From: Ruditapes philippinarum | Taxonomy: Eukaryota | Direction: 5' to 3' | DNA: 64,000 nt | Assembly: GCF_026571515.1 (NCBI RefSeq) | Contig: NW_026861919.1 | Coordinates: forward strand, 62,001-126,000 | Shown here: piece by piece, positions 1-64,000 of the stretch | How the letters are laid out: each line of letters starts with the position of its first letter | Position numbering within the stretch: the stretch's first letter is position 1 | Made by a program: the position numbers and the translations under genes | The notes under the pieces: generated by a model | The model's input: only the letters and a program-made list of their open reading frames with translations | Told to the model about the DNA's origin: nothing | The model's database searches: none

Positions 1-903
1 CTGTTAACCAAAGCTTATAAAACAATGGTAAAAATTGAATAATAGTTTTGTTTATACTTTACTAATTTAAAGTATTTTTCTGAAATGACATTTTAAGTAA
101 CTGACATAGTATATAATATATAAACTTTATGTTTAATAAATAACGTTTTATTACTGACTAATTTACGACCAATGACATAAAGGAACAATTATATGTTCTA
201 TATTTTCGGTAGTTACGTAATGACCTTTTCATATAGCATGGCTTAAATTAATCTATCATCAACATCGCTTTCAAAACATTTATTAAAATGGTAAATTTAT
301 GAATAAATTATTAATTACTTAACTTAATTATTGATATAAAATTTCCATTGTGTCATAATCGTTATGCTAGAATTATACATTTCATTTATTTTGTTAAAAC
401 GATATTATGTTCATTTTTCACTATTAGTGTTTGAAAAATTGACTTTATAATGATAATGGATCAATAATTGATAATGACGTATAACTCAACCAAAACATTC
501 TATTTAATAGGACTCAATAGTAATTTCACAAATGACGTTTTTCCATTTTGCTTTAAAACTGTTCATGGCCTTTATCGTTTAGTCAGTAAGATCGAGCATT
601 TGTAAGTTGAGTTAAGCATAATGATATTATTGGTCTACAAATTGTAAATTGGTTCATGCTATACTTATAAAAAAGTCATTAACGGTATAAACGGTAGGAA
701 TAGTTCCACGGGACGTATGGCTTTACTGCTAAAACTTTTATTAAGATATATTAGCTGAGCATTGTTTCTTACAACTAAAATGAAAAGGAAATCTTTTGAA
801 TAAGTTCAGATTTTAATATCTTGTACATTGTAAAATTTTAATTGCTATATTATTTCACTTGCGTCTTGTCATACATACTTCTATGATTGCAAATCATAAG
901 AAA

Positions 904-2667
904 CCCTCAAACACTGACAATCAACAGACCTTAGAAATTATTTATATATCTCCTTCTGAAATTGAGGATGTACTGAAATCTTTAAACACCGATAAAGCAT
1001 CTGGACCTGACACTATCAGTTATCGAGTTTTATATGAGGCCTACCAACAACTTTCTTATCCCTTTCACCAGCTCTTCAACTTCTCACTAAGATCCAAGAA
1101 AATGCCGACATCCTGGAAGTTGTCAAATGTCTGTGCTGTATATAAAAAAGGTGATCCTGCTGTTTGTAAACAATTATAGACCTATATCTTTACTCAACAC
1201 TATTGAAAAAGTATATTGAACGAGTAGTCTTTAAACATATCTTTAACTTTTACAGAGACATTTCATTCTTCACTCCATCTCAGTCGGGATTCTTGCCAGG
1301 TGACTTTCAACTGTAAACCAACTTGCGTATCTTTACAATAATTTTTGCAAGGCTTTAGATGATGGCCTGGAGGTGAGGTCGTATTTTTTGATATCAGTAA
1401 AGCATTTGATAAAGTTTGGCACCAAGGTTTGTTAGTGAAACTTCATGAATCTGGAATTCGTGGAAATGTACATCAATGGCTTTCTGATTATTTAACAAAT
1501 CGTAGACAACAAGTTGTTCTTCCTGGTACCATGTCGGACTGTGTTACAATTGCATCTGGAGTCCCCCAAGGATCAATACTTGGGCCTCCTCTATTTCTTG
1601 TTTATATCAACGATATTGTTCAAGATATTGGTTCCAACATCAATCTTTTTGCAGATGACACTAGTCTCCATCTGATAGTTGAAACACCTACAGAAACACA
1701 TGATACCATGCAAAATGACATACAAAAAATTTGTCTTTGGGCAGATAAATGGCTTGTTCATTTTAATCCATCCAAATCCGAGTCAATGATTATATCAAGA
1801 AGAATTAATAAACCACATCACACACCTTTCACCAATGGCCAACAAATCCCCCAGGTTTCTGATCACAAACATCTAGGAGTGTTTTTTTCTGATGATGGCT
1901 CTTGGCATTCCCATATCAATTATATAAAAGAAAAGGCATGGAATAGAATAAACATAATGCGTAAACTTAAATTCAAACTAGACCGCAGGGCTTTAGAAAT
2001 CATATATACATCCTTCATTCGTCCTATTATTGAATATGCTGATATAATATGGGACAATTGTACATCCTACGAAAAACAAGAATTAGACAAAATTCAAAAT
2101 GAAGCAGCACGTATTGTGACGGGTGCAACAAAGCTGATATCGTTAGCTGATTTATACAATGATGTAAATTGGGAATCACTTTCTGACAGAAGAAGGAAGC
2201 ATAAGCTTATTCAACTTTATAAAATGAAAAATTGTCTCACTCCATCCTATCTATCGTCTATTGTACCAGATCTTGTTGGTCTGAACACTACATATAACTT
2301 ACGTAATTCTCAAAATATCGATACAATTCGTACAAGAACAACTCTATACTATAATTCCTTTCTACCAACGGCACTTCGTGAATGGAATTCCTTACCAATT
2401 GAAACCCGTCAGCTACAGTCATTGAATTCTTTCAAAAGCTCTTTGAACGTAGACAAAATTAAAACTCCCCGACACTTCTATTATGGAGATAGACGGTCAC
2501 AAATTCTTCATACAAGACTTAGAACGAAATGCAGCTCTCTTAACCACCATCTGTTCTTAAAAAATATAGTATCATCTCCATTATGTAGTTGTGGCCTAAT
2601 TGAAGACAACCACCGTTTTTTCTTTATTTGCAAGAATTACACACAAATAAGAAATGCACTTTTTTAA
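904..2667 (+). pseudogene. LINE ORF2 remnant (reverse transcriptase), frameshifted, endonuclease missing
   Basis: ORFs 859-1179 and 1429-2667 are pieces of one RT reading frame broken by frameshifts between about 1170 and 1380. Confidence 0.9.
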
Positions 2668-3313
2668 ACATTGACTCAAATATGTCCCATTGATCTTCGA
2701 ACCCTTCTATATGGAGATCCGTCAAATGATTATCAAACAAACACATGGATATTAGATGCAGTATTTGAATTTATAAATAGCAGCGGACGTTTCCACTAGA
2801 TGTATTTTTATACTGCCAACATTTAAAATACTGCTATATCTCCAATTTGACCTTTGTTCGTTAGTCTGGTCTTTCCAATATTTTTTCTCTTCTTTTAATA
2901 TATATATAATATACATATAATATTTTTCTGGTTAGCTTGAACAAGTTTTTTTTTTCTAGACTCTTGCTAAATGTGCTTTAAGCGCCAGTTTAAATGTAAA
3001 AATACTTATTTTTGTCTGTTTTTCTTTTGCTTAGTACTTATCTGAAAATTGTCTTATTTAGTTGCATTTCTAATTTCTTTTTATTTATTTTTTTTTTCAT
3101 TTTATGTTTAAACTTAATCTTGCAATATTCTTACTTAATAATTTAAATGAAATAACTATCCTGCCATATATGTTTGTGTAAATATCATTTGTTATCTAGG
3201 GAGAGGAACTATATAAGTTTTCTTTCGTTCTAATCCCTTTCAATTTATGTAACAATTATATATATATATAAAATGTAATCTATGTAAAATATTGAAATAA
3301 ATATGTTGAAACT
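904..3313 (+). mobile_element. 5'-truncated CR1-group LINE (non-LTR retrotransposon)
   Basis: RT motifs KASGPD, YRPISLL, FDISKAFDKVWH, GVPQGSILGP and LFADD, plus C-terminal CSCG..ED.H.FF.C. AT-rich 3' UTR ends AATAAATATGTTGAAACT. 13-bp TSD AAATCATAAGAAA at 891-903 and 3314-3326. Confidence 0.92.
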
Positions 3314-3982
3314 AAATCATAAGAAATTTTTATTAAACATGTAAAAAGAGTCAGTTTCAATTATATCTGATGTAAATTAAATGCATGGGTTTGATTATAT
3401 AAAATTTAATATAAAAATAAACTCAATGTCGATAAGAAAGAAGAGATACATAATTTTACTTAATATTAATGATGATGATGATAATAATACTACTTAACAG
3501 TAGCATAATATTCCTTAAACAAGGCATAAAACGCTTTTATTTCAACAAAAGGTGAATAGAGATATAGGTTGCGCATAAAGTTCTCTGTACATGCGCTAAA
3601 CATTTTGTGAATTCTCTTTTTCTGAAATTAATGAAGTATCAGTCTTCATAATTATTAATAAAATGTAATTTGCTGTCAGTAACATAGTTTTTAATATATA
3701 TTGATCTTTCATCTTGTCATGTAATGAAACATTTTACATAAAAGTGAAAAGCTATGATATAGAGGTATGCACGCAATCTATAATTATAGGAAGTCAACAA
3801 ATGAGCTAATGAATTATTATGTGACATACACTAAAACCCAGGGGACTGTCCGTCTTCAGTCGCGTTTAGACTTATTTGAAATATAACAAGATAAATCAGT
3901 CAAAGTGTCGAATATGTCCAATATTGTAAACGACCAATTTATTTTTATTTACGGTGATTTATACAAATTAAAAGTCATTCAG

Positions 3983-4120
3983 NNNNNNNNNNNNNNNNNN
4001 NNNNNNNNNNNNNNNNNNNNNNNNNNNNNNNNNNNNNNNNNNNNNNNNNNNNNNNNNNNNNNNNNNNNNNNNNNNNNNNNNNNNNNNNNNNNNNNNNNNN
4101 NNNNNNNNNNNNNNNNNNNN
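3983..4120. other. Assembly gap (N run)
   Basis: 138 N bases. Confidence 1.
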
Positions 4121-4803
4121 ACAACTTAGAATAATGCTGGTTCTAATCGTTTGAGAATTTATTACATTATAATTTTTACCAATCATTCATAAAAATATTG
4201 TAAAAAAATGTAAATGGCGTCTTTATTTCTAAATTTATGTTAAATTTAATGAAACGGTCATTTTAAGGTGATAATGCGGTAAAAAGTCAATTGGTATTAA
4301 ACTGTTGTATAATTATTATTACATTGAAATACAACAATACTTCATAAAAGAAATTGATCAAATGTAATTTATCATAATACCACTAATATCTTAACTGACC
4401 GGATATCTTTTAAGTTATCGTGAATTTACATATTAACATTTCACCTGGGTGCTACCGGACGATTTTTTAAATAAAACAAGGCAGAACTTAAACATTGTAA
4501 TTATTTATATCTGAAATAAATCTACCTCCGAGAGATTGGCGCAATCTATTGACCACAACTAAAACCAGTATACCGGTATCTGAAATATAGCATCAAAACC
4601 ATCATGCCATTTTATATTAGATTTGGTAACGAAAGATAAATGTATTTTTGTCGTAGCTGACATATCTTGAAAATTTATTTCCCCAGTCAGAAAAATGTTT
4701 ATCTCCATGTTCGCCTTTTCTTACATGCTCAATCTCCTAAAATCTGACAAAACAAAAAAAGAAGTTATGTATGTCTCTCAAGCAGGTTACAAAATTCTGT
4801 TTC

Positions 4804-4978
4804 AGTAAACTCCATGCTTAATTACATTACAGATAGATTAAATGACAGCTTTTCCCAAAGTCGGAAATGAAATGAAGGTATTAATCTAATTCCTATTGAA
4901 CACTTAATTCTGATTAAGCTATATCTGCGTCTGTAAAACACATTATTCACTATATCAGGACATGGTATTAAATTCATT
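4804..4978 (+). repeat. Dispersed duplicated non-coding module A, copy 1 (copy 2 at 10470-10642)
   Basis: AGTAAACTCYATGCTTAATTACATTACAGA...GCTATATCTGCGT aligns colinearly with 10470-10600 and contains several TAAT/ATTA and TGACAG motifs. Confidence 0.85.
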
Positions 4979-5785
4979 GCTATTTCAAGGGACTACTAAA
5001 AATGAGGTTCTTCAAAGATGAATGTGTCAGTGAAGGGAACTAAATCAGATTTTGATTATTCAACAGAAGCGTGATATTACTTCTTGGATAGTTTCATCAG
5101 TTTTACTGAAAAATGTGTTTATATGATGTGAATAAACCAATATTCAAATAAAATTGATTATTTTAATTTATTCTTACTCTAAATATAGGCGGTGCCATGC
5201 CGTGAAAAAGTAAATATTCTAGTATTATGTTGCAATTTTGTAACCCATATTACATGTGATGACGATGTTTGATTTTAGCTCCAATTGAGATTTAAAAAAA
5301 ACCCTGACATTTGATATACACCGTTGTAAGCAATATTATTATATGATCTAAATATAGCTGCAATCTCATTGGTCCAAACAGTAGTCAACAGAACTTTTTA
5401 TAAAATCATATTCACTGGGTGTAGTATCATATTAACTGGCTGAATTGGATTTTCCCAGTCTAAAAATAGATTGCGACTCGTATTCAATGATCCTACACCG
5501 TAGACTGTGTAATTACACGTGTTAATTGAAAAATAATTGTTGCTTTTTGTTCTTTTTGGCATATTTCTCGATTAAAATATCATTACTTTACTATTATGCT
5601 CAAAGACTACACCGTAATGATGAGTATAAACTTGAATTATTTTTGTATGCGCAGCGTTGCGTAGTCGTTGCACGCCTAACACGTGCGTGTTTTTTCCCAC
5701 GCTTCAACAAGGCAAAATTTGTACATGTATATAAGGTTGCACTTTTTGTGATTTTTTTTATTCCTTAGCCTATTCATATAATAAA

Positions 5786-5928
5786 ACAATTATTGACTAG
5801 TGAGCCATTGAATATGATGTGATATTCACCGGCAGAAAGTCATATTGACCTCGGCTATCGCCTCGGTCAATATGTCATCTGCCGGTGAATATCACATCAT
5901 ATTCAATGGCTCACTAGTCAATAATTGT
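5786..5928. repeat. Long near-perfect palindrome, probably the end of a non-autonomous DNA element (Crypton-like; element may span about 5337-5934)
   Basis: Inverted arms of about 60 bp, ACAATTATTGACTAGTGAGCCATTGAATATG.../...CATATTCAATGGCTCACTAGTCAATAATTGT, around the core CCTCGGCTATCGCCTCGG. Family assignment is inference. Confidence 0.75.
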
Positions 5929-8852
5929 ATAATATATCACAGAACAATTACTAAAATATACAGTATCAAGATGAGTATAAATATGGAAAACAAAACTTTT
6001 TGAAAATAAACAAAAAAAAGCTAATATACATGCATATAAAATATCTTAAGTAATCTGTGTTACATTTATGATTAAGGAAAACATTCTATTTTTTTTATTA
6101 AATTGTGGCTTATGTTTGCGGTTTGCTACGGTTATTTGTACACTGTATTATATGTCTTATCACCATAAACTTAGTCCTGATACATTACACGAGCAATAAT
6201 TAACGTTAAGATAAGAAAATGGTGTACAATTATTGATATTTCCAGGTAAATACACCGGCAAATACACCGGCACTTGTAATTAATACTCTCAAAATGAGCT
6301 GCTACATCGTGTACTTAACGGAAATCAATTTATCAACAAGTTTTGTAAAAATTGGATGCCAAAACCAATAATGCGAAATGACATGCACAACATCTCGCAT
6401 TGATACTTTACCATGTCTATAAAAAGCAATGAAAGTATTTTCTAAAAAAAAAATGTAAGAACTATGTATTTTTTTTTTTCTTTTTTTGCATTGACAAATG
6501 TCACATCAGAAATGTAGGCATCTATTTCGTTGACAATCTAGCATACATGTACATAATACAGGCATAAGTATCTATAACATTTATTCGAAAGTTCACTTGT
6601 GGATGATTAAAAGCGATAAAAAATGACCAAAATTGAGTTTGGAAAAAAACATATCAGTGGCGAATATAATACTGTAATAATAAACTTATTTATTCCGTAA
6701 GTTAAAATTAAAGAAACTATATATTTCCTCAAAATGTATAGTTTTACCACATTTATAGTTCTAAAGGTAAAATGAATATTTGATTTAAGTATTATCATGT
6801 TTAAGTCAGAAAAATAATAATTTGACGACAAAAACAAGTAGTTTTCACTATTTAAAACAGTATTGTTCATTTTCATTAAAGCATCTATGATTCTTTTCCA
6901 TTTTTCTTGCTATTGTAAAACAAATTGGAGTCCAAAACAAATTTTTCCAAGGGCGTTTGAATTATGCAAAGTAATTTTGTTTTTTAATTGACAATTTTTA
7001 TTTTTATATTACAAATACTTCTAAAAGGGTTTGCGTTATCTACGTAACTTATTGACCCAATTCTCGTGACACATATAACAATTTGTCTTGAAATAGTTCT
7101 CATTTGCTGCCTGAAAGGAACATAACTCAAACCCCGGATCCTAACTGGGCTATACCCTGGTCGCTTACAAATCTTCTCCAATATAAGTAAACAGTTCTAT
7201 ATTGGTACACATATTAATGTGTTAACTATTTTCTTTAGCAAGAGTTTAATTCCGTTTAAGTATCTTCTAATTTCTTAATTCTTCTAAATATTCTAAAAAT
7301 AGAAAATGCTACATTTAGATAAAATCAGTTACCTCAGTATGTCTATTATCAATCGAGGAAATTAGAATGTAATTAGAGAGTATCCTTTGTTGTTAAACTG
7401 TACTTAATTACCTGATAAACGACTGCATTTTTTCTGTTGTATTGTTTGAAAGGTTATTGCCCAGATTAATATGAGCTCATTATCTCTTCTCCATTCACTT
7501 AAGTGTTCACGAGTAACGTTTAATTTTGAGTTGATATCATTCAGTATTATTATATTTATTTATTTTTATTTTGTAACACGATTTGTACACCTTAAATTAT
7601 GACACATTATATAAAAACAGCACGAGGGCATAGAAAATATACCATGCTCTAATATTCAGATGTTAAACTTTGATTTGCCTGGATTCGTGTATTCAATATT
7701 GTTGTTCTCACAATGTCTTTATCTCAACTTAATCTAATTGATTTAATAACAGTCTATTTTCAACGATCTGAAATTGGTAAACATTTTAATATTCAATTAA
7801 TTGTTACGAAGGGCCCAATCCGGTCCATTTAGAAAAACGTAATTAAGAAACCCTTCCACAATGTTGAACGATATCTGTTCTTCCTGTAACATGATTCGTA
7901 CGATGACGTTTTCACCAGTCGATTAGACATGTAATTGACAGCGCATGTCCATTTGTTTATACAAGAAAACAATACCACTGTGACGTTTAATTACGCAGAG
8001 ACATTTCACTTGGACTTCAGTGGAACGTTTCAACAGTGTTATTACTTCGTTCTCTCAGCGCTTTGACATTTATTCCCCTCCTTACACTAATCAGACTTTA
8101 TTTTAAGAATAATTCGTGACAGAGAGACATGGATGAAAGTTTGAAAAATGTTTTGTTGAAATAAAAGAAACAAATTTAGATAACAAATATATACATGTAG
8201 TTCTAAAGACGTTATCAGATATCAATTAATTAAAATGTCTGATTTTTTAGAGTGGATTTTTATTTAAATAAAAAAAAAAACAACAATCTATGCATAGGAC
8301 ATGAGTACATTTATTTTCCACATTTATTTCCGAAAAGCTGCTTGAAGCTAGATATTAGTCCGCTAACTACACTTTTATAATTTACCGCAATTTAAAAGTG
8401 TGTGTCAGTTGCGTTTGGTCTAAAAGCGAATGGCGTATCCTCAAAATAATTGCTAAAGGATTAAAAAAACAACAACTTAAAATAGTAATCCGGACAATTT
8501 GTATTCTGATTACGTCCTAAATTCATGTGTGTCAACATGTAGAGATATAATTATCCTTAGTGAAAGAAATATTATGGAAACAACATATCTTTATTGTTTG
8601 CAACTTGTATAGATTAAAACAAAACGATCTAATAGAGCATCGAAACACGAGGCTATATGATTTGTACGAGGGGGGGGGGGGGGCATGTATGGGTATATGA
8701 TTTAACTCTGACACGTTTTCAATCGAAAAGTCTCCAAACTATGATACAATTATACGATATAGCTTTATACCCTTTACGTAATTGACTATGAAGGATACGA
8801 TTAGTTTTTGACAGTATACAAGTACGCTGTTTTCTTCTGTACATATATATTA

Positions 8853-8965
8853 CCCATGGGACACCGGCTTCACTGCCAAGTTATTATTGATATTACATTA
8901 ACGGATCTTAGTTTCTGATTATGCAAATTGAATATGATAGGAGCACGTCTAAAGACGTGGCAACT
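8853..8965 (+). repeat. Dispersed duplicated non-coding module B, copy 1 (others at 15537-15700 and about 16575-16700)
   Basis: GCTTCACTGCCAAGTTATTATTGATA(T/G)TACATTA...ATTATGCAAA is shared with 15551-15615. Confidence 0.75.
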
Positions 8966-10469
8966 CATGAATAAACTATCTCCTTGTCGACTAAATATTC
9001 ATTTATATAGTTGCCCTGGTGGTATATATTATGGCTAAATGAAATATATATATCGATGAAGTGCAATATATATAAATTTATGGTTATGTATTGTTCAGTA
9101 TTTTATAAAATATGCTTAAAAAGTGAAATTAACGATGTATTCGATTGCAGAAAATTGATATACTTGTAAATGTGTACAATGTTTATAAGCAAACTTGTTT
9201 ATGTTAATCATTTGGTCATAATGTGTTTAAAATTGTTATTGATTTAGTCATAAAATAATGTGTTTCATCATTAGCGAATATTTAGTGCGTTTAATAAAGC
9301 TTACGATACTAAATCTGCGAATCAGCTTTCTAAGGATATAAATGAGAAAAAATGTAAACTAAAAAAGCACGATAAAATAGATCTATATTTTGAGAACAAT
9401 TATCATTAACCTCATTTTATGGAATTTTCCTTAAAAAATTATCACTAAAATACTTAAACTTGTTCAAAACTTACTTTTATTGTTGTCAATTATTGTGACA
9501 ACATTGTTTGTGAATGTTTGTCTACGAAACATTAAATAAGTTGGAGACAATAAATAATTTATTACATATGGTATAGTTTTATCTCAGGGTTGGTGAAATT
9601 TAAATCACCGGAAGTAGTTGATACCTTGCAGCAAAAAACCTAGCTAGCTGCCATGTAATTAGAATATATAATATATAGAAAAACGGGATAAATGTTTAAT
9701 TTCTCAGTAGAATAACGATTATGTGTTAATACCGGTACCGCAGTAGGAGTTACAAGGAGCAAGACCCGATGATTCTAAAATTTCGGAAAATGCTTGTTAA
9801 ATTACATTGATTGATACATTTAGATGTAGAAGAATATTAGATATCCACGTAGATAATCTTTAAAAAATCTCTAATAATTATATCATCTTCAAGAAAACTG
9901 ATACAAATCTTTTCCATATTGGTGCTATTAATAATAATATTTGATTTAAAATACCCTATCATATCAGGGAAATCGTTACCAGTTTAGCGTTTCACTTAAA
10001 AGCGCGTATACGCTCCCGGTCACATATTATTTTAAATCATCTTAAATCCTGTTAGTTCGCGAATACAAAACTACAATACTTTGATTGCTCCTATTTTGTA
10101 GACGGGGATAAGTTTGATGATTTATTCTACATGTCCATGTAAGATTACTTACAATATTGCTCACCATCAAAGGAAATAAAATACTAACAATGCTATTGAA
10201 TTAGTTCTTAGGGTTTTTTTTTCACAACGCGTTATTAATCAAGTGACAGTATACATGTTTAATGCATATACATATTTTACTGCTATGGTAAACCAATCTT
10301 ATAAGCACAAAAATGCGCTGATTTTGTTTGACTATGTTTGAAATTAAATAAAAATTCAACCATAATACATGTACAAAACATTTTTCTCAACTTTAAAAGA
10401 TGAGCACGTAATTATTATTATGAACTCTTCGATTTCATTTCACCATAAAAACTTCAGAATTCCATATTT

Positions 10470-10642
10470 AGTAAACTCTATGCTTAATTACATTACAGAC
10501 AGATTGAATGACAGCTTTTGGCAAAGTCGGAAATGAAATGAATGTATTAATCTAATTCATATTACGCATGTAATTCTGATTCAGCTATATCTGCGTTTGA
10601 AAATAAACCATTCAATTTATAAGGGCATTAAAGTAAATTCAT
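10470..10642 (+). repeat. Duplicated non-coding module A, copy 2
   Basis: Colinear match to 4804-4978. Confidence 0.85.
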
Positions 10643-11080
10643 GGGCTTAGTGCATATTAAAATTATTCTGCTATTTCCATAGGATAGCTGATAAACACTT
10701 CCCACGCGTATGAAAAATAATCATAAATAACTAAAATATAGTTTATTTGTTTTCATTAAAGAAGAATTAACTATTCACTATTAACTATTCAATTTTAAAT
10801 ATATTTGCACGAAATAGATAATCAAGTTAAATATTAAGTATTCTAATAATAACTGCTGTTTATAATTTAAAGATATCGGTAGGAGTTTTTCTATATGATA
10901 TTAAACGTGAAGAGCTGATGACTTTAAATTTTATTGGTTTATACAGAAGTAATTTTACTTCAATTATGTAGGTATCTAGTTACATATAGACACACTTTTG
11001 AATCCGTTCCTGGAACCAAACAGTACTGGGCAATGTGTAAACTTTCTTGCTTTAGAATACAACGGCTCGCTCCTGACTAG

Positions 11081-11813
11081 TGTTGTGCAGCCGAAAAATG
11101 ATAAAATTCATTTAAAAAAAAAAAGAATAAATATGCATGATGATTTTCTTTTAAACACAAATATTTATATATATAATCATTTTCTAAAAGGTCATATTTT
11201 TAAAACAAAATTTGTGAAATTTCAAATATGTTAAGTTACAAATTGTATGTGTTTCAATAACAGATGTCAAATTTAAAATTATGTAACTGGAAGATTAAAA
11301 TGCGGCTTTTCCTCTTTGTCCAATCAACTGTGCTAAAAGTTTTATAATGTATAGGTGATAAGGTCAATTAAGCTGTCTGTACTTATCATGTTGTTAAACC
11401 TTATGACTGATAAAATATCCAGGTGATGATTGTTGTTATAAATTCTATGTTGCTATGTTACATTATTTTGTATTGAAACCTGATTGGTCATTTTGTTATT
11501 TAAGACACAAAAAGGTTAAAATTCTATTGGTCAGTTAAAACGAAATCAATTTTAGAATTATTGTAAAGATATATGTAGAAAATTTAGAGTCAGTTAGATT
11601 TTGGATTTCCAAGTGATAACATTGTATTGTGGCTTTCCACAAAAAATAATCGTTACTGTTTTTAATATCAATTTGTTAACATCAGGATAACCTGTGTATA
11701 TGTTATATATTATCTGTGGTATTCCACTAAGAAAGAAACATTAAAATATAAAACGGAACATTGTGTTGAGATTCAATCCACCTTAAGTAGAACCCATAAT
11801 TCAGCGCATAACA
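11081..11813 (+). repeat. 5' LTR of the mini LTR element
   Basis: TGTTGTGC...GCATAACA. Contains two ATTGG (CCAAT) boxes, a TATA-like GATATAT, an Inr-like TCAGTT near 11590 and ATTAAA near 11740. Confidence 0.95.
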
Positions 11814-11894
11814 CGTGGCGGGAATCAGTGTCTTTCCCAACCTCTCAATTTAGCAAGCGAGACTACGAATTCAAATTCCCCAAGAAGAACAACA

Positions 11895-12779
11895 ATGAGT
11901 TTCACATATGGAATACCATTCAGAAGTGAAAAATCATGTGGACAATGTGGACTTTATCATAATAACAGACAGGAGAAGTGTTGTGCAAAAATGGCAAGAT
12001 GCAACAAATGTAATAGAATTGGACATTTTGCACGAGTTTGTCTACGTCCAGCAGTTAGGCAAAAGTCAAACCACTCAAAACTACGCGATCAGGAACGCAT
12101 GACAACTTTCATCAGACGCAAGACAGCTGAATACACATTTCCGTTTTACAATGAAGACGATGCCTACTTTAAGAAGAACCAAACAAACAATTCTGTAAGT
12201 AATGTTTCAACAGCAGAATTTCAGAAGTTGAAATCTTTGACCGATTCAATGACTAAAACTATTTACGGTTTAAAAGCAGAAAATACTGCCCTTGTTTTTA
12301 AAAATCAAAGACTTAAGGATTTTAATGAAAAACTACAGGATGAGGTTTCCATAAAGAAATTAGAAATAAGTCAACTTAAAGAAACATTTTTTCAAAACAA
12401 CAACTCGCTAAAGAAAAAAATTCGGACTGACTCTTCAAAACTAGAGATAATGGACAAACTTATATTAGAATTTAAGAAACTAAATGACGACTATGAACAA
12501 CTGAGATTGAAGCACAACCAGAAAGCCTATGAAATTATGATGATGGAATCAAGAAAAAACAATCAAATAGATGACTTGAAAGATGAAAACCACACCTTGA
12601 AAGATGAAATTGCCCAGTTGAAAGACAAAACTAAATATCTATGTCGAAAAAGAGGAAACAGAAATCAAGATCTTTCAAGTACATGCGAAACCGGGTTCCC
12701 ACATGAATGGAGAGGTCAATATCATCATGGAAGACAACAAGGACAGAGGGGACAATACAACAGAAATAGACGTCATTAA
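11895..12779 (+). CDS. 294-aa zinc-knuckle / coiled-coil protein encoded by the mini LTR element
   Basis: Intact ATG-TAA ORF. N-terminal CGQCGLYH...C and CNKCNRIGHFARVC (CX2CX4HX4C), heptad-rich K/E/L region at about aa 105-250, C-terminal RGQYHHGRQQGQRGQYNRNRRH. Confidence 0.85.
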   Translation: MSFTYGIPFRSEKSCGQCGLYHNNRQEKCCAKMARCNKCNRIGHFARVCLRPAVRQKSNHSKLRDQERMTTFIRRKTAEYTFPFYNEDDAYFKKNQTNNSVSNVSTAEFQKLKSLTDSMTKTIYGLKAENTALVFKNQRLKDFNEKLQDEVSIKKLEISQLKETFFQNNNSLKKKIRTDSSKLEIMDKLILEFKKLNDDYEQLRLKHNQKAYEIMMMESRKNNQIDDLKDENHTLKDEIAQLKDKTKYLCRKRGNRNQDLSSTCETGFPHEWRGQYHHGRQQGQRGQYNRNRRH

Positions 12780-12995
12780 AACTGTGTTGTTTACAATAAG
12801 ACAGTGATTAGGATATTTATTATTAGTGAATGGTACTTACGCTTTTCAGCAAAATCGGTGCTTTATATTCAAGTATATATTTCTGTAACTGAATATCTTA
12901 TGTAAACAGTATTCTGATTTAATGATATTTATTTTTGTTAAATAGTATTTATGCTTCATTTCACAGGAGTGAAATAGTCTTAAAGGAGGGAGAAG

Positions 12996-13728
12996 TGTTG
13001 TGCAGCCGAAAAATGATAAAATTCATTTAAAAAAAAAAAGAATAAATATGCATGATGATTTTCTTTTAAACACAAATATTTATATATATAATCATTTTCT
13101 AAAAGGTCATATTTTTAAAACAAAATTTGTGAAATTTCAAATATGTTAAGTTACAAATTGTATGTGTTTCAATAACAGATGTCAAATTTAAAATTATGTA
13201 ACTGGAAGATTAAAATGCGGCTTTTCCTCTTTGTCCAATCAACTGTGCTAAAAGTTTTATAATGTATAGGTGATAAGGTCAATTAAGCTGTCTGTACTTA
13301 TCATGTTGTTAAACCTTATGACTGATAAAATATCCAGGTGATGATTGTTGTTATAAATTCTATGTTGCTATGTTACATTATTTTGTATTGAAACCTGATT
13401 GGTCATTTTGTTATTTAAGACACAAAAAGGTTAAAATTCTATTGGTCAGTTAAAACGAAATCAATTTTAGAATTATTGTAAAGATATATGTAGAAAATTT
13501 AGAGTCAGTTAGATTTTGGATTTCCAAGTGATAACATTGTATTGTGGCTTTCCACAAAAAATAATCGTTACTGTTTTTAATATCAATTTGTTAACATCAG
13601 GATAACCTATGTATATGTTATATATTATCTGTGGTATTCCACTAAGAAAGAAACATTAAAATATAAAACGGAACATTGTGTTGAGATTCAATCCACCTTA
13701 AGTAGAACCCATAATTCAGCGCATAACA
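12996..13728 (+). repeat. 3' LTR of the mini LTR element
   Basis: Copy of 11081-11813. Only one difference seen by eye (G11694 vs A13609). Confidence 0.95.
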
Positions 13729-14684
13729 CTAGTCGGGCGCGTTAACCACTCGACCATGCGGCTAATTTATTTGTCAACAGTTTAGAATAAACCCAGAATG
13801 CCCATGGTTCTTTGATGTTTCTCTACAGATCATGCATGTTCCATTCCAAGCTTATTAACACTTTGTCATATTGTGTTTTGTAAATGTAGTTTGCACTGAT
13901 TGTTACATCTTTAAGCGAGTGTGATGAAAAATCAAATTTTTATTTAGCGATTTTCTTTAAAAACGTAGGCCTGCACGAAATTGTATACTAATGAAGACGA
14001 TATCAATACGTGGAGCAAAGTTACTACTACCGTAAGCAAAAAAAAAAATCTAATAAAAATCGAATGATAATGATAACTGCATTGTTTTAAGAAAGAACAA
14101 AAACATTTTCTACATTAAGCTTTTTTTTTCTTTTAAGGAGTTCTTTATTAAATTGCGCAGAAATAAAGTATTAAAATCGATGTGTGGGTTAACTTTCAGC
14201 AATTCATAACTAATCGTCTATATTTTATGATTTCCCTAAACATTTTTATCAGATATAATCATAATGAAAGTAGTCCCTTAAGACCGTAAGTTAATGCAAA
14301 ATAGTAATTGAAAATATATCATAGGGCGAGATATTGATTCTAGTTAGTTTTGAATAGTACTTCAATTCTGAGAAATATATCCGGGGATGATAATAAAAGA
14401 CCTGTAGACTTGAGTCAGTTTAATTACGCCAGTTAAAGTATTGTTATTTATATTTCAATATGCCCTCCGCAGTACAAATATATCCCCTTTTTATGTTTTC
14501 TTCGAACAGGAATCATGATATACAATGAAATGCGCGCTAACTTTACAAAACTCCAAAATGGAACCTAAGTTCTTGTTTCAACTGTATCACACTTATGGCA
14601 GACCGTATACAATTTGATTGATCCGGATTTCTGACATTTCTTTTTTTTATTTTCCAACGTTTGTTCGGCAGGCACACACATAAT

Positions 14685-14786
14685 TGAGCCGTGTCACAAC
14701 AACACCAACATAATGGGTTTGATCCATGCTGTTCGCTATTAGTTTCTCTACTTGTAATAGGGTTTGTAAGCGAACAGCATGGATCC
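14685..14786 (+). mobile_element. MITE fragment (related inverted fragment at 39618-39670)
   Basis: TGAGCCGTGTCAC.ACAA.ACCAACATAATGGGTTTG terminus and internal inverted repeat GATCCATGCTGTTCGCT...AGCGAACAGCATGGATC. Confidence 0.65.
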
Positions 14787-15536
14787 CTATCGAAATTTTA
14801 AAAATTAAATTAAAAGTAAAATATTGTGAACAAAGGAATTAATTTACACATCAGCACTCCACGTAAATTACCACACAAAAAAATGAAAAAAAGACAACAA
14901 AAAACATTAGTTGAATCTTCAATCTTTTTACTTTTCATAAAATCTTATTACATTTTCTCGAGTCTGATTTCTTGAAAACATTTTGGTCATCTGGAGGCGT
15001 GCAGCTTTTGTGAGCGTCACCTATGTTTATTTTCAAATGCAATATTATTAGAAGATTTGTTACTTATTTCCTTCACAACAATTAAAGACTAGATTTATAT
15101 GAGATTAAAATTTAATAAATACATTTTCGGGAAGTCTGTGAAATATACTAATGCTTACCATTTCTTATATCATTATCTTAATATTATAAGTATCGTTTAT
15201 AAACATGTGTACATGTATGTCTATATATTATTTTTGTAGATTTTTGTGTATATTGCGTATGAAATGATATGCCGTGTCACACCGCTTATTAAAAAATGAT
15301 AGGACATTTTTCTTTTTTAAATAAGCAAAATGATTGAAAAAGTATGAGTTTGCCAATGCAGCAGTATCTGTTTAAATTCACTTAAAATTGATTACGTCAT
15401 GTTATTAATTTCTCATTACTCATCAATATAAACATGAAACATTTGTAAGAACTCTTTAGCTTTTAACGTTATTGATCTAGAATATTGTAAATTGTTTCTG
15501 GCTATACTTAAACGGGCATTAACGGTACGAACGGTC

Positions 15537-15700
15537 CCCAGGGGCACACCGCTTCACTGCCAAGTTATTATTGATAGTACATTAGCAGGCCTTTGTTTCT
15601 TCCAATTATGCAAAATGAAGAGGAGGCGAAATAGTCTGAAACAGTGCCACGTTATATATAAGTTCAGGGTTTAGATGTGTTTTTTTCTAGTAAATATGTA
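15537..15700 (+). repeat. Duplicated non-coding module B, copy 2
   Basis: 5' half matches 8853-8965. 3' half (GTCTGAAA..GTGCCAC.TTATA..TAAGTTCAGGGTT) matches about 16626-16665. Confidence 0.75.
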
Positions 15701-18700
15701 CAATGTATATCCGGATCTAGATATGGGACAAGATGATTTTAAAGCAGACATTCCGTCAACATTCCAGTCTATTAGAAAACACTTTTTTTCTATAAAAAAA
15801 ACATGAATAATTTCATACTAAAAATTTTTTACTTGATTAATATTGATATACTTGTTTTTCACTTACTTGACAACATTTGGTATTTTGTGCTAAATAGACA
15901 GTCACAAATACACTAATTTTTTCTATAAATGATATTCTATTACATTATATATGTAGATTTCACACCTACCATAACTATTGATTCGCCATATGTCGCGATA
16001 TAATATAACATTATATAAAAAGCCCAGAGTCATAAAAATGTGTGATACAAATACACTATATAACAATGGTTCAATCAACTAATGAGCCAATGAATTAACG
16101 TGTGACGTACCCAGAAATCCTAAGGGATTTTCTGTCTTCTGTCGTCGGTATACCAATTTAAAAGCTGGCATGGTTAATCATTTATAGCGTCCGCTTTCCA
16201 CAATATTTCAGACTGCTGTATAAATCCAAGTTACTGTGTATCGTTATAGTACAAACAAGTAAACTAAACTAGTGTTCTTTTTTTCTAAATATAGTAAAAA
16301 ATCTTAAACTGGGTAGAGATGATTACATAAGTTTTAACGTGTATATATATAATACAAATATAAACATTGTACTTCGAAATATGTAAACACATATACATTT
16401 ATGAACATGAACAAGGCCGTTGGAAATATTGTGATGTAATCATTTTAATATTTAATTGACATTTAGAACATTCAAGCACTAGCTCCGAAATTTTATAATA
16501 TTATATTTTTATAGTATTGCTTTCTCTCAATTTTAATACTTTTCTTTCGTACAAATTGATATGTACCTGTTCGATATACCTTTAGCCGGCCTTTATTATA
16601 CAGAATGACAAAATGATAGGGAATGGTCTGAAAAAAGTGCCACATTATAAGTAAGTTCAGGGTTGATTTGTAGTTGTTTCTAGTTAAAATATACTTGTTT
16701 ATCTACAAATAGACAAGGTATATTAATTATTGACATTTCGCCTTTTTTCCAGACAAATAATAAATAAAAACAGTTTTAATCAAAACCTATGACAAATCAT
16801 GAAATATTTTATATATAATTATCTTGTTTAAGTCAACTCATGTTACTCGGCAGACGCTGTGTAGTAATAAAATAATAAAGACATAACCGCTTTTAAAACT
16901 GAGCAATATAAGTTACGTACGTATCACGTGATTCACCCACCATCAAATGATTGTTTTAAAAATCGGGTGGCGTTGTTGTGTACACGAGCTGAAGCGTATA
17001 TAAGTGTTGTTTTAAAAACTATAGAATTCTATTGATTTTCATTTGTCGTAGGTTTCAATGCTTTTAAATGAGAATGATTGACTGTAGAGATTTGATGTTT
17101 ACATAGGACAAGTTAAAAGGTTGGAAATCAAACTCCCCCACAACTTAGTCAAATATTTATTATGTTGTTCAACAATGCCCTTTGTTTTTACATTTTACGT
17201 CTATTTTAAGTCTGTTGTTTTCAGATGAATGTAACATTGATATCATTGATTTAAAGGAGGAAAATTTAGCGTTACACACATTGTATAAATAATAAACAAT
17301 AGTTGATTTGTACTTTCGTGAGTTTGGAGCGTGCGTCACAACTGCGTCCATCCGTTCAGACTTGCTGTTATAGTTGGTCGATCCTTTTTGTTTGGTATTT
17401 GTTCATCTTTACATTATGTATTCCTGCATGTGTTCGTTCGGCTGTTACACGGTTATTGTTTACTAGACCGTACTCCCGCTGGTCCGGTCGCTCATATAAG
17501 ATTAATAATAATTGAATCGTAAGCTTACTATTATATGAGCATTACATAAGTAACGACACGGACACGTCGGTATGATATAGTTATAAGCTATAAGGGTGCA
17601 TGAGAAATAAAAGAAAAAGAATATACACTTCAAGAGTTAATTACTAAATGGTTAAAAAAGTTTTCTGATACATCGAATTTTTTGGAACATACATTATTTC
17701 ATTATGTTATATCTAATATAAGTCTCCATGCATATTCGAACATATACAAACTCTAACTCTAACGAAATATTCCGATTTAGTATATTGTTTACAATTTAGA
17801 GCCGAAATTAATTATGGAATTGAAACATAGCATTATGTGATCATATTATATTGTCTAGGAACTAACACGCATTTGTAAGTCTAAATGTATTAAATGTTTG
17901 ATGCGAATTTCATAACGTAATACTAAAAAGTGAAGCAAAACCGATTATGTTAATTTACGCAACCAGAAATCGTAACTGTGTTCTGTTTAACCTATTCCCT
18001 GCTTCGATTAATAACAAATTAAATTGGGATGTTCCGTAGAATTTGAGCAACATATACAGCTAAATGTTGAATAGTAATATGTCTAAAATCTTTTGCGTGA
18101 TTAAATTATTCCATGCAACATATTAATATAGTATTATAATTCACAATATAATTAAAAATATTAATCTATCTTATCTCTTTAATCTTATCTTATCTTTTAT
18201 CTCAACTTATCTTTCTTCTTTTATCTTATCTTATCTCTTCAATTAGTATTGCTACGTATTGTATAATAAAATAATTGTACAAAAATATCCTTCTTATTTA
18301 AAAAAAACCGGCCAAAATCTACACATTTTTTTTCCATTTCTTTATAAGAAAGATCTTCGTTATTTTTCATCAATCTGTGTGTGTTTTGTCTGTGACGCTA
18401 TCGGCAAATCAGCAATATTATATTTGTTTACATTAAGTAAACACAATCAGAGGGGAGACTCCATTATGAGCAGCCCTATTGAAAGCTCGTTCTAACGGAA
18501 CAATCGACCAGTAGACATTTCAGAGACTGTCTTATATATTTACATATCACTTCTCTTTGTTGAAAAGTCGCCGTGATTTTTTCAAGTGATACCATTATGT
18601 TGTTCAAACGAAATCAACGCGTGGCCAACGTAGCAATTAGTTAGGTAGAAATAACTCACCATTACATTATCATCATTGATTAACTAAAAGGTAAAATCGT

Positions 18701-21526
18701 TCAATAATTAGAACGAGCATCACACAATTTGTGTATCTTAATCATCGCTAATGATTGCGCAACTTTCACAGGCTCGCAGAAAATGTGATAAAGTTTTTTG
18801 ATGATTATTGCGCTCTGGTTAAAGTCATTCTAAACTCACTATGACAAAATATCAGCAAAAATTATTGTTACTATATATGCTTTAAGTTACATGCGTACGT
18901 GTTACTACATGTATAATAAGTCAACATATTAATGACGTTCTCTTATTATCATATGCTTAAAGTATTTAAACTAAAAAACAAATAAGCATGTTCTTGGTCA
19001 TCTGAGGTCAGGTTGATACACTCCTTTTATTACGGATACTGAATTCAGATTCTATCAAATACTAGTAGCGAGCTCATTCTATCTGCTCTATAAATATAGA
19101 AATAAAACCAACGAGCGAGAATGCTGCAACAGATATCGGTCTCTTTGTACATTTGAAACTAACGCTACTAGTGAATCAGGTGTGTTGTTTCTCATATATT
19201 ATGGAGTGTTTCTTTGATCATCGCATGTGACTGAAACTCGGGGTATTTTAGTTCAATGTATATTTAATTCATTCGTGGCACATGAATGTGTAGTTTTCTG
19301 TTATAGTGTTTTCAATATTTTGATTATGTTGGTGGCATTCGTTGGTGGAATTTGTTAGATTTATTTCTGGTATTATTTCGTGTTGTACTTTCATTATTTT
19401 CTAATTGTTCTAAAGGAAATTCATTGTGTATATTTATAATACCTGTAAACGTTAAATGCTCTTTTTATGACTTAAAATTATTGCTTTACTTTAAGGGGTC
19501 AGTTATAAAGAAATTAATCGAAATAATCATAATTTCAAAATAACAAATTTTTATCATATCATCCTTGACTTAAAGAACAAAGGTGTTTAATGTTTTAAAG
19601 TAGTTGTACCCGACGAGCTATTGAAAGAAACAACAACAACAAATGATGAAATGAATAGTACGTCCACGATCAAGAGAAAAGGGGGCAACATGACCGATTA
19701 ATACACCTGATGATATCGTCAGAATAAGTGATGTGGACGAACGATATTGTGACATTTTACATCATAATTTTACAGCTTTTGTAATTTTTAATGTCCCAGC
19801 ACCATCCCTGTGGAATATAGTTTATGGATTTATATTAACAATTAAGTGTTAAAAGAGATTGAAATTGTTGTGGATATAGTGTACGTAATAGAAGCACATT
19901 CATTTTTATAGCTTTAGATCGATATTCAACAATGTAGCATCTGAATGTAAACCACTTTTATTCCAAAATAACGCGAGCGAGGAACAATTGGTTCATTAAA
20001 TATTGAATGGATGAAGCACACCCGATATTGACTAACTCTCCACAGCTTCCCAATATGTACCCCCATCCCTTTGGGACTTCTGTAAACCATTTACCATAGT
20101 CTAGAATACACTATCGGATAGCAGCTCAGTCCGCGTCGTTAACTTTTCGGGAAAAGGATCGTTAACATTTCGGGAAATAGAAGGATTAATATTATTCTGC
20201 AGGAATTAATGCAGCGCCAGGGTAGGATTTTTTGTTAAGCGTCATAAATTGGAACTGACAGGAGAAAAAACATAATGACATAAATTTTTGACGGCTTTTG
20301 AATGTGTTTTTTAATAGAACGGAAACATTTTCCAGGACAAGCGCATTTCAATAAAATGTTTATATATATTGTAACTTTCATATGTAACCTTCACAATTTT
20401 ATTAATTTTATTTTTTTCTTTCGGACCGATTTATAACTAATCAATTGACATTTTATTCTTATTTCTTATTGATAATTTTTGTATACATGTATATATAATG
20501 AAAACAAATTAAAACCATGTATCAATTTCAGTTTTTGATGTACTACTTTTTATTTTATATAAGTATAAATACGAGATTTAAAGTCATAACGTGTTGACAG
20601 TTTGTGAATTCAAGATAAAAATTTAATCATTTGACAAATAGAAAAAAAAACGTCAGGTAAATGAATCATATTTTGTTCCATTATAAACAATTAATTTTGC
20701 GATCGTAACAGGCGGGTGCATATGAAATATACCTTAGCGGTCATGACATACTTGAGATACGTTCTTTTATTTTGTTTTTAATGTTAGAGGTATATAAGTT
20801 CGACATTCTTACTAACTCTGTCTACTTGTTGACATCAGCTGTTCGAGCACTGGAATTAATCTTTTCATTACTTTCCTAGCTTCAAAAAGTGGTCGTAAAA
20901 GCTAGCCAAATAAATTATTTAGAGGAACGAAAGGTGTCAAATTCCTATTGCATCGACGGAAACTTATAGAGCACATCGTTTCAGCGTAAATTGCACACGG
21001 TTATGTTCCGCTAAATAAATTAAATCGTTTTTATGTTTCTCAGCCGGTGCACGTGCTAGGCTCGTGAGCGTTTGTATCAGATATCAAAATTGTATTAACT
21101 TAAAACCAACCCATTTCAATTTCAGGAAAAGAAGTGGTTCACACTATCTCCGACATGATACGGTGACAAGTACGTTAGATTGGAAAGCTTTTATTTAATC
21201 AAAAGTTTCCTGTTCCACGGCAGACGACACATTTCTAACTTTGGAAAATACCCAAGGGGATCCGAAAAACGCAACAAGGCAGCGCAGCACGTTTCAAAGA
21301 TTCAGAGACGTTTCCTGTCAACATATTTTAGAAAGGAAAACATGTATCGTTTTCTATTTGTGATAGAAAAATAGTGTGTATATTCAGGGAGAATTTCTTC
21401 TCGGATTTAGATATCAAGTTTTACAATCAAGCGGCCGCAGATATTTTCTAAAGCCGCGGAGGGGTCTGCTTTGTGTCATCACGTTCCAGGAATATTGTTC
21501 AATAAAAAAGAACGAAAAGTACAAAT

Positions 21527-21612
21527 ATGAAGGATTTACAGAGAAAGATAGTGGAATTAAAAGACGTGAAGGATGAAAAAATGATGAAACTAAAAAATTT
21601 CAGACCTACAAA
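21527..21612 (+). CDS. VGLUT: VGLUT putative first coding exon ([28 protein letters not shown])
   Basis: ATG with A at -3, in-frame upstream TAA at 21503, strong donor AA|GTAAGT, phase 2 matching the acceptor at 41945. Not confirmed by homology. Confidence 0.65.
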
Positions 21613-24600
21613 GTAAGTATTAAATGCCTTTTACATGTATAAATTTGTATGTTTTCTTTTTTTTTTCTTGTGAGTAAAACTTTTACATAAAACATTATTT
21701 TGATTCATTGGGGAAACTATTCTTTGTCTCGGAAATGACAGTTAATAACTCGTTCTTATTAGATTTATTTACAAACATTTCAACTCACATTTAAAGACTT
21801 ATAATTTCCATTTGTGCTCCAAATTTGTGTAAGAATAATACTTGTGTTATGAAATGAATAACAATGAGATATACATGTAGTATTAAAACGAAATACTGGA
21901 TGCCAATGAGATAAAAAATTTAATTAAACACTCATCCTACAGTAAAGTTTTATTAAAAGTTCGGCGTTTGTTTTTAAAGTTCCACTTCTTTTCGTGTGAT
22001 AATAGTAGATATAAGCCATGAAACACTTTTGGAAGTTCTGCAACTATAGTAAAAAACGTGTGTCAAGTGATTAAGAAAAAAGAAATATAATGGTAACTTA
22101 TTACGGTAACTTTCGATACTGAAATCTTTAATAATTATGCTGATAAAAACATTACGTTGATAATTTTAAAAAAAATGGTGTTCAATTTGAGATATTTTGG
22201 TTCCAACTTGAAGCATATACTTCGCAGAAACCACACTGTATTTTTCTGTAAAAGAACAGACAAAAGAAACCACAGTTTGAAGTGAAATCAATCTATTTGA
22301 TTATTGTGTAAGCTCATGAATATAAAATCACTATCTGTCAGTGCATGTACTTACAAGTTACTACATGAAAATGCTCCGGAAAATTCCGCCATAAAGTTGT
22401 CTTTCATTTCTAAGGAAATTTAATTACAGGGAGTTAATGTAAAAGCGTCTGTATCCAACAGAACGGTGCGACATTTTATCTCCACATGTGACAGTTCCTC
22501 TTTGTTATTTATCTTAGAGCTTTTGTACATGTGACAGTAGTAAATGCAGACAAGTTCATTAAAAAAAGGACGAAAATACTTCCTAAACCCTTCTTATACA
22601 CTATAAAGTTTGAAAGACATATGTAGAACGAAATTGAATCAACAAGTTTTAATAACATCCATAAATGTCAGTTGTAATGGAATATTCAAGGCCAAAAATA
22701 GCTTACCATATTATATTTATAATATGAATATTTAAACTTATTTTTTCTTTATGTAATATTGTTAGATAAAACAAGGCATGTTATATCTAAAATAGAAAGC
22801 CAACAATTCGTGTGCATCAAAAATAGAGGTAATATTAGTTCTTTATATTATTATTATTATAATTATCGTTATTAATCGGAGCAACCGGTAAATATACACA
22901 TAGTCATTTATTCTCATCCGAACTATCAAATGTAAGTACAATATAATTATGTAATTTATTATTAAATCTAAGACGAAGCTATTTTCTTTTTCATCCCTGA
23001 CACACACAGGAGAAATAATTTTATCTCAAAGATAAAAATCGTGTCTTAATTGTTTAATTTTAAGTAAATGTCAATTTAAGAAACAGGAAATATTCTCTTT
23101 TAGTATCATAAAACAAGTTATGTTACATTCTTTGACAAATTATAGCCATCTTCATATTCTTAAACCATTTTTATGTTTAAATGTTAAATTCTGCTTAAGC
23201 CGGTGCTATGGAGCGTCGACGGTAGTTTGCACTTGACAGTATCGTCCATGAACAGGCTCAGTCAAACCGAGCTTGCAACATTTTCAATTTTGGCGTTTAA
23301 GACTTTCTTAAGAGATTCTTATTTTTGTATTTTCTGACCCATTAATTTAAGCAAAAACTGATAACTGATATCATCTCACAACTAATCATTTATTTCACAT
23401 TTTTAAATTATTTGTCAGTAATGTATGAATATATATTTACTATTTTATTCCTTTGAATAAAACGTGAAAGGAAACGGGATAAAAGGCTAAATAATCCCGC
23501 GAACAAATTATTCAAACTTAAGCTAAACACACATTTATTTACTCGAAATATGATGTATAAATTATTATAACATGTTTTGTTAATACCAAAATAATGTCAG
23601 ATTTGATGCAGTTTTTTCTAAAGGCAAAGAAGGGATAACAAATACCCATTGAGTGTAAAACTAAATGTTTCATGTTTTTATGGTTACAACGATTTATTTC
23701 ACTGGACTATCTAAAATATATAAATACTTGATGAATAATTTGAGTATGAAGGTAAAGGACAATAGGCTCATATTTTCATAGTCAAGTTGAGCTGCATTGA
23801 CTTTATAATTCAAAAGATTGACTGTTAAAATGGTGTTTGACCAACAGGTGATATTTGAAAATGTTTAGAATAGTTATTTATAGTTTTTGCGAAGTGAATT
23901 ATTAAATCATAAGGAATTATTGCAAAATGAAAACTTATTTATATATTCACATGTTCACTGACTATATACCCTTGGGTAGGAATTATGTCACTTTAAATCG
24001 CTTACTCAGTAAGTGAGGTACTGAAAGATAAGAAGGGGCTCGTCCAATTTAATTTTCTACCCTCAATGAAAAGATAAATCAAAATAAAATTATTTGTTCT
24101 ATACCATTTGCTGAAACTTACTGTGTGCTGTTAATGACGTATTTTATATTTCACCGGTTTGGCGTATTCTCCTTACAAATATTATACTAAATTGAAAAAG
24201 AAACCGCTTTTTTGGTTAAGATTTCATTCCAAAGTCGTTTGTAAAACTGGAACGAATGCTCGTGCATGTCGGCCATGCATACGTAAAATATATGTCAGGT
24301 ACCAGACCGAGTTGCATAACCTTACCAATCAGTCAAACTCGTCCAAAAGATATGATTATTTATTTTGACAGCAACACCTTATTTTTCTCCATGATGCATA
24401 TTATGGCCTCATTGGTCTCCCGTGCATCAAAATACATGTAGTATCATTACAACAAATCGGCATAAACTATCAGTGAATTACTGAATTCAAAATTAACAGG
24501 TCATCTTGTAGTAGATTATAACATTTAAGGACATGATTGATGACATGTTCGGGGTCCGTACTCTTAGTGTCTGAAAGGGCGGATGTACCTTCATTAAGCC

Positions 24601-27600
24601 TAGAATTCTTACATGTACATACATACTACCCAAACCCGTTTTAACATCCTATATGTTCTTCCAAACTAGTAATCTACCATCACGTACTGGTGCACACACT
24701 AAACTGTTACAATAAAAAACCCATCCTCGCCATCATAAAACACCCAGGAAAAAACTTCTTCAATCAATTATGCAACAATATTTTCAGCAAAGTAGTCAGC
24801 AATTCGCAAAAGTAATTAACCTCGCCAGAACTGTAGCCAAGTAATCAATTTTACAAAGTTTTTAATGTTTCCATTTTTAGAATATGATTATTGTAATATA
24901 TCACATACTGTCTGAGTAGGCGTGACATACATTATATAAACTAATGTAATAGTTTACAACTAAAATATAATTGCCAAGCCATGAATATTCTGCATGAAAT
25001 GGAGAGTCCTTATTATTCGCTACAATTTACGGAACGTCCGTAGTTCTACTCAGGAGCCCGTTTGTGAGTGCAATGATGTATTGGGGAAGGGGGTGCACCC
25101 GAGGTCCTCTACTACGAGTTAAGCTGGAAAGTCGCCATATGACCTTTACTCTTTTGGTGTGACGTAAATCCCAACCAAAACCAAAATCATTAATATCTAT
25201 AAGAATTATTGTTCGAAAAGTACACATTAATAAATCAGTGTAAATTCAAATTATATTGTGCTTTCAAGTGAATAATGAACGTTTCCCACCATCTAACGGG
25301 AAAAGAACAGTATCTTATCAGAAATGAAGTTTCCGTCTTCATTTGGCTTGATTTAAAGTTTTAAATGTAAATCTTTTAGAAAACCACTTTACAAATCTCA
25401 CGGGGCATGACTCTTGTATAATGTAATGTATTAAATGCACACACGTTTGCGAGAGATTCACTAAAGTTATATTATATTTGACACATCAATGTAACGTTGC
25501 CATGGAGACAGATATTCCCAGCTGAATCAGCAAACAAGTGATGGAATAATGTTCTTGTAACAAAGGTCAAGGACGATCAATTTATGAAATAACTCCAATT
25601 CAAACATATGATTATCATATATGTATAAAATACCATCTCACGGTAAACAAGAGAAAACTCGCTGAAACACACGGCCCTAGCATATGTTTTTCATTAAACT
25701 CTTATGCATCACTGAAATTTCCAAGTTAAGTTTAAATGACGAATATTTACAAAAATAAACTATTGACTCTATTGTGCACTTATGACGCCAGTAGAGTATT
25801 TGAATTATTTAAATTAAAGGAGTATTTTTCACTTCACTGAGGAGCAAAAGACTAAAAAAATTAAATATGATTTTTACATAGATAAGCCTGGTAGCAAAGA
25901 TACTCAGTTATAAGTCATAGTGAAGATACTCAGATATAAGTCGAAAATCCTATTTTGAACTCTCCATAACCCATTTTAAGTGAAAAGCGTTACAACGCTT
26001 TTCATTTGTCGGTTATATTTTCTTGATTAAGATAATTATTCTGGAAAAATAAAAAATAAAAACAAAGATAAAAAAACGAGAGAGCGAATGGTCAGAAATC
26101 TTGCACAAAAGTTTTTGGTCTATACCTACATCAAATGGAACATCTCGAATATCATTTCCAGTCCCGTCTTGTCACGTCAACCTCAGCGGAGTCCCTCTAA
26201 TATTTATATATTTAATACTGAACTCAAATGACCATAAGAGGTTAATACACGGCAGGAGAGGGCCGGAAGGTGATAATCGGCCCGCAAAATGAATAATGGA
26301 CCCGAGGGCTTTAGCCCGAGGGCCATTATTCATTCAGGGCCGATTATCACCTTCCAGCCCTACTCTGACGTGTATTAATGTCTTTAATACACTTGGTAGA
26401 TCTAATAGAGTCTAGTAGCATTTAAAAAAAAACAAAAAAAAAACAACAAAACAACAACAAAGTTCTTTGTCTACTCTTCTACTGTTCTGTACAGATATGT
26501 TAACTGTTTGTGTGTTCAAAGCAGTAGAATCTACTAGAAGCAAGTTTTATTTTCATTTTATTTCGGAATTCATTTGTCGTATTATTTCTTCAAATTTCAA
26601 TAGTAACAAAAATGTGTTTGTACTAAATACGCTTAAGCTCTCATAATAAAAATAAAGCGATTCGTGCTGACAACCTACTTTCACTTTTACAGTTAACTGT
26701 TTGATGACGTAAAATTTGACGTCATTGGTTCAGTTTGTGCACGTGCACATGTTCTGCGGGCTGATAACTAGTTCTCGGCCCCGGGCCGCAAACTCATAAT
26801 AGGTCACGTGACACACATAATCAATTGAAATCATATGCAATTTTGTTACTATATATAGTAACAAGTGTATTAAAAGACTTTATCATATTTTCATTGTACA
26901 CCTTTGCTCTTATTTAAAATATTGCCTTCACTCTTCATACTTTATAAGGTGTCTGTCTTGCATGTGTAAATACCACTTTCAGGTTCATTCTCTAAACATG
27001 CAATCAGGTATCCGTAATTCATAATGTTATAAATAAACAGAAAACAATAAAGGCATATTTCACATTCCAGTCTGTTTCATGTTAAGAATATTGATCAAAT
27101 GACAGAATAAAAAGTAATTTGAAGCAACAGATGCCATTAGTTATTTCTTATTGGTACTAATGTTTCACATATCAACATAATATAACCATTTACTGATATG
27201 TTATTTTTCTTCATTACGTGCAGGGATAGAATAGTGTAACATATGATAATTTCAATGAAGTATAAAAGAAACACATACAATACTTGCAATTTCAAATTTT
27301 CCCTTGTGCAGATTGGAAAATGTTAGATTTGAATATTTGTTTTATATTTTTATTCAAATTTGATATTTTTATTCAAATTTAAGTAATATCACGGTTTTTT
27401 TTTGTTTTGGTTTTTTTTCTCGGTGATGGTATTCATTACCAACAGTTACACATACTTGACAGTTTTGTTGCGGAAAAGTGATGTGGCAATTGTTTCTACT
27501 AATGCGACCAGCGCAGACAAAGATCAGTTTGGACAGGCTCAATGAAACCGAGCCTGCAAAACTTTCTTTTTTGCCTTATTGGGCTTTCTTTGGGTATTCT

Positions 27601-30600
27601 GTGTTTTACTATTTTGAACATATGTGCCGTTTGACCGTGGCCTACACTTTACAAAATTCTTTCGACACTTTTTTTTTCAATTCTTATCTTACACTGATGA
27701 ATAGCTTATTCTAGTTTAAAAAATGGACACATTCATTTAAGATCTTTAGCGTAATAAGGGTTGATTTAAATTCAAAATATGGTAAACAAGACCAACAAGG
27801 AAAGGTGGGGTTCAATAAACGCATAGCAACAAAGTCCAGCGGTCAGGAGCCCAGGAGGACGAACAATGTCATTTTATCCTACGGTACTTTTTGTATGTGA
27901 ATGGAAAATATCGCAATCAAACAGCAGAACTAATTAAATTCGTGTTGAATTCTAGTTCCTGATTTCAGACACACTGTTTCAGTGCGTTACTAGTACTTCT
28001 CGGTCACTCATCTGTCATGTTTGCTTCAATATGCAACATGCGTCATTTCAAATTTACCTGCAGACAAAAGTGCAGCAGTAAATGACGAAAAGGTAATCAC
28101 CAGATGGAATGTCAGTTATATCACATATTTATCAAACCTGAACCTAAAGCATATTTGATTAATGTAAATAAATGATTATAAAGTAAAAACAGATTGAGTC
28201 AGTGATTACTTATATAGACTCTTTTGAAATGGATACCGATTAAGCTGGTGCAATAGAGGGGGGGGGGGGGGGGGGGTTTAACGATGATGCAATATCATTA
28301 TCGCTCACAGAGACTTTATTTCTATTTACCAGTTGCGATTGGAAACATCCAGTTTTCAAGTGTGGTTTTTATCTGAATGATCTGTGACAAAAACTGTGAG
28401 CGATGTTAGTTCAGATGTACTAGCAAACAGACAATTTTACTGTACATGCCACCTGGCGCCGGTTTAAGCAATGATTATCATCGTTTAATCATCGTTCAGT
28501 CAAGCCTTATAGAAATTCCGCCTAAGAATCCATGTGGAAGTGAAAATTTGCTGGGCAAAGGTACAAGTCAAAGGAGTTAGTATCACTTAAATTAGAAAAA
28601 AGGAATAAATAAAAACAACGAAATGTCGCATGATAGAAGCCCAGTGAATAAATTTTGAAAGAACGTTAGGGGATTTTAAGCCTGTAATTTGTTAACAAGA
28701 TGCCCTCGAACTATAGACGTTCTAACTGAAAGAAAAAAAATAACTAAAAAAGAGAGATTGATAGAATCTCTAAAGAACACCCAAAACGGCAAATGAAAAT
28801 ATTGCAGGTCCGTTTTGATTGATCCTGTTGATGGATTTGTCGTATAGCTGGTTGCACAGGCTAATGAGTCATACACGCTATATTCAAAAAGAATGACAAG
28901 TCAACATGTATATACATATAATAAGGTTTTTATTTCTTAATGTGCACTATGGAACATGACATGATTTATGAGTATTATAGTGCAGGAGATGCATACGGAC
29001 TGACCTTATGTCAGGATGATTTATATATGTAACTCTAAAACGTGTGTATTTATATACATTATAAAATGTCCTTAGGACAGGTTGATATTATATATACTAT
29101 TCTCAAATGTCAGAGTGGGAGTTCAACTTTGGTATTCCACTCGTTCACATGTGTGTTTGTATTTGTATATTAAAAGTATGTAACATCCGTGAGTTCTTTC
29201 TCCGTTATACGACAACGGTTGATTTGGCGCCTAAGACCAGCGATGTCGAAGCGACGATTTTGGACAGCGGGACACAACGAAGTACCTGAAACAGAAAATT
29301 AAAGGTGAGTGATCGTTTATATACCTGTAACTTGCTAATTTTGAAGATGTCAGATCAAGATATAGCTACAATTTTTGAAAATTTGTCAGATAAATTGAAC
29401 AATATTTCAACTATCATAGGTACACAGGATTTATCAGAAATAGTACAAAATTTTGATGGAAATTCTAAATATTTTAATGACTGGATAAAATCTATAGAAA
29501 AATATGCTATTTTAAAAGGTTTGGATGATAATAAAATAAAATTAGTCGCATTTCAATCAAGTAAAGGGACTGTAAGCGATTTTATATGTAGATATTTGCG
29601 TGATAATCACCGTAATTCGTGGGAACAATTAAAAGAAGAAATAAGTACTAGATTTGGGGAAATTAAAGATTTACATCATGAATTTTATCTTTTGAGAAAT
29701 TTAAAACAAGATTTGGGAGAAAGTGTTCAAATTTTTTTGGGGAAAAATTTATTAATTGTGCTGAAACCGCTTATGAAAATTATAAAACTAGGAGATAATA
29801 GTTTAATTGAACTTCAGTTAGTAGAATTGTTTACGGATAATTTAGCGCATAATTATTTAAAACTTAAACTTATGAGAGAAAAGCCAAAAACTTTACAAGA
29901 AGCAATTACTTGCGCAATGAATGAACAGAATTTCAGAGCTAGATTTTCTGCCAGAGTAAAATTTTCTAATGCTCAAAATCACGCAAAATACATGAATTAC
30001 AAAGCAAATAATTTTAATCATTATTATACAAGAAATTTTTGCGTGTACTGTAAGAGACCAGGTCACCATGTGCGTAGTTGTAGATTTAGGAAAAATGAAA
30101 TATATTTTGTATTTCACCGACAAAATTTTTCACGATTTAAGAAAAATAATAGCAATAATAGTTTGAAATCAAAGATTAAGTGCTGGAAATGTAATAATTT
30201 TGGTCATATTATGCGTGAATGTCGTAAACAAAATTTTTACGACAGAAACAAAATAAATTTTCAGGAAAACTAGCAAGTTCCTGTCACAAAGGGGTCATTG
30301 ACAGGAACGATAAAATACCAAAATAGATTCAATGTCTCTAGGACTTCAAAGCATAGTCCATTTTATTTGTTATATAACCGTGATCCAATTCTCCCGGTGG
30401 ACCTGTTGCTACAACCAAGGCAGCGCTATCATGGCGAAGAATATCACAAAATTGCATTACAAGAACAACATAATACTTTTCTATCTGTTTATAAGAACCT
30501 TAAAAAAGCAAAACGAGAACAAGCTAGCTATGCAGATAAGACCGCAAAAGATATCAAATTTGAAATAGGCGATCCCGTATTTTATAAGAATTTTCGTAAG

Positions 30601-32335
30601 AGAAGCAAACTAGATGTGAATTGGAAGCCATTTTATAGAATTATGGAGAAAAGGTCACCATTAACTTATATAATAAAAAATCAGTTTGACAATTCAACAG
30701 TTAAAGTCCATGCAGAACAAATTAGGCTCGCAAATATTAATGACTGGTCAATACCAAAAGCAGATGAAACTGGCCGACCAAAAAGAAATGCCACATTTGT
30801 AGTAACACCTGAAAATAGCGATACTGATGATGCTTCAGAAATACCAGAATCAGTATTACCCCAAGTTGCTAAGAATGTAAGAAAAAGAAAGATCAAATTC
30901 TGATAGTGAAGATGATATTCCATTAGCCGAATTACAGAAACATCTTCGACAACAACAACAAATTTCAAATAATGAAAATGTTCAAAGTAATGCACATTCA
31001 GAAGAAATGCAATCGCAGACTGATTCAGAATTAAATAGCAATCCTCAGTCACTAGCAGCATATAATGCTATTCAGACAGATTCAATGGCTGAGGATAATG
31101 ATTCAGATAATGAAATGTTTATAAACTCTGTTTCTACTAAAAAGAAAAGTATTGTAAAACCACGATATAAAGTATCTGGTAAGGTAAACACAAAGGTACA
31201 TAATAATAATAAACGCTTGAAACCGAATGTTAAAATGTTTTTACAGGATTAGCCAGTATGCTATAGAAAGTTATATTCCGTGTTATGTGCTATACTAATT
31301 TTCGGTAAATTGACCTCAGGCATTGTAAATAGTTATTATAGAAAAAAATATATATGTTACAAGAAACGATAATAAAACAAAACAGAAAATTACATTATTT
31401 AATCATATATCTTTATATTTTTGGTGGTTGTATTCATTAATATCAATTTTCAACTTGCTTTTATTAGAAATATATCTTTGATTTTTTATTATTGCTTAAA
31501 ATGATCGTTATTCGCTATATGTTTATAAATAGATCGGTTAATTAAAATGCATTTCAAAGTAAATGACAGCACTTAATCATGAGTTTCAAATTGATTATTT
31601 ACTTTATTTCATATTAGAATAACATGTGTATACATACATGTTTCAACTGTCAACGCACAATCATTAAATAAAGTTTAAATTGGGATAAGTCTTATTGTCG
31701 AAATAAAACTAAAGTTAATAGCTTAGTTAAAAACTAACAAAATATGTCTAGAAAAGTAAATTTTTTTTTTAAATATCAAGTATTACATAAATAAGATACT
31801 TACACTAGAGAACATCTTTCATTGGAATTCTTATCCTATGCATTTTATGACAGTTGTCTTGTTGTTCATATATCTGAAACAAAATTATGTTTATTGTATA
31901 TAATATCTATTAACCGATCTGACACCGGACGAAAATGCAAAATATTGGTCTAACGATCACTTGTCGTCCAGCCAAGACAGAGAGGTGCGAGCGAATTCGC
32001 CGGTACAGTAAAACACCGCCTGACTAGAAATATTACAGTCAGCCTCTACGATGTCATCTATGTACAACAAAAAAAAACCATGCAGATATAACCATAAACA
32101 CCTTCTTCGATGTAAAACCATGCAGATATAACCATAAACACCTTCTTCGATGTAAAACCATGCAGATATAACCATAAACACCTTCTTCGATGTACAACCA
32201 TGCAGATATAACCATAAACACCTTCTTCGATGTAAAACCATGCAGATATAACCATAAACACCTTCTTCGATGTAAAATTATATGAAATAAGCGTCTACGA
32301 TGTTTAAAATATATAACTATGCTGACACAGCCGTC

Positions 32336-32379
<44 letters not shown>

Positions 32380-35300
32380 AATTGTGGAATCAAATAAACT
32401 TTTGTTCCTGTCTTCAACCAGAGAAGCCGAAAACTTCCGTTTATCAATAGAATGTGTTTTTCTATGTGTTATATAAACTTAAAAACAAAAACCCAGAGAA
32501 ATACTGATGACAACTTCTTATCAAAATAATTATTTGTGCGCGACAGAGATATCCAAAATAAATATCACATAAACATTTGCAAGAATCGTGCAACAGCAAA
32601 CTGTTAATTTAATTATCTTTTACTCAAAAACATTGCTACATAAATGAAGAATTATAGATCTATCATCACTTTGTTGTATTGTTCAATACAAGACATTTTA
32701 CAACGACGAAACAAGAATAGCGTTTACAGATGTGCCAATAAATATTCGAATATAACTTTATCAACTTGTGTATAAAGTCTACGTTTACACATATCAAATA
32801 CATATATATAAATTTTAAAGAATCTTCAACAACATCAACCATTTATGAACAATTATGAGTGTCAATTTAAAATTATTCTTTAGAAAGCTACATACCAACG
32901 ATTTGAAATTCCCGACACGTCACGACCACCAAGCCATACGATGTCAGCAAGTACCTGTTACAAAAAAATATACCTGTCACAGGAAGTGTTCAATGCGCAT
33001 GCACAATACACGTTTTACAGGAAATGAAACACCTGGACATTTTATCAATTATCAATTGTTTATAATATTTTTTAAACTTTTTCGTATATAAATATCTTTT
33101 CTACTCTTATCATACATATAATTCTGTTAAATTTTATACCTTAAAGTTTTTCTAATTAATATTCTTAAAATAATTTGTTCTTTGAAAATTGTTAACTTAT
33201 TTGTTTGTTTTTTTATGTTTTCTTGATCTCTAGAAATTAACTTTTTTTTCTTTTTTTTTATGATGAAATAAAGGAAATTTAATATTTATTGAAAAACTTA
33301 TAAAGCTATAATATTTACCTTATGTCACTTTAATATTATTTGTAGAATAACAGTTATATTAACTGATTAAAAATTTCGAAAAGATTATCTTTACATTTAA
33401 CAATAATTATTTTTTTTACTTATTAAAAACATTACAAAATTGTTGAAGTAAATTATAACTTACCCGACTGCAGTATCCGAAAACTTTTTAAAAAGTGACA
33501 AGAAAATATATTGAGCGAATATTTCCGAATATTGTTTCCTAAGGCGTTTTTCTTTTTTCAAAATAAAGTAACAAAAGTCGTTAGATAACATCTCTGACCG
33601 GACATCTCTGACCGGATATTACCTTAAGGGTAAAACAGATGTCAAGTTGATTTTAGATTTTTATAATTTGTTAGAACGAGTTTGAAATGTTTGATATTAA
33701 ATAATAACTTGTTCAATACTTTTTTTTTTAAATATTTTTTTTTATAAGTAATGGAGGAATTGTCGTATAGCTGGTTGCACAGGCTAATGAGTCATACACG
33801 CTATATTCAAAAAGAATGACAAGTCAACATGTATATACATATAATAAGGTTTTTATTTCTTAATGTGCACTATGGAACATGACATGATTTATGAGTATTA
33901 TAGTGCAGGAGATGCATACGGACTGACCTTATGTCAGGATGATTTATATATGTAACTCTAAAACGTGTGTATTTATATACATTATAAAATGTCCTTAGGA
34001 CAGGTTGATATTATATATACTATTCTCAAATGTCAGAGTGGGAGTCGGCTTTGGTATTCCACTCGTTCACATGTGTGTTTGTATTTGTATATTAAAAGTA
34101 TGTAACATCCGTGAGTTCTTTCTCCGTTATACGACAGATTGCAGTGGTATTTGCCAGCTACCGCCAACGCCCCTAGTATTTTTAGATTTGTACTTTGTAT
34201 TCCATTTAACAACGCTTACAAAACACTGACCTAAGCCCCATCAAAACAAAAACACAATTTTGTGCTGAAAGTATATTATTAAACAGAAATACAAGTCATT
34301 CTTTATCTTGCGATAGTGTTTTTGAGTAATATTAACTTAAAGGAATCTGCTTCTTCTCGCAGGTGGCAACACAAATCGATTTGTTCATAATAAATCAGAA
34401 TTAACCATTAGCAGAACCAAACAATGGATTACTCAAGACAATGCTCTTACTGAATCGCGAAAACGTTTTTGTTTTGTCACAGCTAAATGTATACATGTGA
34501 TTTTGAATGATTGCATTCACACCAGTAATGTATACCATAGGAAAAAAACTTGTGCTGTCAATGATACTAATCAGTTTACCATGATATTGGCCAAGATGCT
34601 TTGTAAAAGGAACACCCGTAGTAATTTGGAATCACCTTTATGAAGTCCATCAGTTAGCAACAATGGTGTCAAATTTGAAAATATTATCACAGACAATGAG
34701 AGTATTTTAGGTTTAAATGTCATAGAATACCAACAATTTGAGGCCTACATTTTTCTAAGTAACGGCAAAGATTTACAATCTTTGATGCAATTTAAATGTT
34801 GCAACATTGCTCTGTAAGCCGTTCGACGCAAAGAGAGGGTCTACAGTATTAGGTAATGACTAACAGTTTTAGTAGTTCCGATGTTTAAGTTCTTTTCGGT
34901 CATGATGAGTTTAATCAACATAGCCCCCCACACACAATATGGTGGTAAAGAAAGACGCTTTTACATGATCAAATATAAAATGTCATATAGTGGCTACCCA
35001 TTAATGTTTTTGACTAGCTTTATTAGTCAGTTAAGAGATGTTTGGTAAATTTCGTCGTTTAAACTCAAAACAATTCCAGAATAAATTTATATTTAGAAAA
35101 CAAGAGTGAAGATAGATCAATAATGTATTCTTTTGAAATCATTCATGTGGGAATACTCAGTAAATAATTGAGTGCTTTAAGCATTTTTACTATTGCTTTA
35201 AAGTTATTCCGATAGGCTATAATTAGACACCAATCAATGACCTCTGTTAACTGTGAAGGTTATACTCTCATAGTAAACATGTCTTGTCGTCCAATGACTT

Positions 35301-38300
35301 GCATAATCATCAAGCGAAATATTATCATTTTAAAGATTTTGTTTTATATCGATAACTTTATATTTCATTCAACAATGCTTTCTGAACATTGAGTTAAGCC
35401 CCCTCCTCCTGCTTCGTCATTTTTATACTTATTTTTGTTCTCATGTTCGGTACCATGATAAGTTCCCTTTTCGGTGATGCCTTGGGGCTTGATTTTGTTT
35501 CGGTTGCATTTCGGTAAAGGTTTCTTATTCGTCTTTGTACTCATCCATGAATAAAAAGATGTAATCAAATATTTTATTTAATGTGTCAGTCTTAAAAATA
35601 ATGTTTTGGTCATTTAATGATCCATGCACGTTTAGTATTTTTAATTTAATATATTTACTTCTTGCGGCAAGTTATACTTTTCCACCTTCTATTAAACATT
35701 TTTTTCTGAATAAGAACAATATTTTTACAGCTCTGGAAAGGAAGATTACACGAGACTTGGTTTATACAGAATTTATTTTAGTTCGATCGTGTAGGAAGCT
35801 ATAAGCTTATAGACACACTTTCGAATCCGTTCCTCGAACCAACCAGTTCTGAACAATGAGTGTAAAGAACAACGACTGGCCCCTGACGGGGTTTAAACCC
35901 ATGCGACTAGCTTCAAGTTTCAAGTTTTTTATTTCAACTAGGCCCATATGGGCATCAGTTTTATAAACAGTAAAATTTCACAAACAAATGAGCATTAACA
36001 AAATAATACAGATGTGTAAATAAAGCTTGAGACAAAATAATTTGCATGATAAATACAAAAATAAGACTAGAGATTCTTAAATTATGAATGACTTTACAAA
36101 TGAGTGACTAGAATGATACATAATGCAACCGCACAATGAAAGTTCCTGACCAAAACGCAAATGAAGTGATGCAGCGACATGGTGTAACCACAACATGGGG
36201 CCCATAAAGCCCCACACTGCAACCACACCACGCCGGTACAATTAGTTCCACAAAAATTAAATAGGAAGTGTCACAATGCGATTACAAATGTCATGAGACC
36301 TTAAAGATGAAAAAATAACAAAAAAATAAATAAAATACATAAAAATAGATAAAAGTAAATAATGAAAATAAAGACAATATTTGGCAATAGATACTGACTA
36401 GAAGGTGGTAAACATTATTTCACAATAGACATTATTCTTTGTGTAAAAACAGACAGTTTGATTAATACAGTTCTATCAGTATTTTGAAATAATTGCTGTA
36501 AATTAAACATGTTACCTCTTCGTAAATTAATGGGCAAGTACTTTCTACGATAAATGTTAAAATAAGGACATTGAAAAATATAATAAAACTCACCACCTAA
36601 TAAAGAGTTATTTGGACAGAGATGGCAATATCTTAAATCATGATCCAAACCTATATAACGACCCTTTTCAATAGGGAGTTTATGGTTACTACATCTAAAC
36701 CTACACAGCGATAAGGCTAGATTTCTAGGTAAAAGTTTAAAATAGGCTTCTAACTCAAATGAGGATTTAAAAATTCTGTAAGTGATACATTTGCTAGAGT
36801 TAAACACTTGTTCATGCTACATTTGAACATATTGGTCTTTGATTCTAGATTTGACAATATTTTTAAAATAAGAAGGTGATAACACAGATTGGTTTATCCA
36901 GTATTCAGCAAAACCAAGCTCTTGCAATGACTTTTTAACATAAACTATCCATGGGGAGAGATATACGTTTTGACGGTCCAATTCAAACATTAGTTTGTAC
37001 ATAATATTACATACTTTATCAGGTTTCGAATTAATGATTTTGCACCAAAAATTTAGGACTCTACATTTTATGACACAATCAATTGGAAGAGTACCAAGCT
37101 CCCCAAATATCATAACACTAGGAGTGGACTTTTTGACACTCATTATGAGTTTAAGATATTTCAACTGAAATTGCTTTACAATATCAATGTTACCTACACC
37201 CCACACTTCTACACCATATAACAATAACAAAATAGGAGTGACCATGGAGTCAAAAAGTTGTAACTGTAAATCTATATCAAGACAAAGAGTTCTGGATTTT
37301 TTAAGTACAGCAAACATAGCTTTTCTAGCTTGGTCACACAGGTATTTAGTAGTTTTATTGAACTTACCATTATAATTAAACTTAACACCTAAGTAGCTAA
37401 AATCCTCAACAATATCAAGTATGGCATTGTTAAATTAACAAGAAGGAGTATTTCTACATTTCCCTTTTGAAAAAATCACCACTTTAGTTTTGGCTGTATT
37501 TACTTGAAGTTTCCATAACTCGCAATAAGTAGACATAGCATCTAGTGCTAATTGAAAATCAGATGCAGATTCTGCAAAAATTACAGTATCATCAGCATAA
37601 AGCAGTAAAAACAATTTAAAGTAAACCTCTACTATACCATCACTTAGTACATTTTTAATAGACTGCGAAAGTAAATCTAAACCATTATACGTATTTGAGA
37701 TATGTTCTACAAGATCATTCAGGAAGACAGAAAAAAGAATGGGTGATAGGTTTTCACCTTGACGGACACCTGTTGCACTTGTAAAATATGTTGATAAACC
37801 CTGAGTGCTTTTTACACAGGATTTAGCTTTGTCGTAAATACTATAAATTACCCTTAGCATTTTACCATCTACATTGTGCTTTAAAAGTTTCATCCATAAA
37901 AAAGTTCTATTTACAGAATCGAAAGCTTTTTTATAATCCACAAATGCACAATATAATTTCTTATTCTTACTTAGATAAAAATCAACTAACAGTTTCAAAG
38001 TAAATATATGATCTACAGTTCCATAATCTTTACGAAAACCAGCCTGCTCTTCACATAACAGTCCTGAATTTTCTAGAAAAGTATTAAGTCTGTTATTAAG
38101 AATACTTGTGAATAATTTTCCTAAACAACTTAAAATAGTGATTCCTCTGTAGTTGTCTGGGTTATTTACATCACCCTTTTTTTATAAATAGGAAAAATAA
38201 CTCCTTTGCACCAGACTTCTGGGACACATGCTGATTCAAAAATGATATTAAACAATTTATTTAGAACAGGCAGCATAATATCTTTAGAGTACTTGATATA

Positions 38301-41300
38301 CTCATTCAATATATTGTCATGTAAAGAACAAGCTTTATTATTACTTAAACCATTAATTGCATTCAATATTTCACTGTTAGTTATAGTGGAGTTCAATTCA
38401 AATTTATAATCTGATATATTGGTTATATCAAAATCAACATTCTCTCCCTCATTATTTTCATTCAATTTACTGAAATGTTCATAAAAAGCCTCTGCACTAA
38501 TATTAGACATAATTTTATTTCTTTCTCCCGAGTATTTATTCAGTAAAGACCAATATGCTTTAGCGATTATTAGATTACTAGTCCGACGCGTTAACCACTC
38601 GGTCATGCCGCCACTACTCAAAAGTTAAAACAGAAAGAAAAGTTACACAAAAATTCTAATGAACAAAACGATACAGAATCTATCTTGTTATCTAACATTA
38701 TACCGTTTGCCTTTTTAAGAAAAAATGGGACAACATTGATTTGTAGAAAAGAAAATTAAGTTTAGGATGTAGAGATAACATAATTATCCAACTTTATTAC
38801 GCAAAAGTGAAAATTGTATTAAATGACAAATTTTACCACTGTTTGATAGGGATCCGATCGTCAAGTACTTAACTTACAACTTATTTAACGATTTCATTTT
38901 GTACACGACTATGTTTCAGCGGAGATGATGCCTTAGCGTATGTATCATAATTTAGTAAATCACGTGCTATATTAACTTTTTAATTATTATATTGGATCAA
39001 GTATATTTATTTAAATTTTCTTTTTTACTCGACTTTTTTAATTTTCTCGTACATTAACATGCTTTCAAAACTGGTTTTATTTTCAATAAATTAGCTTACT
39101 TTAAAGTCTACTATACAGGGAATCTGCATGTTTACACAATTTTTAAAATACTTTCCATTTTTTACTCATAAACATAGCGCACTCTTATTTATTTTACAGT
39201 TTTATATTATGGTTGCTATTATAGAAAAAATAATGCAAGAAAATAATTAAAAGTAACATTATTTCAATTATTATTTAGCAGTTATTATAAGTACAAAATT
39301 TCATATATTTATGGGGATTTCTGAATGTAAAAATGACAAAATAATTTGTGTTGGTAGGAAACTTCTCACTGATTATTACAATAGAATTGTAAATACAACA
39401 AAGTTATGATTATGTAATCAATGGCACTGTGAATCGAAATTTGAACCGGTCATATTTTTTGCTAACCCTTCTTCATGCTAATCTCTATTTGGTACATCTT
39501 GCCTTTTTTGTCCGTCAATATTCTTAATACAGTCTTCATTATTAATCTTTTTTATCAAGTACATTTAAGATATGTAGCTTTGTAAGGGTCTATTGTTATA
39601 ACACTTCACTCATGGCTAGATCCATGCTGGTCGCAAACCCATTATGTTGGTTTTGTCGTGACACGGCTCATTTATAATTTAGAAGATAAAAATTTGTAAC
39701 AAATCATATTAAATGATAATCTCTTTACCGTTGCCTATTTATTGCTGTTAAGTTCTTTAATCTTCTTGCTAAAAAATTAAAATACAACTATGGCATATTT
39801 TGCGCTATGGCATGATTATAACAAATGTTTTCACATGCAATTTTTATTATAATTGTATATATGACTATGTATATATGCTCATGCTTGTCTTTACATTTGT
39901 TAGGTTTAATTCTTCAAATATATTTCATATGTCTTCTAAACTTAGACATATTTAAGATTATGGTTTAATTGCGATATATATATATATAAAATGCTTGTTA
40001 ACAAGTGAGATGCAAACATTTTAACAAGTCTAGTTATTTAGTACACATATTTAAATTCGTTTTTCGAATACATTCGGCTTCAAGAATAATATTTTCGTCT
40101 TCCTTTGACAGTAAAACATGCAAATTGTATTGCTCTTTTGTTTAAATTTTTCAAAATTTAAATGTTCATATTTACCTTTTAAATATAAGATTATGCATAA
40201 GACATTATAGAGGGCGTAGAAATTAGCTTGCTTACTAAATTTTTATTTTTTTTATATTTTCCTTTTAAATATTGGATTCTTCGTAAGCCATGATAGAGGG
40301 TGTGGAAGTTAGCTCGCACTTTCCAGTACAGTCCATGAAGAAGTTTAATCAAAGCAAGACTGAAACATTTTCAATTTTGTCGTTTTTAGCGTTCTTTACG
40401 GATTCTTTTTTTTTTCTCTCAATTTTAATCATTTTCACTACAAATGCTCTATTAAGCCTATTTTATTACAAATTAACAAACGTCAGAAGCTCTGCTTTCA
40501 TTCACTTAATTTTGACAAGCCGCCAAAGTAAGCATATAAATCTTCTTAAGGTCTATTATCTGAAATCAATTTCGTTGTAGAAGTCTAAGCATATATAGTT
40601 TGTCATCAAAATGTTCAGTCCTTGATTGATGGGATAATGAATAAAGGCAACTCGCTCAATTTCATCAATTTGTTTCTATTTGAAGATAACTGTTATGAAA
40701 GTCAAATAATCTTGTGAAAAATGTATTTGAATTGGATTTCTGTAACATAAGGTTAACATGTTCAAAAAACAATATAAAAAACAACAAATACTTAAATTAA
40801 TTAAAGATTACAAACATGTATTAACATGATTTATTTCTTTTTCGATGAAATATGAATATTCTTATTAGATTTGTATACTAGGTTACAATTTTTTTCTAGA
40901 TTTAAAAAATATTCTATTTTGTTAGACCTTCAGACCTAATGACACAATGTTTTGATGTTACCGTTTTTATCGATAGGGATAATTATTTTCAAAAGAATGA
41001 ATGAAAATGATAACAGTTGTCAAATAAAGTAACATATCATTGCCTTGTTAAAAGGAGGCGGAATAATAAATTTTACCACGCGTAAAACTGAGAAATAAAA
41101 AAAACAATTTTGGGAGAAGTGCGTCCGGTCACAATTTTTCTTCAGCCACTCATTCGACTTTTTGCAAAAATGACATTTCCCAGTTTTAAGTATATCCAAC
41201 GTTTATCTGCAGGAAACTACCATGCTCTTTCCTTTTTCATGATTTCAAACACCACAATAATATAATAAAAGATATACAGATCAAAATATATCACCGATAA

Positions 41301-44300
41301 CTATCAGAATGAAAATACTTTCACTAGTTGAGGTAATTCGGAATACTTGTGTATGCGAAGTAAATGTGTAACTATATGAACCTGTGAGATGATAATCATC
41401 AAGTTTTTATTTGTAAAATGCAAAATGCAACAATACCACTTTATATTTAAAATTGTGCTTAAAATTTAGCAGGGATAATCCTATGAATTGCCGATTTCTA
41501 TGGCAAACTAGCTACACAAACTTCAGAAGCTTATTTCCGGTAGACTAGATGATATTCAGACAAATCAAAGCTACAAGATATGTAACAAAGCTGGCCTTTA
41601 TCTGGTCAGGAAATTAAAGCGCATTCCAATGATCTTATATTTGTTGACGAAATATTTTGAATGCCTAAATTGTTTAATATCTGTTTTTGATCGATTGGTG
41701 GTCGTTGACTCCTACTTTAATTGTTTAACAGTACTTGCTAAATGCTCTTTCATAAATTAAATATGTTATAACGAAATTAAAATAGTGTGCATTAATTTTG
41801 CTCTTTTATTCATTGAGGTTATAAATTATTTCATGAAATACATTTAACATTTTTTTCATCTTAGTTTAAATACCGGTAATAAATAACAGTAGGGTAAATA
41901 GTTTCTTGATTATTTTTCTTATTTAGTATAACTTCTCTCTTTCAGTCCATTCAAAAAGGGGTTTGAAGAAAAGGGGTTTGCTAAATATGATGAACTGGAC
42001 GAAGCTTATGGAGAGGTTGACGAAGAAGAGATCAGAGACGATAAACCAAGTGGAAACTGTCCGAGATGGTGTACAAGATGCCCATTTGATAATGTAAGTA
42101 TTGTTTTGTTTTCTTGACGGCAAGTCAAAAAATAACGGTTGAATTAATTCTTCATGTTTCAAGACAAATTTATGAATATCGATGATATAGTGGTCTTTTA
42201 TCAAAATATAGACCTTTACCGCTGAACATCTTAAAATAATTAATTTGGAGGATAAACTGATCCAAATATTTAACAGTCAGTAAACTCTTTGTTTGAATCA
42301 CTGGTGAACATTTTGCAGAAGTTCTAATTAATTTTTGAGAGGAATTCGATGTGAAGAAATATGATTATTTTGTATTTCAGTTGGATCGATTTTACGAAAA
42401 ATTTGTATGTATACAGAAATATTGGAAATGATAAGAGCTTTTATACCTGGGTGCCGGTTAGCATTTGCATGTTGCTCCTGCTTTTATTTTTTTATTTTAG
42501 TTTAATTGGACACATTAGTAAGATTAAACCAGGAAAGTAATGAACTGCTTCTAAAATGAACACATATTTTCTTGAATTCGTTTTTCAGTTAATCTTAAGC
42601 GATTTGTTGCTAAATTGGTTTCAGTCTATGCCAGCCTTTTCTGAATTAAAATTTGCAACTTATGTACAAAACGAGCATAACCGATTAATTTAGGACTTCA
42701 AATATACGTAGAGATGCAATGTATCGCTACAAAAACAAAAAAAAAACGCCTAAATATGAAATATAAACGTGTAATTGCATTTAGAGTATTATGAAATGAA
42801 ACATTCATAAGTCATATTATATATCTTGTCTGCAGGTGTCATGGTTATGCAGATGTGATTTCTGTGCAAGAAGATATCAGATGGCAATTCTCAGCAGCAT
42901 TGGTTTTATGATCTCATTCGGTATAAGATGCAATATGGGTGTAGCTATTGTAAGAATGACAAAGAATGAGACATACGACGAGAATGGTGACGGACTACTA
43001 AATGTATGTATCATTATCAATTTATCATGACCACATGTTATATCTTGCATATCAGACTAGCATTTCCATTTTGTTTACCCATGCCGGAAATTTCATCTAG
43101 CATTGGTTTGGAGAATGCTGAGGATGACGTTATTTCACAGTTATGAATGAAGGTTTAATTTCATACGCTGTTGTAAGAAAATAGTTACGGGTGTAATGAC
43201 TTAAATTTCCATGGAAAATTGTTTTTTCAAGGTAAAGAATTCAAAATATAATGGATTGTGGTAGATAACCAGAGAAAATACGGCAAGCCTCATACCAACA
43301 AATAGGCGGGTCCCCCTTTGGACGGATATTCCAATCCGAATCGCAACATATGACATATAATTTTAGTCTTCACTTTCATAGAAATTTTGCATTATTTACT
43401 TATAATTTCGAGGAAAAAAAGATTAAGCATATACACACAGTAAACAAAGGCGACTAGTAATAAAGGATTACATCTAACATCACAAGTTGTAAGATAGATT
43501 GCGTTTGAAATAGTATATTTTGAAACCGTATATTCACAATTCACATATTATGTATATACATGTATATTATTTTTATATTGATTTTTATCAGCAACCTGAA
43601 TTTACGTGGACTCCGGAGACTATAGGCGTTGTAGACAGTTCTTTCTTCTGGGGTTATATAATAACACAAGTCCCCGGAGGTTACCTAGCCTCAAGACTAC
43701 CAGCCTCGAGGTAAGTACTAACCATGTCAGATTTAATTCATTCTGCTGTTAGAATTGACTAGTTTTTGTTTGGTTTTAACGGTATTACAATTAAACATGT
43801 ATTGAAGAAGGTTTTGCCAGTTTTGCCTATCAAATTTGTATGAATATCTAAATATTTTATAGGGAACAAATCGACACCAATTACATGTCTTGATTTTATT
43901 ATACGTTTGTCATTTGGGCCAACACTGCGAAAATATATGTTTGAAAGCGATTAAGTTTTGTACGGCATTTCTAGATTATATTGTATTTTTGTTAGTATAA
44001 GATCAGTGCCCGTTGCGGAATGTAATCAAATTGACCTACACGAATAATTTACCAAAACAATATTTTTCATGACATGCTCATTGTTCCTCCTAATACAACG
44101 TTCAGTTTCACCATATTTCCTTTTTTGTCGACAATAAAAGTCTCCGCTTATAAATACCGTTTGACATATACATATTACACAGTATTCTCTGCCTTTATGA
44201 AACATTTTCCTGATATGTACATGTTATATTATTATAGTTTTCTATTCAACAAATATAAAAGTCAGTCTAGGGAAAATGATGGGCATATTAACATAGTCTG

Positions 44301-47300
44301 CATTAACGATAAGACCTGTCTAAATCATTTAATGACAATTTCCTGGAGGTTTTCTTCAGATTAATCTAGAATGACATATTTCTGATTCAAGCCTGCTTTT
44401 ATCAGTTAACATTGAATATGGCGCTTTTGGATGTTTCAGGATGAAAGGGAAATCGTGAGAAATCCTATTATTTAAGAATTAAGCTTTCGGTAGGACTGTC
44501 AAGTACATTAAGCTTGATAAGAATGTGATACTTTTAGGTAATATTTAGTTTCTTTGAAAACACGTTTGAGAAACCATTTTAGGGTATAAATATGCCTTCA
44601 AACAAAATTTTGTTTATTGCTTTTGTGATATTATTTCAGAATTTTTGGTCTAGCCATCGGGATATCAGCATGCTTAAATCTCTTTATTCCCGGAGCCGCC
44701 CAAGTTCATTATGGCTTAGTGATGGGTGTAAGAATTCTTCAAGGTCTAGTTGAGGTGAGTTTATTATAACTACAAGAATGTTTCATATACTTTTAGCTTT
44801 TAATTTAACGGTGATAGCCTATACAATACAGTCAAACAGTGAATTAAGGTCACTTTAAGGAGAGACCATGCAATGTCTTTATAAACAAGTGGTCTTTATT
44901 CGGAGTTTATTGTATTTTTATCAATGAAGGTGTTATCGAGTGGTCTTTATTTGCAGGGTAGTCTTTATTCGAAGTTTGTTTTTAACACTGGTTTGACTGT
45001 ATATCTACTTTTCATTTATTTGCCAGATTTTCAAGGGACGATTTGAAAGAACATAGATCTCATGTAAAATGGATTTTACCTTTAGTTATATTTTGTGGCT
45101 AAATGCATTCGACTAGTGTTTTGTCAAGTTGATTTTAGAATGTTGCACAGTAAATCAAATATAGTATAGTTAGTTAGTGGACCAATACATTATGAACATT
45201 TGAAAAAAAGCAGACTTTGAAGAACCTTTGACGATGTCGTAATTTTTCTTTAAAAAATCCAAAAATTATGTGATATATTTTTATGTTTGTTTTTAGGGTG
45301 TAACATATCCAGCCTGTCACGGTATTTGGAGTCACTGGGCCCCACCCCTTGAAAGATCCAAACTAGCAACGACTGCTTTTTGTGGTAAACTTTAATTTAA
45401 TGATTGAATTGTGATGTTGAATATTCTTTGTAATATTTTGTTTAAAAATTTACACTTTGTTTTTTAACTAAATCTAAATTTCTCATTCAAATTTAAGTTT
45501 AAATTGATTTTACTTGAGCATCGTGATATTTATGATACAATCTGCAATACAATATAAAGTAACGGATGATTTGTATTTTGAATCTTGCACAATTGTTGTT
45601 ACAGGATCCTATGCCGGTGCTGTTATAGGAATGCCATTGTCTGGTATACTTACCAAAAGTTTTGGCTGGCAGTCAGGATTCTATGTCTTTGGTAAGTAGT
45701 AAATGTTATTAACACTTTTAAAGGTGGTGAGTAAAAAAATTATAACGCGGTGCTGGGGGGTGGGGGGGTGTTGCACTCATTCATTATCCCTCATGCACAG
45801 ACTCAAGCAAACCGAGTCTGCAAATTTCATGTCACTTTGATGTGAGTAATGCTTCCGAGGGATCACACATTTTTTTACATTAAATATTAACTGTTTTTTT
45901 TTTCATTAAATTTTAAATTAGTTTTTTTAATTTTGTAACATGACATGATGTTTTTTCTTTACAAATAAAATGATAAAGGAATGTGTTCAGTGGCATTCCC
46001 AAAGTTGTTTATTGGAATCATCGTTGTTATGCAAAGTCTCGTTGTCTTAATTAAATCTGGAAGGGCCTTCAACAAGTATCATATTAGTCCTGTTTCTGTG
46101 GGATGAGAGCACTCGATAGTTTCAATTACGTCTCTAGATCGCTGTCTCTTAGAAACTGATGAATTCCATTGTTTTCAATAATCTTCTTCTCACTGTCTGT
46201 TATACCGCAGTATTGTAGGCACCCTCTGTCAAATAAAACTCCTATAAAGCAATAAACAATAGCTCTGCTTCTATCAAATGCCAATAAAAACACGACATTA
46301 ATACAGTCAAGACTTGTGTGTCAAATTTGTTTCCTATCATTGAACAATTTGCGATTAGTATTGACTTTTAATACTTGTAATCCCGTATTTTCATAAAATA
46401 TCGGAAAAAAGATGGTCAAAAAAGTAAGTTTTAACCAATTCATAATTTACAACATATATGTAATGATATGCAACAATTAGATAAATGTTGATATTTATTT
46501 GCTTATGAAAGTGTTCGGACAATTTTTGAAGCTCCTTGAAAAATACCATATAAGAAAAAAAACTAGATCTTTAGGGTATAACATAACCGGGTATCAGTAT
46601 TCAGTTAGACTACGAAATTTATAGCACTTTTGTAAGATATATTCATGCATAGAATACTCAAAACCTGTAGTATACGGAGTATACTTTTTATCAGTATAAT
46701 ATAATAAAAGAAATACTAATTATTGCATTGTATGTTCCTTTATTTGATATATTGAACATTTCATGTTCAGTTTTATATCTTTTGTTTATATTATAGACAT
46801 GTCATAATAAAAAAACAAACAGCAAAAAAAAACAAAAACAAAAAAACAATAACAAACAACGAAATTTTTAAATACATCCTGACGTAAAGAAAAAATATAT
46901 CATTTTTTAAACTTTGTTGACAGGTGCTATGGGTATAGTTTGGGCAGTCGTGTGGTGGTTTCTAGCATTTGACACACCAGGCCATCATCCTTACATAACT
47001 GAACATGAGCGCGTTTATATTGAAACTTGTATTGGGGAGAACACATCTGTGTTGAGCAAGGTACGTAAACAAAGTGTCTTTTTCAGAGAAACTTCATACC
47101 TCTTTAATAACCTTATCTGTTGTATATCGAAATTCTGCATTGAATGAAGACATCAATTGTAAAGAAAATGTGTAAGAACTGTACCTTATAAAAGGTAAAC
47201 AGGTGATAAACTGAAAATAATGTTAAATATATGCGGCAAAATTGTTTCAGTAATAAAAGGCCCATTATGCCCTAGAAATATTTTCATTTTTTATATTTCG

Positions 47301-50300
47301 AAATCTGTTTAATTGTTGATGTCCTATTATAGTTTATAAGAGGTTACTCATAAGTTAACAAGATGAATAATCCTTCACTTCAGTTGCGATTAGCAATTAC
47401 ATGTTTGTTTTTATGTTATAGTGATCAGGTATATTTATAGATATGTATACATTTAGCTACCTTTATAAAATTTATAACAAATATATTTACATACAGCGCT
47501 ACTTTCGGCAGGTGATAAACACACTCCAAAACCTAAATGTAACGGTTGTCCTTTTGAAAGGAGAAAAGTGTATTCATTTCGAAGGCATAATGTCTCTTTA
47601 AGACAATTAAATCTTATCTTTGACGCATAAATGACGATTTCATTTTTTTATTGCAGGAAATGAAGACACCATGGTTAAAGTTTTTCAAATCCATGCCAGT
47701 AATTGCTATTATGGTGGCAAATTTTTGTAGAAGTTGGACATTTTACCTGCTAATTATAGAACAACCTACTTATTTTAATGAAGTATTTGACTTCGATTTG
47801 TCAAAGGTAAACATATATAGATCACTTTTCAAGTTATTTATACCAACAACTCTCCACAAAGTTTGTATCAAATTGTAATAAGATTATGTTGAACGGTTGT
47901 AGAAATAATTCATAGTAAAATGGAGCTAAACTTTCTCAATCTCGGTCATTAATCCTATTGGTCGTCTGCTTCATCATCATAATTTTATGGTATTAGCAGT
48001 CGGTCACATGTGAAGAAATAAATAATTACTGGTTAGTTATCCATTAAAGCAGGTAAAGATACACGGACCGCCGATATACACATGTATATGACAAAAAAGT
48101 GTTAAAGATCCTACAACTTATTTTTTTATGGTTTTATATCATAAATATAATGCTAAAATGAAAAGTTATCAATATTGTAAGTTCCAAAGAGCACTATTTG
48201 TAAAGGTATTACCGAATTTACATTTCATGTTTACTTAATAAAATGAGGTAATTAGAAATTTATTTTCTATAAAGTCTAAGTCATACTTTTCAATAGGAAA
48301 TGAATGCATATATTTTAATGATTATATATAATGTGGACAAATATTTGCAGTACATATTTTACCTGTTCTCGATGTTTGAAAATTGTTTTAGAAGCATAAT
48401 TATATACATATATAAATTTTCACTTAAATGTGAAACAACCTTAATTACAACATTCAGGATCTTTAAATTAAGGGTTAAGACCAAACAAACACAAGCTAAG
48501 TATTTAAACTTTCATATCAAGACGGGAATAAAAACACGTTTCATCAAGTTTATTCTGACAATGCTTGACTTTATTTCTATTTATAGAGTGGTATTCTGTC
48601 CGCCCTACCACATCTTATAATGGCGATTATTGTTCCGATAGGAGGTTTTATAGCTGACTACCTGCGCCGCCGAGGTATACTTTCTACAACAGTTGTTAGG
48701 AAAATCTTCAACTGTGGAGGTAAAATGTTAGTTTTCTCATAGTGTAGAAACTTTTGTATATTATTATTATAACAGGGATTGATAGGGACTACCTGTACCA
48801 GTATTCAGCGATTATTTATATAGACATGTCGGCATTTATTTCATTGTAGTTAGTATATTTCTCAAAATTAGGAAACAAGTAAATTACAGCATCTGGGATT
48901 CGCAAGAGTACTAAGCGCAGAACAAGATTCAACTTCCAGCAATGCGCCTTAGTCTAATAAAAATGTATTTATTAGTTGTTTTGTTATATAACGTTACGTT
49001 GATAATGATTGTGTGTTGGGATAGGTAACCTCTGAATTAGCCACTTCATTGACCTGTTTTATGCACACGATGAAATTTCAGAGTAATTCAAATTAATTGG
49101 CAAAATACGATTAATTTTGTAAAAGTACAAACGACCTATGTATCATAATTCTGGGAAATATTATTTTTTTACATTATTAAAGGTTTCGGTATGGAGGCCG
49201 TTTTCCTGTTAGGTGTAGGTTTTACACGTAACACAACCACTGCCATTGTGTGTCTCACACTTGCTGTTGGATTCAGTGGGTTTGCAATATCAGGTATTTT
49301 CATATATTTATCTTTTGATTATTCATTTCTATTTTATAATACTACCTTCCTTCCCAAATCTTCAATTCTTTAGTGCAAATCGCTCGCCATACCGCAAGCT
49401 AGCTGGATAGCATCGTTACATGAAAGACTCCAAAGTCCGTGACGAGATTCGAACCCGCTGAGGTGATAGCCGAGTGATTTAAACTTGACGAACCTAACCA
49501 CTTGGCTTAGGCGGCCATGATATTAACCAGGTCTTGGTTCCTGTTTAAAATATAATGATTTTAATCTCTAGTTCATCTCCGATAATAAGAATTTTCTTAG
49601 AGTTAACAATAAATGGTTTTAAGAAACTTATAAATTTTATGAAAAGGTCATTTGTTAATTGAATTATTTTTTATGCTGCCCGCAAAATTCGGGGGAGCAT
49701 ATAGTCGCCGCCTTGTCCGTCCGTCCGTCTTTCCGTCCGTCCGTCCGCTTTTCTTGTCCGAGACATAACTTTGAAACAACAAAAGGTATCAACATGAAAC
49801 TTTGTAGGTAGATAGATCTCATTGAGAAGCTGTGCAGTGTACAAGAACCGTAACTCTGCCTTGCCTAATTTTTGAATAATTCCCCTTTGTTTATTTTTAC
49901 ACTTTAAACTTTGTCCGGGACATAACTCTAAAAGTATAAAAGGTATCAACATGAAACTTTGTAGGTAGATAGATCTCATTGAGTAGGTGTGCAGTGCACA
50001 AGAACCGTAACTCTGCCTTGCCTAATTTTTGAATTATTCCCCTTTGTTTATTTTACACTTTGAACTTTGTCCGGGTCATAACTCTAAAAGTATAAGAGGT
50101 ATCAACATGAAACATTGTAGGTAGATATATCTCATTGAGTAGGTGTGCAGTGCACAAGAACCGTAACTCTGCCTTGCCTAATTTTTGAATTATCCCCCTT
50201 TGTTTATTTTACACTTTGAACATTGTCCGGGACATAACTCTAAAAGTATAAGAGGTATCAGCATGAAACTTTGTAGGTAGATAGATCTCATTGAGTAGGT

Positions 50301-52267
50301 GTGCAGTGCACAAGGAATGTAACTCTGCCTTGCCTTATTTTTGAATTATTCCCCTTTGTTTATTTTTACACTTTGAACTTTGTCTAGGACATAACTCTAA
50401 AACTATAAGAGGTATCAACATGAAACTTTGTAGGTAGATAGATCTCATTGAGTAGGTGTGCAGTGCACAAGAACCGTCACTCTGCCCTGCCTATGCTTTT
50501 AATTATTCCCCTTTGTTTATTTTCACACTTTGAACTTTGTCCAGGACATAACTCTAAAACTATAAGAGGTATCAACATGAAACTTTGTAGGTAGATAGAT
50601 CTCATTAAGTAGGTTTGCAGAACACAAGACGGTCTTGCCTACTTTTGGAGTAATTGTCCTTTGTTCATTTTGACACTTTGAACTTTGTCCGGGACATTTC
50701 TCTAAAATTATAAGAGATATCAACATGAAACCTTGTAGATAGATAGGTCTCATTGGGTAGAAATGCAGTGCTAAAGAATCATTACTCTACCTTGCCTTAT
50801 TTTGAAGTTATTGCCCTTTGTTTATTTTTACTTTTTTACTTTTGTCCGGGACATAACTCTAAAACTATTAGATATATCAACATGAAACTGTGTAGGTAGC
50901 TAGAAATCATTTGATAGAACTGCAATGCTTAAAGAACCTAAACAAAGCCTTGTCTAATTTTGGAGTTATTGCCCTTTGTTCATTTTTACACTTTGAATTG
51001 TACCCGGGACATAACTCTAAAACTATAAGAGATATCATCAGGAAACTTTATAGATAGATAGATCTCATTGAATAGAAGTGCAGTGCAAAAAAACATAACT
51101 CCGCCTTGCCTAATTTTGGAGTTTTTGCAATTTTCATTTTTTTATACTCTCCTGTGTCCAAAAACTTCTCGGGGAGCATCACCCGGTTCAACCGGTTCTT
51201 GTTTCTGTAATGCATGCAGCTGTTTTTACTTCATTTTCGTGTTTGATTTAAACAATACCATCAACAACACTTGATATGGAAGATTTTTGTTTTGTGATAT
51301 TTTTCAGGATTCAATGTAAACCACTTAGATATAGCCCCTCGTTATGCTAGTATATTGATGGGCTTTAGTAATGGGTTTGGAACAATTGCCGGAATGCTGT
51401 GCCCTATTGTCACAGAACAGTTGACCAAACACGAGGTTAGTTAACATCTAAAACACATCAAACAAATAAAAAGGTTGAAGATATGCTGAATACGATTTAT
51501 TTCCCTTTGGTGTATATATCTGAAATATACTATAATTATTCTTAAGAAAAATATGTACGAACATTGCTTGAAAATAAATTCATTTCATGTAATAAAATCC
51601 TATTACTAAATAAAGTTGACATGTGTATGAAAAGTAATCTTTTATTTTCGTTTTAAAAAATAAACAGCAAGTAATTCGAAAATATCATGTTATAAAAATA
51701 ATAATAGAACACCGTATAAAATTGATAATCTCAGATTGTCTAAATTTCTGTCATTCACCACAATAAAAATAATCTATAAATTGATTTATAATACAGACTG
51801 CAGACGACTGGGAGCGCGTCTTTATCATAGCCAGCTGTGTCCATTTTGCTGGGGTTGCGTTCTATGCTGTGTTCGCTTCCGGTGATAAACAGGAGTGGGC
51901 TGATCCACCACCGGAAGACAACGCGTGGAAACCGGAAGATACGCTTAAAGGAGAGGATAAATTCAATTCGTACGGGAGCTTAAACAAAGAAAGCTTTTCA
52001 CAACAGAACGGCACCATACAGAGCAAAACGGATGATTATGGCTATGGGAATTATGACGACCATTATAATTATGGAAATCAAAATGGGACAGTGCAGCAAA
52101 ATGGTAGCGTAGTAAATGACAGCGGGTACGGATACGACGCCCCTGTCAATTTCAATACTGACTACTTTACGCAATATGCACAACCCACTTATGAAACAAA
52201 AGAGGAATTTGTCCAGAAACAAGCACGAGAGCACGTGTATTTCTCTGATGATGAAAAGGATATATGA
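21527..52267 (+). CDS. VGLUT: Vesicular glutamate transporter (SLC17A6/7/8, eat-4-like), 13 coding exons, about 646 aa. Exons: 21527-21612, 41946-42093, 42836-43003, 43592-43710, 44640-44754, 45297-45384, 45605-45691, 46924-47060, 47657-47806, 48587-48719, 49183-49293, 51308-51435, 51797-52267
   Basis: Family motifs [106 protein letters not shown] and [10 protein letters not shown]. All introns are GT-AG with compatible phases, and the 1941-nt total is divisible by 3. Confidence 0.95.
25027..25186 (+). mobile_element. SINE 3' fragment (related fragments at 53714-53822 and, inverted, about 59825-59870)
   Basis: Shared TTACG.AA..TC.GT.GTTCTACT.AG, GCACC.GAG and ACGT.AA..CCCAACCAAAA tail between copies. 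Confidence 0.6.
26242..26872. mobile_element. Non-autonomous element with a long terminal hairpin (26242-26378), Crypton-like
   Basis: Imperfect inverted arms TTAATACACG...GGAAGGTGATAATCGGCCC / GGGCCGATTATCACCTTCC...CGTGTATTAA around CCCGAGGGCTTTAGCCCGAGGG. TTAATACACTTG near 26384 is inverted to CAAGTGTATTAA near 26865. Confidence 0.6.
28838..29214 (+). repeat. 5' LTR
   Basis: Direct repeat of 33761-34136. Differences seen only in one patch (GTTCAAC vs GTCGGC). Confidence 0.95.
29347..30273 (+). CDS. gag: Gypsy Gag (capsid plus two CCHC zinc knuckles)
   Basis: [64 protein letters not shown] and [14 protein letters not shown]. Ends QEN-TAG. Confidence 0.9.
   Translation: MSDQDIATIFENLSDKLNNISTIIGTQDLSEIVQNFDGNSKYFNDWIKSIEKYAILKGLDDNKIKLVAFQSSKGTVSDFICRYLRDNHRNSWEQLKEEISTRFGEIKDLHHEFYLLRNLKQDLGESVQIFLGKNLLIVLKPLMKIIKLGDNSLIELQLVELFTDNLAHNYLKLKLMREKPKTLQEAITCAMNEQNFRARFSARVKFSNAQNHAKYMNYKANNFNHYYTRNFCVYCKRPGHHVRSCRFRKNEIYFVFHRQNFSRFKKNNSNNSLKSKIKCWKCNNFGHIMRECRKQNFYDRNKINFQEN
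30325..30903 (+). pseudogene. Gypsy integrase C-terminal remnant (post-catalytic region, GPY/F-type)
   Basis: [48 protein letters not shown] and VHAEQIR. No PR, RT, RH or DDE core is present. Confidence 0.85.
32074..32277 (+). repeat. 40-bp minisatellite x5 inside the Gypsy element
   Basis: Unit AAAACCATGCAGATATAACCATAAACACCTTCTTCGATGT. Confidence 0.95.
32335..32379 (+). repeat. (CAA)n microsatellite
   Basis: Directly visible. Confidence 0.95.
33761..34136 (+). repeat. 3' LTR
   Basis: Direct repeat of 28838-29214. Confidence 0.95.
35797..38612 (-). mobile_element. tRNA-derived SINE split by a LINE (SINE parts 35797-35911 and 38561-38612)
   Basis: The rejoined minus strand reads GGCGGCATGACCGAGTGGTTAACGCGTCGGACTAG...CGCATGGGTTTAAACCCCGTCAGGGGC, with A and B boxes. 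Confidence 0.85.
35912..38560 (-). mobile_element. 5'-truncated LINE (RTE-X/L2-like), degenerate ORF2 at about 36415-38560
   Basis: [52 protein letters not shown] and [21 protein letters not shown]. 3' tail AATAAAAAACTTGAAACTTGAA. TAGC duplicated at 35908-35911 and 38561-38564. Confidence 0.9.
39618..39670 (-). mobile_element. MITE terminal fragment, same family as 14685-14786
   Basis: GATCCATGCTGGTCGCAAACCCATTATGTTGGTTTTGTCGTGACACGGCTCA is the reverse complement of that terminus. Confidence 0.65.
41946..42093 (+). CDS. VGLUT: VGLUT exon 2 (cytosolic N-terminus)
   Basis: Acceptor TTCTCTCTTTCAG, donor GTAAGT. Encodes [49 protein letters not shown], phase 0 into exon 3. Confidence 0.85.
42836..43003 (+). 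CDS. VGLUT: VGLUT exon 3
   Basis: [28 protein letters not shown]; AG/GT boundaries. Confidence 0.95.
43592..43710 (+). CDS. VGLUT: VGLUT exon 4
   Basis: [33 protein letters not shown]. Confidence 0.95.
44640..44754 (+). CDS. VGLUT: VGLUT exon 5
   Basis: [38 protein letters not shown]. Confidence 0.95.
44829..44999. mobile_element. Tc1/mariner-type MITE
   Basis: TA|CAGTCAAAC...GTTTGACTG|TA with internal GTGGTCTTTATT repeats. An inverted relative lies at 56835-57015. Confidence 0.8.
45297..45384 (+). CDS. VGLUT: VGLUT exon 6
   Basis: [29 protein letters not shown]. Confidence 0.95.
45605..45691 (+). CDS. VGLUT: VGLUT exon 7
   Basis: [29 protein letters not shown]. Confidence 0.95.
46924..47060 (+). 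CDS. VGLUT: VGLUT exon 8
   Basis: [34 protein letters not shown]. Confidence 0.95.
47657..47806 (+). CDS. VGLUT: VGLUT exon 9
   Basis: [29 protein letters not shown]. Confidence 0.95.
48587..48719 (+). CDS. VGLUT: VGLUT exon 10
   Basis: [44 protein letters not shown]. Confidence 0.95.
49183..49293 (+). CDS. VGLUT: VGLUT exon 11
   Basis: [13 protein letters not shown]...[11 protein letters not shown]. Confidence 0.95.
49372..49516 (-). mobile_element. Degenerate tRNA-derived SINE
   Basis: Minus-strand A-box (GCCAAGTGG) and B-box (GGGTTCGAATC) at tRNA-like spacing. Confidence 0.6.
49668..51203. mobile_element. Helentron/HINE (pearl-like) non-autonomous element carrying a satellite array, in VGLUT intron 11
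   Basis: T-rich ends, subterminal inverted repeat ATGCTGCCCG/CGGGGGAGCAT repeated at the far end (CGGGGAGCAT), (GTCC)n microsatellite, terminal palindrome CCGGTTCAACCGG followed by CTTGTT. Confidence 0.85.
49755..51150 (+). repeat. Tandem array, about 9 copies of a ~157-bp unit
   Basis: AACATGAAACTTTGTAGGTAGATAGATCTCATT (or a variant) recurs at about 49791, 49948, 50104, 50260, 50417, 50574, 50722, 50879 and 51037. Confidence 0.95.
51308..51435 (+). CDS. VGLUT: VGLUT exon 12
   Basis: [35 protein letters not shown]. Confidence 0.95.
51797..52267 (+). CDS. VGLUT: VGLUT exon 13 (last TM and cytosolic tail)
   Basis: [33 protein letters not shown]...SDDEKDI-stop. Confidence 0.95.
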
Positions 52268-52687
52268 TATTGTACAATATTAACTAGGAAATATATTTAA
52301 CTCATTGAAATCATGGACATCGTTTATTGAGTCAACATTAAGTATTTAATACAGTTATGATATAATGTAACAGTGCAATGGTTAATGTCTTAATGTCCTT
52401 TGTTCATTTTAGTAAGCTGCTTTCTTGATACGTAGTGTAACAAAAACAAGAACAAAGTCTTTAAAGTCATGTATAAAATGAACGTAGACATTGACAAGCC
52501 GCTCGTCCAAGTAATATGGACTCTAAACAAGCGCACAATATCTTTGTGATACATTTTTCTAGTCTTTGATGTTATGCATAACATGTTGTAAGATAATTTT
52601 ACATTAATTTATAGTTAAAGAAATCAAAACTGGAATAAGCCTACGATTTGTGCTTCTTATTTCAGTTCACCTTGAAATTTATATCAA

Positions 52688-52693
52688 AATAAA
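52688..52693 (+). promoter_or_regulatory. Candidate VGLUT polyadenylation signal (another at 52825-52830)
   Basis: AATAAA 420 nt after the stop codon. The motif is common in AT-rich DNA, so this is weak evidence. Confidence 0.3.
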
Positions 52694-54106
52694 TGTTTCA
52701 ATTTCCCAAAATAACCTGGTTATGAACATGCTGATGATCAGTACATTAAGTTTTAGGTTTCAAGCAAAACGTTGCACAAATGTCATTTATTCAAAAATAA
52801 TATGTTGGTTTTTTTAATATAAAGAATAAAAACAATTCTTTTTTCTTTAACTCTAATCGATAATTATGAAGTCATGATTACAACAACATATTAATTCATT
52901 TATAAGGCCAGTGGCTAATTATATTCAATGCATCACGTGGAACGGATCATTTACGTTCCCCATAATTGGGATAGGTCACTCAAATTTTTTCTTCCATCAT
53001 TCCAATTGAACAAAATATTGTTGACACACATCATTATATCTACAACAGCGGAAAAGTGCACGCTGAGCGCATTTAATTAATAACATGATTTTATTCTTTA
53101 AATAATAAGTACAAAAACGTTGTTTTCTGGCGATATTACTGTGTTTTGAGTTTGCTTTGAGGATATCTTAACGAATTACATATGAATTACCTATTTCCCC
53201 TCAAAGCCGTTCTCAAATAACATTTGTTTGATCTCGGAAGCCCAATTACATCTCTTACTGTTATTGAAGGGCATATTTTTATCCCACTACATCTCCTTAA
53301 GCAAGTATACCTGCAAAAAAATTTATGAAATTGCAAAAAAAGATACTTTCTGTCCTTAAATTGTCCTTGAATTGTTGTGACAATACAGCAACACGAAACC
53401 TCCAAATGCTTTGTACTTAATATAGTTAACCTTTTCCACCACCAAAATTAACATGCCATGCTTAACCAAGGGACGTAACTCAAATTGATAATTATGCATG
53501 TCTTGCAACTTTGCCTCTTTTAAAACGATGCCAAAATGATTTAGTGCGATATATTACAGTAGCAGACCAAGCAGCACGATATGCTTTTGTACCATTTATT
53601 TTTAATCACAGCTGTTTTATTAAGACTGGTTCACAGCTATTTTATTCAAGATTGACTCACATCTATTTTATTCGAGACTTATTCACATCTGTTTTATTCG
53701 AGACTGATTTTGTCAAGCTAGCTTACGTAATATCGGTTGTTCTACTTAGATGTCCACTAGTGCATGACAAAAATGCACAAATGGGGCACCTGAGCAACGT
53801 TAAGACCCAACCAAAATAAAAAATTGAGACTACTTTATTTAAAAAAAATGAAATTAAGGAGGTTTACAGGCAATGGCTGCATTTTCCGTACATTTTTGTT
53901 GTTTAACATGTTTAAAGCACCTCATATTTATTTACAAATATATCTAATTTAATTTTCATGCAAATGCAAGGTATGCTTATAGATAGACATATGTAAGGTA
54001 GCTATTTTTAGATTACTGCTTTTCGTTTTTCTTTTTCATATCTGAGTGTTAAGCCTTTCTGGTAGAATATATTAGATAAATGACATAAAACATAAAGGGT
54101 TTGTAA

Positions 54107-55726
54107 TGCCCCGGTCACATATTCACGGATAATGCCACGGAAGAGCTACGGTCTAATCGTTCACGGATTACTACGGAAATGTGAAATTTCGTAGTCCGCT
54201 ACGGTTCCAGTACGGACACACAACGGTATGAGTACGGAGTCCGACGGATTTACCACCAAAAGCCCCCGGAGAGACACGGATTGTTACGGACCGACACGGT
54301 TCGATACGGAGCGACACGAATCAGGACGGACGCACTACGGATACACTACGGTCTGCTACGGTATAAGCACGGGTTAGTACGAATAAGTACGGTCTGATAC
54401 GGAGAAGAACGTATTGATACGGAGAAGAACGAATTGCCACGGATCTATACGGACCTAATACATCCGTCCACAACCTCTTGCTTGCTCATTTTCAAAATGC
54501 CTCAAAAGAAAAGAACACATATAAAACGAATTGCAGAGTTCAATGATTTGTAGGAGAGGACTCGGCCTAATCGAGTCCGACCCCCGAGACACATCAGGTC
54601 CGATTAAAGTGAATTTCTTGAAGGACCCTGGATCCTCAACAAGTTCGGCCATGAGAGCCTCATACTACAACATGAAGCGGTCTTCGTAAAAGCCCATCTC
54701 TAGTCCACCATCTCGTCTGTCTTCTCTTACCTGATTAGATATGGACTAGTAATCATTAATGAAAAATGTTGATCAATACTGCTTCTCTTTTAATTTTAAG
54801 ATTTGCTGTTCATCTTACAATTACAATAATTATCGTGATGTTTATGTTTTAGAAATATGTAAAAAGCTTGTTAATTAATCTTATTATCACTCAAGGGCCA
54901 GCTTCCGAGGCTTATGAGACACTTCGTTTTATGTACATATTTACTCTTATTTCACGATCCAATGTTTGTAAAATATGTAACATTAAATGTTATTCTATTA
55001 CTTATGAATTGTAGTACGATATTAATATAAATTTACTTCTATGTATGTCATCAAGCAGCTCGACCACTGCCTCCGCATTCTGAGCCATTTCAATATAAAG
55101 TTGCAGCCAGTAAATGGCAATTATCATTTATTAAATGTTTCCGCAAATATGTCTGTTTTTTAACAAGAAGGTAGTATTTATACCCTTGAAAAAGTACATG
55201 ATACTTAATTCATCCGTACTAAACAGTGGTGGACCGTACCATTCCGTACCGTTTCGTGTTGCAACGCAATAAACCGTATAAGACCGTGCTAATCCTTGCC
55301 TCTCCGTAGTACAACGTATTACGATCGTGGCTTTCCGTGACAATGCCGTATTAATCCGTATTAAAACCGTAGCTTATACGTAGGGTAACCGTACAAATAC
55401 GTAGTTCTCCGTACAAAACCGTGGAAATCCTTGACAAGTTGGTGGACTACGAATCAATACGGACTAGTACGGTTTTCGTACGGACCAGTACGTATCAGTA
55501 CGGATTAATACGGACTAGTACGGATACGCTACGGTTGATTTTTCCGTAGCAAATTTTTGTGCATGTTCAAAAATTGTCAAGGATCGCTACGGATATACAA
55601 GGACAACTACGATTGATTACGGTTACAATACGGAGAGCTACTGACCAGTACGGGTAGCTACGGACGATGCCGGAATTAATCCGTGGCTCTTCCGTGGGCG
55701 TATTCCGTGAATATGTGACCGGGGTA
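54107..55726 (-). mobile_element. Internally deleted PIF/Harbinger DNA transposon
   Basis: TIR TRCCCCGGTCACATATTCACGGA. TAA TSD at 54104-54106 and 55727-55729. Minus-strand remnant YEALMAELVEDPGSFKKF resembles the Harbinger transposase N-terminus. Dense ACGG subterminal repeats. Confidence 0.88.
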
Positions 55727-56834
55727 TAAACTTTATCTATGGTTGTGCACTGAATCGTGCTCAAGAATTAGCAAATGAATTGGAAGTTATTTTTATTATT
55801 TTACTCTTAATATATCGATATAGGTTTCACATATATCTTATTCATGATACATGTATTTGTATAGAGTAACGAAACAAATGAAAAACAGAATGTTTGAGAG
55901 TGTGTGCTTTTAGATCATTGTGGTTAAAGTATCATATTCAATATATCTATCTATCTATCTCATTATCCAGATAATTCAATGCCTCAGCTCTGGATATGTA
56001 TTACTTTATTCTCCTTCGTGAATGACAAGTACAGTGTATACTATTTTATGATATAAAAACAAGTTAACTGTTAACGCTTTATCAACTGGAACCTTGCGTT
56101 TCTCAGATGTGAAGACCTAAGCCAGCCTGCACGTCTGTACACTCTGGCTATGCTATTTGGTAATTCGTGTTCTACTGTATTTTTATATATCAATTCTTTT
56201 AAATTTGAACTGTTTGAACTTTGGACTGTATCAAAAACATTGCAAGGCAAAACCCTTTAGCAAACAGTAGGCAAAGGGCTTATCAATGTTTTAACTGTGG
56301 ATGAATACAATTGCAAAGCTAAAACAATACTGTTAAGATTGAATGGGAAATAAAGATGAACATATGCTATTTCTTATTTATAAGTTTGTGATATCAATTG
56401 TTATAGTATGCTATTGTAAATTCCGTTACATTCATTTGTTATACAGGAAGTTTACGTATTTATATCATATGATTATGTTGTTTTATTCAGTCTTGTTGTT
56501 ATCAAATTATTGTGTGTTTATTTATATATATTTTATACATGGTGTTACGAACCAATGTTCAACATTCCCATTCTGTGTGTAAAATGTCATAGATATTTAC
56601 AGAAGTGTGATTTTAGTCATTTTATTTCGTTGTGGTATATTTATTTTAAAGAAATGATATTGTATATAAAAATGTAACTGTTGATTTTTTATTTCCTCAA
56701 GTGTTATGAATGATATGCAAGAACAAAATAAAATGTAGCAGTAATGTTAATGTTATTTTTTCACTGCTTGACAGTTACTTCCATGCTGAAATTCATAAAA
56801 CGTATTTTAGCATGAGATAAACTACAGGCCATTA

Positions 56835-57015
56835 CAGTAAAATTTGTGTTAAAGACCAGCTCCGATTAAAGACCACCGTGTAAATAAAGACTAATATTTC
56901 ACAAACCTTCATTCATAAAAAACAACAGAGTGAACTCCGAATAATGACCACTTGTCTATAAAGGTCATGTATGATTTATTTTTATTTATATTGCCTTCAA
57001 CCTAACGTTTGACTA
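56835..57015. mobile_element. Tc1/mariner-type MITE, degenerate
   Basis: TA|CAGTAAAA...GTTTGACTA with TAAAGACCA repeats, reverse complement of the 44829-44999 family. Confidence 0.65.
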
Positions 57016-60000
57016 TATATGTAATTTATAGTACTTAAAGCGATTATATACATGAAATGTTGTGACACTATATTCTTTCAAAAACCTTGATGTTTATTTT
57101 TTATAAAAACAAGAAGTGAAATACATCGAAATACATTGACATTTCTTCTGGAAACTGTCGGTTCCAGTAATAAATTAGACCAAATGTTTTCACCTATCGT
57201 TAAGATCATTTTCACAGACTTTATAATCAAGCAACACGTTACAGAGTTATTAGCGGTTTGTCAAATATAGTTTCTTTTTTTATGTTATCGTCAAGATACA
57301 CATGTAATCTCGTTTTATAAGTTAAGCGTTTTGAAAAATCTTTCATTAATACTTACCGTGTACCTTTAAATGTAAGTGATATAAAACGGATTGCATTTTA
57401 AATTAAGTAGCCATGTACATGTAGAATATCGAATTCTAAGATTTGTAACTGATACTACGTCTATTTAATATTTAAGCAAGCTACATTGTAACAATATTGA
57501 CAAAATGTTTTTATTCATTTTCTTGTTTCTTTTTCTTTCAATGTTCTGGAACAGAAATTTATTTGGATTTGGTCAGGCTAGGCTAACAAACGTGCAATTT
57601 GACAAGGCCCTTACTGGTTGTTGATACATGTTAAGTTTTATTAAAACATTCCTATTATTAATAATCACGTTATGTATTGATATAAGACTGACGATAAATC
57701 CAGTCTTTAAAGAAATCGTGAAATTTGTATTCCTACACATATATAGTACTTTTTTGGCTGTTTCCAATCCTGATTTCATTGAATTTGTTCTAAAGCAAGA
57801 ATAGCAATATGAAGCGCATTCGGCTTTTGAAGACAAGCCGTGCATAACGGTGAAAATTAACAAAGAAGGCGGAATCTTTTACACATCATTCAAATGTTCT
57901 ACCTTTGTTTAGTCAGTTGTGTAAAGATATAATCGATCCCTTTCTGTTCAATGACATTATGGTAGCACTGCTCTGTTCTCGGAATTGAAATACCAAATTC
58001 TTAAAATACTTAAGCTATTTATTCAAATGCAATTATTTTGTTGTCATCGGGCCCTTGTGATCTTGCTTATACTGCGATAATGACCAATTCTATAATTCTA
58101 CAATTCTAAATATTGGAGTTATACAAGTTTCTTTAAGAAACCCAACATATTAAAGGTTTAACAAAGAATTTTTCGTTGATGACAAGAAAATATCTTTTTC
58201 TAGAACATAAGGTCGTTGATACTGCAGTCAAGTACAAGGAAAAATATCCTTTTCTCAACAAACAAATTCAAAAATAGCAACCAAGACGTAATACATGTAT
58301 TCGCTGCTAGATTGATAGTGATTTATATCTAATTAAGTTAACATGCATTCTTAAAAATGCAGGTATTGCCATTTGCCTTTCATTTGATTTTTAAGAGTTA
58401 TTGAAAATATGCTCAAATATTTCTGGAAACATTTGCCCTAATTATAGGACACTATTCGTTCTCGAGAAAGTAAGGTACTGCAAAAATTGTTTATGCCTTA
58501 TTTAGAAAGGAAATTGACTTTTGTCAATGTATCACTGTCAGTCTTACCTTTACTGTACAAAGGAAATATCTTTATCGGTTTTATCACAAAGGTTGCACAT
58601 GGAGGCCGCCATTGTACCATGTGACTGAAAGTAGTTCCAGTATTTCATCTTATAATGTCAAAAATCTTTTGTAGATCTTTTGAGATCAAATTAATAATTT
58701 GTTGCACCATTTTGTGAAAATATTCCATATCAGGCTTATCAGTTTTTGAAAAACTCGGTTACGTAATCTCTGCTACAAAATGCAACAAACAGCAATTTTC
58801 ATAACCACGTAATTAACGCGATGACAACTGTATGTAAAATGTGTTACTGTAATCATCAAGAAAAAATGTTCAGCAATTATAATGTATGGGCCCTACTTTA
58901 TCAAACTATTTTATATAATTATATAAAACATACGAAACATAAAACAGAAGGATGTAGGTAATATGCACTTTAATAAAAGTATAATTAAGTTAATGACAGA
59001 TATGTTGGTGAGGATGAAATTGTAAATGGTTTATTTATGAATATATATATAAATTTACATGACTGTCCGTCTGTTTTGACAATACTTCATCTATGTTTGC
59101 ATAAGCATATTTTGGTATCCCGCGGAATTATCAGCAAAAACAAGGAAACTAAAATTCGCGTAAGTGACAGTTGGAACCGCCTTATTCGTAATAAATAAGA
59201 ATTAAAACATAGTAGAACAGAGTATGGTATACAAAGGAATAAAATTGTAGGACAGCATAATGATTTGTTGTTTTTTCTACTTCAAATGTGATGTACTATT
59301 GATTGCATATGTTTTATTTTGCACCGTTCTTTGCGCATATACATTTACATGTATATGAATATACACATGTGTATAATAGAGGAATTCAAACATTCCATGT
59401 TATGTTACGTTATACTCCGTATGTAGAGACACCATTATATATATATCTGAGAAAAAGGCATTAACTTTCAAATTATTTTTCCCCATACGTTATCACCAAT
59501 GCCTTTCTTTTGAAAGTGTAAATTTTGATAGGAATCATAAAATCTTATCATTTCGATTACGTTTAACACAGGCAAGAAAATAAGTGTTATACATACATGC
59601 ACGAGATAGTTAAATTATATGAATATTTATTATGTATTATTTTCAAAATCAAAGTTTAAAAATAGTTTCGCCAATATTTGAAGTTATGATTATGAAAGCC
59701 AACAGAATAGTCGTACAAATATTTTTTAGGAACAATTTCGTTGTAAATGTATTAGAGAGTTTTTGCTATAGAAAAAAAGCGTTCCCCGTAAATAATGTTA
59801 CACTCTTGTCAATGTGTGTATCTCTGTTGTTTGGGTTTAACGTCACATTAACACAACACTGGTCATATCGCGCTGAACGCTTTCTTTTTTTAATAGTTTA
59901 ACGTTTAAGTAAATTTAATTCGTAGTGGCATGTACATTAATATATCATTTTATAAAGCATATTTAAAGCTATTCGATGAAATTAGAATCAAAAGGTTTTA

Positions 60001-60443
60001 GCTATGCTTAATGTAATAAACATGTACATGTATCTTACTTATGAGAAGAAAAATAATAATTGAACTTTATGTGTCAAAACTAGTTAAAAACATAGATATC
60101 AGTTTTGGAATAATTTCCTCCAAAAAACACAAGATAAACACACAAAAGCAATACAACAAAATAGCCTGATACCTTACAATTTGGGAAATTGAAACTCGTA
60201 TCGTTACTTAAATGTCTTAGCTTTATACAGAAAAAAGACAGAGCTAATTTCCGGTAGGTTTGACAATATAAAGACCGATTAAATACAAAGTGAACGTGAT
60301 AATGCAAATACCAATCATATTAGTAAATTGTAGCAAATTTTAATAGTCTAATCTTAGTTTGTGAAAATTTCCTAAATTGCAAAGTTGTTGGACAGATTTA
60401 ATATGTGCTTTAATTTATTAATTGTTTTATTAATATATCATCA

Positions 60444-60680
60444 GCCCACATAGCTCAACAGAAAGAGAGCATTTGATTTGTAATTCAAAAAATGCTTGTT
60501 GAGGCGTATTTTCTCCATGACAACTGATCATAAACATTGAGTCTCATGGTTATCAGTCTCTCACCGCTGATTCAGAAAGGATATTTTTATTTAGTAGTCT
60601 AATGCGGAGAAATAATTGATTCTTGGTAAGTATTTCATGAGAGCCGGTTTGGATGACCGACCGTGGAGATAAAACACCCT
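60444..60680 (+). mobile_element. Degenerate tRNA-headed SINE
   Basis: GCCCACATAGCTCAACAG..AGAGCA.TTGATTTGTAAT tRNA-like 5' half followed by CTCTCACCGCTGATTCA, a SINE-body-like sequence. B-box is lost. Confidence 0.45.
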
Positions 60681-61619
60681 CTATTTAGTGGTATTCCTAT
60701 TAGGCCCCTATTAAGCAACGAACACTAGCTGTATAATTAACAGATATTAATTTAAACAAGACTATTGGTTCTAATTTGCTTTCTATATCTTTGTTGTTGA
60801 CTTTAGTTTCAGGTTCAAACTCTCATTTAAAACCAATTTATAGTCAATATCTTGATCATTGTGGTAAAAGAGAGTTATCAAACAGTTTATGAATTACTAG
60901 AAATTAAGAAAGTCTTTCATGCCTTTAATATGAAATTATTCGTAGTTCATCTAAACGGAGAAATCATTTCGCACGATGTTCAAAGATCAGAATTTTATAA
61001 CAACGGTTTTATAAGTGTTTTGACTGTTACTTTTCCTAATTGAAAAATCTGTCAAATTATTGCTGAAAACGTTCTTCGGGTTTACAACTGTTTATTGTTT
61101 AGAAGTACAATTCTCGGTGTTCTGGTACATGTTCAAAAAGTAATCTCTCATACGACAATACGCAACAAATTAAACGCTCACAATATGCTTATGCTGCCAA
61201 CAACATAACGACAATCGAGTGAAGATCAATGTCAATTTACGGAATCTAAAAAGAAATAAAACATAGCCAAAAGAAATAATAAGAAGAATGGATTGTATCT
61301 TAAAATATAAGTGTACTTCGGAGAGTAATACAAATACGAAGAGCGATTACAAATTCTAATAAATTTCGTGTTTTGTGTACGAATCCGATACAGTATGCAT
61401 ATTACTATCTTTGCTAGAGAGAATAATGCCTTTTCGAGTACGGTGACCACTGAAATTGTCTTATATATAATAAATTAGAATAAAACTATTATATTGTGAC
61501 ATTACTCAAAAGTGAGAGCAACAAAGCAGTGCTTTATTATACTAAGAAACATCACAAATGTAGCAATTTGAAAACAATCTTATATGTATAATGAGGATAC
61601 ATTGTTGAGTATAAAATAT

Positions 61620-62110
61620 GATAAACAAGATCAACAAGGAAAAGCGACGTTCAATGAACGCAACTCCCACACGACCCAGCAACAAGAACTATTGCAAGGA
61701 GCCCAGGAGGACTACAAACAAAAACAGGACAGGGCGCAAGGCACGAAAATGATACATAAGAAGAAATAATAGTAACCGACAAGGAAATTAAAATCAAAGA
61801 AAACAATTAAATGATTGACTTATCAAAAGGCAACAGGGGAAGGGGATAGGACATTCGCTAAAGGGGAGGGGAGCAAAATTAAAGAAATAAAACTAGGGAC
61901 AAACGGAAAGATACTTACCGTAGACGAGAAAACAACAAGAGACACAAAAATGTGTCACCAAAACAGTATGAAGAAACATGACATACACCAGAGGAACACA
62001 GAGGGGCGCCACCTTGGAAGGGTCAGCAGCATAAGTACAACTAGGGAGTTTAAACCGGTTAATGTTGCACCACACCTCACTCTTAGCCCCACCATGTTAC
62101 TATGAACGGG
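61620..62110. repeat. Unclassified interspersed repeat (short relative at about 27795-27862)
   Basis: CAAGGAAA.G...GTTCAAT.AACGCA...CCAGC...AGGAGCCCAGGAGGAC is shared between the two loci. Confidence 0.5.
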
Positions 62111-63144
62111 ACAGTGAATTTCTAACAGTTGTTATGTAATACTGAATTATTTTGGGCGAGTTAACAAATATTAGAATTATTTAAGGGCTATGTGAGTTCA
62201 CATAAATATTTCACGATTCAACCCAAATCGTAATTTTTGTTCTAAAATAAATTGTTTTCTGTGGAATAGAAAGGTTTTTATTATTGCATCAATTTACGTT
62301 CTTGGTTAAACTATAATAGTTTTTTTGTGCATATCGTGTTTTTTCCTCTTTGCCTATATGTTTCAACTGCTTATAAATTATTAATCTTCTTAATTTAATC
62401 GCATTTTATAAAATAAAATTGTTTTCATTATAGTATCAATTTACATTCTACATAACTGATTTTTTCTTTTAGATTTTATATGTATTTAAAAAAATATTCA
62501 AATGCATGCATCAATTGTAAAACATAGTATTTTACACTTTTCACCAATGTAAACCAAAGCTATAATCGTGTTCAAAGTATATATATTTTAGTTTTCATAC
62601 ATAATTTTTCAATCAATTGTTTTCTTGAAGATAACTATTTCTATTTTCTTCAATTTCAGTTTCCTTTTCAACAACTTCAGAACCATTAGAGGATATGAAT
62701 ATATACACTTGAACATTTGACCACATTGATTTCATTTCCTGTAATTTTTCATCATTTGACAGTAAGTCATTCTTAAGGTGTTTTCCTCTAACTTACCATT
62801 ATCATTATAAATAGTCTGTCAGTCCCATTTCATCACAAATTAACAAACGCCAGAATCTGCTTTCAGTCAATTTATTTCAGACAAGACGCGAAAATAACAA
62901 TACAAATCGTCTTATCGTCTATTATCTGAAATCCATTTCCTTAAAGAAGTCTAAGCACAGAAAAACTGTCATCCAAAGTGTTATTCCTTGACTGATGGGA
63001 TTATAAATAAATGAAAGTTGTCCATTTGTGTTTTGTTTGTATGACGTACCGATATAAGTTTACACGGAATTACAAAGTGAACAGGAATTTGTTATGTTTA
63101 TTCGATATTGTACTAACATATACAAATTAATGTTCGTTTATATT

Positions 63145-63175
<31 letters not shown>
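63145..63175 (+). repeat. (AAC)n microsatellite
   Basis: Directly visible. Confidence 0.95.
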
Positions 63176-64000
63176 TAAACTTTATTTAGCTCAAGCAATG
63201 ATAACAAGCATGTGAGCATACAGCGAATAATACCAAAAAAAACAACTTGTGAGGTCACATGACAGATTGTTTGCTTAACGGGGTTGACAATAGTGATAGT
63301 GTGTTACTCCATTTATTTTTTTGAAAAGGACTATAAATTCTTGTCTGGGAATGTTATTTCATCTTGCTCTTATGGTAAAAAATCACGCCCCCTAGCACCG
63401 GATTGAGCGGTACTCAATTCTCAACAATTAATAGTGCTGGCATCAATGATCCCGAAGTTATCAACTTTATTTTGATAACTTTAAAGTTTTCAACTTTATT
63501 TTGTTTTTATCAAGGATATTCCAAGCATCATAAATTTTACTAAAAGTCAATACAGACTGTAAAGAGATCTAAAAGACAAAAAAATAGATATATATATTTG
63601 CAAGTAACATTTTGAGAAAAGGCTGTCTACATTGAATGTCTACTTTTCGACACAACTTGATGATGATTATTTCGTCACGGGGGCAATAAAACATATGTAA
63701 GCGTCTGCTAGTTTATTGTTGTCTTCTTCCAATACACATTGTTTGTTTTAAGCAGACGATAATATCGAAAATAATATCATATCTTACGCAATTAACTTGA
63801 AGTCCGCATAATATATTTCCGTTCAAGTAATTTTTAATCGTGTGAATACGTTTGCTTATGATTGTATCGTTTAAAATATTTTTGCCTTGTTTGACTTAAT
63901 GATAATAAATTAGATATTTTATTTTATTGTAAAAAGCCTAAAATGTAAATTTAGCGGTCATTTTAGACAATCGAAAGAATATTTCATACAAAAATTAGGT

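Follow-up and report, generated by a model that had tools for sequence, protein, structure and literature searches.

A recently inserted, capsid-less LTR retrotransposon of Ruditapes philippinarum with a selected protein that may serve as an RNA packaging adaptor for Gypsy particles

Non-autonomous LTR elements are generally taken either to lack coding capacity or to retain a genuine Gag. An element in the window, by which we mean the whole 64,000-nucleotide stretch of Ruditapes philippinarum DNA that was analysed, is neither, and it raises the question of what a single protein that is neither capsid nor enzyme does for the LTR element that encodes it. The original prediction was of a complete element with two 733-bp LTRs that differ at one position, a CTAG target-site duplication, a polypurine tract and a 1182-bp interior, all of which the sequence confirms; the PBS-like site that it also named is present after a 2-nt spacer, with no more than 13 of its 18 positions in agreement with the host tRNA-Ala. 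The element spans 2,648 bp in total with CTAG at both flanks, its LTRs have TG...CA ends (TG...TA in older subfamilies) and a single mismatch (G at 11694, A at 13609), and 885 of the 1182 bp of interior are taken up by one ORF that runs from ATG to TAA. Its features, in window coordinates, are as follows.

11077..11080, + strand: left target-site duplication CTAG (the family target preference is C-T/A-A-G-like)
11081..11813, + strand: 5' LTR, 733 bp, TG...CA
11816..11832, + strand: degenerate primer-binding site TGGCGGGAATCAG, preceded by a 2-nt spacer, complementary to host tRNA-Ala(AGC) at 13/18
11895..12779, + strand: single ORF, 294 aa, under purifying selection
11937..12041, + strand: zinc-knuckle pair, aa 15-49, nucleocapsid-like
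12069..12176, + strand: family-specific helical motif, aa 59-94, RDxxRMxxF...PF, with the strongest constraint in the ORF
12192..12650, + strand: long helix or coiled coil, aa 100-252, predicted parallel homo-oligomer
12651..12776, + strand: basic, Arg/Gly/Gln-rich, low-confidence tail that aligns with the second knuckle pair of distant relatives
12982..12995, + strand: polypurine tract
12996..13728, + strand: 3' LTR, 733 bp
13729..13732, + strand: right target-site duplication CTAG

The window ORF matches no Pfam family at E<=0.001, and no capsid, protease, reverse transcriptase, RNase H or integrase family is matched by the Pfam search even at E<=10, as had been foreseen; an Rfam search returned nothing named for the element. 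The insertion target is a highly transcribed short interspersed repeat (window 10934-11076 and 13733-13760) that reaches a depth of ~1400 in two RNA runs and has a paralogue at 35757-35866. A second defective LTR element in the window (28833-34136, with 99%-identical repeats) encodes a Gag whose matches to a Ty3 capsid and to knuckles are weak (29290-30273), followed by an integrase-like tail only, and is a conventional deletion derivative, in contrast to the capsid-less element. The window also holds LINE reverse-transcriptase remnants (1363-2667 and 36415-38624) and a tandem array with a period of ~156 bp (49754-51148).

The window element was inserted recently and belongs to a multi-copy family of non-autonomous LTR retrotransposons, whose members combine an LTR pair, a primer site, a purine tract, a target duplication and the lack of Pol in dispersed copies. 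Searches of the genome gave 41 matches to the interior (40 of 97 candidates scored), 137 to the protein (133 of 269 candidates scored) and 408 candidates for the LTR, and the junction of purine tract and LTR occurs 67 times as compared to 0 times for a reversed control, so the structure of the element is not due to chance. Among 70 fetched loci, which were the best matches and are therefore enriched for good copies, 42 are complete. Identical 4-bp flanks with a CTAG-like preference border 31 of these 42 (5-bp flanks, none), and the 30 flank pairs that were compared are mutually unrelated, as target duplications of separate insertions; preferred insertion at tRNA genes or in one repeat was considered and rejected on these unrelated flank pairs, a relaxed ARAGORN search having given noise. 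The interior is 1169-1200 bp long in 40 of the complete copies, the two LTRs of a copy diverge by a median of 0.42% (23 of the 42 at <=0.5%), and an ORF of at least 260 aa is open in 27. The claim of recent transposition in the present form is thus upheld, and the element is not the single copy that would have spoken against it. Subfamilies down to 66-70% protein identity share the same build and are likewise young. Many internally deleted family copies are also present in the genome, as are lone LTRs at 7 loci that lack the interior, 3 of them with clean 4-bp duplications. Four further loci (L013, L019, L010 and L262) hold tandem copies with a common LTR, in the order LTR-interior-LTR-interior-LTR or with a doubled LTR. 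Between subfamilies the LTRs and untranslated parts differ by 1-9% and the ORF by 14-17%, which implies either that copies are mosaic or that the non-coding parts, with their cis signals, are the more constrained.

Passage of the element's RNA through reverse transcription is strongly indicated by the identical LTRs, by primer sites that in some copies have been brought back towards the tRNA sequence and by G-to-A hypermutation of the sense strand, which is clustered in 2 of the 42 complete copies, L030 (G000:C2451) and L041 (G000:C9221). The interior of L030 carries 47-49 G>A against 4 C>T changes (43 of 47 before A) and that of L041 42 against 2 (35 of 42 before A); the bias of G>A over C>T has a p of about 1e-10, and the GA context a p of 1e-11 and 3e-6, respectively. 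These changes lie in the 3' two-thirds of the interior and spare the LTRs. A third copy, L038, with 13 G>A changes, is ambiguous and was left out of the count. Clustering, strand bias and context preference are together the pattern by which APOBEC-type editing is recognized, and such G-to-A clusters are the mark that cytidine deamination leaves when it acts on minus-strand cDNA. Four matches to AID/APOBEC-like deaminases lie above the Pfam cut-off in this genome (L155-L158, on G000:C509, C2309, C8225 and C12228); the two that were read have HAE and SPCxxC motifs, with SNAD4/NAD1 as best families, and as candidate genes they may encode the host enzymes that made the edits. The pattern resembles that of APOBEC-edited vertebrate LTR elements, in which sense-strand G-to-A changes are likewise clustered with a dinucleotide preference (PMC4866542). 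In their comparative screen, Knisbacher and Levanon (PMC4866542) report DNA editing to be absent from 19 invertebrate genomes; unlike in that invertebrate screen, the editing signature is present here, in a genome that encodes AID/APOBEC-like deaminases. Retroelements have been proposed as targets of invertebrate deaminases by Krishnan et al. (PMC5889660), and the GA-context signature makes this proposed anti-retroelement role directly testable.

The original prediction held that the element may belong to a lineage maintained with its own dedicated protein and need not be a random deletion product, and selection on the ORF bears this out. On 31 of 35 extracted open ORFs, that is, ORFs chosen for being open, and with one distant (L044), two hypermutated (L030, L041) and one truncated (L013) sequence dropped, tree-based and approximate estimates of omega are 0.36 (MGK) and 0.26 (GY), which differ from 1 with 2dlnL of 148 and 202 (p<1e-33). 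Of 11 pairwise values of omega, 10 lie at 0.22-0.40; the remaining one, 1.40, comes from the closest pair, which has 7 changes. An omega of ~0.3 is not near 1, and with 27 of the 42 complete copies keeping the ORF the family is not mostly disrupted; the ORF is kept under purifying selection. Variants that are shared between copies number 122 N to 114 S, singletons 62 to 24 and sites 715 to 167 (Fisher p=0.0014), a contrast of the kind to be expected where selection works on those copies from which new ones arise. For strong selection in an element with no enzymes of its own, the simplest account would be that the protein aids the very RNA from which it is translated.

Transcripts appear to be present in some material. 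The original proposal to look for the element in RNA-seq data gave a divided answer: in two runs of one study there are reads in every bin, the whole ORF is covered 14-100-fold in 4-5% of each run (the libraries look unstranded, and DNA carry-over is possible in the ORF-covering reads), and reads span the joint of interior and LTR; two runs of another study gave LTR reads and almost none on the ORF.

The prediction of one intact ORF without a capsid was correct, with the refinement that the ORF opens with a Gag-nucleocapsid-like knuckle pair. This N-terminal pair (CxxC-H-C plus CCHC, aa 15-49) has the pattern found at the end of Gypsy Gags in the genome, and is no closer to the Gag of Gypsy elements with the same primer than to the Gags of another Gypsy group. 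With the family profile the EIAV nucleocapsid is matched at E 5.6e-7; its other matches are to coiled coils of a generic kind. An AlphaFold2 model on 54 sequences (pLDDT 81.6, pTM 0.44) consists of the knuckles, helices at 59-81 and 89-94, a single helix of ~150 residues at 100-252 and a low-confidence basic tail, with no globular capsid. None of the 54 family members matches a Pfam capsid family, as compared to the Gag of a same-primer Gypsy, which as a control matches Retrotrans_gag; aligned with that Gag, the family profile reaches the knuckle only, at a probability of 6.5%. Foldseek on PDB and BFVD gave no match at E<=0.001, and in the ESM Atlas, where the best scores are 0.83, nothing named was found beyond a knuckle and generic coiled-coil likeness. 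When aa 55-255 are modelled in three copies, they form a parallel coiled coil with a score of 0.60 (best control 0.01), contact agreement between runs of at least 79% and pLDDT of at least 72. Of solved pairs, 21 of 30 pass the mark used here (in animals, 7 of 16), as against 0 of 23 single chains, and coiled coils may pass it because the predictor has memorised them; the model supports predicted self-association of the coiled coil, not a copy number. The 54 sequences, at 17-73% identity, retain the Cys/His ligands and the R-D-x-x-R...P-F motif, and the coiled-coil part is poorly conserved across families. From these parts it is likely that the protein binds RNA through its zinc knuckles, and it may favour the element's transcript over other RNAs.

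The protein has relatives, one of them seen in an element of the same build. This one, from a locus in the same genome (L044/L152), is 282 aa long and 33% identical and has a further knuckle pair at its C-terminus; it is the single ORF between LTRs of ~545 bp, with a perfect tRNA-Ala site, an AATG duplication and the same LTR-ORF-LTR order; to judge by alignment, the basic C-terminal tail of the window protein is likely a remnant of such a second pair, kept by distant relatives. A profile search of 1.84 billion representatives gave 562 matches, and the motif RDxxRMxxF...PF is found in 73 of the best 150 of these by a profile that was built partly from matches it then scored. All 73 carriers are 126-376 aa long, 8 have two knuckle pairs and none has a reverse transcriptase or protease motif, and the motif occurs in 0 of the 9 matches of more than 500 aa among the best 150 of the 562. 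Among 30 clusters looked up, four have named members, all of them bivalve (Mytilus coruscus, Pinctada imbricata in two, and Argopecten irradians) and annotated as hypothetical or CCHC-type proteins, which makes a bivalve host likely; of two host markers, C1-set gave 5 weak matches at about 30 bits and big defensin none. The two Pinctada imbricata clusters hold 4 and 5 paralogues, the latter being five 333-aa copies on five long contigs, and some bivalve relatives are thus dispersed near-identical copies, known here from proteins alone. Searches of viral contigs gave 57 pattern matches and no relative, and metagenome contigs gave 14 weak loci (E 1e-6 to 1e-4). The stand-alone, capsid-less protein family is wider than this genome.

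It had also been proposed that the element uses the enzymes of a helper Gypsy. In many elements, including Gag-Pol Gypsy elements, the LTR is followed by a 16-nt site that pairs with the tRNA-Ala(AGC) of this genome; the window copy matches this tRNA at 13/18 and other family copies at 14-18/18. Both degenerate (13-16/18) and perfect tRNA-Ala sites follow the same LTR end in six other LTR families (L096/L246, L102/L248, L104/L244, L107/L254, L113/L250 and L114/L252; in five of the six, gag and pol ORFs were observed), the perfect-site copies having been picked by the search pattern itself. This suggests that all of these families are primed by tRNA-Ala, and that occasional correction from the primer tRNA is likely. 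Imperfect primer sites are common in bivalve Gypsy and errantivirus-like elements too (PMC13524379): in 30 of the 36 bivalve rows of supplement 1 to that survey, 4 elements have no primer mismatch, all of them His, and 2 are assigned to Ala. Ten pol-bearing loci were read, from 4939 pol candidates (for one, C6259, the ORFs were listed in the wrong orientation); 7 have gag and pol ORFs, three of these with a third ORF, and candidate helpers include elements with this third ORF after pol, as in bivalve errantivirus-like elements (PMC13524379). None of the ten has DNA similarity to the element in LTR or interior, and the family profile matches only their Gag knuckles, in 2. No autonomous element was found at the 7 lone-LTR loci, and neither the 9 unassigned junction matches nor 6 family controls led to a long helper ORF with the same LTR. 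What the element shares with Gag-Pol Gypsy elements is the tRNA-Ala site and the 4-bp duplication, which indicate the clade, not a specific helper; the tRNA-Ala-primed Gypsy clade likely supplies the helper functions, and the proposed helper stands at this level, as a probable use of that clade's enzymes.

Other elements with unusual coding content were seen in the course of these searches. L110 (G000:C11275, 514-5187) is a short LTR element with the same primer site and only a 558-aa ORF, which has an RSKR site and a hydrophobic end and is envelope-like by inspection, with no Pfam match; L101 and L106 are short same-primer elements of this type, with the 558-aa ORF or remnants of it, and 4-bp duplications occur in the group. 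L105 (G000:C7607), C2964 and C9150 are young LTR elements with an open pol of 1640-1710 aa and no long gag ORF, in the manner of BARE-2.

How these observations are best joined is a matter of inference as regards protein function, helper identity and packaging role. On balance, and by our estimate with somewhat better than an even chance of being right, the protein of this recently inserted, selected, capsid-less element acts as an RNA packaging adaptor for Gypsy particles. It would bind the element's own RNA via the zinc knuckles, would bundle through its coiled coil, given the predicted self-association, and would in this form help the RNA into particles of tRNA-Ala-primed Gypsy elements, which would probably contribute the capsid, the reverse transcriptase and the integrase. 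Some restriction factors are truncated Gags, Ty1 p22 being an example, and the protein might instead be an interference or anti-silencing factor, which would compete with the Gag of the helper or protect the element's RNA against host defence and play no role in packaging; nucleic-acid-binding knuckles and a predicted oligomeric coiled coil fit this equally well, and the family does meet host editing. We nevertheless regard it as rather improbable: the gene occupies the gag slot directly after the primer site, and a factor that acted on all elements alike would put weak selection on its own copies, whereas here selection is strong and is seen in shared variants.

It is distinctly unlikely that the copies are deletion derivatives of an autonomous Gypsy with an unusual Gag or accessory ORF, with selection acting in a parent that is absent from the assembly. 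The genome searches score best candidates only, few pol candidates (10 of 4939) were read, and a negative search among longer proteins is weak evidence by nature, all of which leave some room for such a parent. Yet the same 1.18-kb interior recurs in subfamilies whose dS is near 0.6, the 33%-identical relative has the same short build, the motif is missing from all nine long matches among the best 150 of 562, and four protein queries returned only short elements or knuckle-only matches; neither a long element nor a long protein with the motif of this ORF was found. LINE ORF1 proteins carry an RNA-binding head on a coiled-coil stalk, and the passing three-copy model might be taken to predict a minimal non-capsid packaging scaffold of that kind, with the helper providing Pol only, as could the pol elements without a long gag ORF in this genome. 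Those elements share neither LTR nor interior with the present one, and Gypsy Pol is normally delivered as part of the Gag particle; we give this reading little credence. A role for the open frame in the RNA alone, with translation stabilising or routing the transcript and the protein inert, would suit the poorly conserved coiled-coil part and the many internally deleted copies but is largely refuted by residue-level conservation, namely of the Cys/His ligands and R-D-x-x-R...P-F across 54 sequences at 17-73% identity, with omega at 0.12-0.13 in the motif region.

The adaptor reading places the element beside several known groups. Mammalian MaLR elements have a single internal ORF. They too are a large group of non-autonomous LTR elements, in which homology to retroviruses survives in traces only (PMC6466679). 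They are related to ERV-L, not Gypsy, and no sequence link to the present element is expected. The nearest precedent is the plant TR-GAG group (Chaparro et al. 2015, PMC4350172), whose members are likewise shorter than 4 kb, with LTRs, a primer site, a purine tract, a single ORF and no Pol, and are expressed and present in several copies. The present family shares the length below 4 kb, the one ORF and the two or more copies, whereas the capsid domain of Gag (Retrotrans_gag, UBN2; PMC4350172), the defining trait of TR-GAG, occurs in 0 of 54 present members. TR-GAG1 is a plant element with a 5-bp duplication (PMC4350172) and the present family an animal one with 4 bp, and its protein, unlike that of TR-GAG, has N-terminal knuckles and then a coiled coil. 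TRIM, ETn and VL30 also move with a helper's proteins but are without coding capacity (PMC4350172, PMC6466679), and the interior of the present family, with an ORF under purifying selection, is not the non-coding one of a TRIM or LARD. ETn shares its LTRs with its helper MusD (PMC6466679), whereas no LTR-sharing helper was found here. Bivalve Gypsy and errantivirus-like elements are autonomous, with gag, pol and env (PMC13524379), as compared to the single capsid-less ORF of this element. Nothing of this kind appears in the parts available to us of a bivalve TE survey (PMC10294476) or of the envelope-element survey (PMC13524379), which excluded LTR pairs less than 5 kb apart; nor was a published description found in the literature searched, most subscription papers being outside it. 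Searches for an earlier finding by sequence and by location came back empty, those by wording yielded only accessory ORFs within autonomous elements, and an unclassified Repbase or Dfam entry for the family may possibly exist. The "new class" of the original prediction is therefore slightly too strong a term: single-ORF non-autonomous LTR elements are already known as TR-GAG, and the novelty lies in a dedicated protein family that lacks a capsid.

These findings define an unnamed protein family whose members are currently listed by bivalve genome annotations as host "CCHC-type" genes, and there is a fair chance that a bivalve-wide class of such parasites exists. More tentatively, and with rather less than an even chance, we suggest that these are old and widespread satellite-like LTR parasites of bivalves that lost capsid and enzymes and gained a hijacking protein of knuckles, conserved docking helix and coiled coil for loading their RNA into the particles of helper Gypsy elements, and that invertebrate AID/APOBEC-like deaminases edit retrotransposon cDNA in vivo. 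A selected protein of its own in a capsid-less lineage implies an undescribed step by which retrotransposon parasites gain access to helper particles and, if the adaptor reading is true, the family would be an animal counterpart of satellite viruses with an adaptor of their own.

Follow-up and report, generated by a model that had tools for sequence, protein, structure and literature searches.

Introduction

In plants, TR-GAG elements have two long terminal repeats (LTRs), one open reading frame (ORF) and no pol, and are moved by an autonomous relative (PMC8704663). BHIKHARI-1 of zebrafish is a young LTR element with one long ORF, whose product includes a coiled coil and ends in a basic, glycine-rich stretch (PMC12067270). 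Helenus TRIMs, which include bivalve elements, are non-autonomous, contain tRNA-derived sequence and have 4-bp duplications in animals; such duplications and priming from a tRNA 3' end also characterize animal Gypsy-dependent elements (PMC10886601). Among autonomous elements, the Ty3 nucleocapsid (NC) promotes tRNA annealing, RNA dimerization and packaging, and primer contacts are extended in both Ty1 and Ty3, where additional arms of the tRNA pair as well (PMC4974528). LINE-1 ORF1p joins RNA-binding parts to a long coiled coil (PMC5940361).

The element described here lies in a 64,000-nucleotide stretch (hereafter the window) of contig NW_026861919.1 of the bivalve Ruditapes philippinarum, and it resembles each of these systems in some respects. 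It has the two LTRs, single ORF and missing pol of TR-GAG, the youth and the (predicted) coiled coil and basic end of BHIKHARI-1, the 4-bp duplications, tRNA 3'-end priming and tRNA-derived sequence of the animal Gypsy-dependent elements and Helenus, and the ORF1p-like union of putative RNA-binding parts with a long predicted coil. An earlier note, made from the sequence alone, had proposed that the ORF encodes a multimerizing RNA-binding adaptor that could load its own RNA into helper particles or compete with them.

Element Structure, Copies, and Mobility

The element is an LTR retrotransposon of 2,648 bp. Its 5' LTR (11081–11813, forward strand) and 3' LTR (12996–13728, forward strand) are both 733 bp long with TG..CA ends, differ by one mismatch, and are flanked by identical 4-bp target-site duplications (11077–11080 and 13729–13732). 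A polypurine tract (12982–12995, forward strand) adjoins the start of the 3' LTR. The 1,182-bp interior holds a 294-aa ORF (11895–12779, forward strand) as its sole gene, and no pol was found within it. Together with a primer site, these are features of a non-autonomous Gypsy-dependent LTR retrotransposon.

The 1.4-Gb genome has at least 40 copies of this element, based on 40–41 DNA matches that cover the interior nearly fully or partially (40 of 97 candidates scored); the long matches are 82–100% identical. At the protein level, the ORF has 137 matches. Among the 49 family loci examined, 4-bp target duplications are present in 24 of the 30 copies with both ends located. LTR pairs have a median identity of 98.7%, with at least 99% in 17 of 37. 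The LTR anatomy, the duplications, the near-identical LTRs and the lack of pol indicate recent and repeated copying of the element by enzymes, reverse transcriptase and integrase, that are encoded elsewhere. The ten LTR-only loci comprise seven solo LTRs and three additional element copies. None of them adjoins a Gypsy pol in the ORF listing, and the possibility that an autonomous element has the same LTR was rejected.

The insertion site lies within or next to a short repeat (10934–11038 and from about 13729 onward; also at 35757–35861). RNA read depth over this repeat exceeds 600, and reads connect 11035 to 13728. The window also contains two non-LTR-type reverse-transcriptase fragments, one with an RVT_1 match (1531–2667, forward strand) and one recognized by eye (36817–38606, reverse strand), as well as tandem arrays at 49686–51150 (nine copies of units of about 157 bp) and 32076–32277 (40-bp units). 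A second LTR element (28837–34134) has LTRs of about 300 bp inside a 99% identical repeat. Its gag (29347–30273), with a weak Ty3_capsid match and two CCHC knuckles, runs into a stop, followed by what looks like only the C-terminal end of an integrase, as in a gag-only deletion derivative. Its knuckles and primer site are of other types, and it was rejected as a candidate.

Expression of the ORF varies between data sets. In one study, raw RNA reads gave a summed depth of 15–87 in 4–5% of each run; in two runs of another study the depth at the ORF was 0–2, with parts of the LTR still covered. This contrast suggests condition-dependent transcription, read from unstranded libraries in which several copies contribute reads and DNA carry-over or read-through is possible.

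Protein Architecture and Predicted Structure

All motifs quoted in the earlier note are in place in the translation. Near the N-terminus are two zinc knuckles of the Gypsy Gag nucleocapsid type (11937–12041, forward strand). Unit 1 (aa 15–30) has ligands C15, C18, H22 and C29/C30, and unit 2 (aa 36–49) is a canonical CX2CX4HX4C. C15, C18, H22, C36, C39, H44 and C49 are invariant in all 31 intact copies. The knuckles are followed by a conserved, family-defining module (12063–12149, forward strand; aa 57–85) that consists of a basic helix (aa 57–76) ending in a PF motif (FPFY, aa 82–85). Next comes a predicted coiled coil (12189–12650, forward strand; aa 99–252), and the protein ends in a predicted disordered basic tail rich in R, G and Q (12651–12776, forward strand; aa 253–294), with eight K+R against three D+E.

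The AlphaFold2 model, computed from an 85-sequence alignment, has a mean pLDDT of 82 and contains helices at 59–81 and 89–94 and a single 154-residue helix at 99–252. The long helix reaches pLDDT 96–99 across aa 111–240, and the tail stays below 50. ESM Atlas gave nothing beyond scores of 0.80–0.85. By a simple score, the heptad pattern spans 144 residues, a length reached by none of 500 shuffles. Asn/Ile at position a with Leu at position d is the kind of pattern that favors parallel dimers, and these letters in the coil suggest a dimer-like assembly.

The knuckles precede the coil with no recognizable capsid, as the earlier note had stated, and several searches agree. Only 14 residues precede the first Cys, leaving no capsid ahead of the knuckles by sequence. 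Pfam returned a weak, sub-threshold zf-CCHC match (E = 0.085), scattered coiled-coil family noise and nothing capsid-like, whereas in the Gag of the other LTR element of this window it detected a Ty3_capsid (weakly, E = 2e-5, below the cut-off). A PDB profile search gave no capsid match. Foldseek with the predicted model gave no match at E ≤ 0.001. In a VIA fold search, the best matches were generic coiled coils (Z = 8.7), and the best score for the N-terminal module was Z = 3.8, with no known match to the helix-PF motif; no capsid was among the matches listed in the fold searches, an absence that does not exclude a capsid family. The model itself contains knuckles and long helices and no other globular domain. 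This last result bears on the idea of a capsid substitute, in which knuckles and coil would self-assemble on the element RNA into a particle of their own and recruit only the Pol of a helper. Single-ORF LTR elements elsewhere do encode a structural protein (TR-GAG and BHIKHARI), and the size and position of the ORF are gag-like. Nevertheless, a model with no globular domain beyond the knuckles, and the fact that Pol normally enters particles through Gag, make such a substitute improbable.

A Widespread Protein Family

A profile built from six sequences gave 1,333 matches at E ≤ 0.001 among 1.84 billion representatives. Among the best 150, which were examined, 113 carry the helix-PF motif, as judged by a motif-only profile built from 12 seeds (11 of them among the matches). 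These 113 are clusters below about 50% identity, with lengths of 126–383 aa (median 272). The knuckle pair precedes the motif in 85 of them, starting at a median residue of 22 and at the longest at 128. R64, D65, R68, P83 and F84 are at least 90% conserved across 85 aligned relatives, and this short module is retained while the coil diverges freely. The coiled-coil score is positive in 79 of 81 long relatives, compared with 26 when shuffled. Pfam on the 85 aligned members found zf-CCHC in 43 and no capsid family among the best 25 of 73. Taken together, these results define a large unnamed family with N-terminal knuckles, a helix-PF motif, a coiled coil and no recognized capsid.

The C-terminal end varies. 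A second knuckle pair is present there in 13 of the 113 relatives, and 26 of the 68 long ones that lack it have an R/G-rich end. In a tree of 64 rows, the protein encoded in the window falls inside a group with all eight members that have C-terminal knuckles (95/80, two changes). By eye its tail resembles a decayed second knuckle pair, but the profile scores of three tails were matched by 47–321 of 500 shuffles, and this origin stands as a lead.

Four of 30 relatives looked up had names, and these four are from bivalves (Mytilus coruscus, Mytilus edulis, and Pinctada imbricata twice), labeled as CCHC-type domain-containing or hypothetical. One family cluster has 15 members on separate contigs. 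A second member in the present genome (L043) encodes a 33% identical ORF between different LTRs of 545 bp (97.8%), with a perfect tRNA-Ala site and a second knuckle pair behind the coil, and RNA contigs span it from inside one LTR to inside the other. The earlier note had asked whether homologs are always LTR-flanked; both families in this genome are. Searches with two distant relatives as queries found only these two families, and two scans of metagenome contigs and one of viral contigs found no loci. The LTR ends of L043 (3217–5444) and of the L116/L110 loci flanking L090 are, by alignment, AT-rich and inverted rather than TG..CA, with approximate positions; such ends thus belong to the related family and to a single autonomous element with a tRNA-Ala site.

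The protein is real, selected (see below), widespread and, as far as mostly open literature goes, apparently undescribed. No description of the protein or element type was found there (a consensus of this family may be contained in the supplements to the Helenus and bivalve surveys), and the available passages of two mollusc surveys do not mention such elements (PMC6238403, PMC10294476).

Purifying Selection on Transposing Lineages

Among the 30 closest genomic copies, 20 retain an intact frame of at least 290 aa and 10 have no full intact frame. Selection was estimated from 31 intact copies out of 50 loci, with 33 multi-base codon variants left out. For the whole ORF, omega is 0.333 (lnL −5030.0 vs. 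−5114.5 at omega = 1). By region, it is 0.55 for aa 1–50, 0.28 for aa 51–93, 0.38 for the coil and 0.46 for the tail; the value for the knuckle region is not clearly below 1 (lnL −534.9 vs. −536.6). The first 50 codons (11895–12044) also have a tree length of 1.25, under half of the 2.73 for the whole ORF; constraint at the RNA level or recombination among subfamilies may account for this.

Variants common to at least two copies, taken as inherited through transposition, include 156 non-synonymous and 121 synonymous changes (pN/pS = 0.30), whereas private variants, found in one copy, are near neutral (96 and 28, pN/pS = 0.80), and the two classes differ significantly (Fisher p = 5e-5). Pairs from different subfamilies gave values of 0.25–0.34, and one very close pair gave 1.4. 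We infer that copies decay once inserted and that lineages still transposing retain the protein. Low values for shared variants combined with near-neutral private ones point to a benefit in cis, as for a protein that favors its own RNA. A few host-selected source copies could mimic this pattern, and the choice of intact copies biases both classes.

One way to obtain such a benefit would be for the protein to act earlier in the cycle, coating its own RNA so that it is protected, exported or concentrated (escape from silencing or decay, or a granule scaffold) without direct contact with a helper Gag. This would explain selection in cis equally well, and it suits a long coil with RNA-binding ends, as in the relatives with a second knuckle pair or an R/G-rich end, and a coil that is free to diverge behind a conserved motif. 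What such coating does not account for is the presence of Gag NC-type knuckles like those of co-resident tRNA-Ala-primed elements, and we consider it a close but less probable rival of the adaptor reading given below.

The same data bear on roles in trans. The protein could be a competitor of helper Gag similar to Ty1 p22, or it could serve the host, with the element kept for that purpose. Ty1 p22/p18 shares the chaperone domain of Gag and competes for RNA (PMC4974528), young BHIKHARI copies serve their host (PMC12067270), and RNA coverage of the ORF is seen in only one of two studies. However, near-neutral private variants and broken frames in a third of the closest copies indicate that inserted copies are not preserved by the host, so that a role of this kind appears about as doubtful as a capsid substitute. 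Competition with helper particles is the weaker half of the original proposal, as a purely trans-acting inhibitor alone would not tie selection to transposing lineages.

An Antisense tRNA-Ala Leader

A feature new to this analysis is the leader behind the 5' LTR (11816–11880, forward strand), in which the primer-binding site extends into an imperfect antisense copy of almost the whole tRNA-Ala; it contains the best-conserved stretch measured. The primer pattern was read from a related element, and it matches tRNA-Ala genes and many LTR leaders. The duplex energy of this leader with tRNA-Ala is −57.2, compared with −30.3 ± 4.7 for shuffles, and past the first 18 nt it is −42.3 compared with −21.0 ± 3.3; neither value was reached by any of 500 shuffles. 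The values of the control tRNAs were matched more often, by 17 (whole leader) and 258 (past 18 nt) of 500 shuffles for tRNA-Leu and by 303 and 408 for tRNA-Cys. The 18-nt site itself is imperfect in most copies. It is partly tRNA-like in one of 44 copies listed and perfect in one more, which fits a primer that is occasionally copied back.

Across 30 intact copies, 11834–11880 differs at 0.032 of sites, compared with 0.125 for the LTR and 0.187 for third codon positions, and it is more conserved than all 61 overlapping non-coding windows tested. This conservation could also mark a packaging signal. Rfam gave no match at E ≤ 1 in 10800–14000.

A similar tRNA-Ala extension is present in 4 of 19 other loci with a perfect site. 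The leaders of L075, L077, L080 and L101 carry tRNA-Ala complement far past 18 bases (0–1 of 500 shuffles), and extensions of this length may recur among elements that use this primer. The second family member (L043) and the five autonomous candidates tested lack the extended antisense leader. Leader and protein are thus not obligately coupled.

Another locus with a tRNA-Ala site, L096 (G000:C11275, 14–4687 in primer-site orientation), has 991-bp LTRs (99%), a 4-bp duplication and no gag or pol. By eye, its 598-aa ORF resembles an envelope protein, with a basic site of cleavage type, a hydrophobic stretch, heptads and a hydrophobic end. The element also has a 217-aa ORF, and neither ORF has a Pfam match. 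L105, which has the same LTR, starts with a gag-like piece, and L089 contains a 316-aa ORF that by eye resembles the shorter ORF of L096.

Origin of the Knuckles and Candidate Helpers

The assignment of the knuckles to the Gypsy Gag type, in an N-terminal position, holds up in profile comparison. Against one Gypsy Gag of this genome, the family profile aligns across its 41 knuckle columns and no further (probability 93%). A profile of the family knuckles gives 43 and 49 bits for those in the Gags of two autonomous elements. The helix-PF motif behind the knuckles is present in none of 42 Gag/Pol loci and none of 26 longer matches; these longer matches, drawn from 8,000 candidates, are generic coiled coils and give weak evidence on fused forms.

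The ORF might be a non-functional leftover, in which the 3' end of an otherwise deleted gag was joined to a coiled coil captured from the host. The knuckles are indeed Gag-like, and coils of this type weakly match many host proteins. These coil matches are generic (4–18% identity), however, which also speaks against a captured host gene as the source of the coil. Purifying selection, the recurrence of one architecture in the 113 divergent clusters and the restriction of the motif to this family already largely refute the leftover reading.

Candidate helpers can be sought by primer site. The genome contains Gypsy elements that combine a perfect tRNA-Ala site with gag domains, PR-RT-RNaseH-IN domains or both. 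One of these has an intact PR-RT-RNaseH-IN frame of 1,712 aa and a 4-bp duplication, and others have Retrotrans_gag matches. One tRNA-Ala-primed Gypsy element has a Gag whose end carries the knuckle pair of the present protein, and this holds for several related Gags too. These candidates share the primer site and the knuckle type with the element, with no DNA similarity to it beyond the primer site. The Gag-Pol element L083, which we take to be Mag-like and primed by tRNA-Leu, has the best-matching knuckles (49 bits) and was rejected as helper on account of its other primer site and 5-bp duplication. These sequence comparisons point to a Gypsy Gag as the likely source of the knuckles, leave the motif and coil as the family's own, and narrow the helper to a clade of candidates.

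Proposed Mechanism

Several steps are shown by the data, namely the LTR anatomy, the 4-bp duplications, recent copying, the missing pol, the complementarity to tRNA-Ala and selection tied to transposing lineages. The reading that we favor, with a probability of roughly 45%, is that the protein forms a dimer, resembles a nucleocapsid in function and serves as an adaptor through which the element's RNA and primer enter the particles of a helper Gypsy element. Reverse transcriptase and integrase would be supplied by a tRNA-Ala-primed Gypsy element. The knuckles would bind and chaperone RNA in the manner of Ty3 NC, the coiled coil would form a parallel dimer presenting two RNA-binding heads, and the basic tail or second knuckle pair would touch RNA again at the opposite end. 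The helix-PF motif may dock onto a partner from the helper or the host; as the most constrained part of the protein, with no known match, it is the strongest candidate for such a contact. The mobility of protein-free TRIMs and mini-Ty1, which move without such a protein (PMC10886601, PMC4974528), leaves the need for an adaptor unexplained.

A wider and more tentative claim concerns the family as a whole. It may represent a widespread, undescribed class of bivalve satellite LTR elements with no capsid or polymerase. Each would encode one hijacking protein with knuckles ahead of a dimeric coil and a docking motif, capture its primer tRNA on an antisense leader and insert its RNA into helper Gypsy particles; this full picture is somewhat less probable than its adaptor component. 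The small protein, the 65-nt conserved leader, the tRNA-Ala primer and the named clade of candidate helpers bring competition for packaging by non-autonomous RNAs, a long-standing question, within reach of tests in vitro.

Comparison With Known Systems

The TR-GAG product is a full Gag, 562 aa long in one reported case, and the element resembles its autonomous partner (PMC8704663), whereas the protein described here has its knuckles first and no capsid match, and its element has no DNA similarity to the candidate helpers beyond the primer site. BHIKHARI-1 encodes 617 aa with a capsid domain and an N-terminal coil, compared with 294 aa starting with knuckles (PMC12067270). The knuckle pair has the same spacing as in Gypsy Gag NC (Ty3 and the double-knuckle Gags of this genome), but it is N-terminal and followed by a motif and coil that are absent from the 42 Gag/Pol loci.

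Helenus has its tRNA-like sequence within the LTR as a Pol III promoter and is non-coding and at most 1,263 bp long, and its listed bivalve primers do not include tRNA-Ala (PMC10886601). In the present element, the tRNA-like part is antisense and behind the LTR, and its 2.65 kb include a selected ORF; by length (2,648 bp), ORF and placement of the tRNA-like part, it falls outside TRIM/Helenus. Troyka, with CG..CG ends and 3-bp duplications, was rejected on the basis of the TG..CA ends and 4-bp duplications found here (PMC12440569).

The likeness to LINE-1 ORF1p drawn in the earlier note extends to logic only. ORF1p is known for its cis preference. The protein described here has no room for an RRM or CTD, its AlphaFold model predicts neither and no match to them was found. 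ORF1p belongs to a non-LTR element and is a trimer with RRM and CTD, in contrast to an LTR element whose protein has knuckles and dimer-like a/d letters (PMC5940361).

Non-autonomous LTR elements described to date are non-coding (TRIM and Helenus) or encode Gag (TR-GAG and BHIKHARI), and the present element would be a third type, with a selected protein that lacks a recognizable capsid. The family also lends an identity to more than 100 clusters of proteins without a name of their own, which currently carry the label "CCHC-type domain-containing protein". If the proposal is true, retrotransposon parasites can bring their own factor for winning helper machinery. Hepatitis delta antigen is the one protein of a satellite RNA, combines a coiled coil with RNA binding and ties that RNA to a helper particle. 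The parallel is an analogy alone, with no sequence or fold link seen and with different replication chemistry. Should the hijacking-adaptor reading hold, the element would be to retrotransposons what a satellite virus equipped with an adaptor of its own is to viruses.
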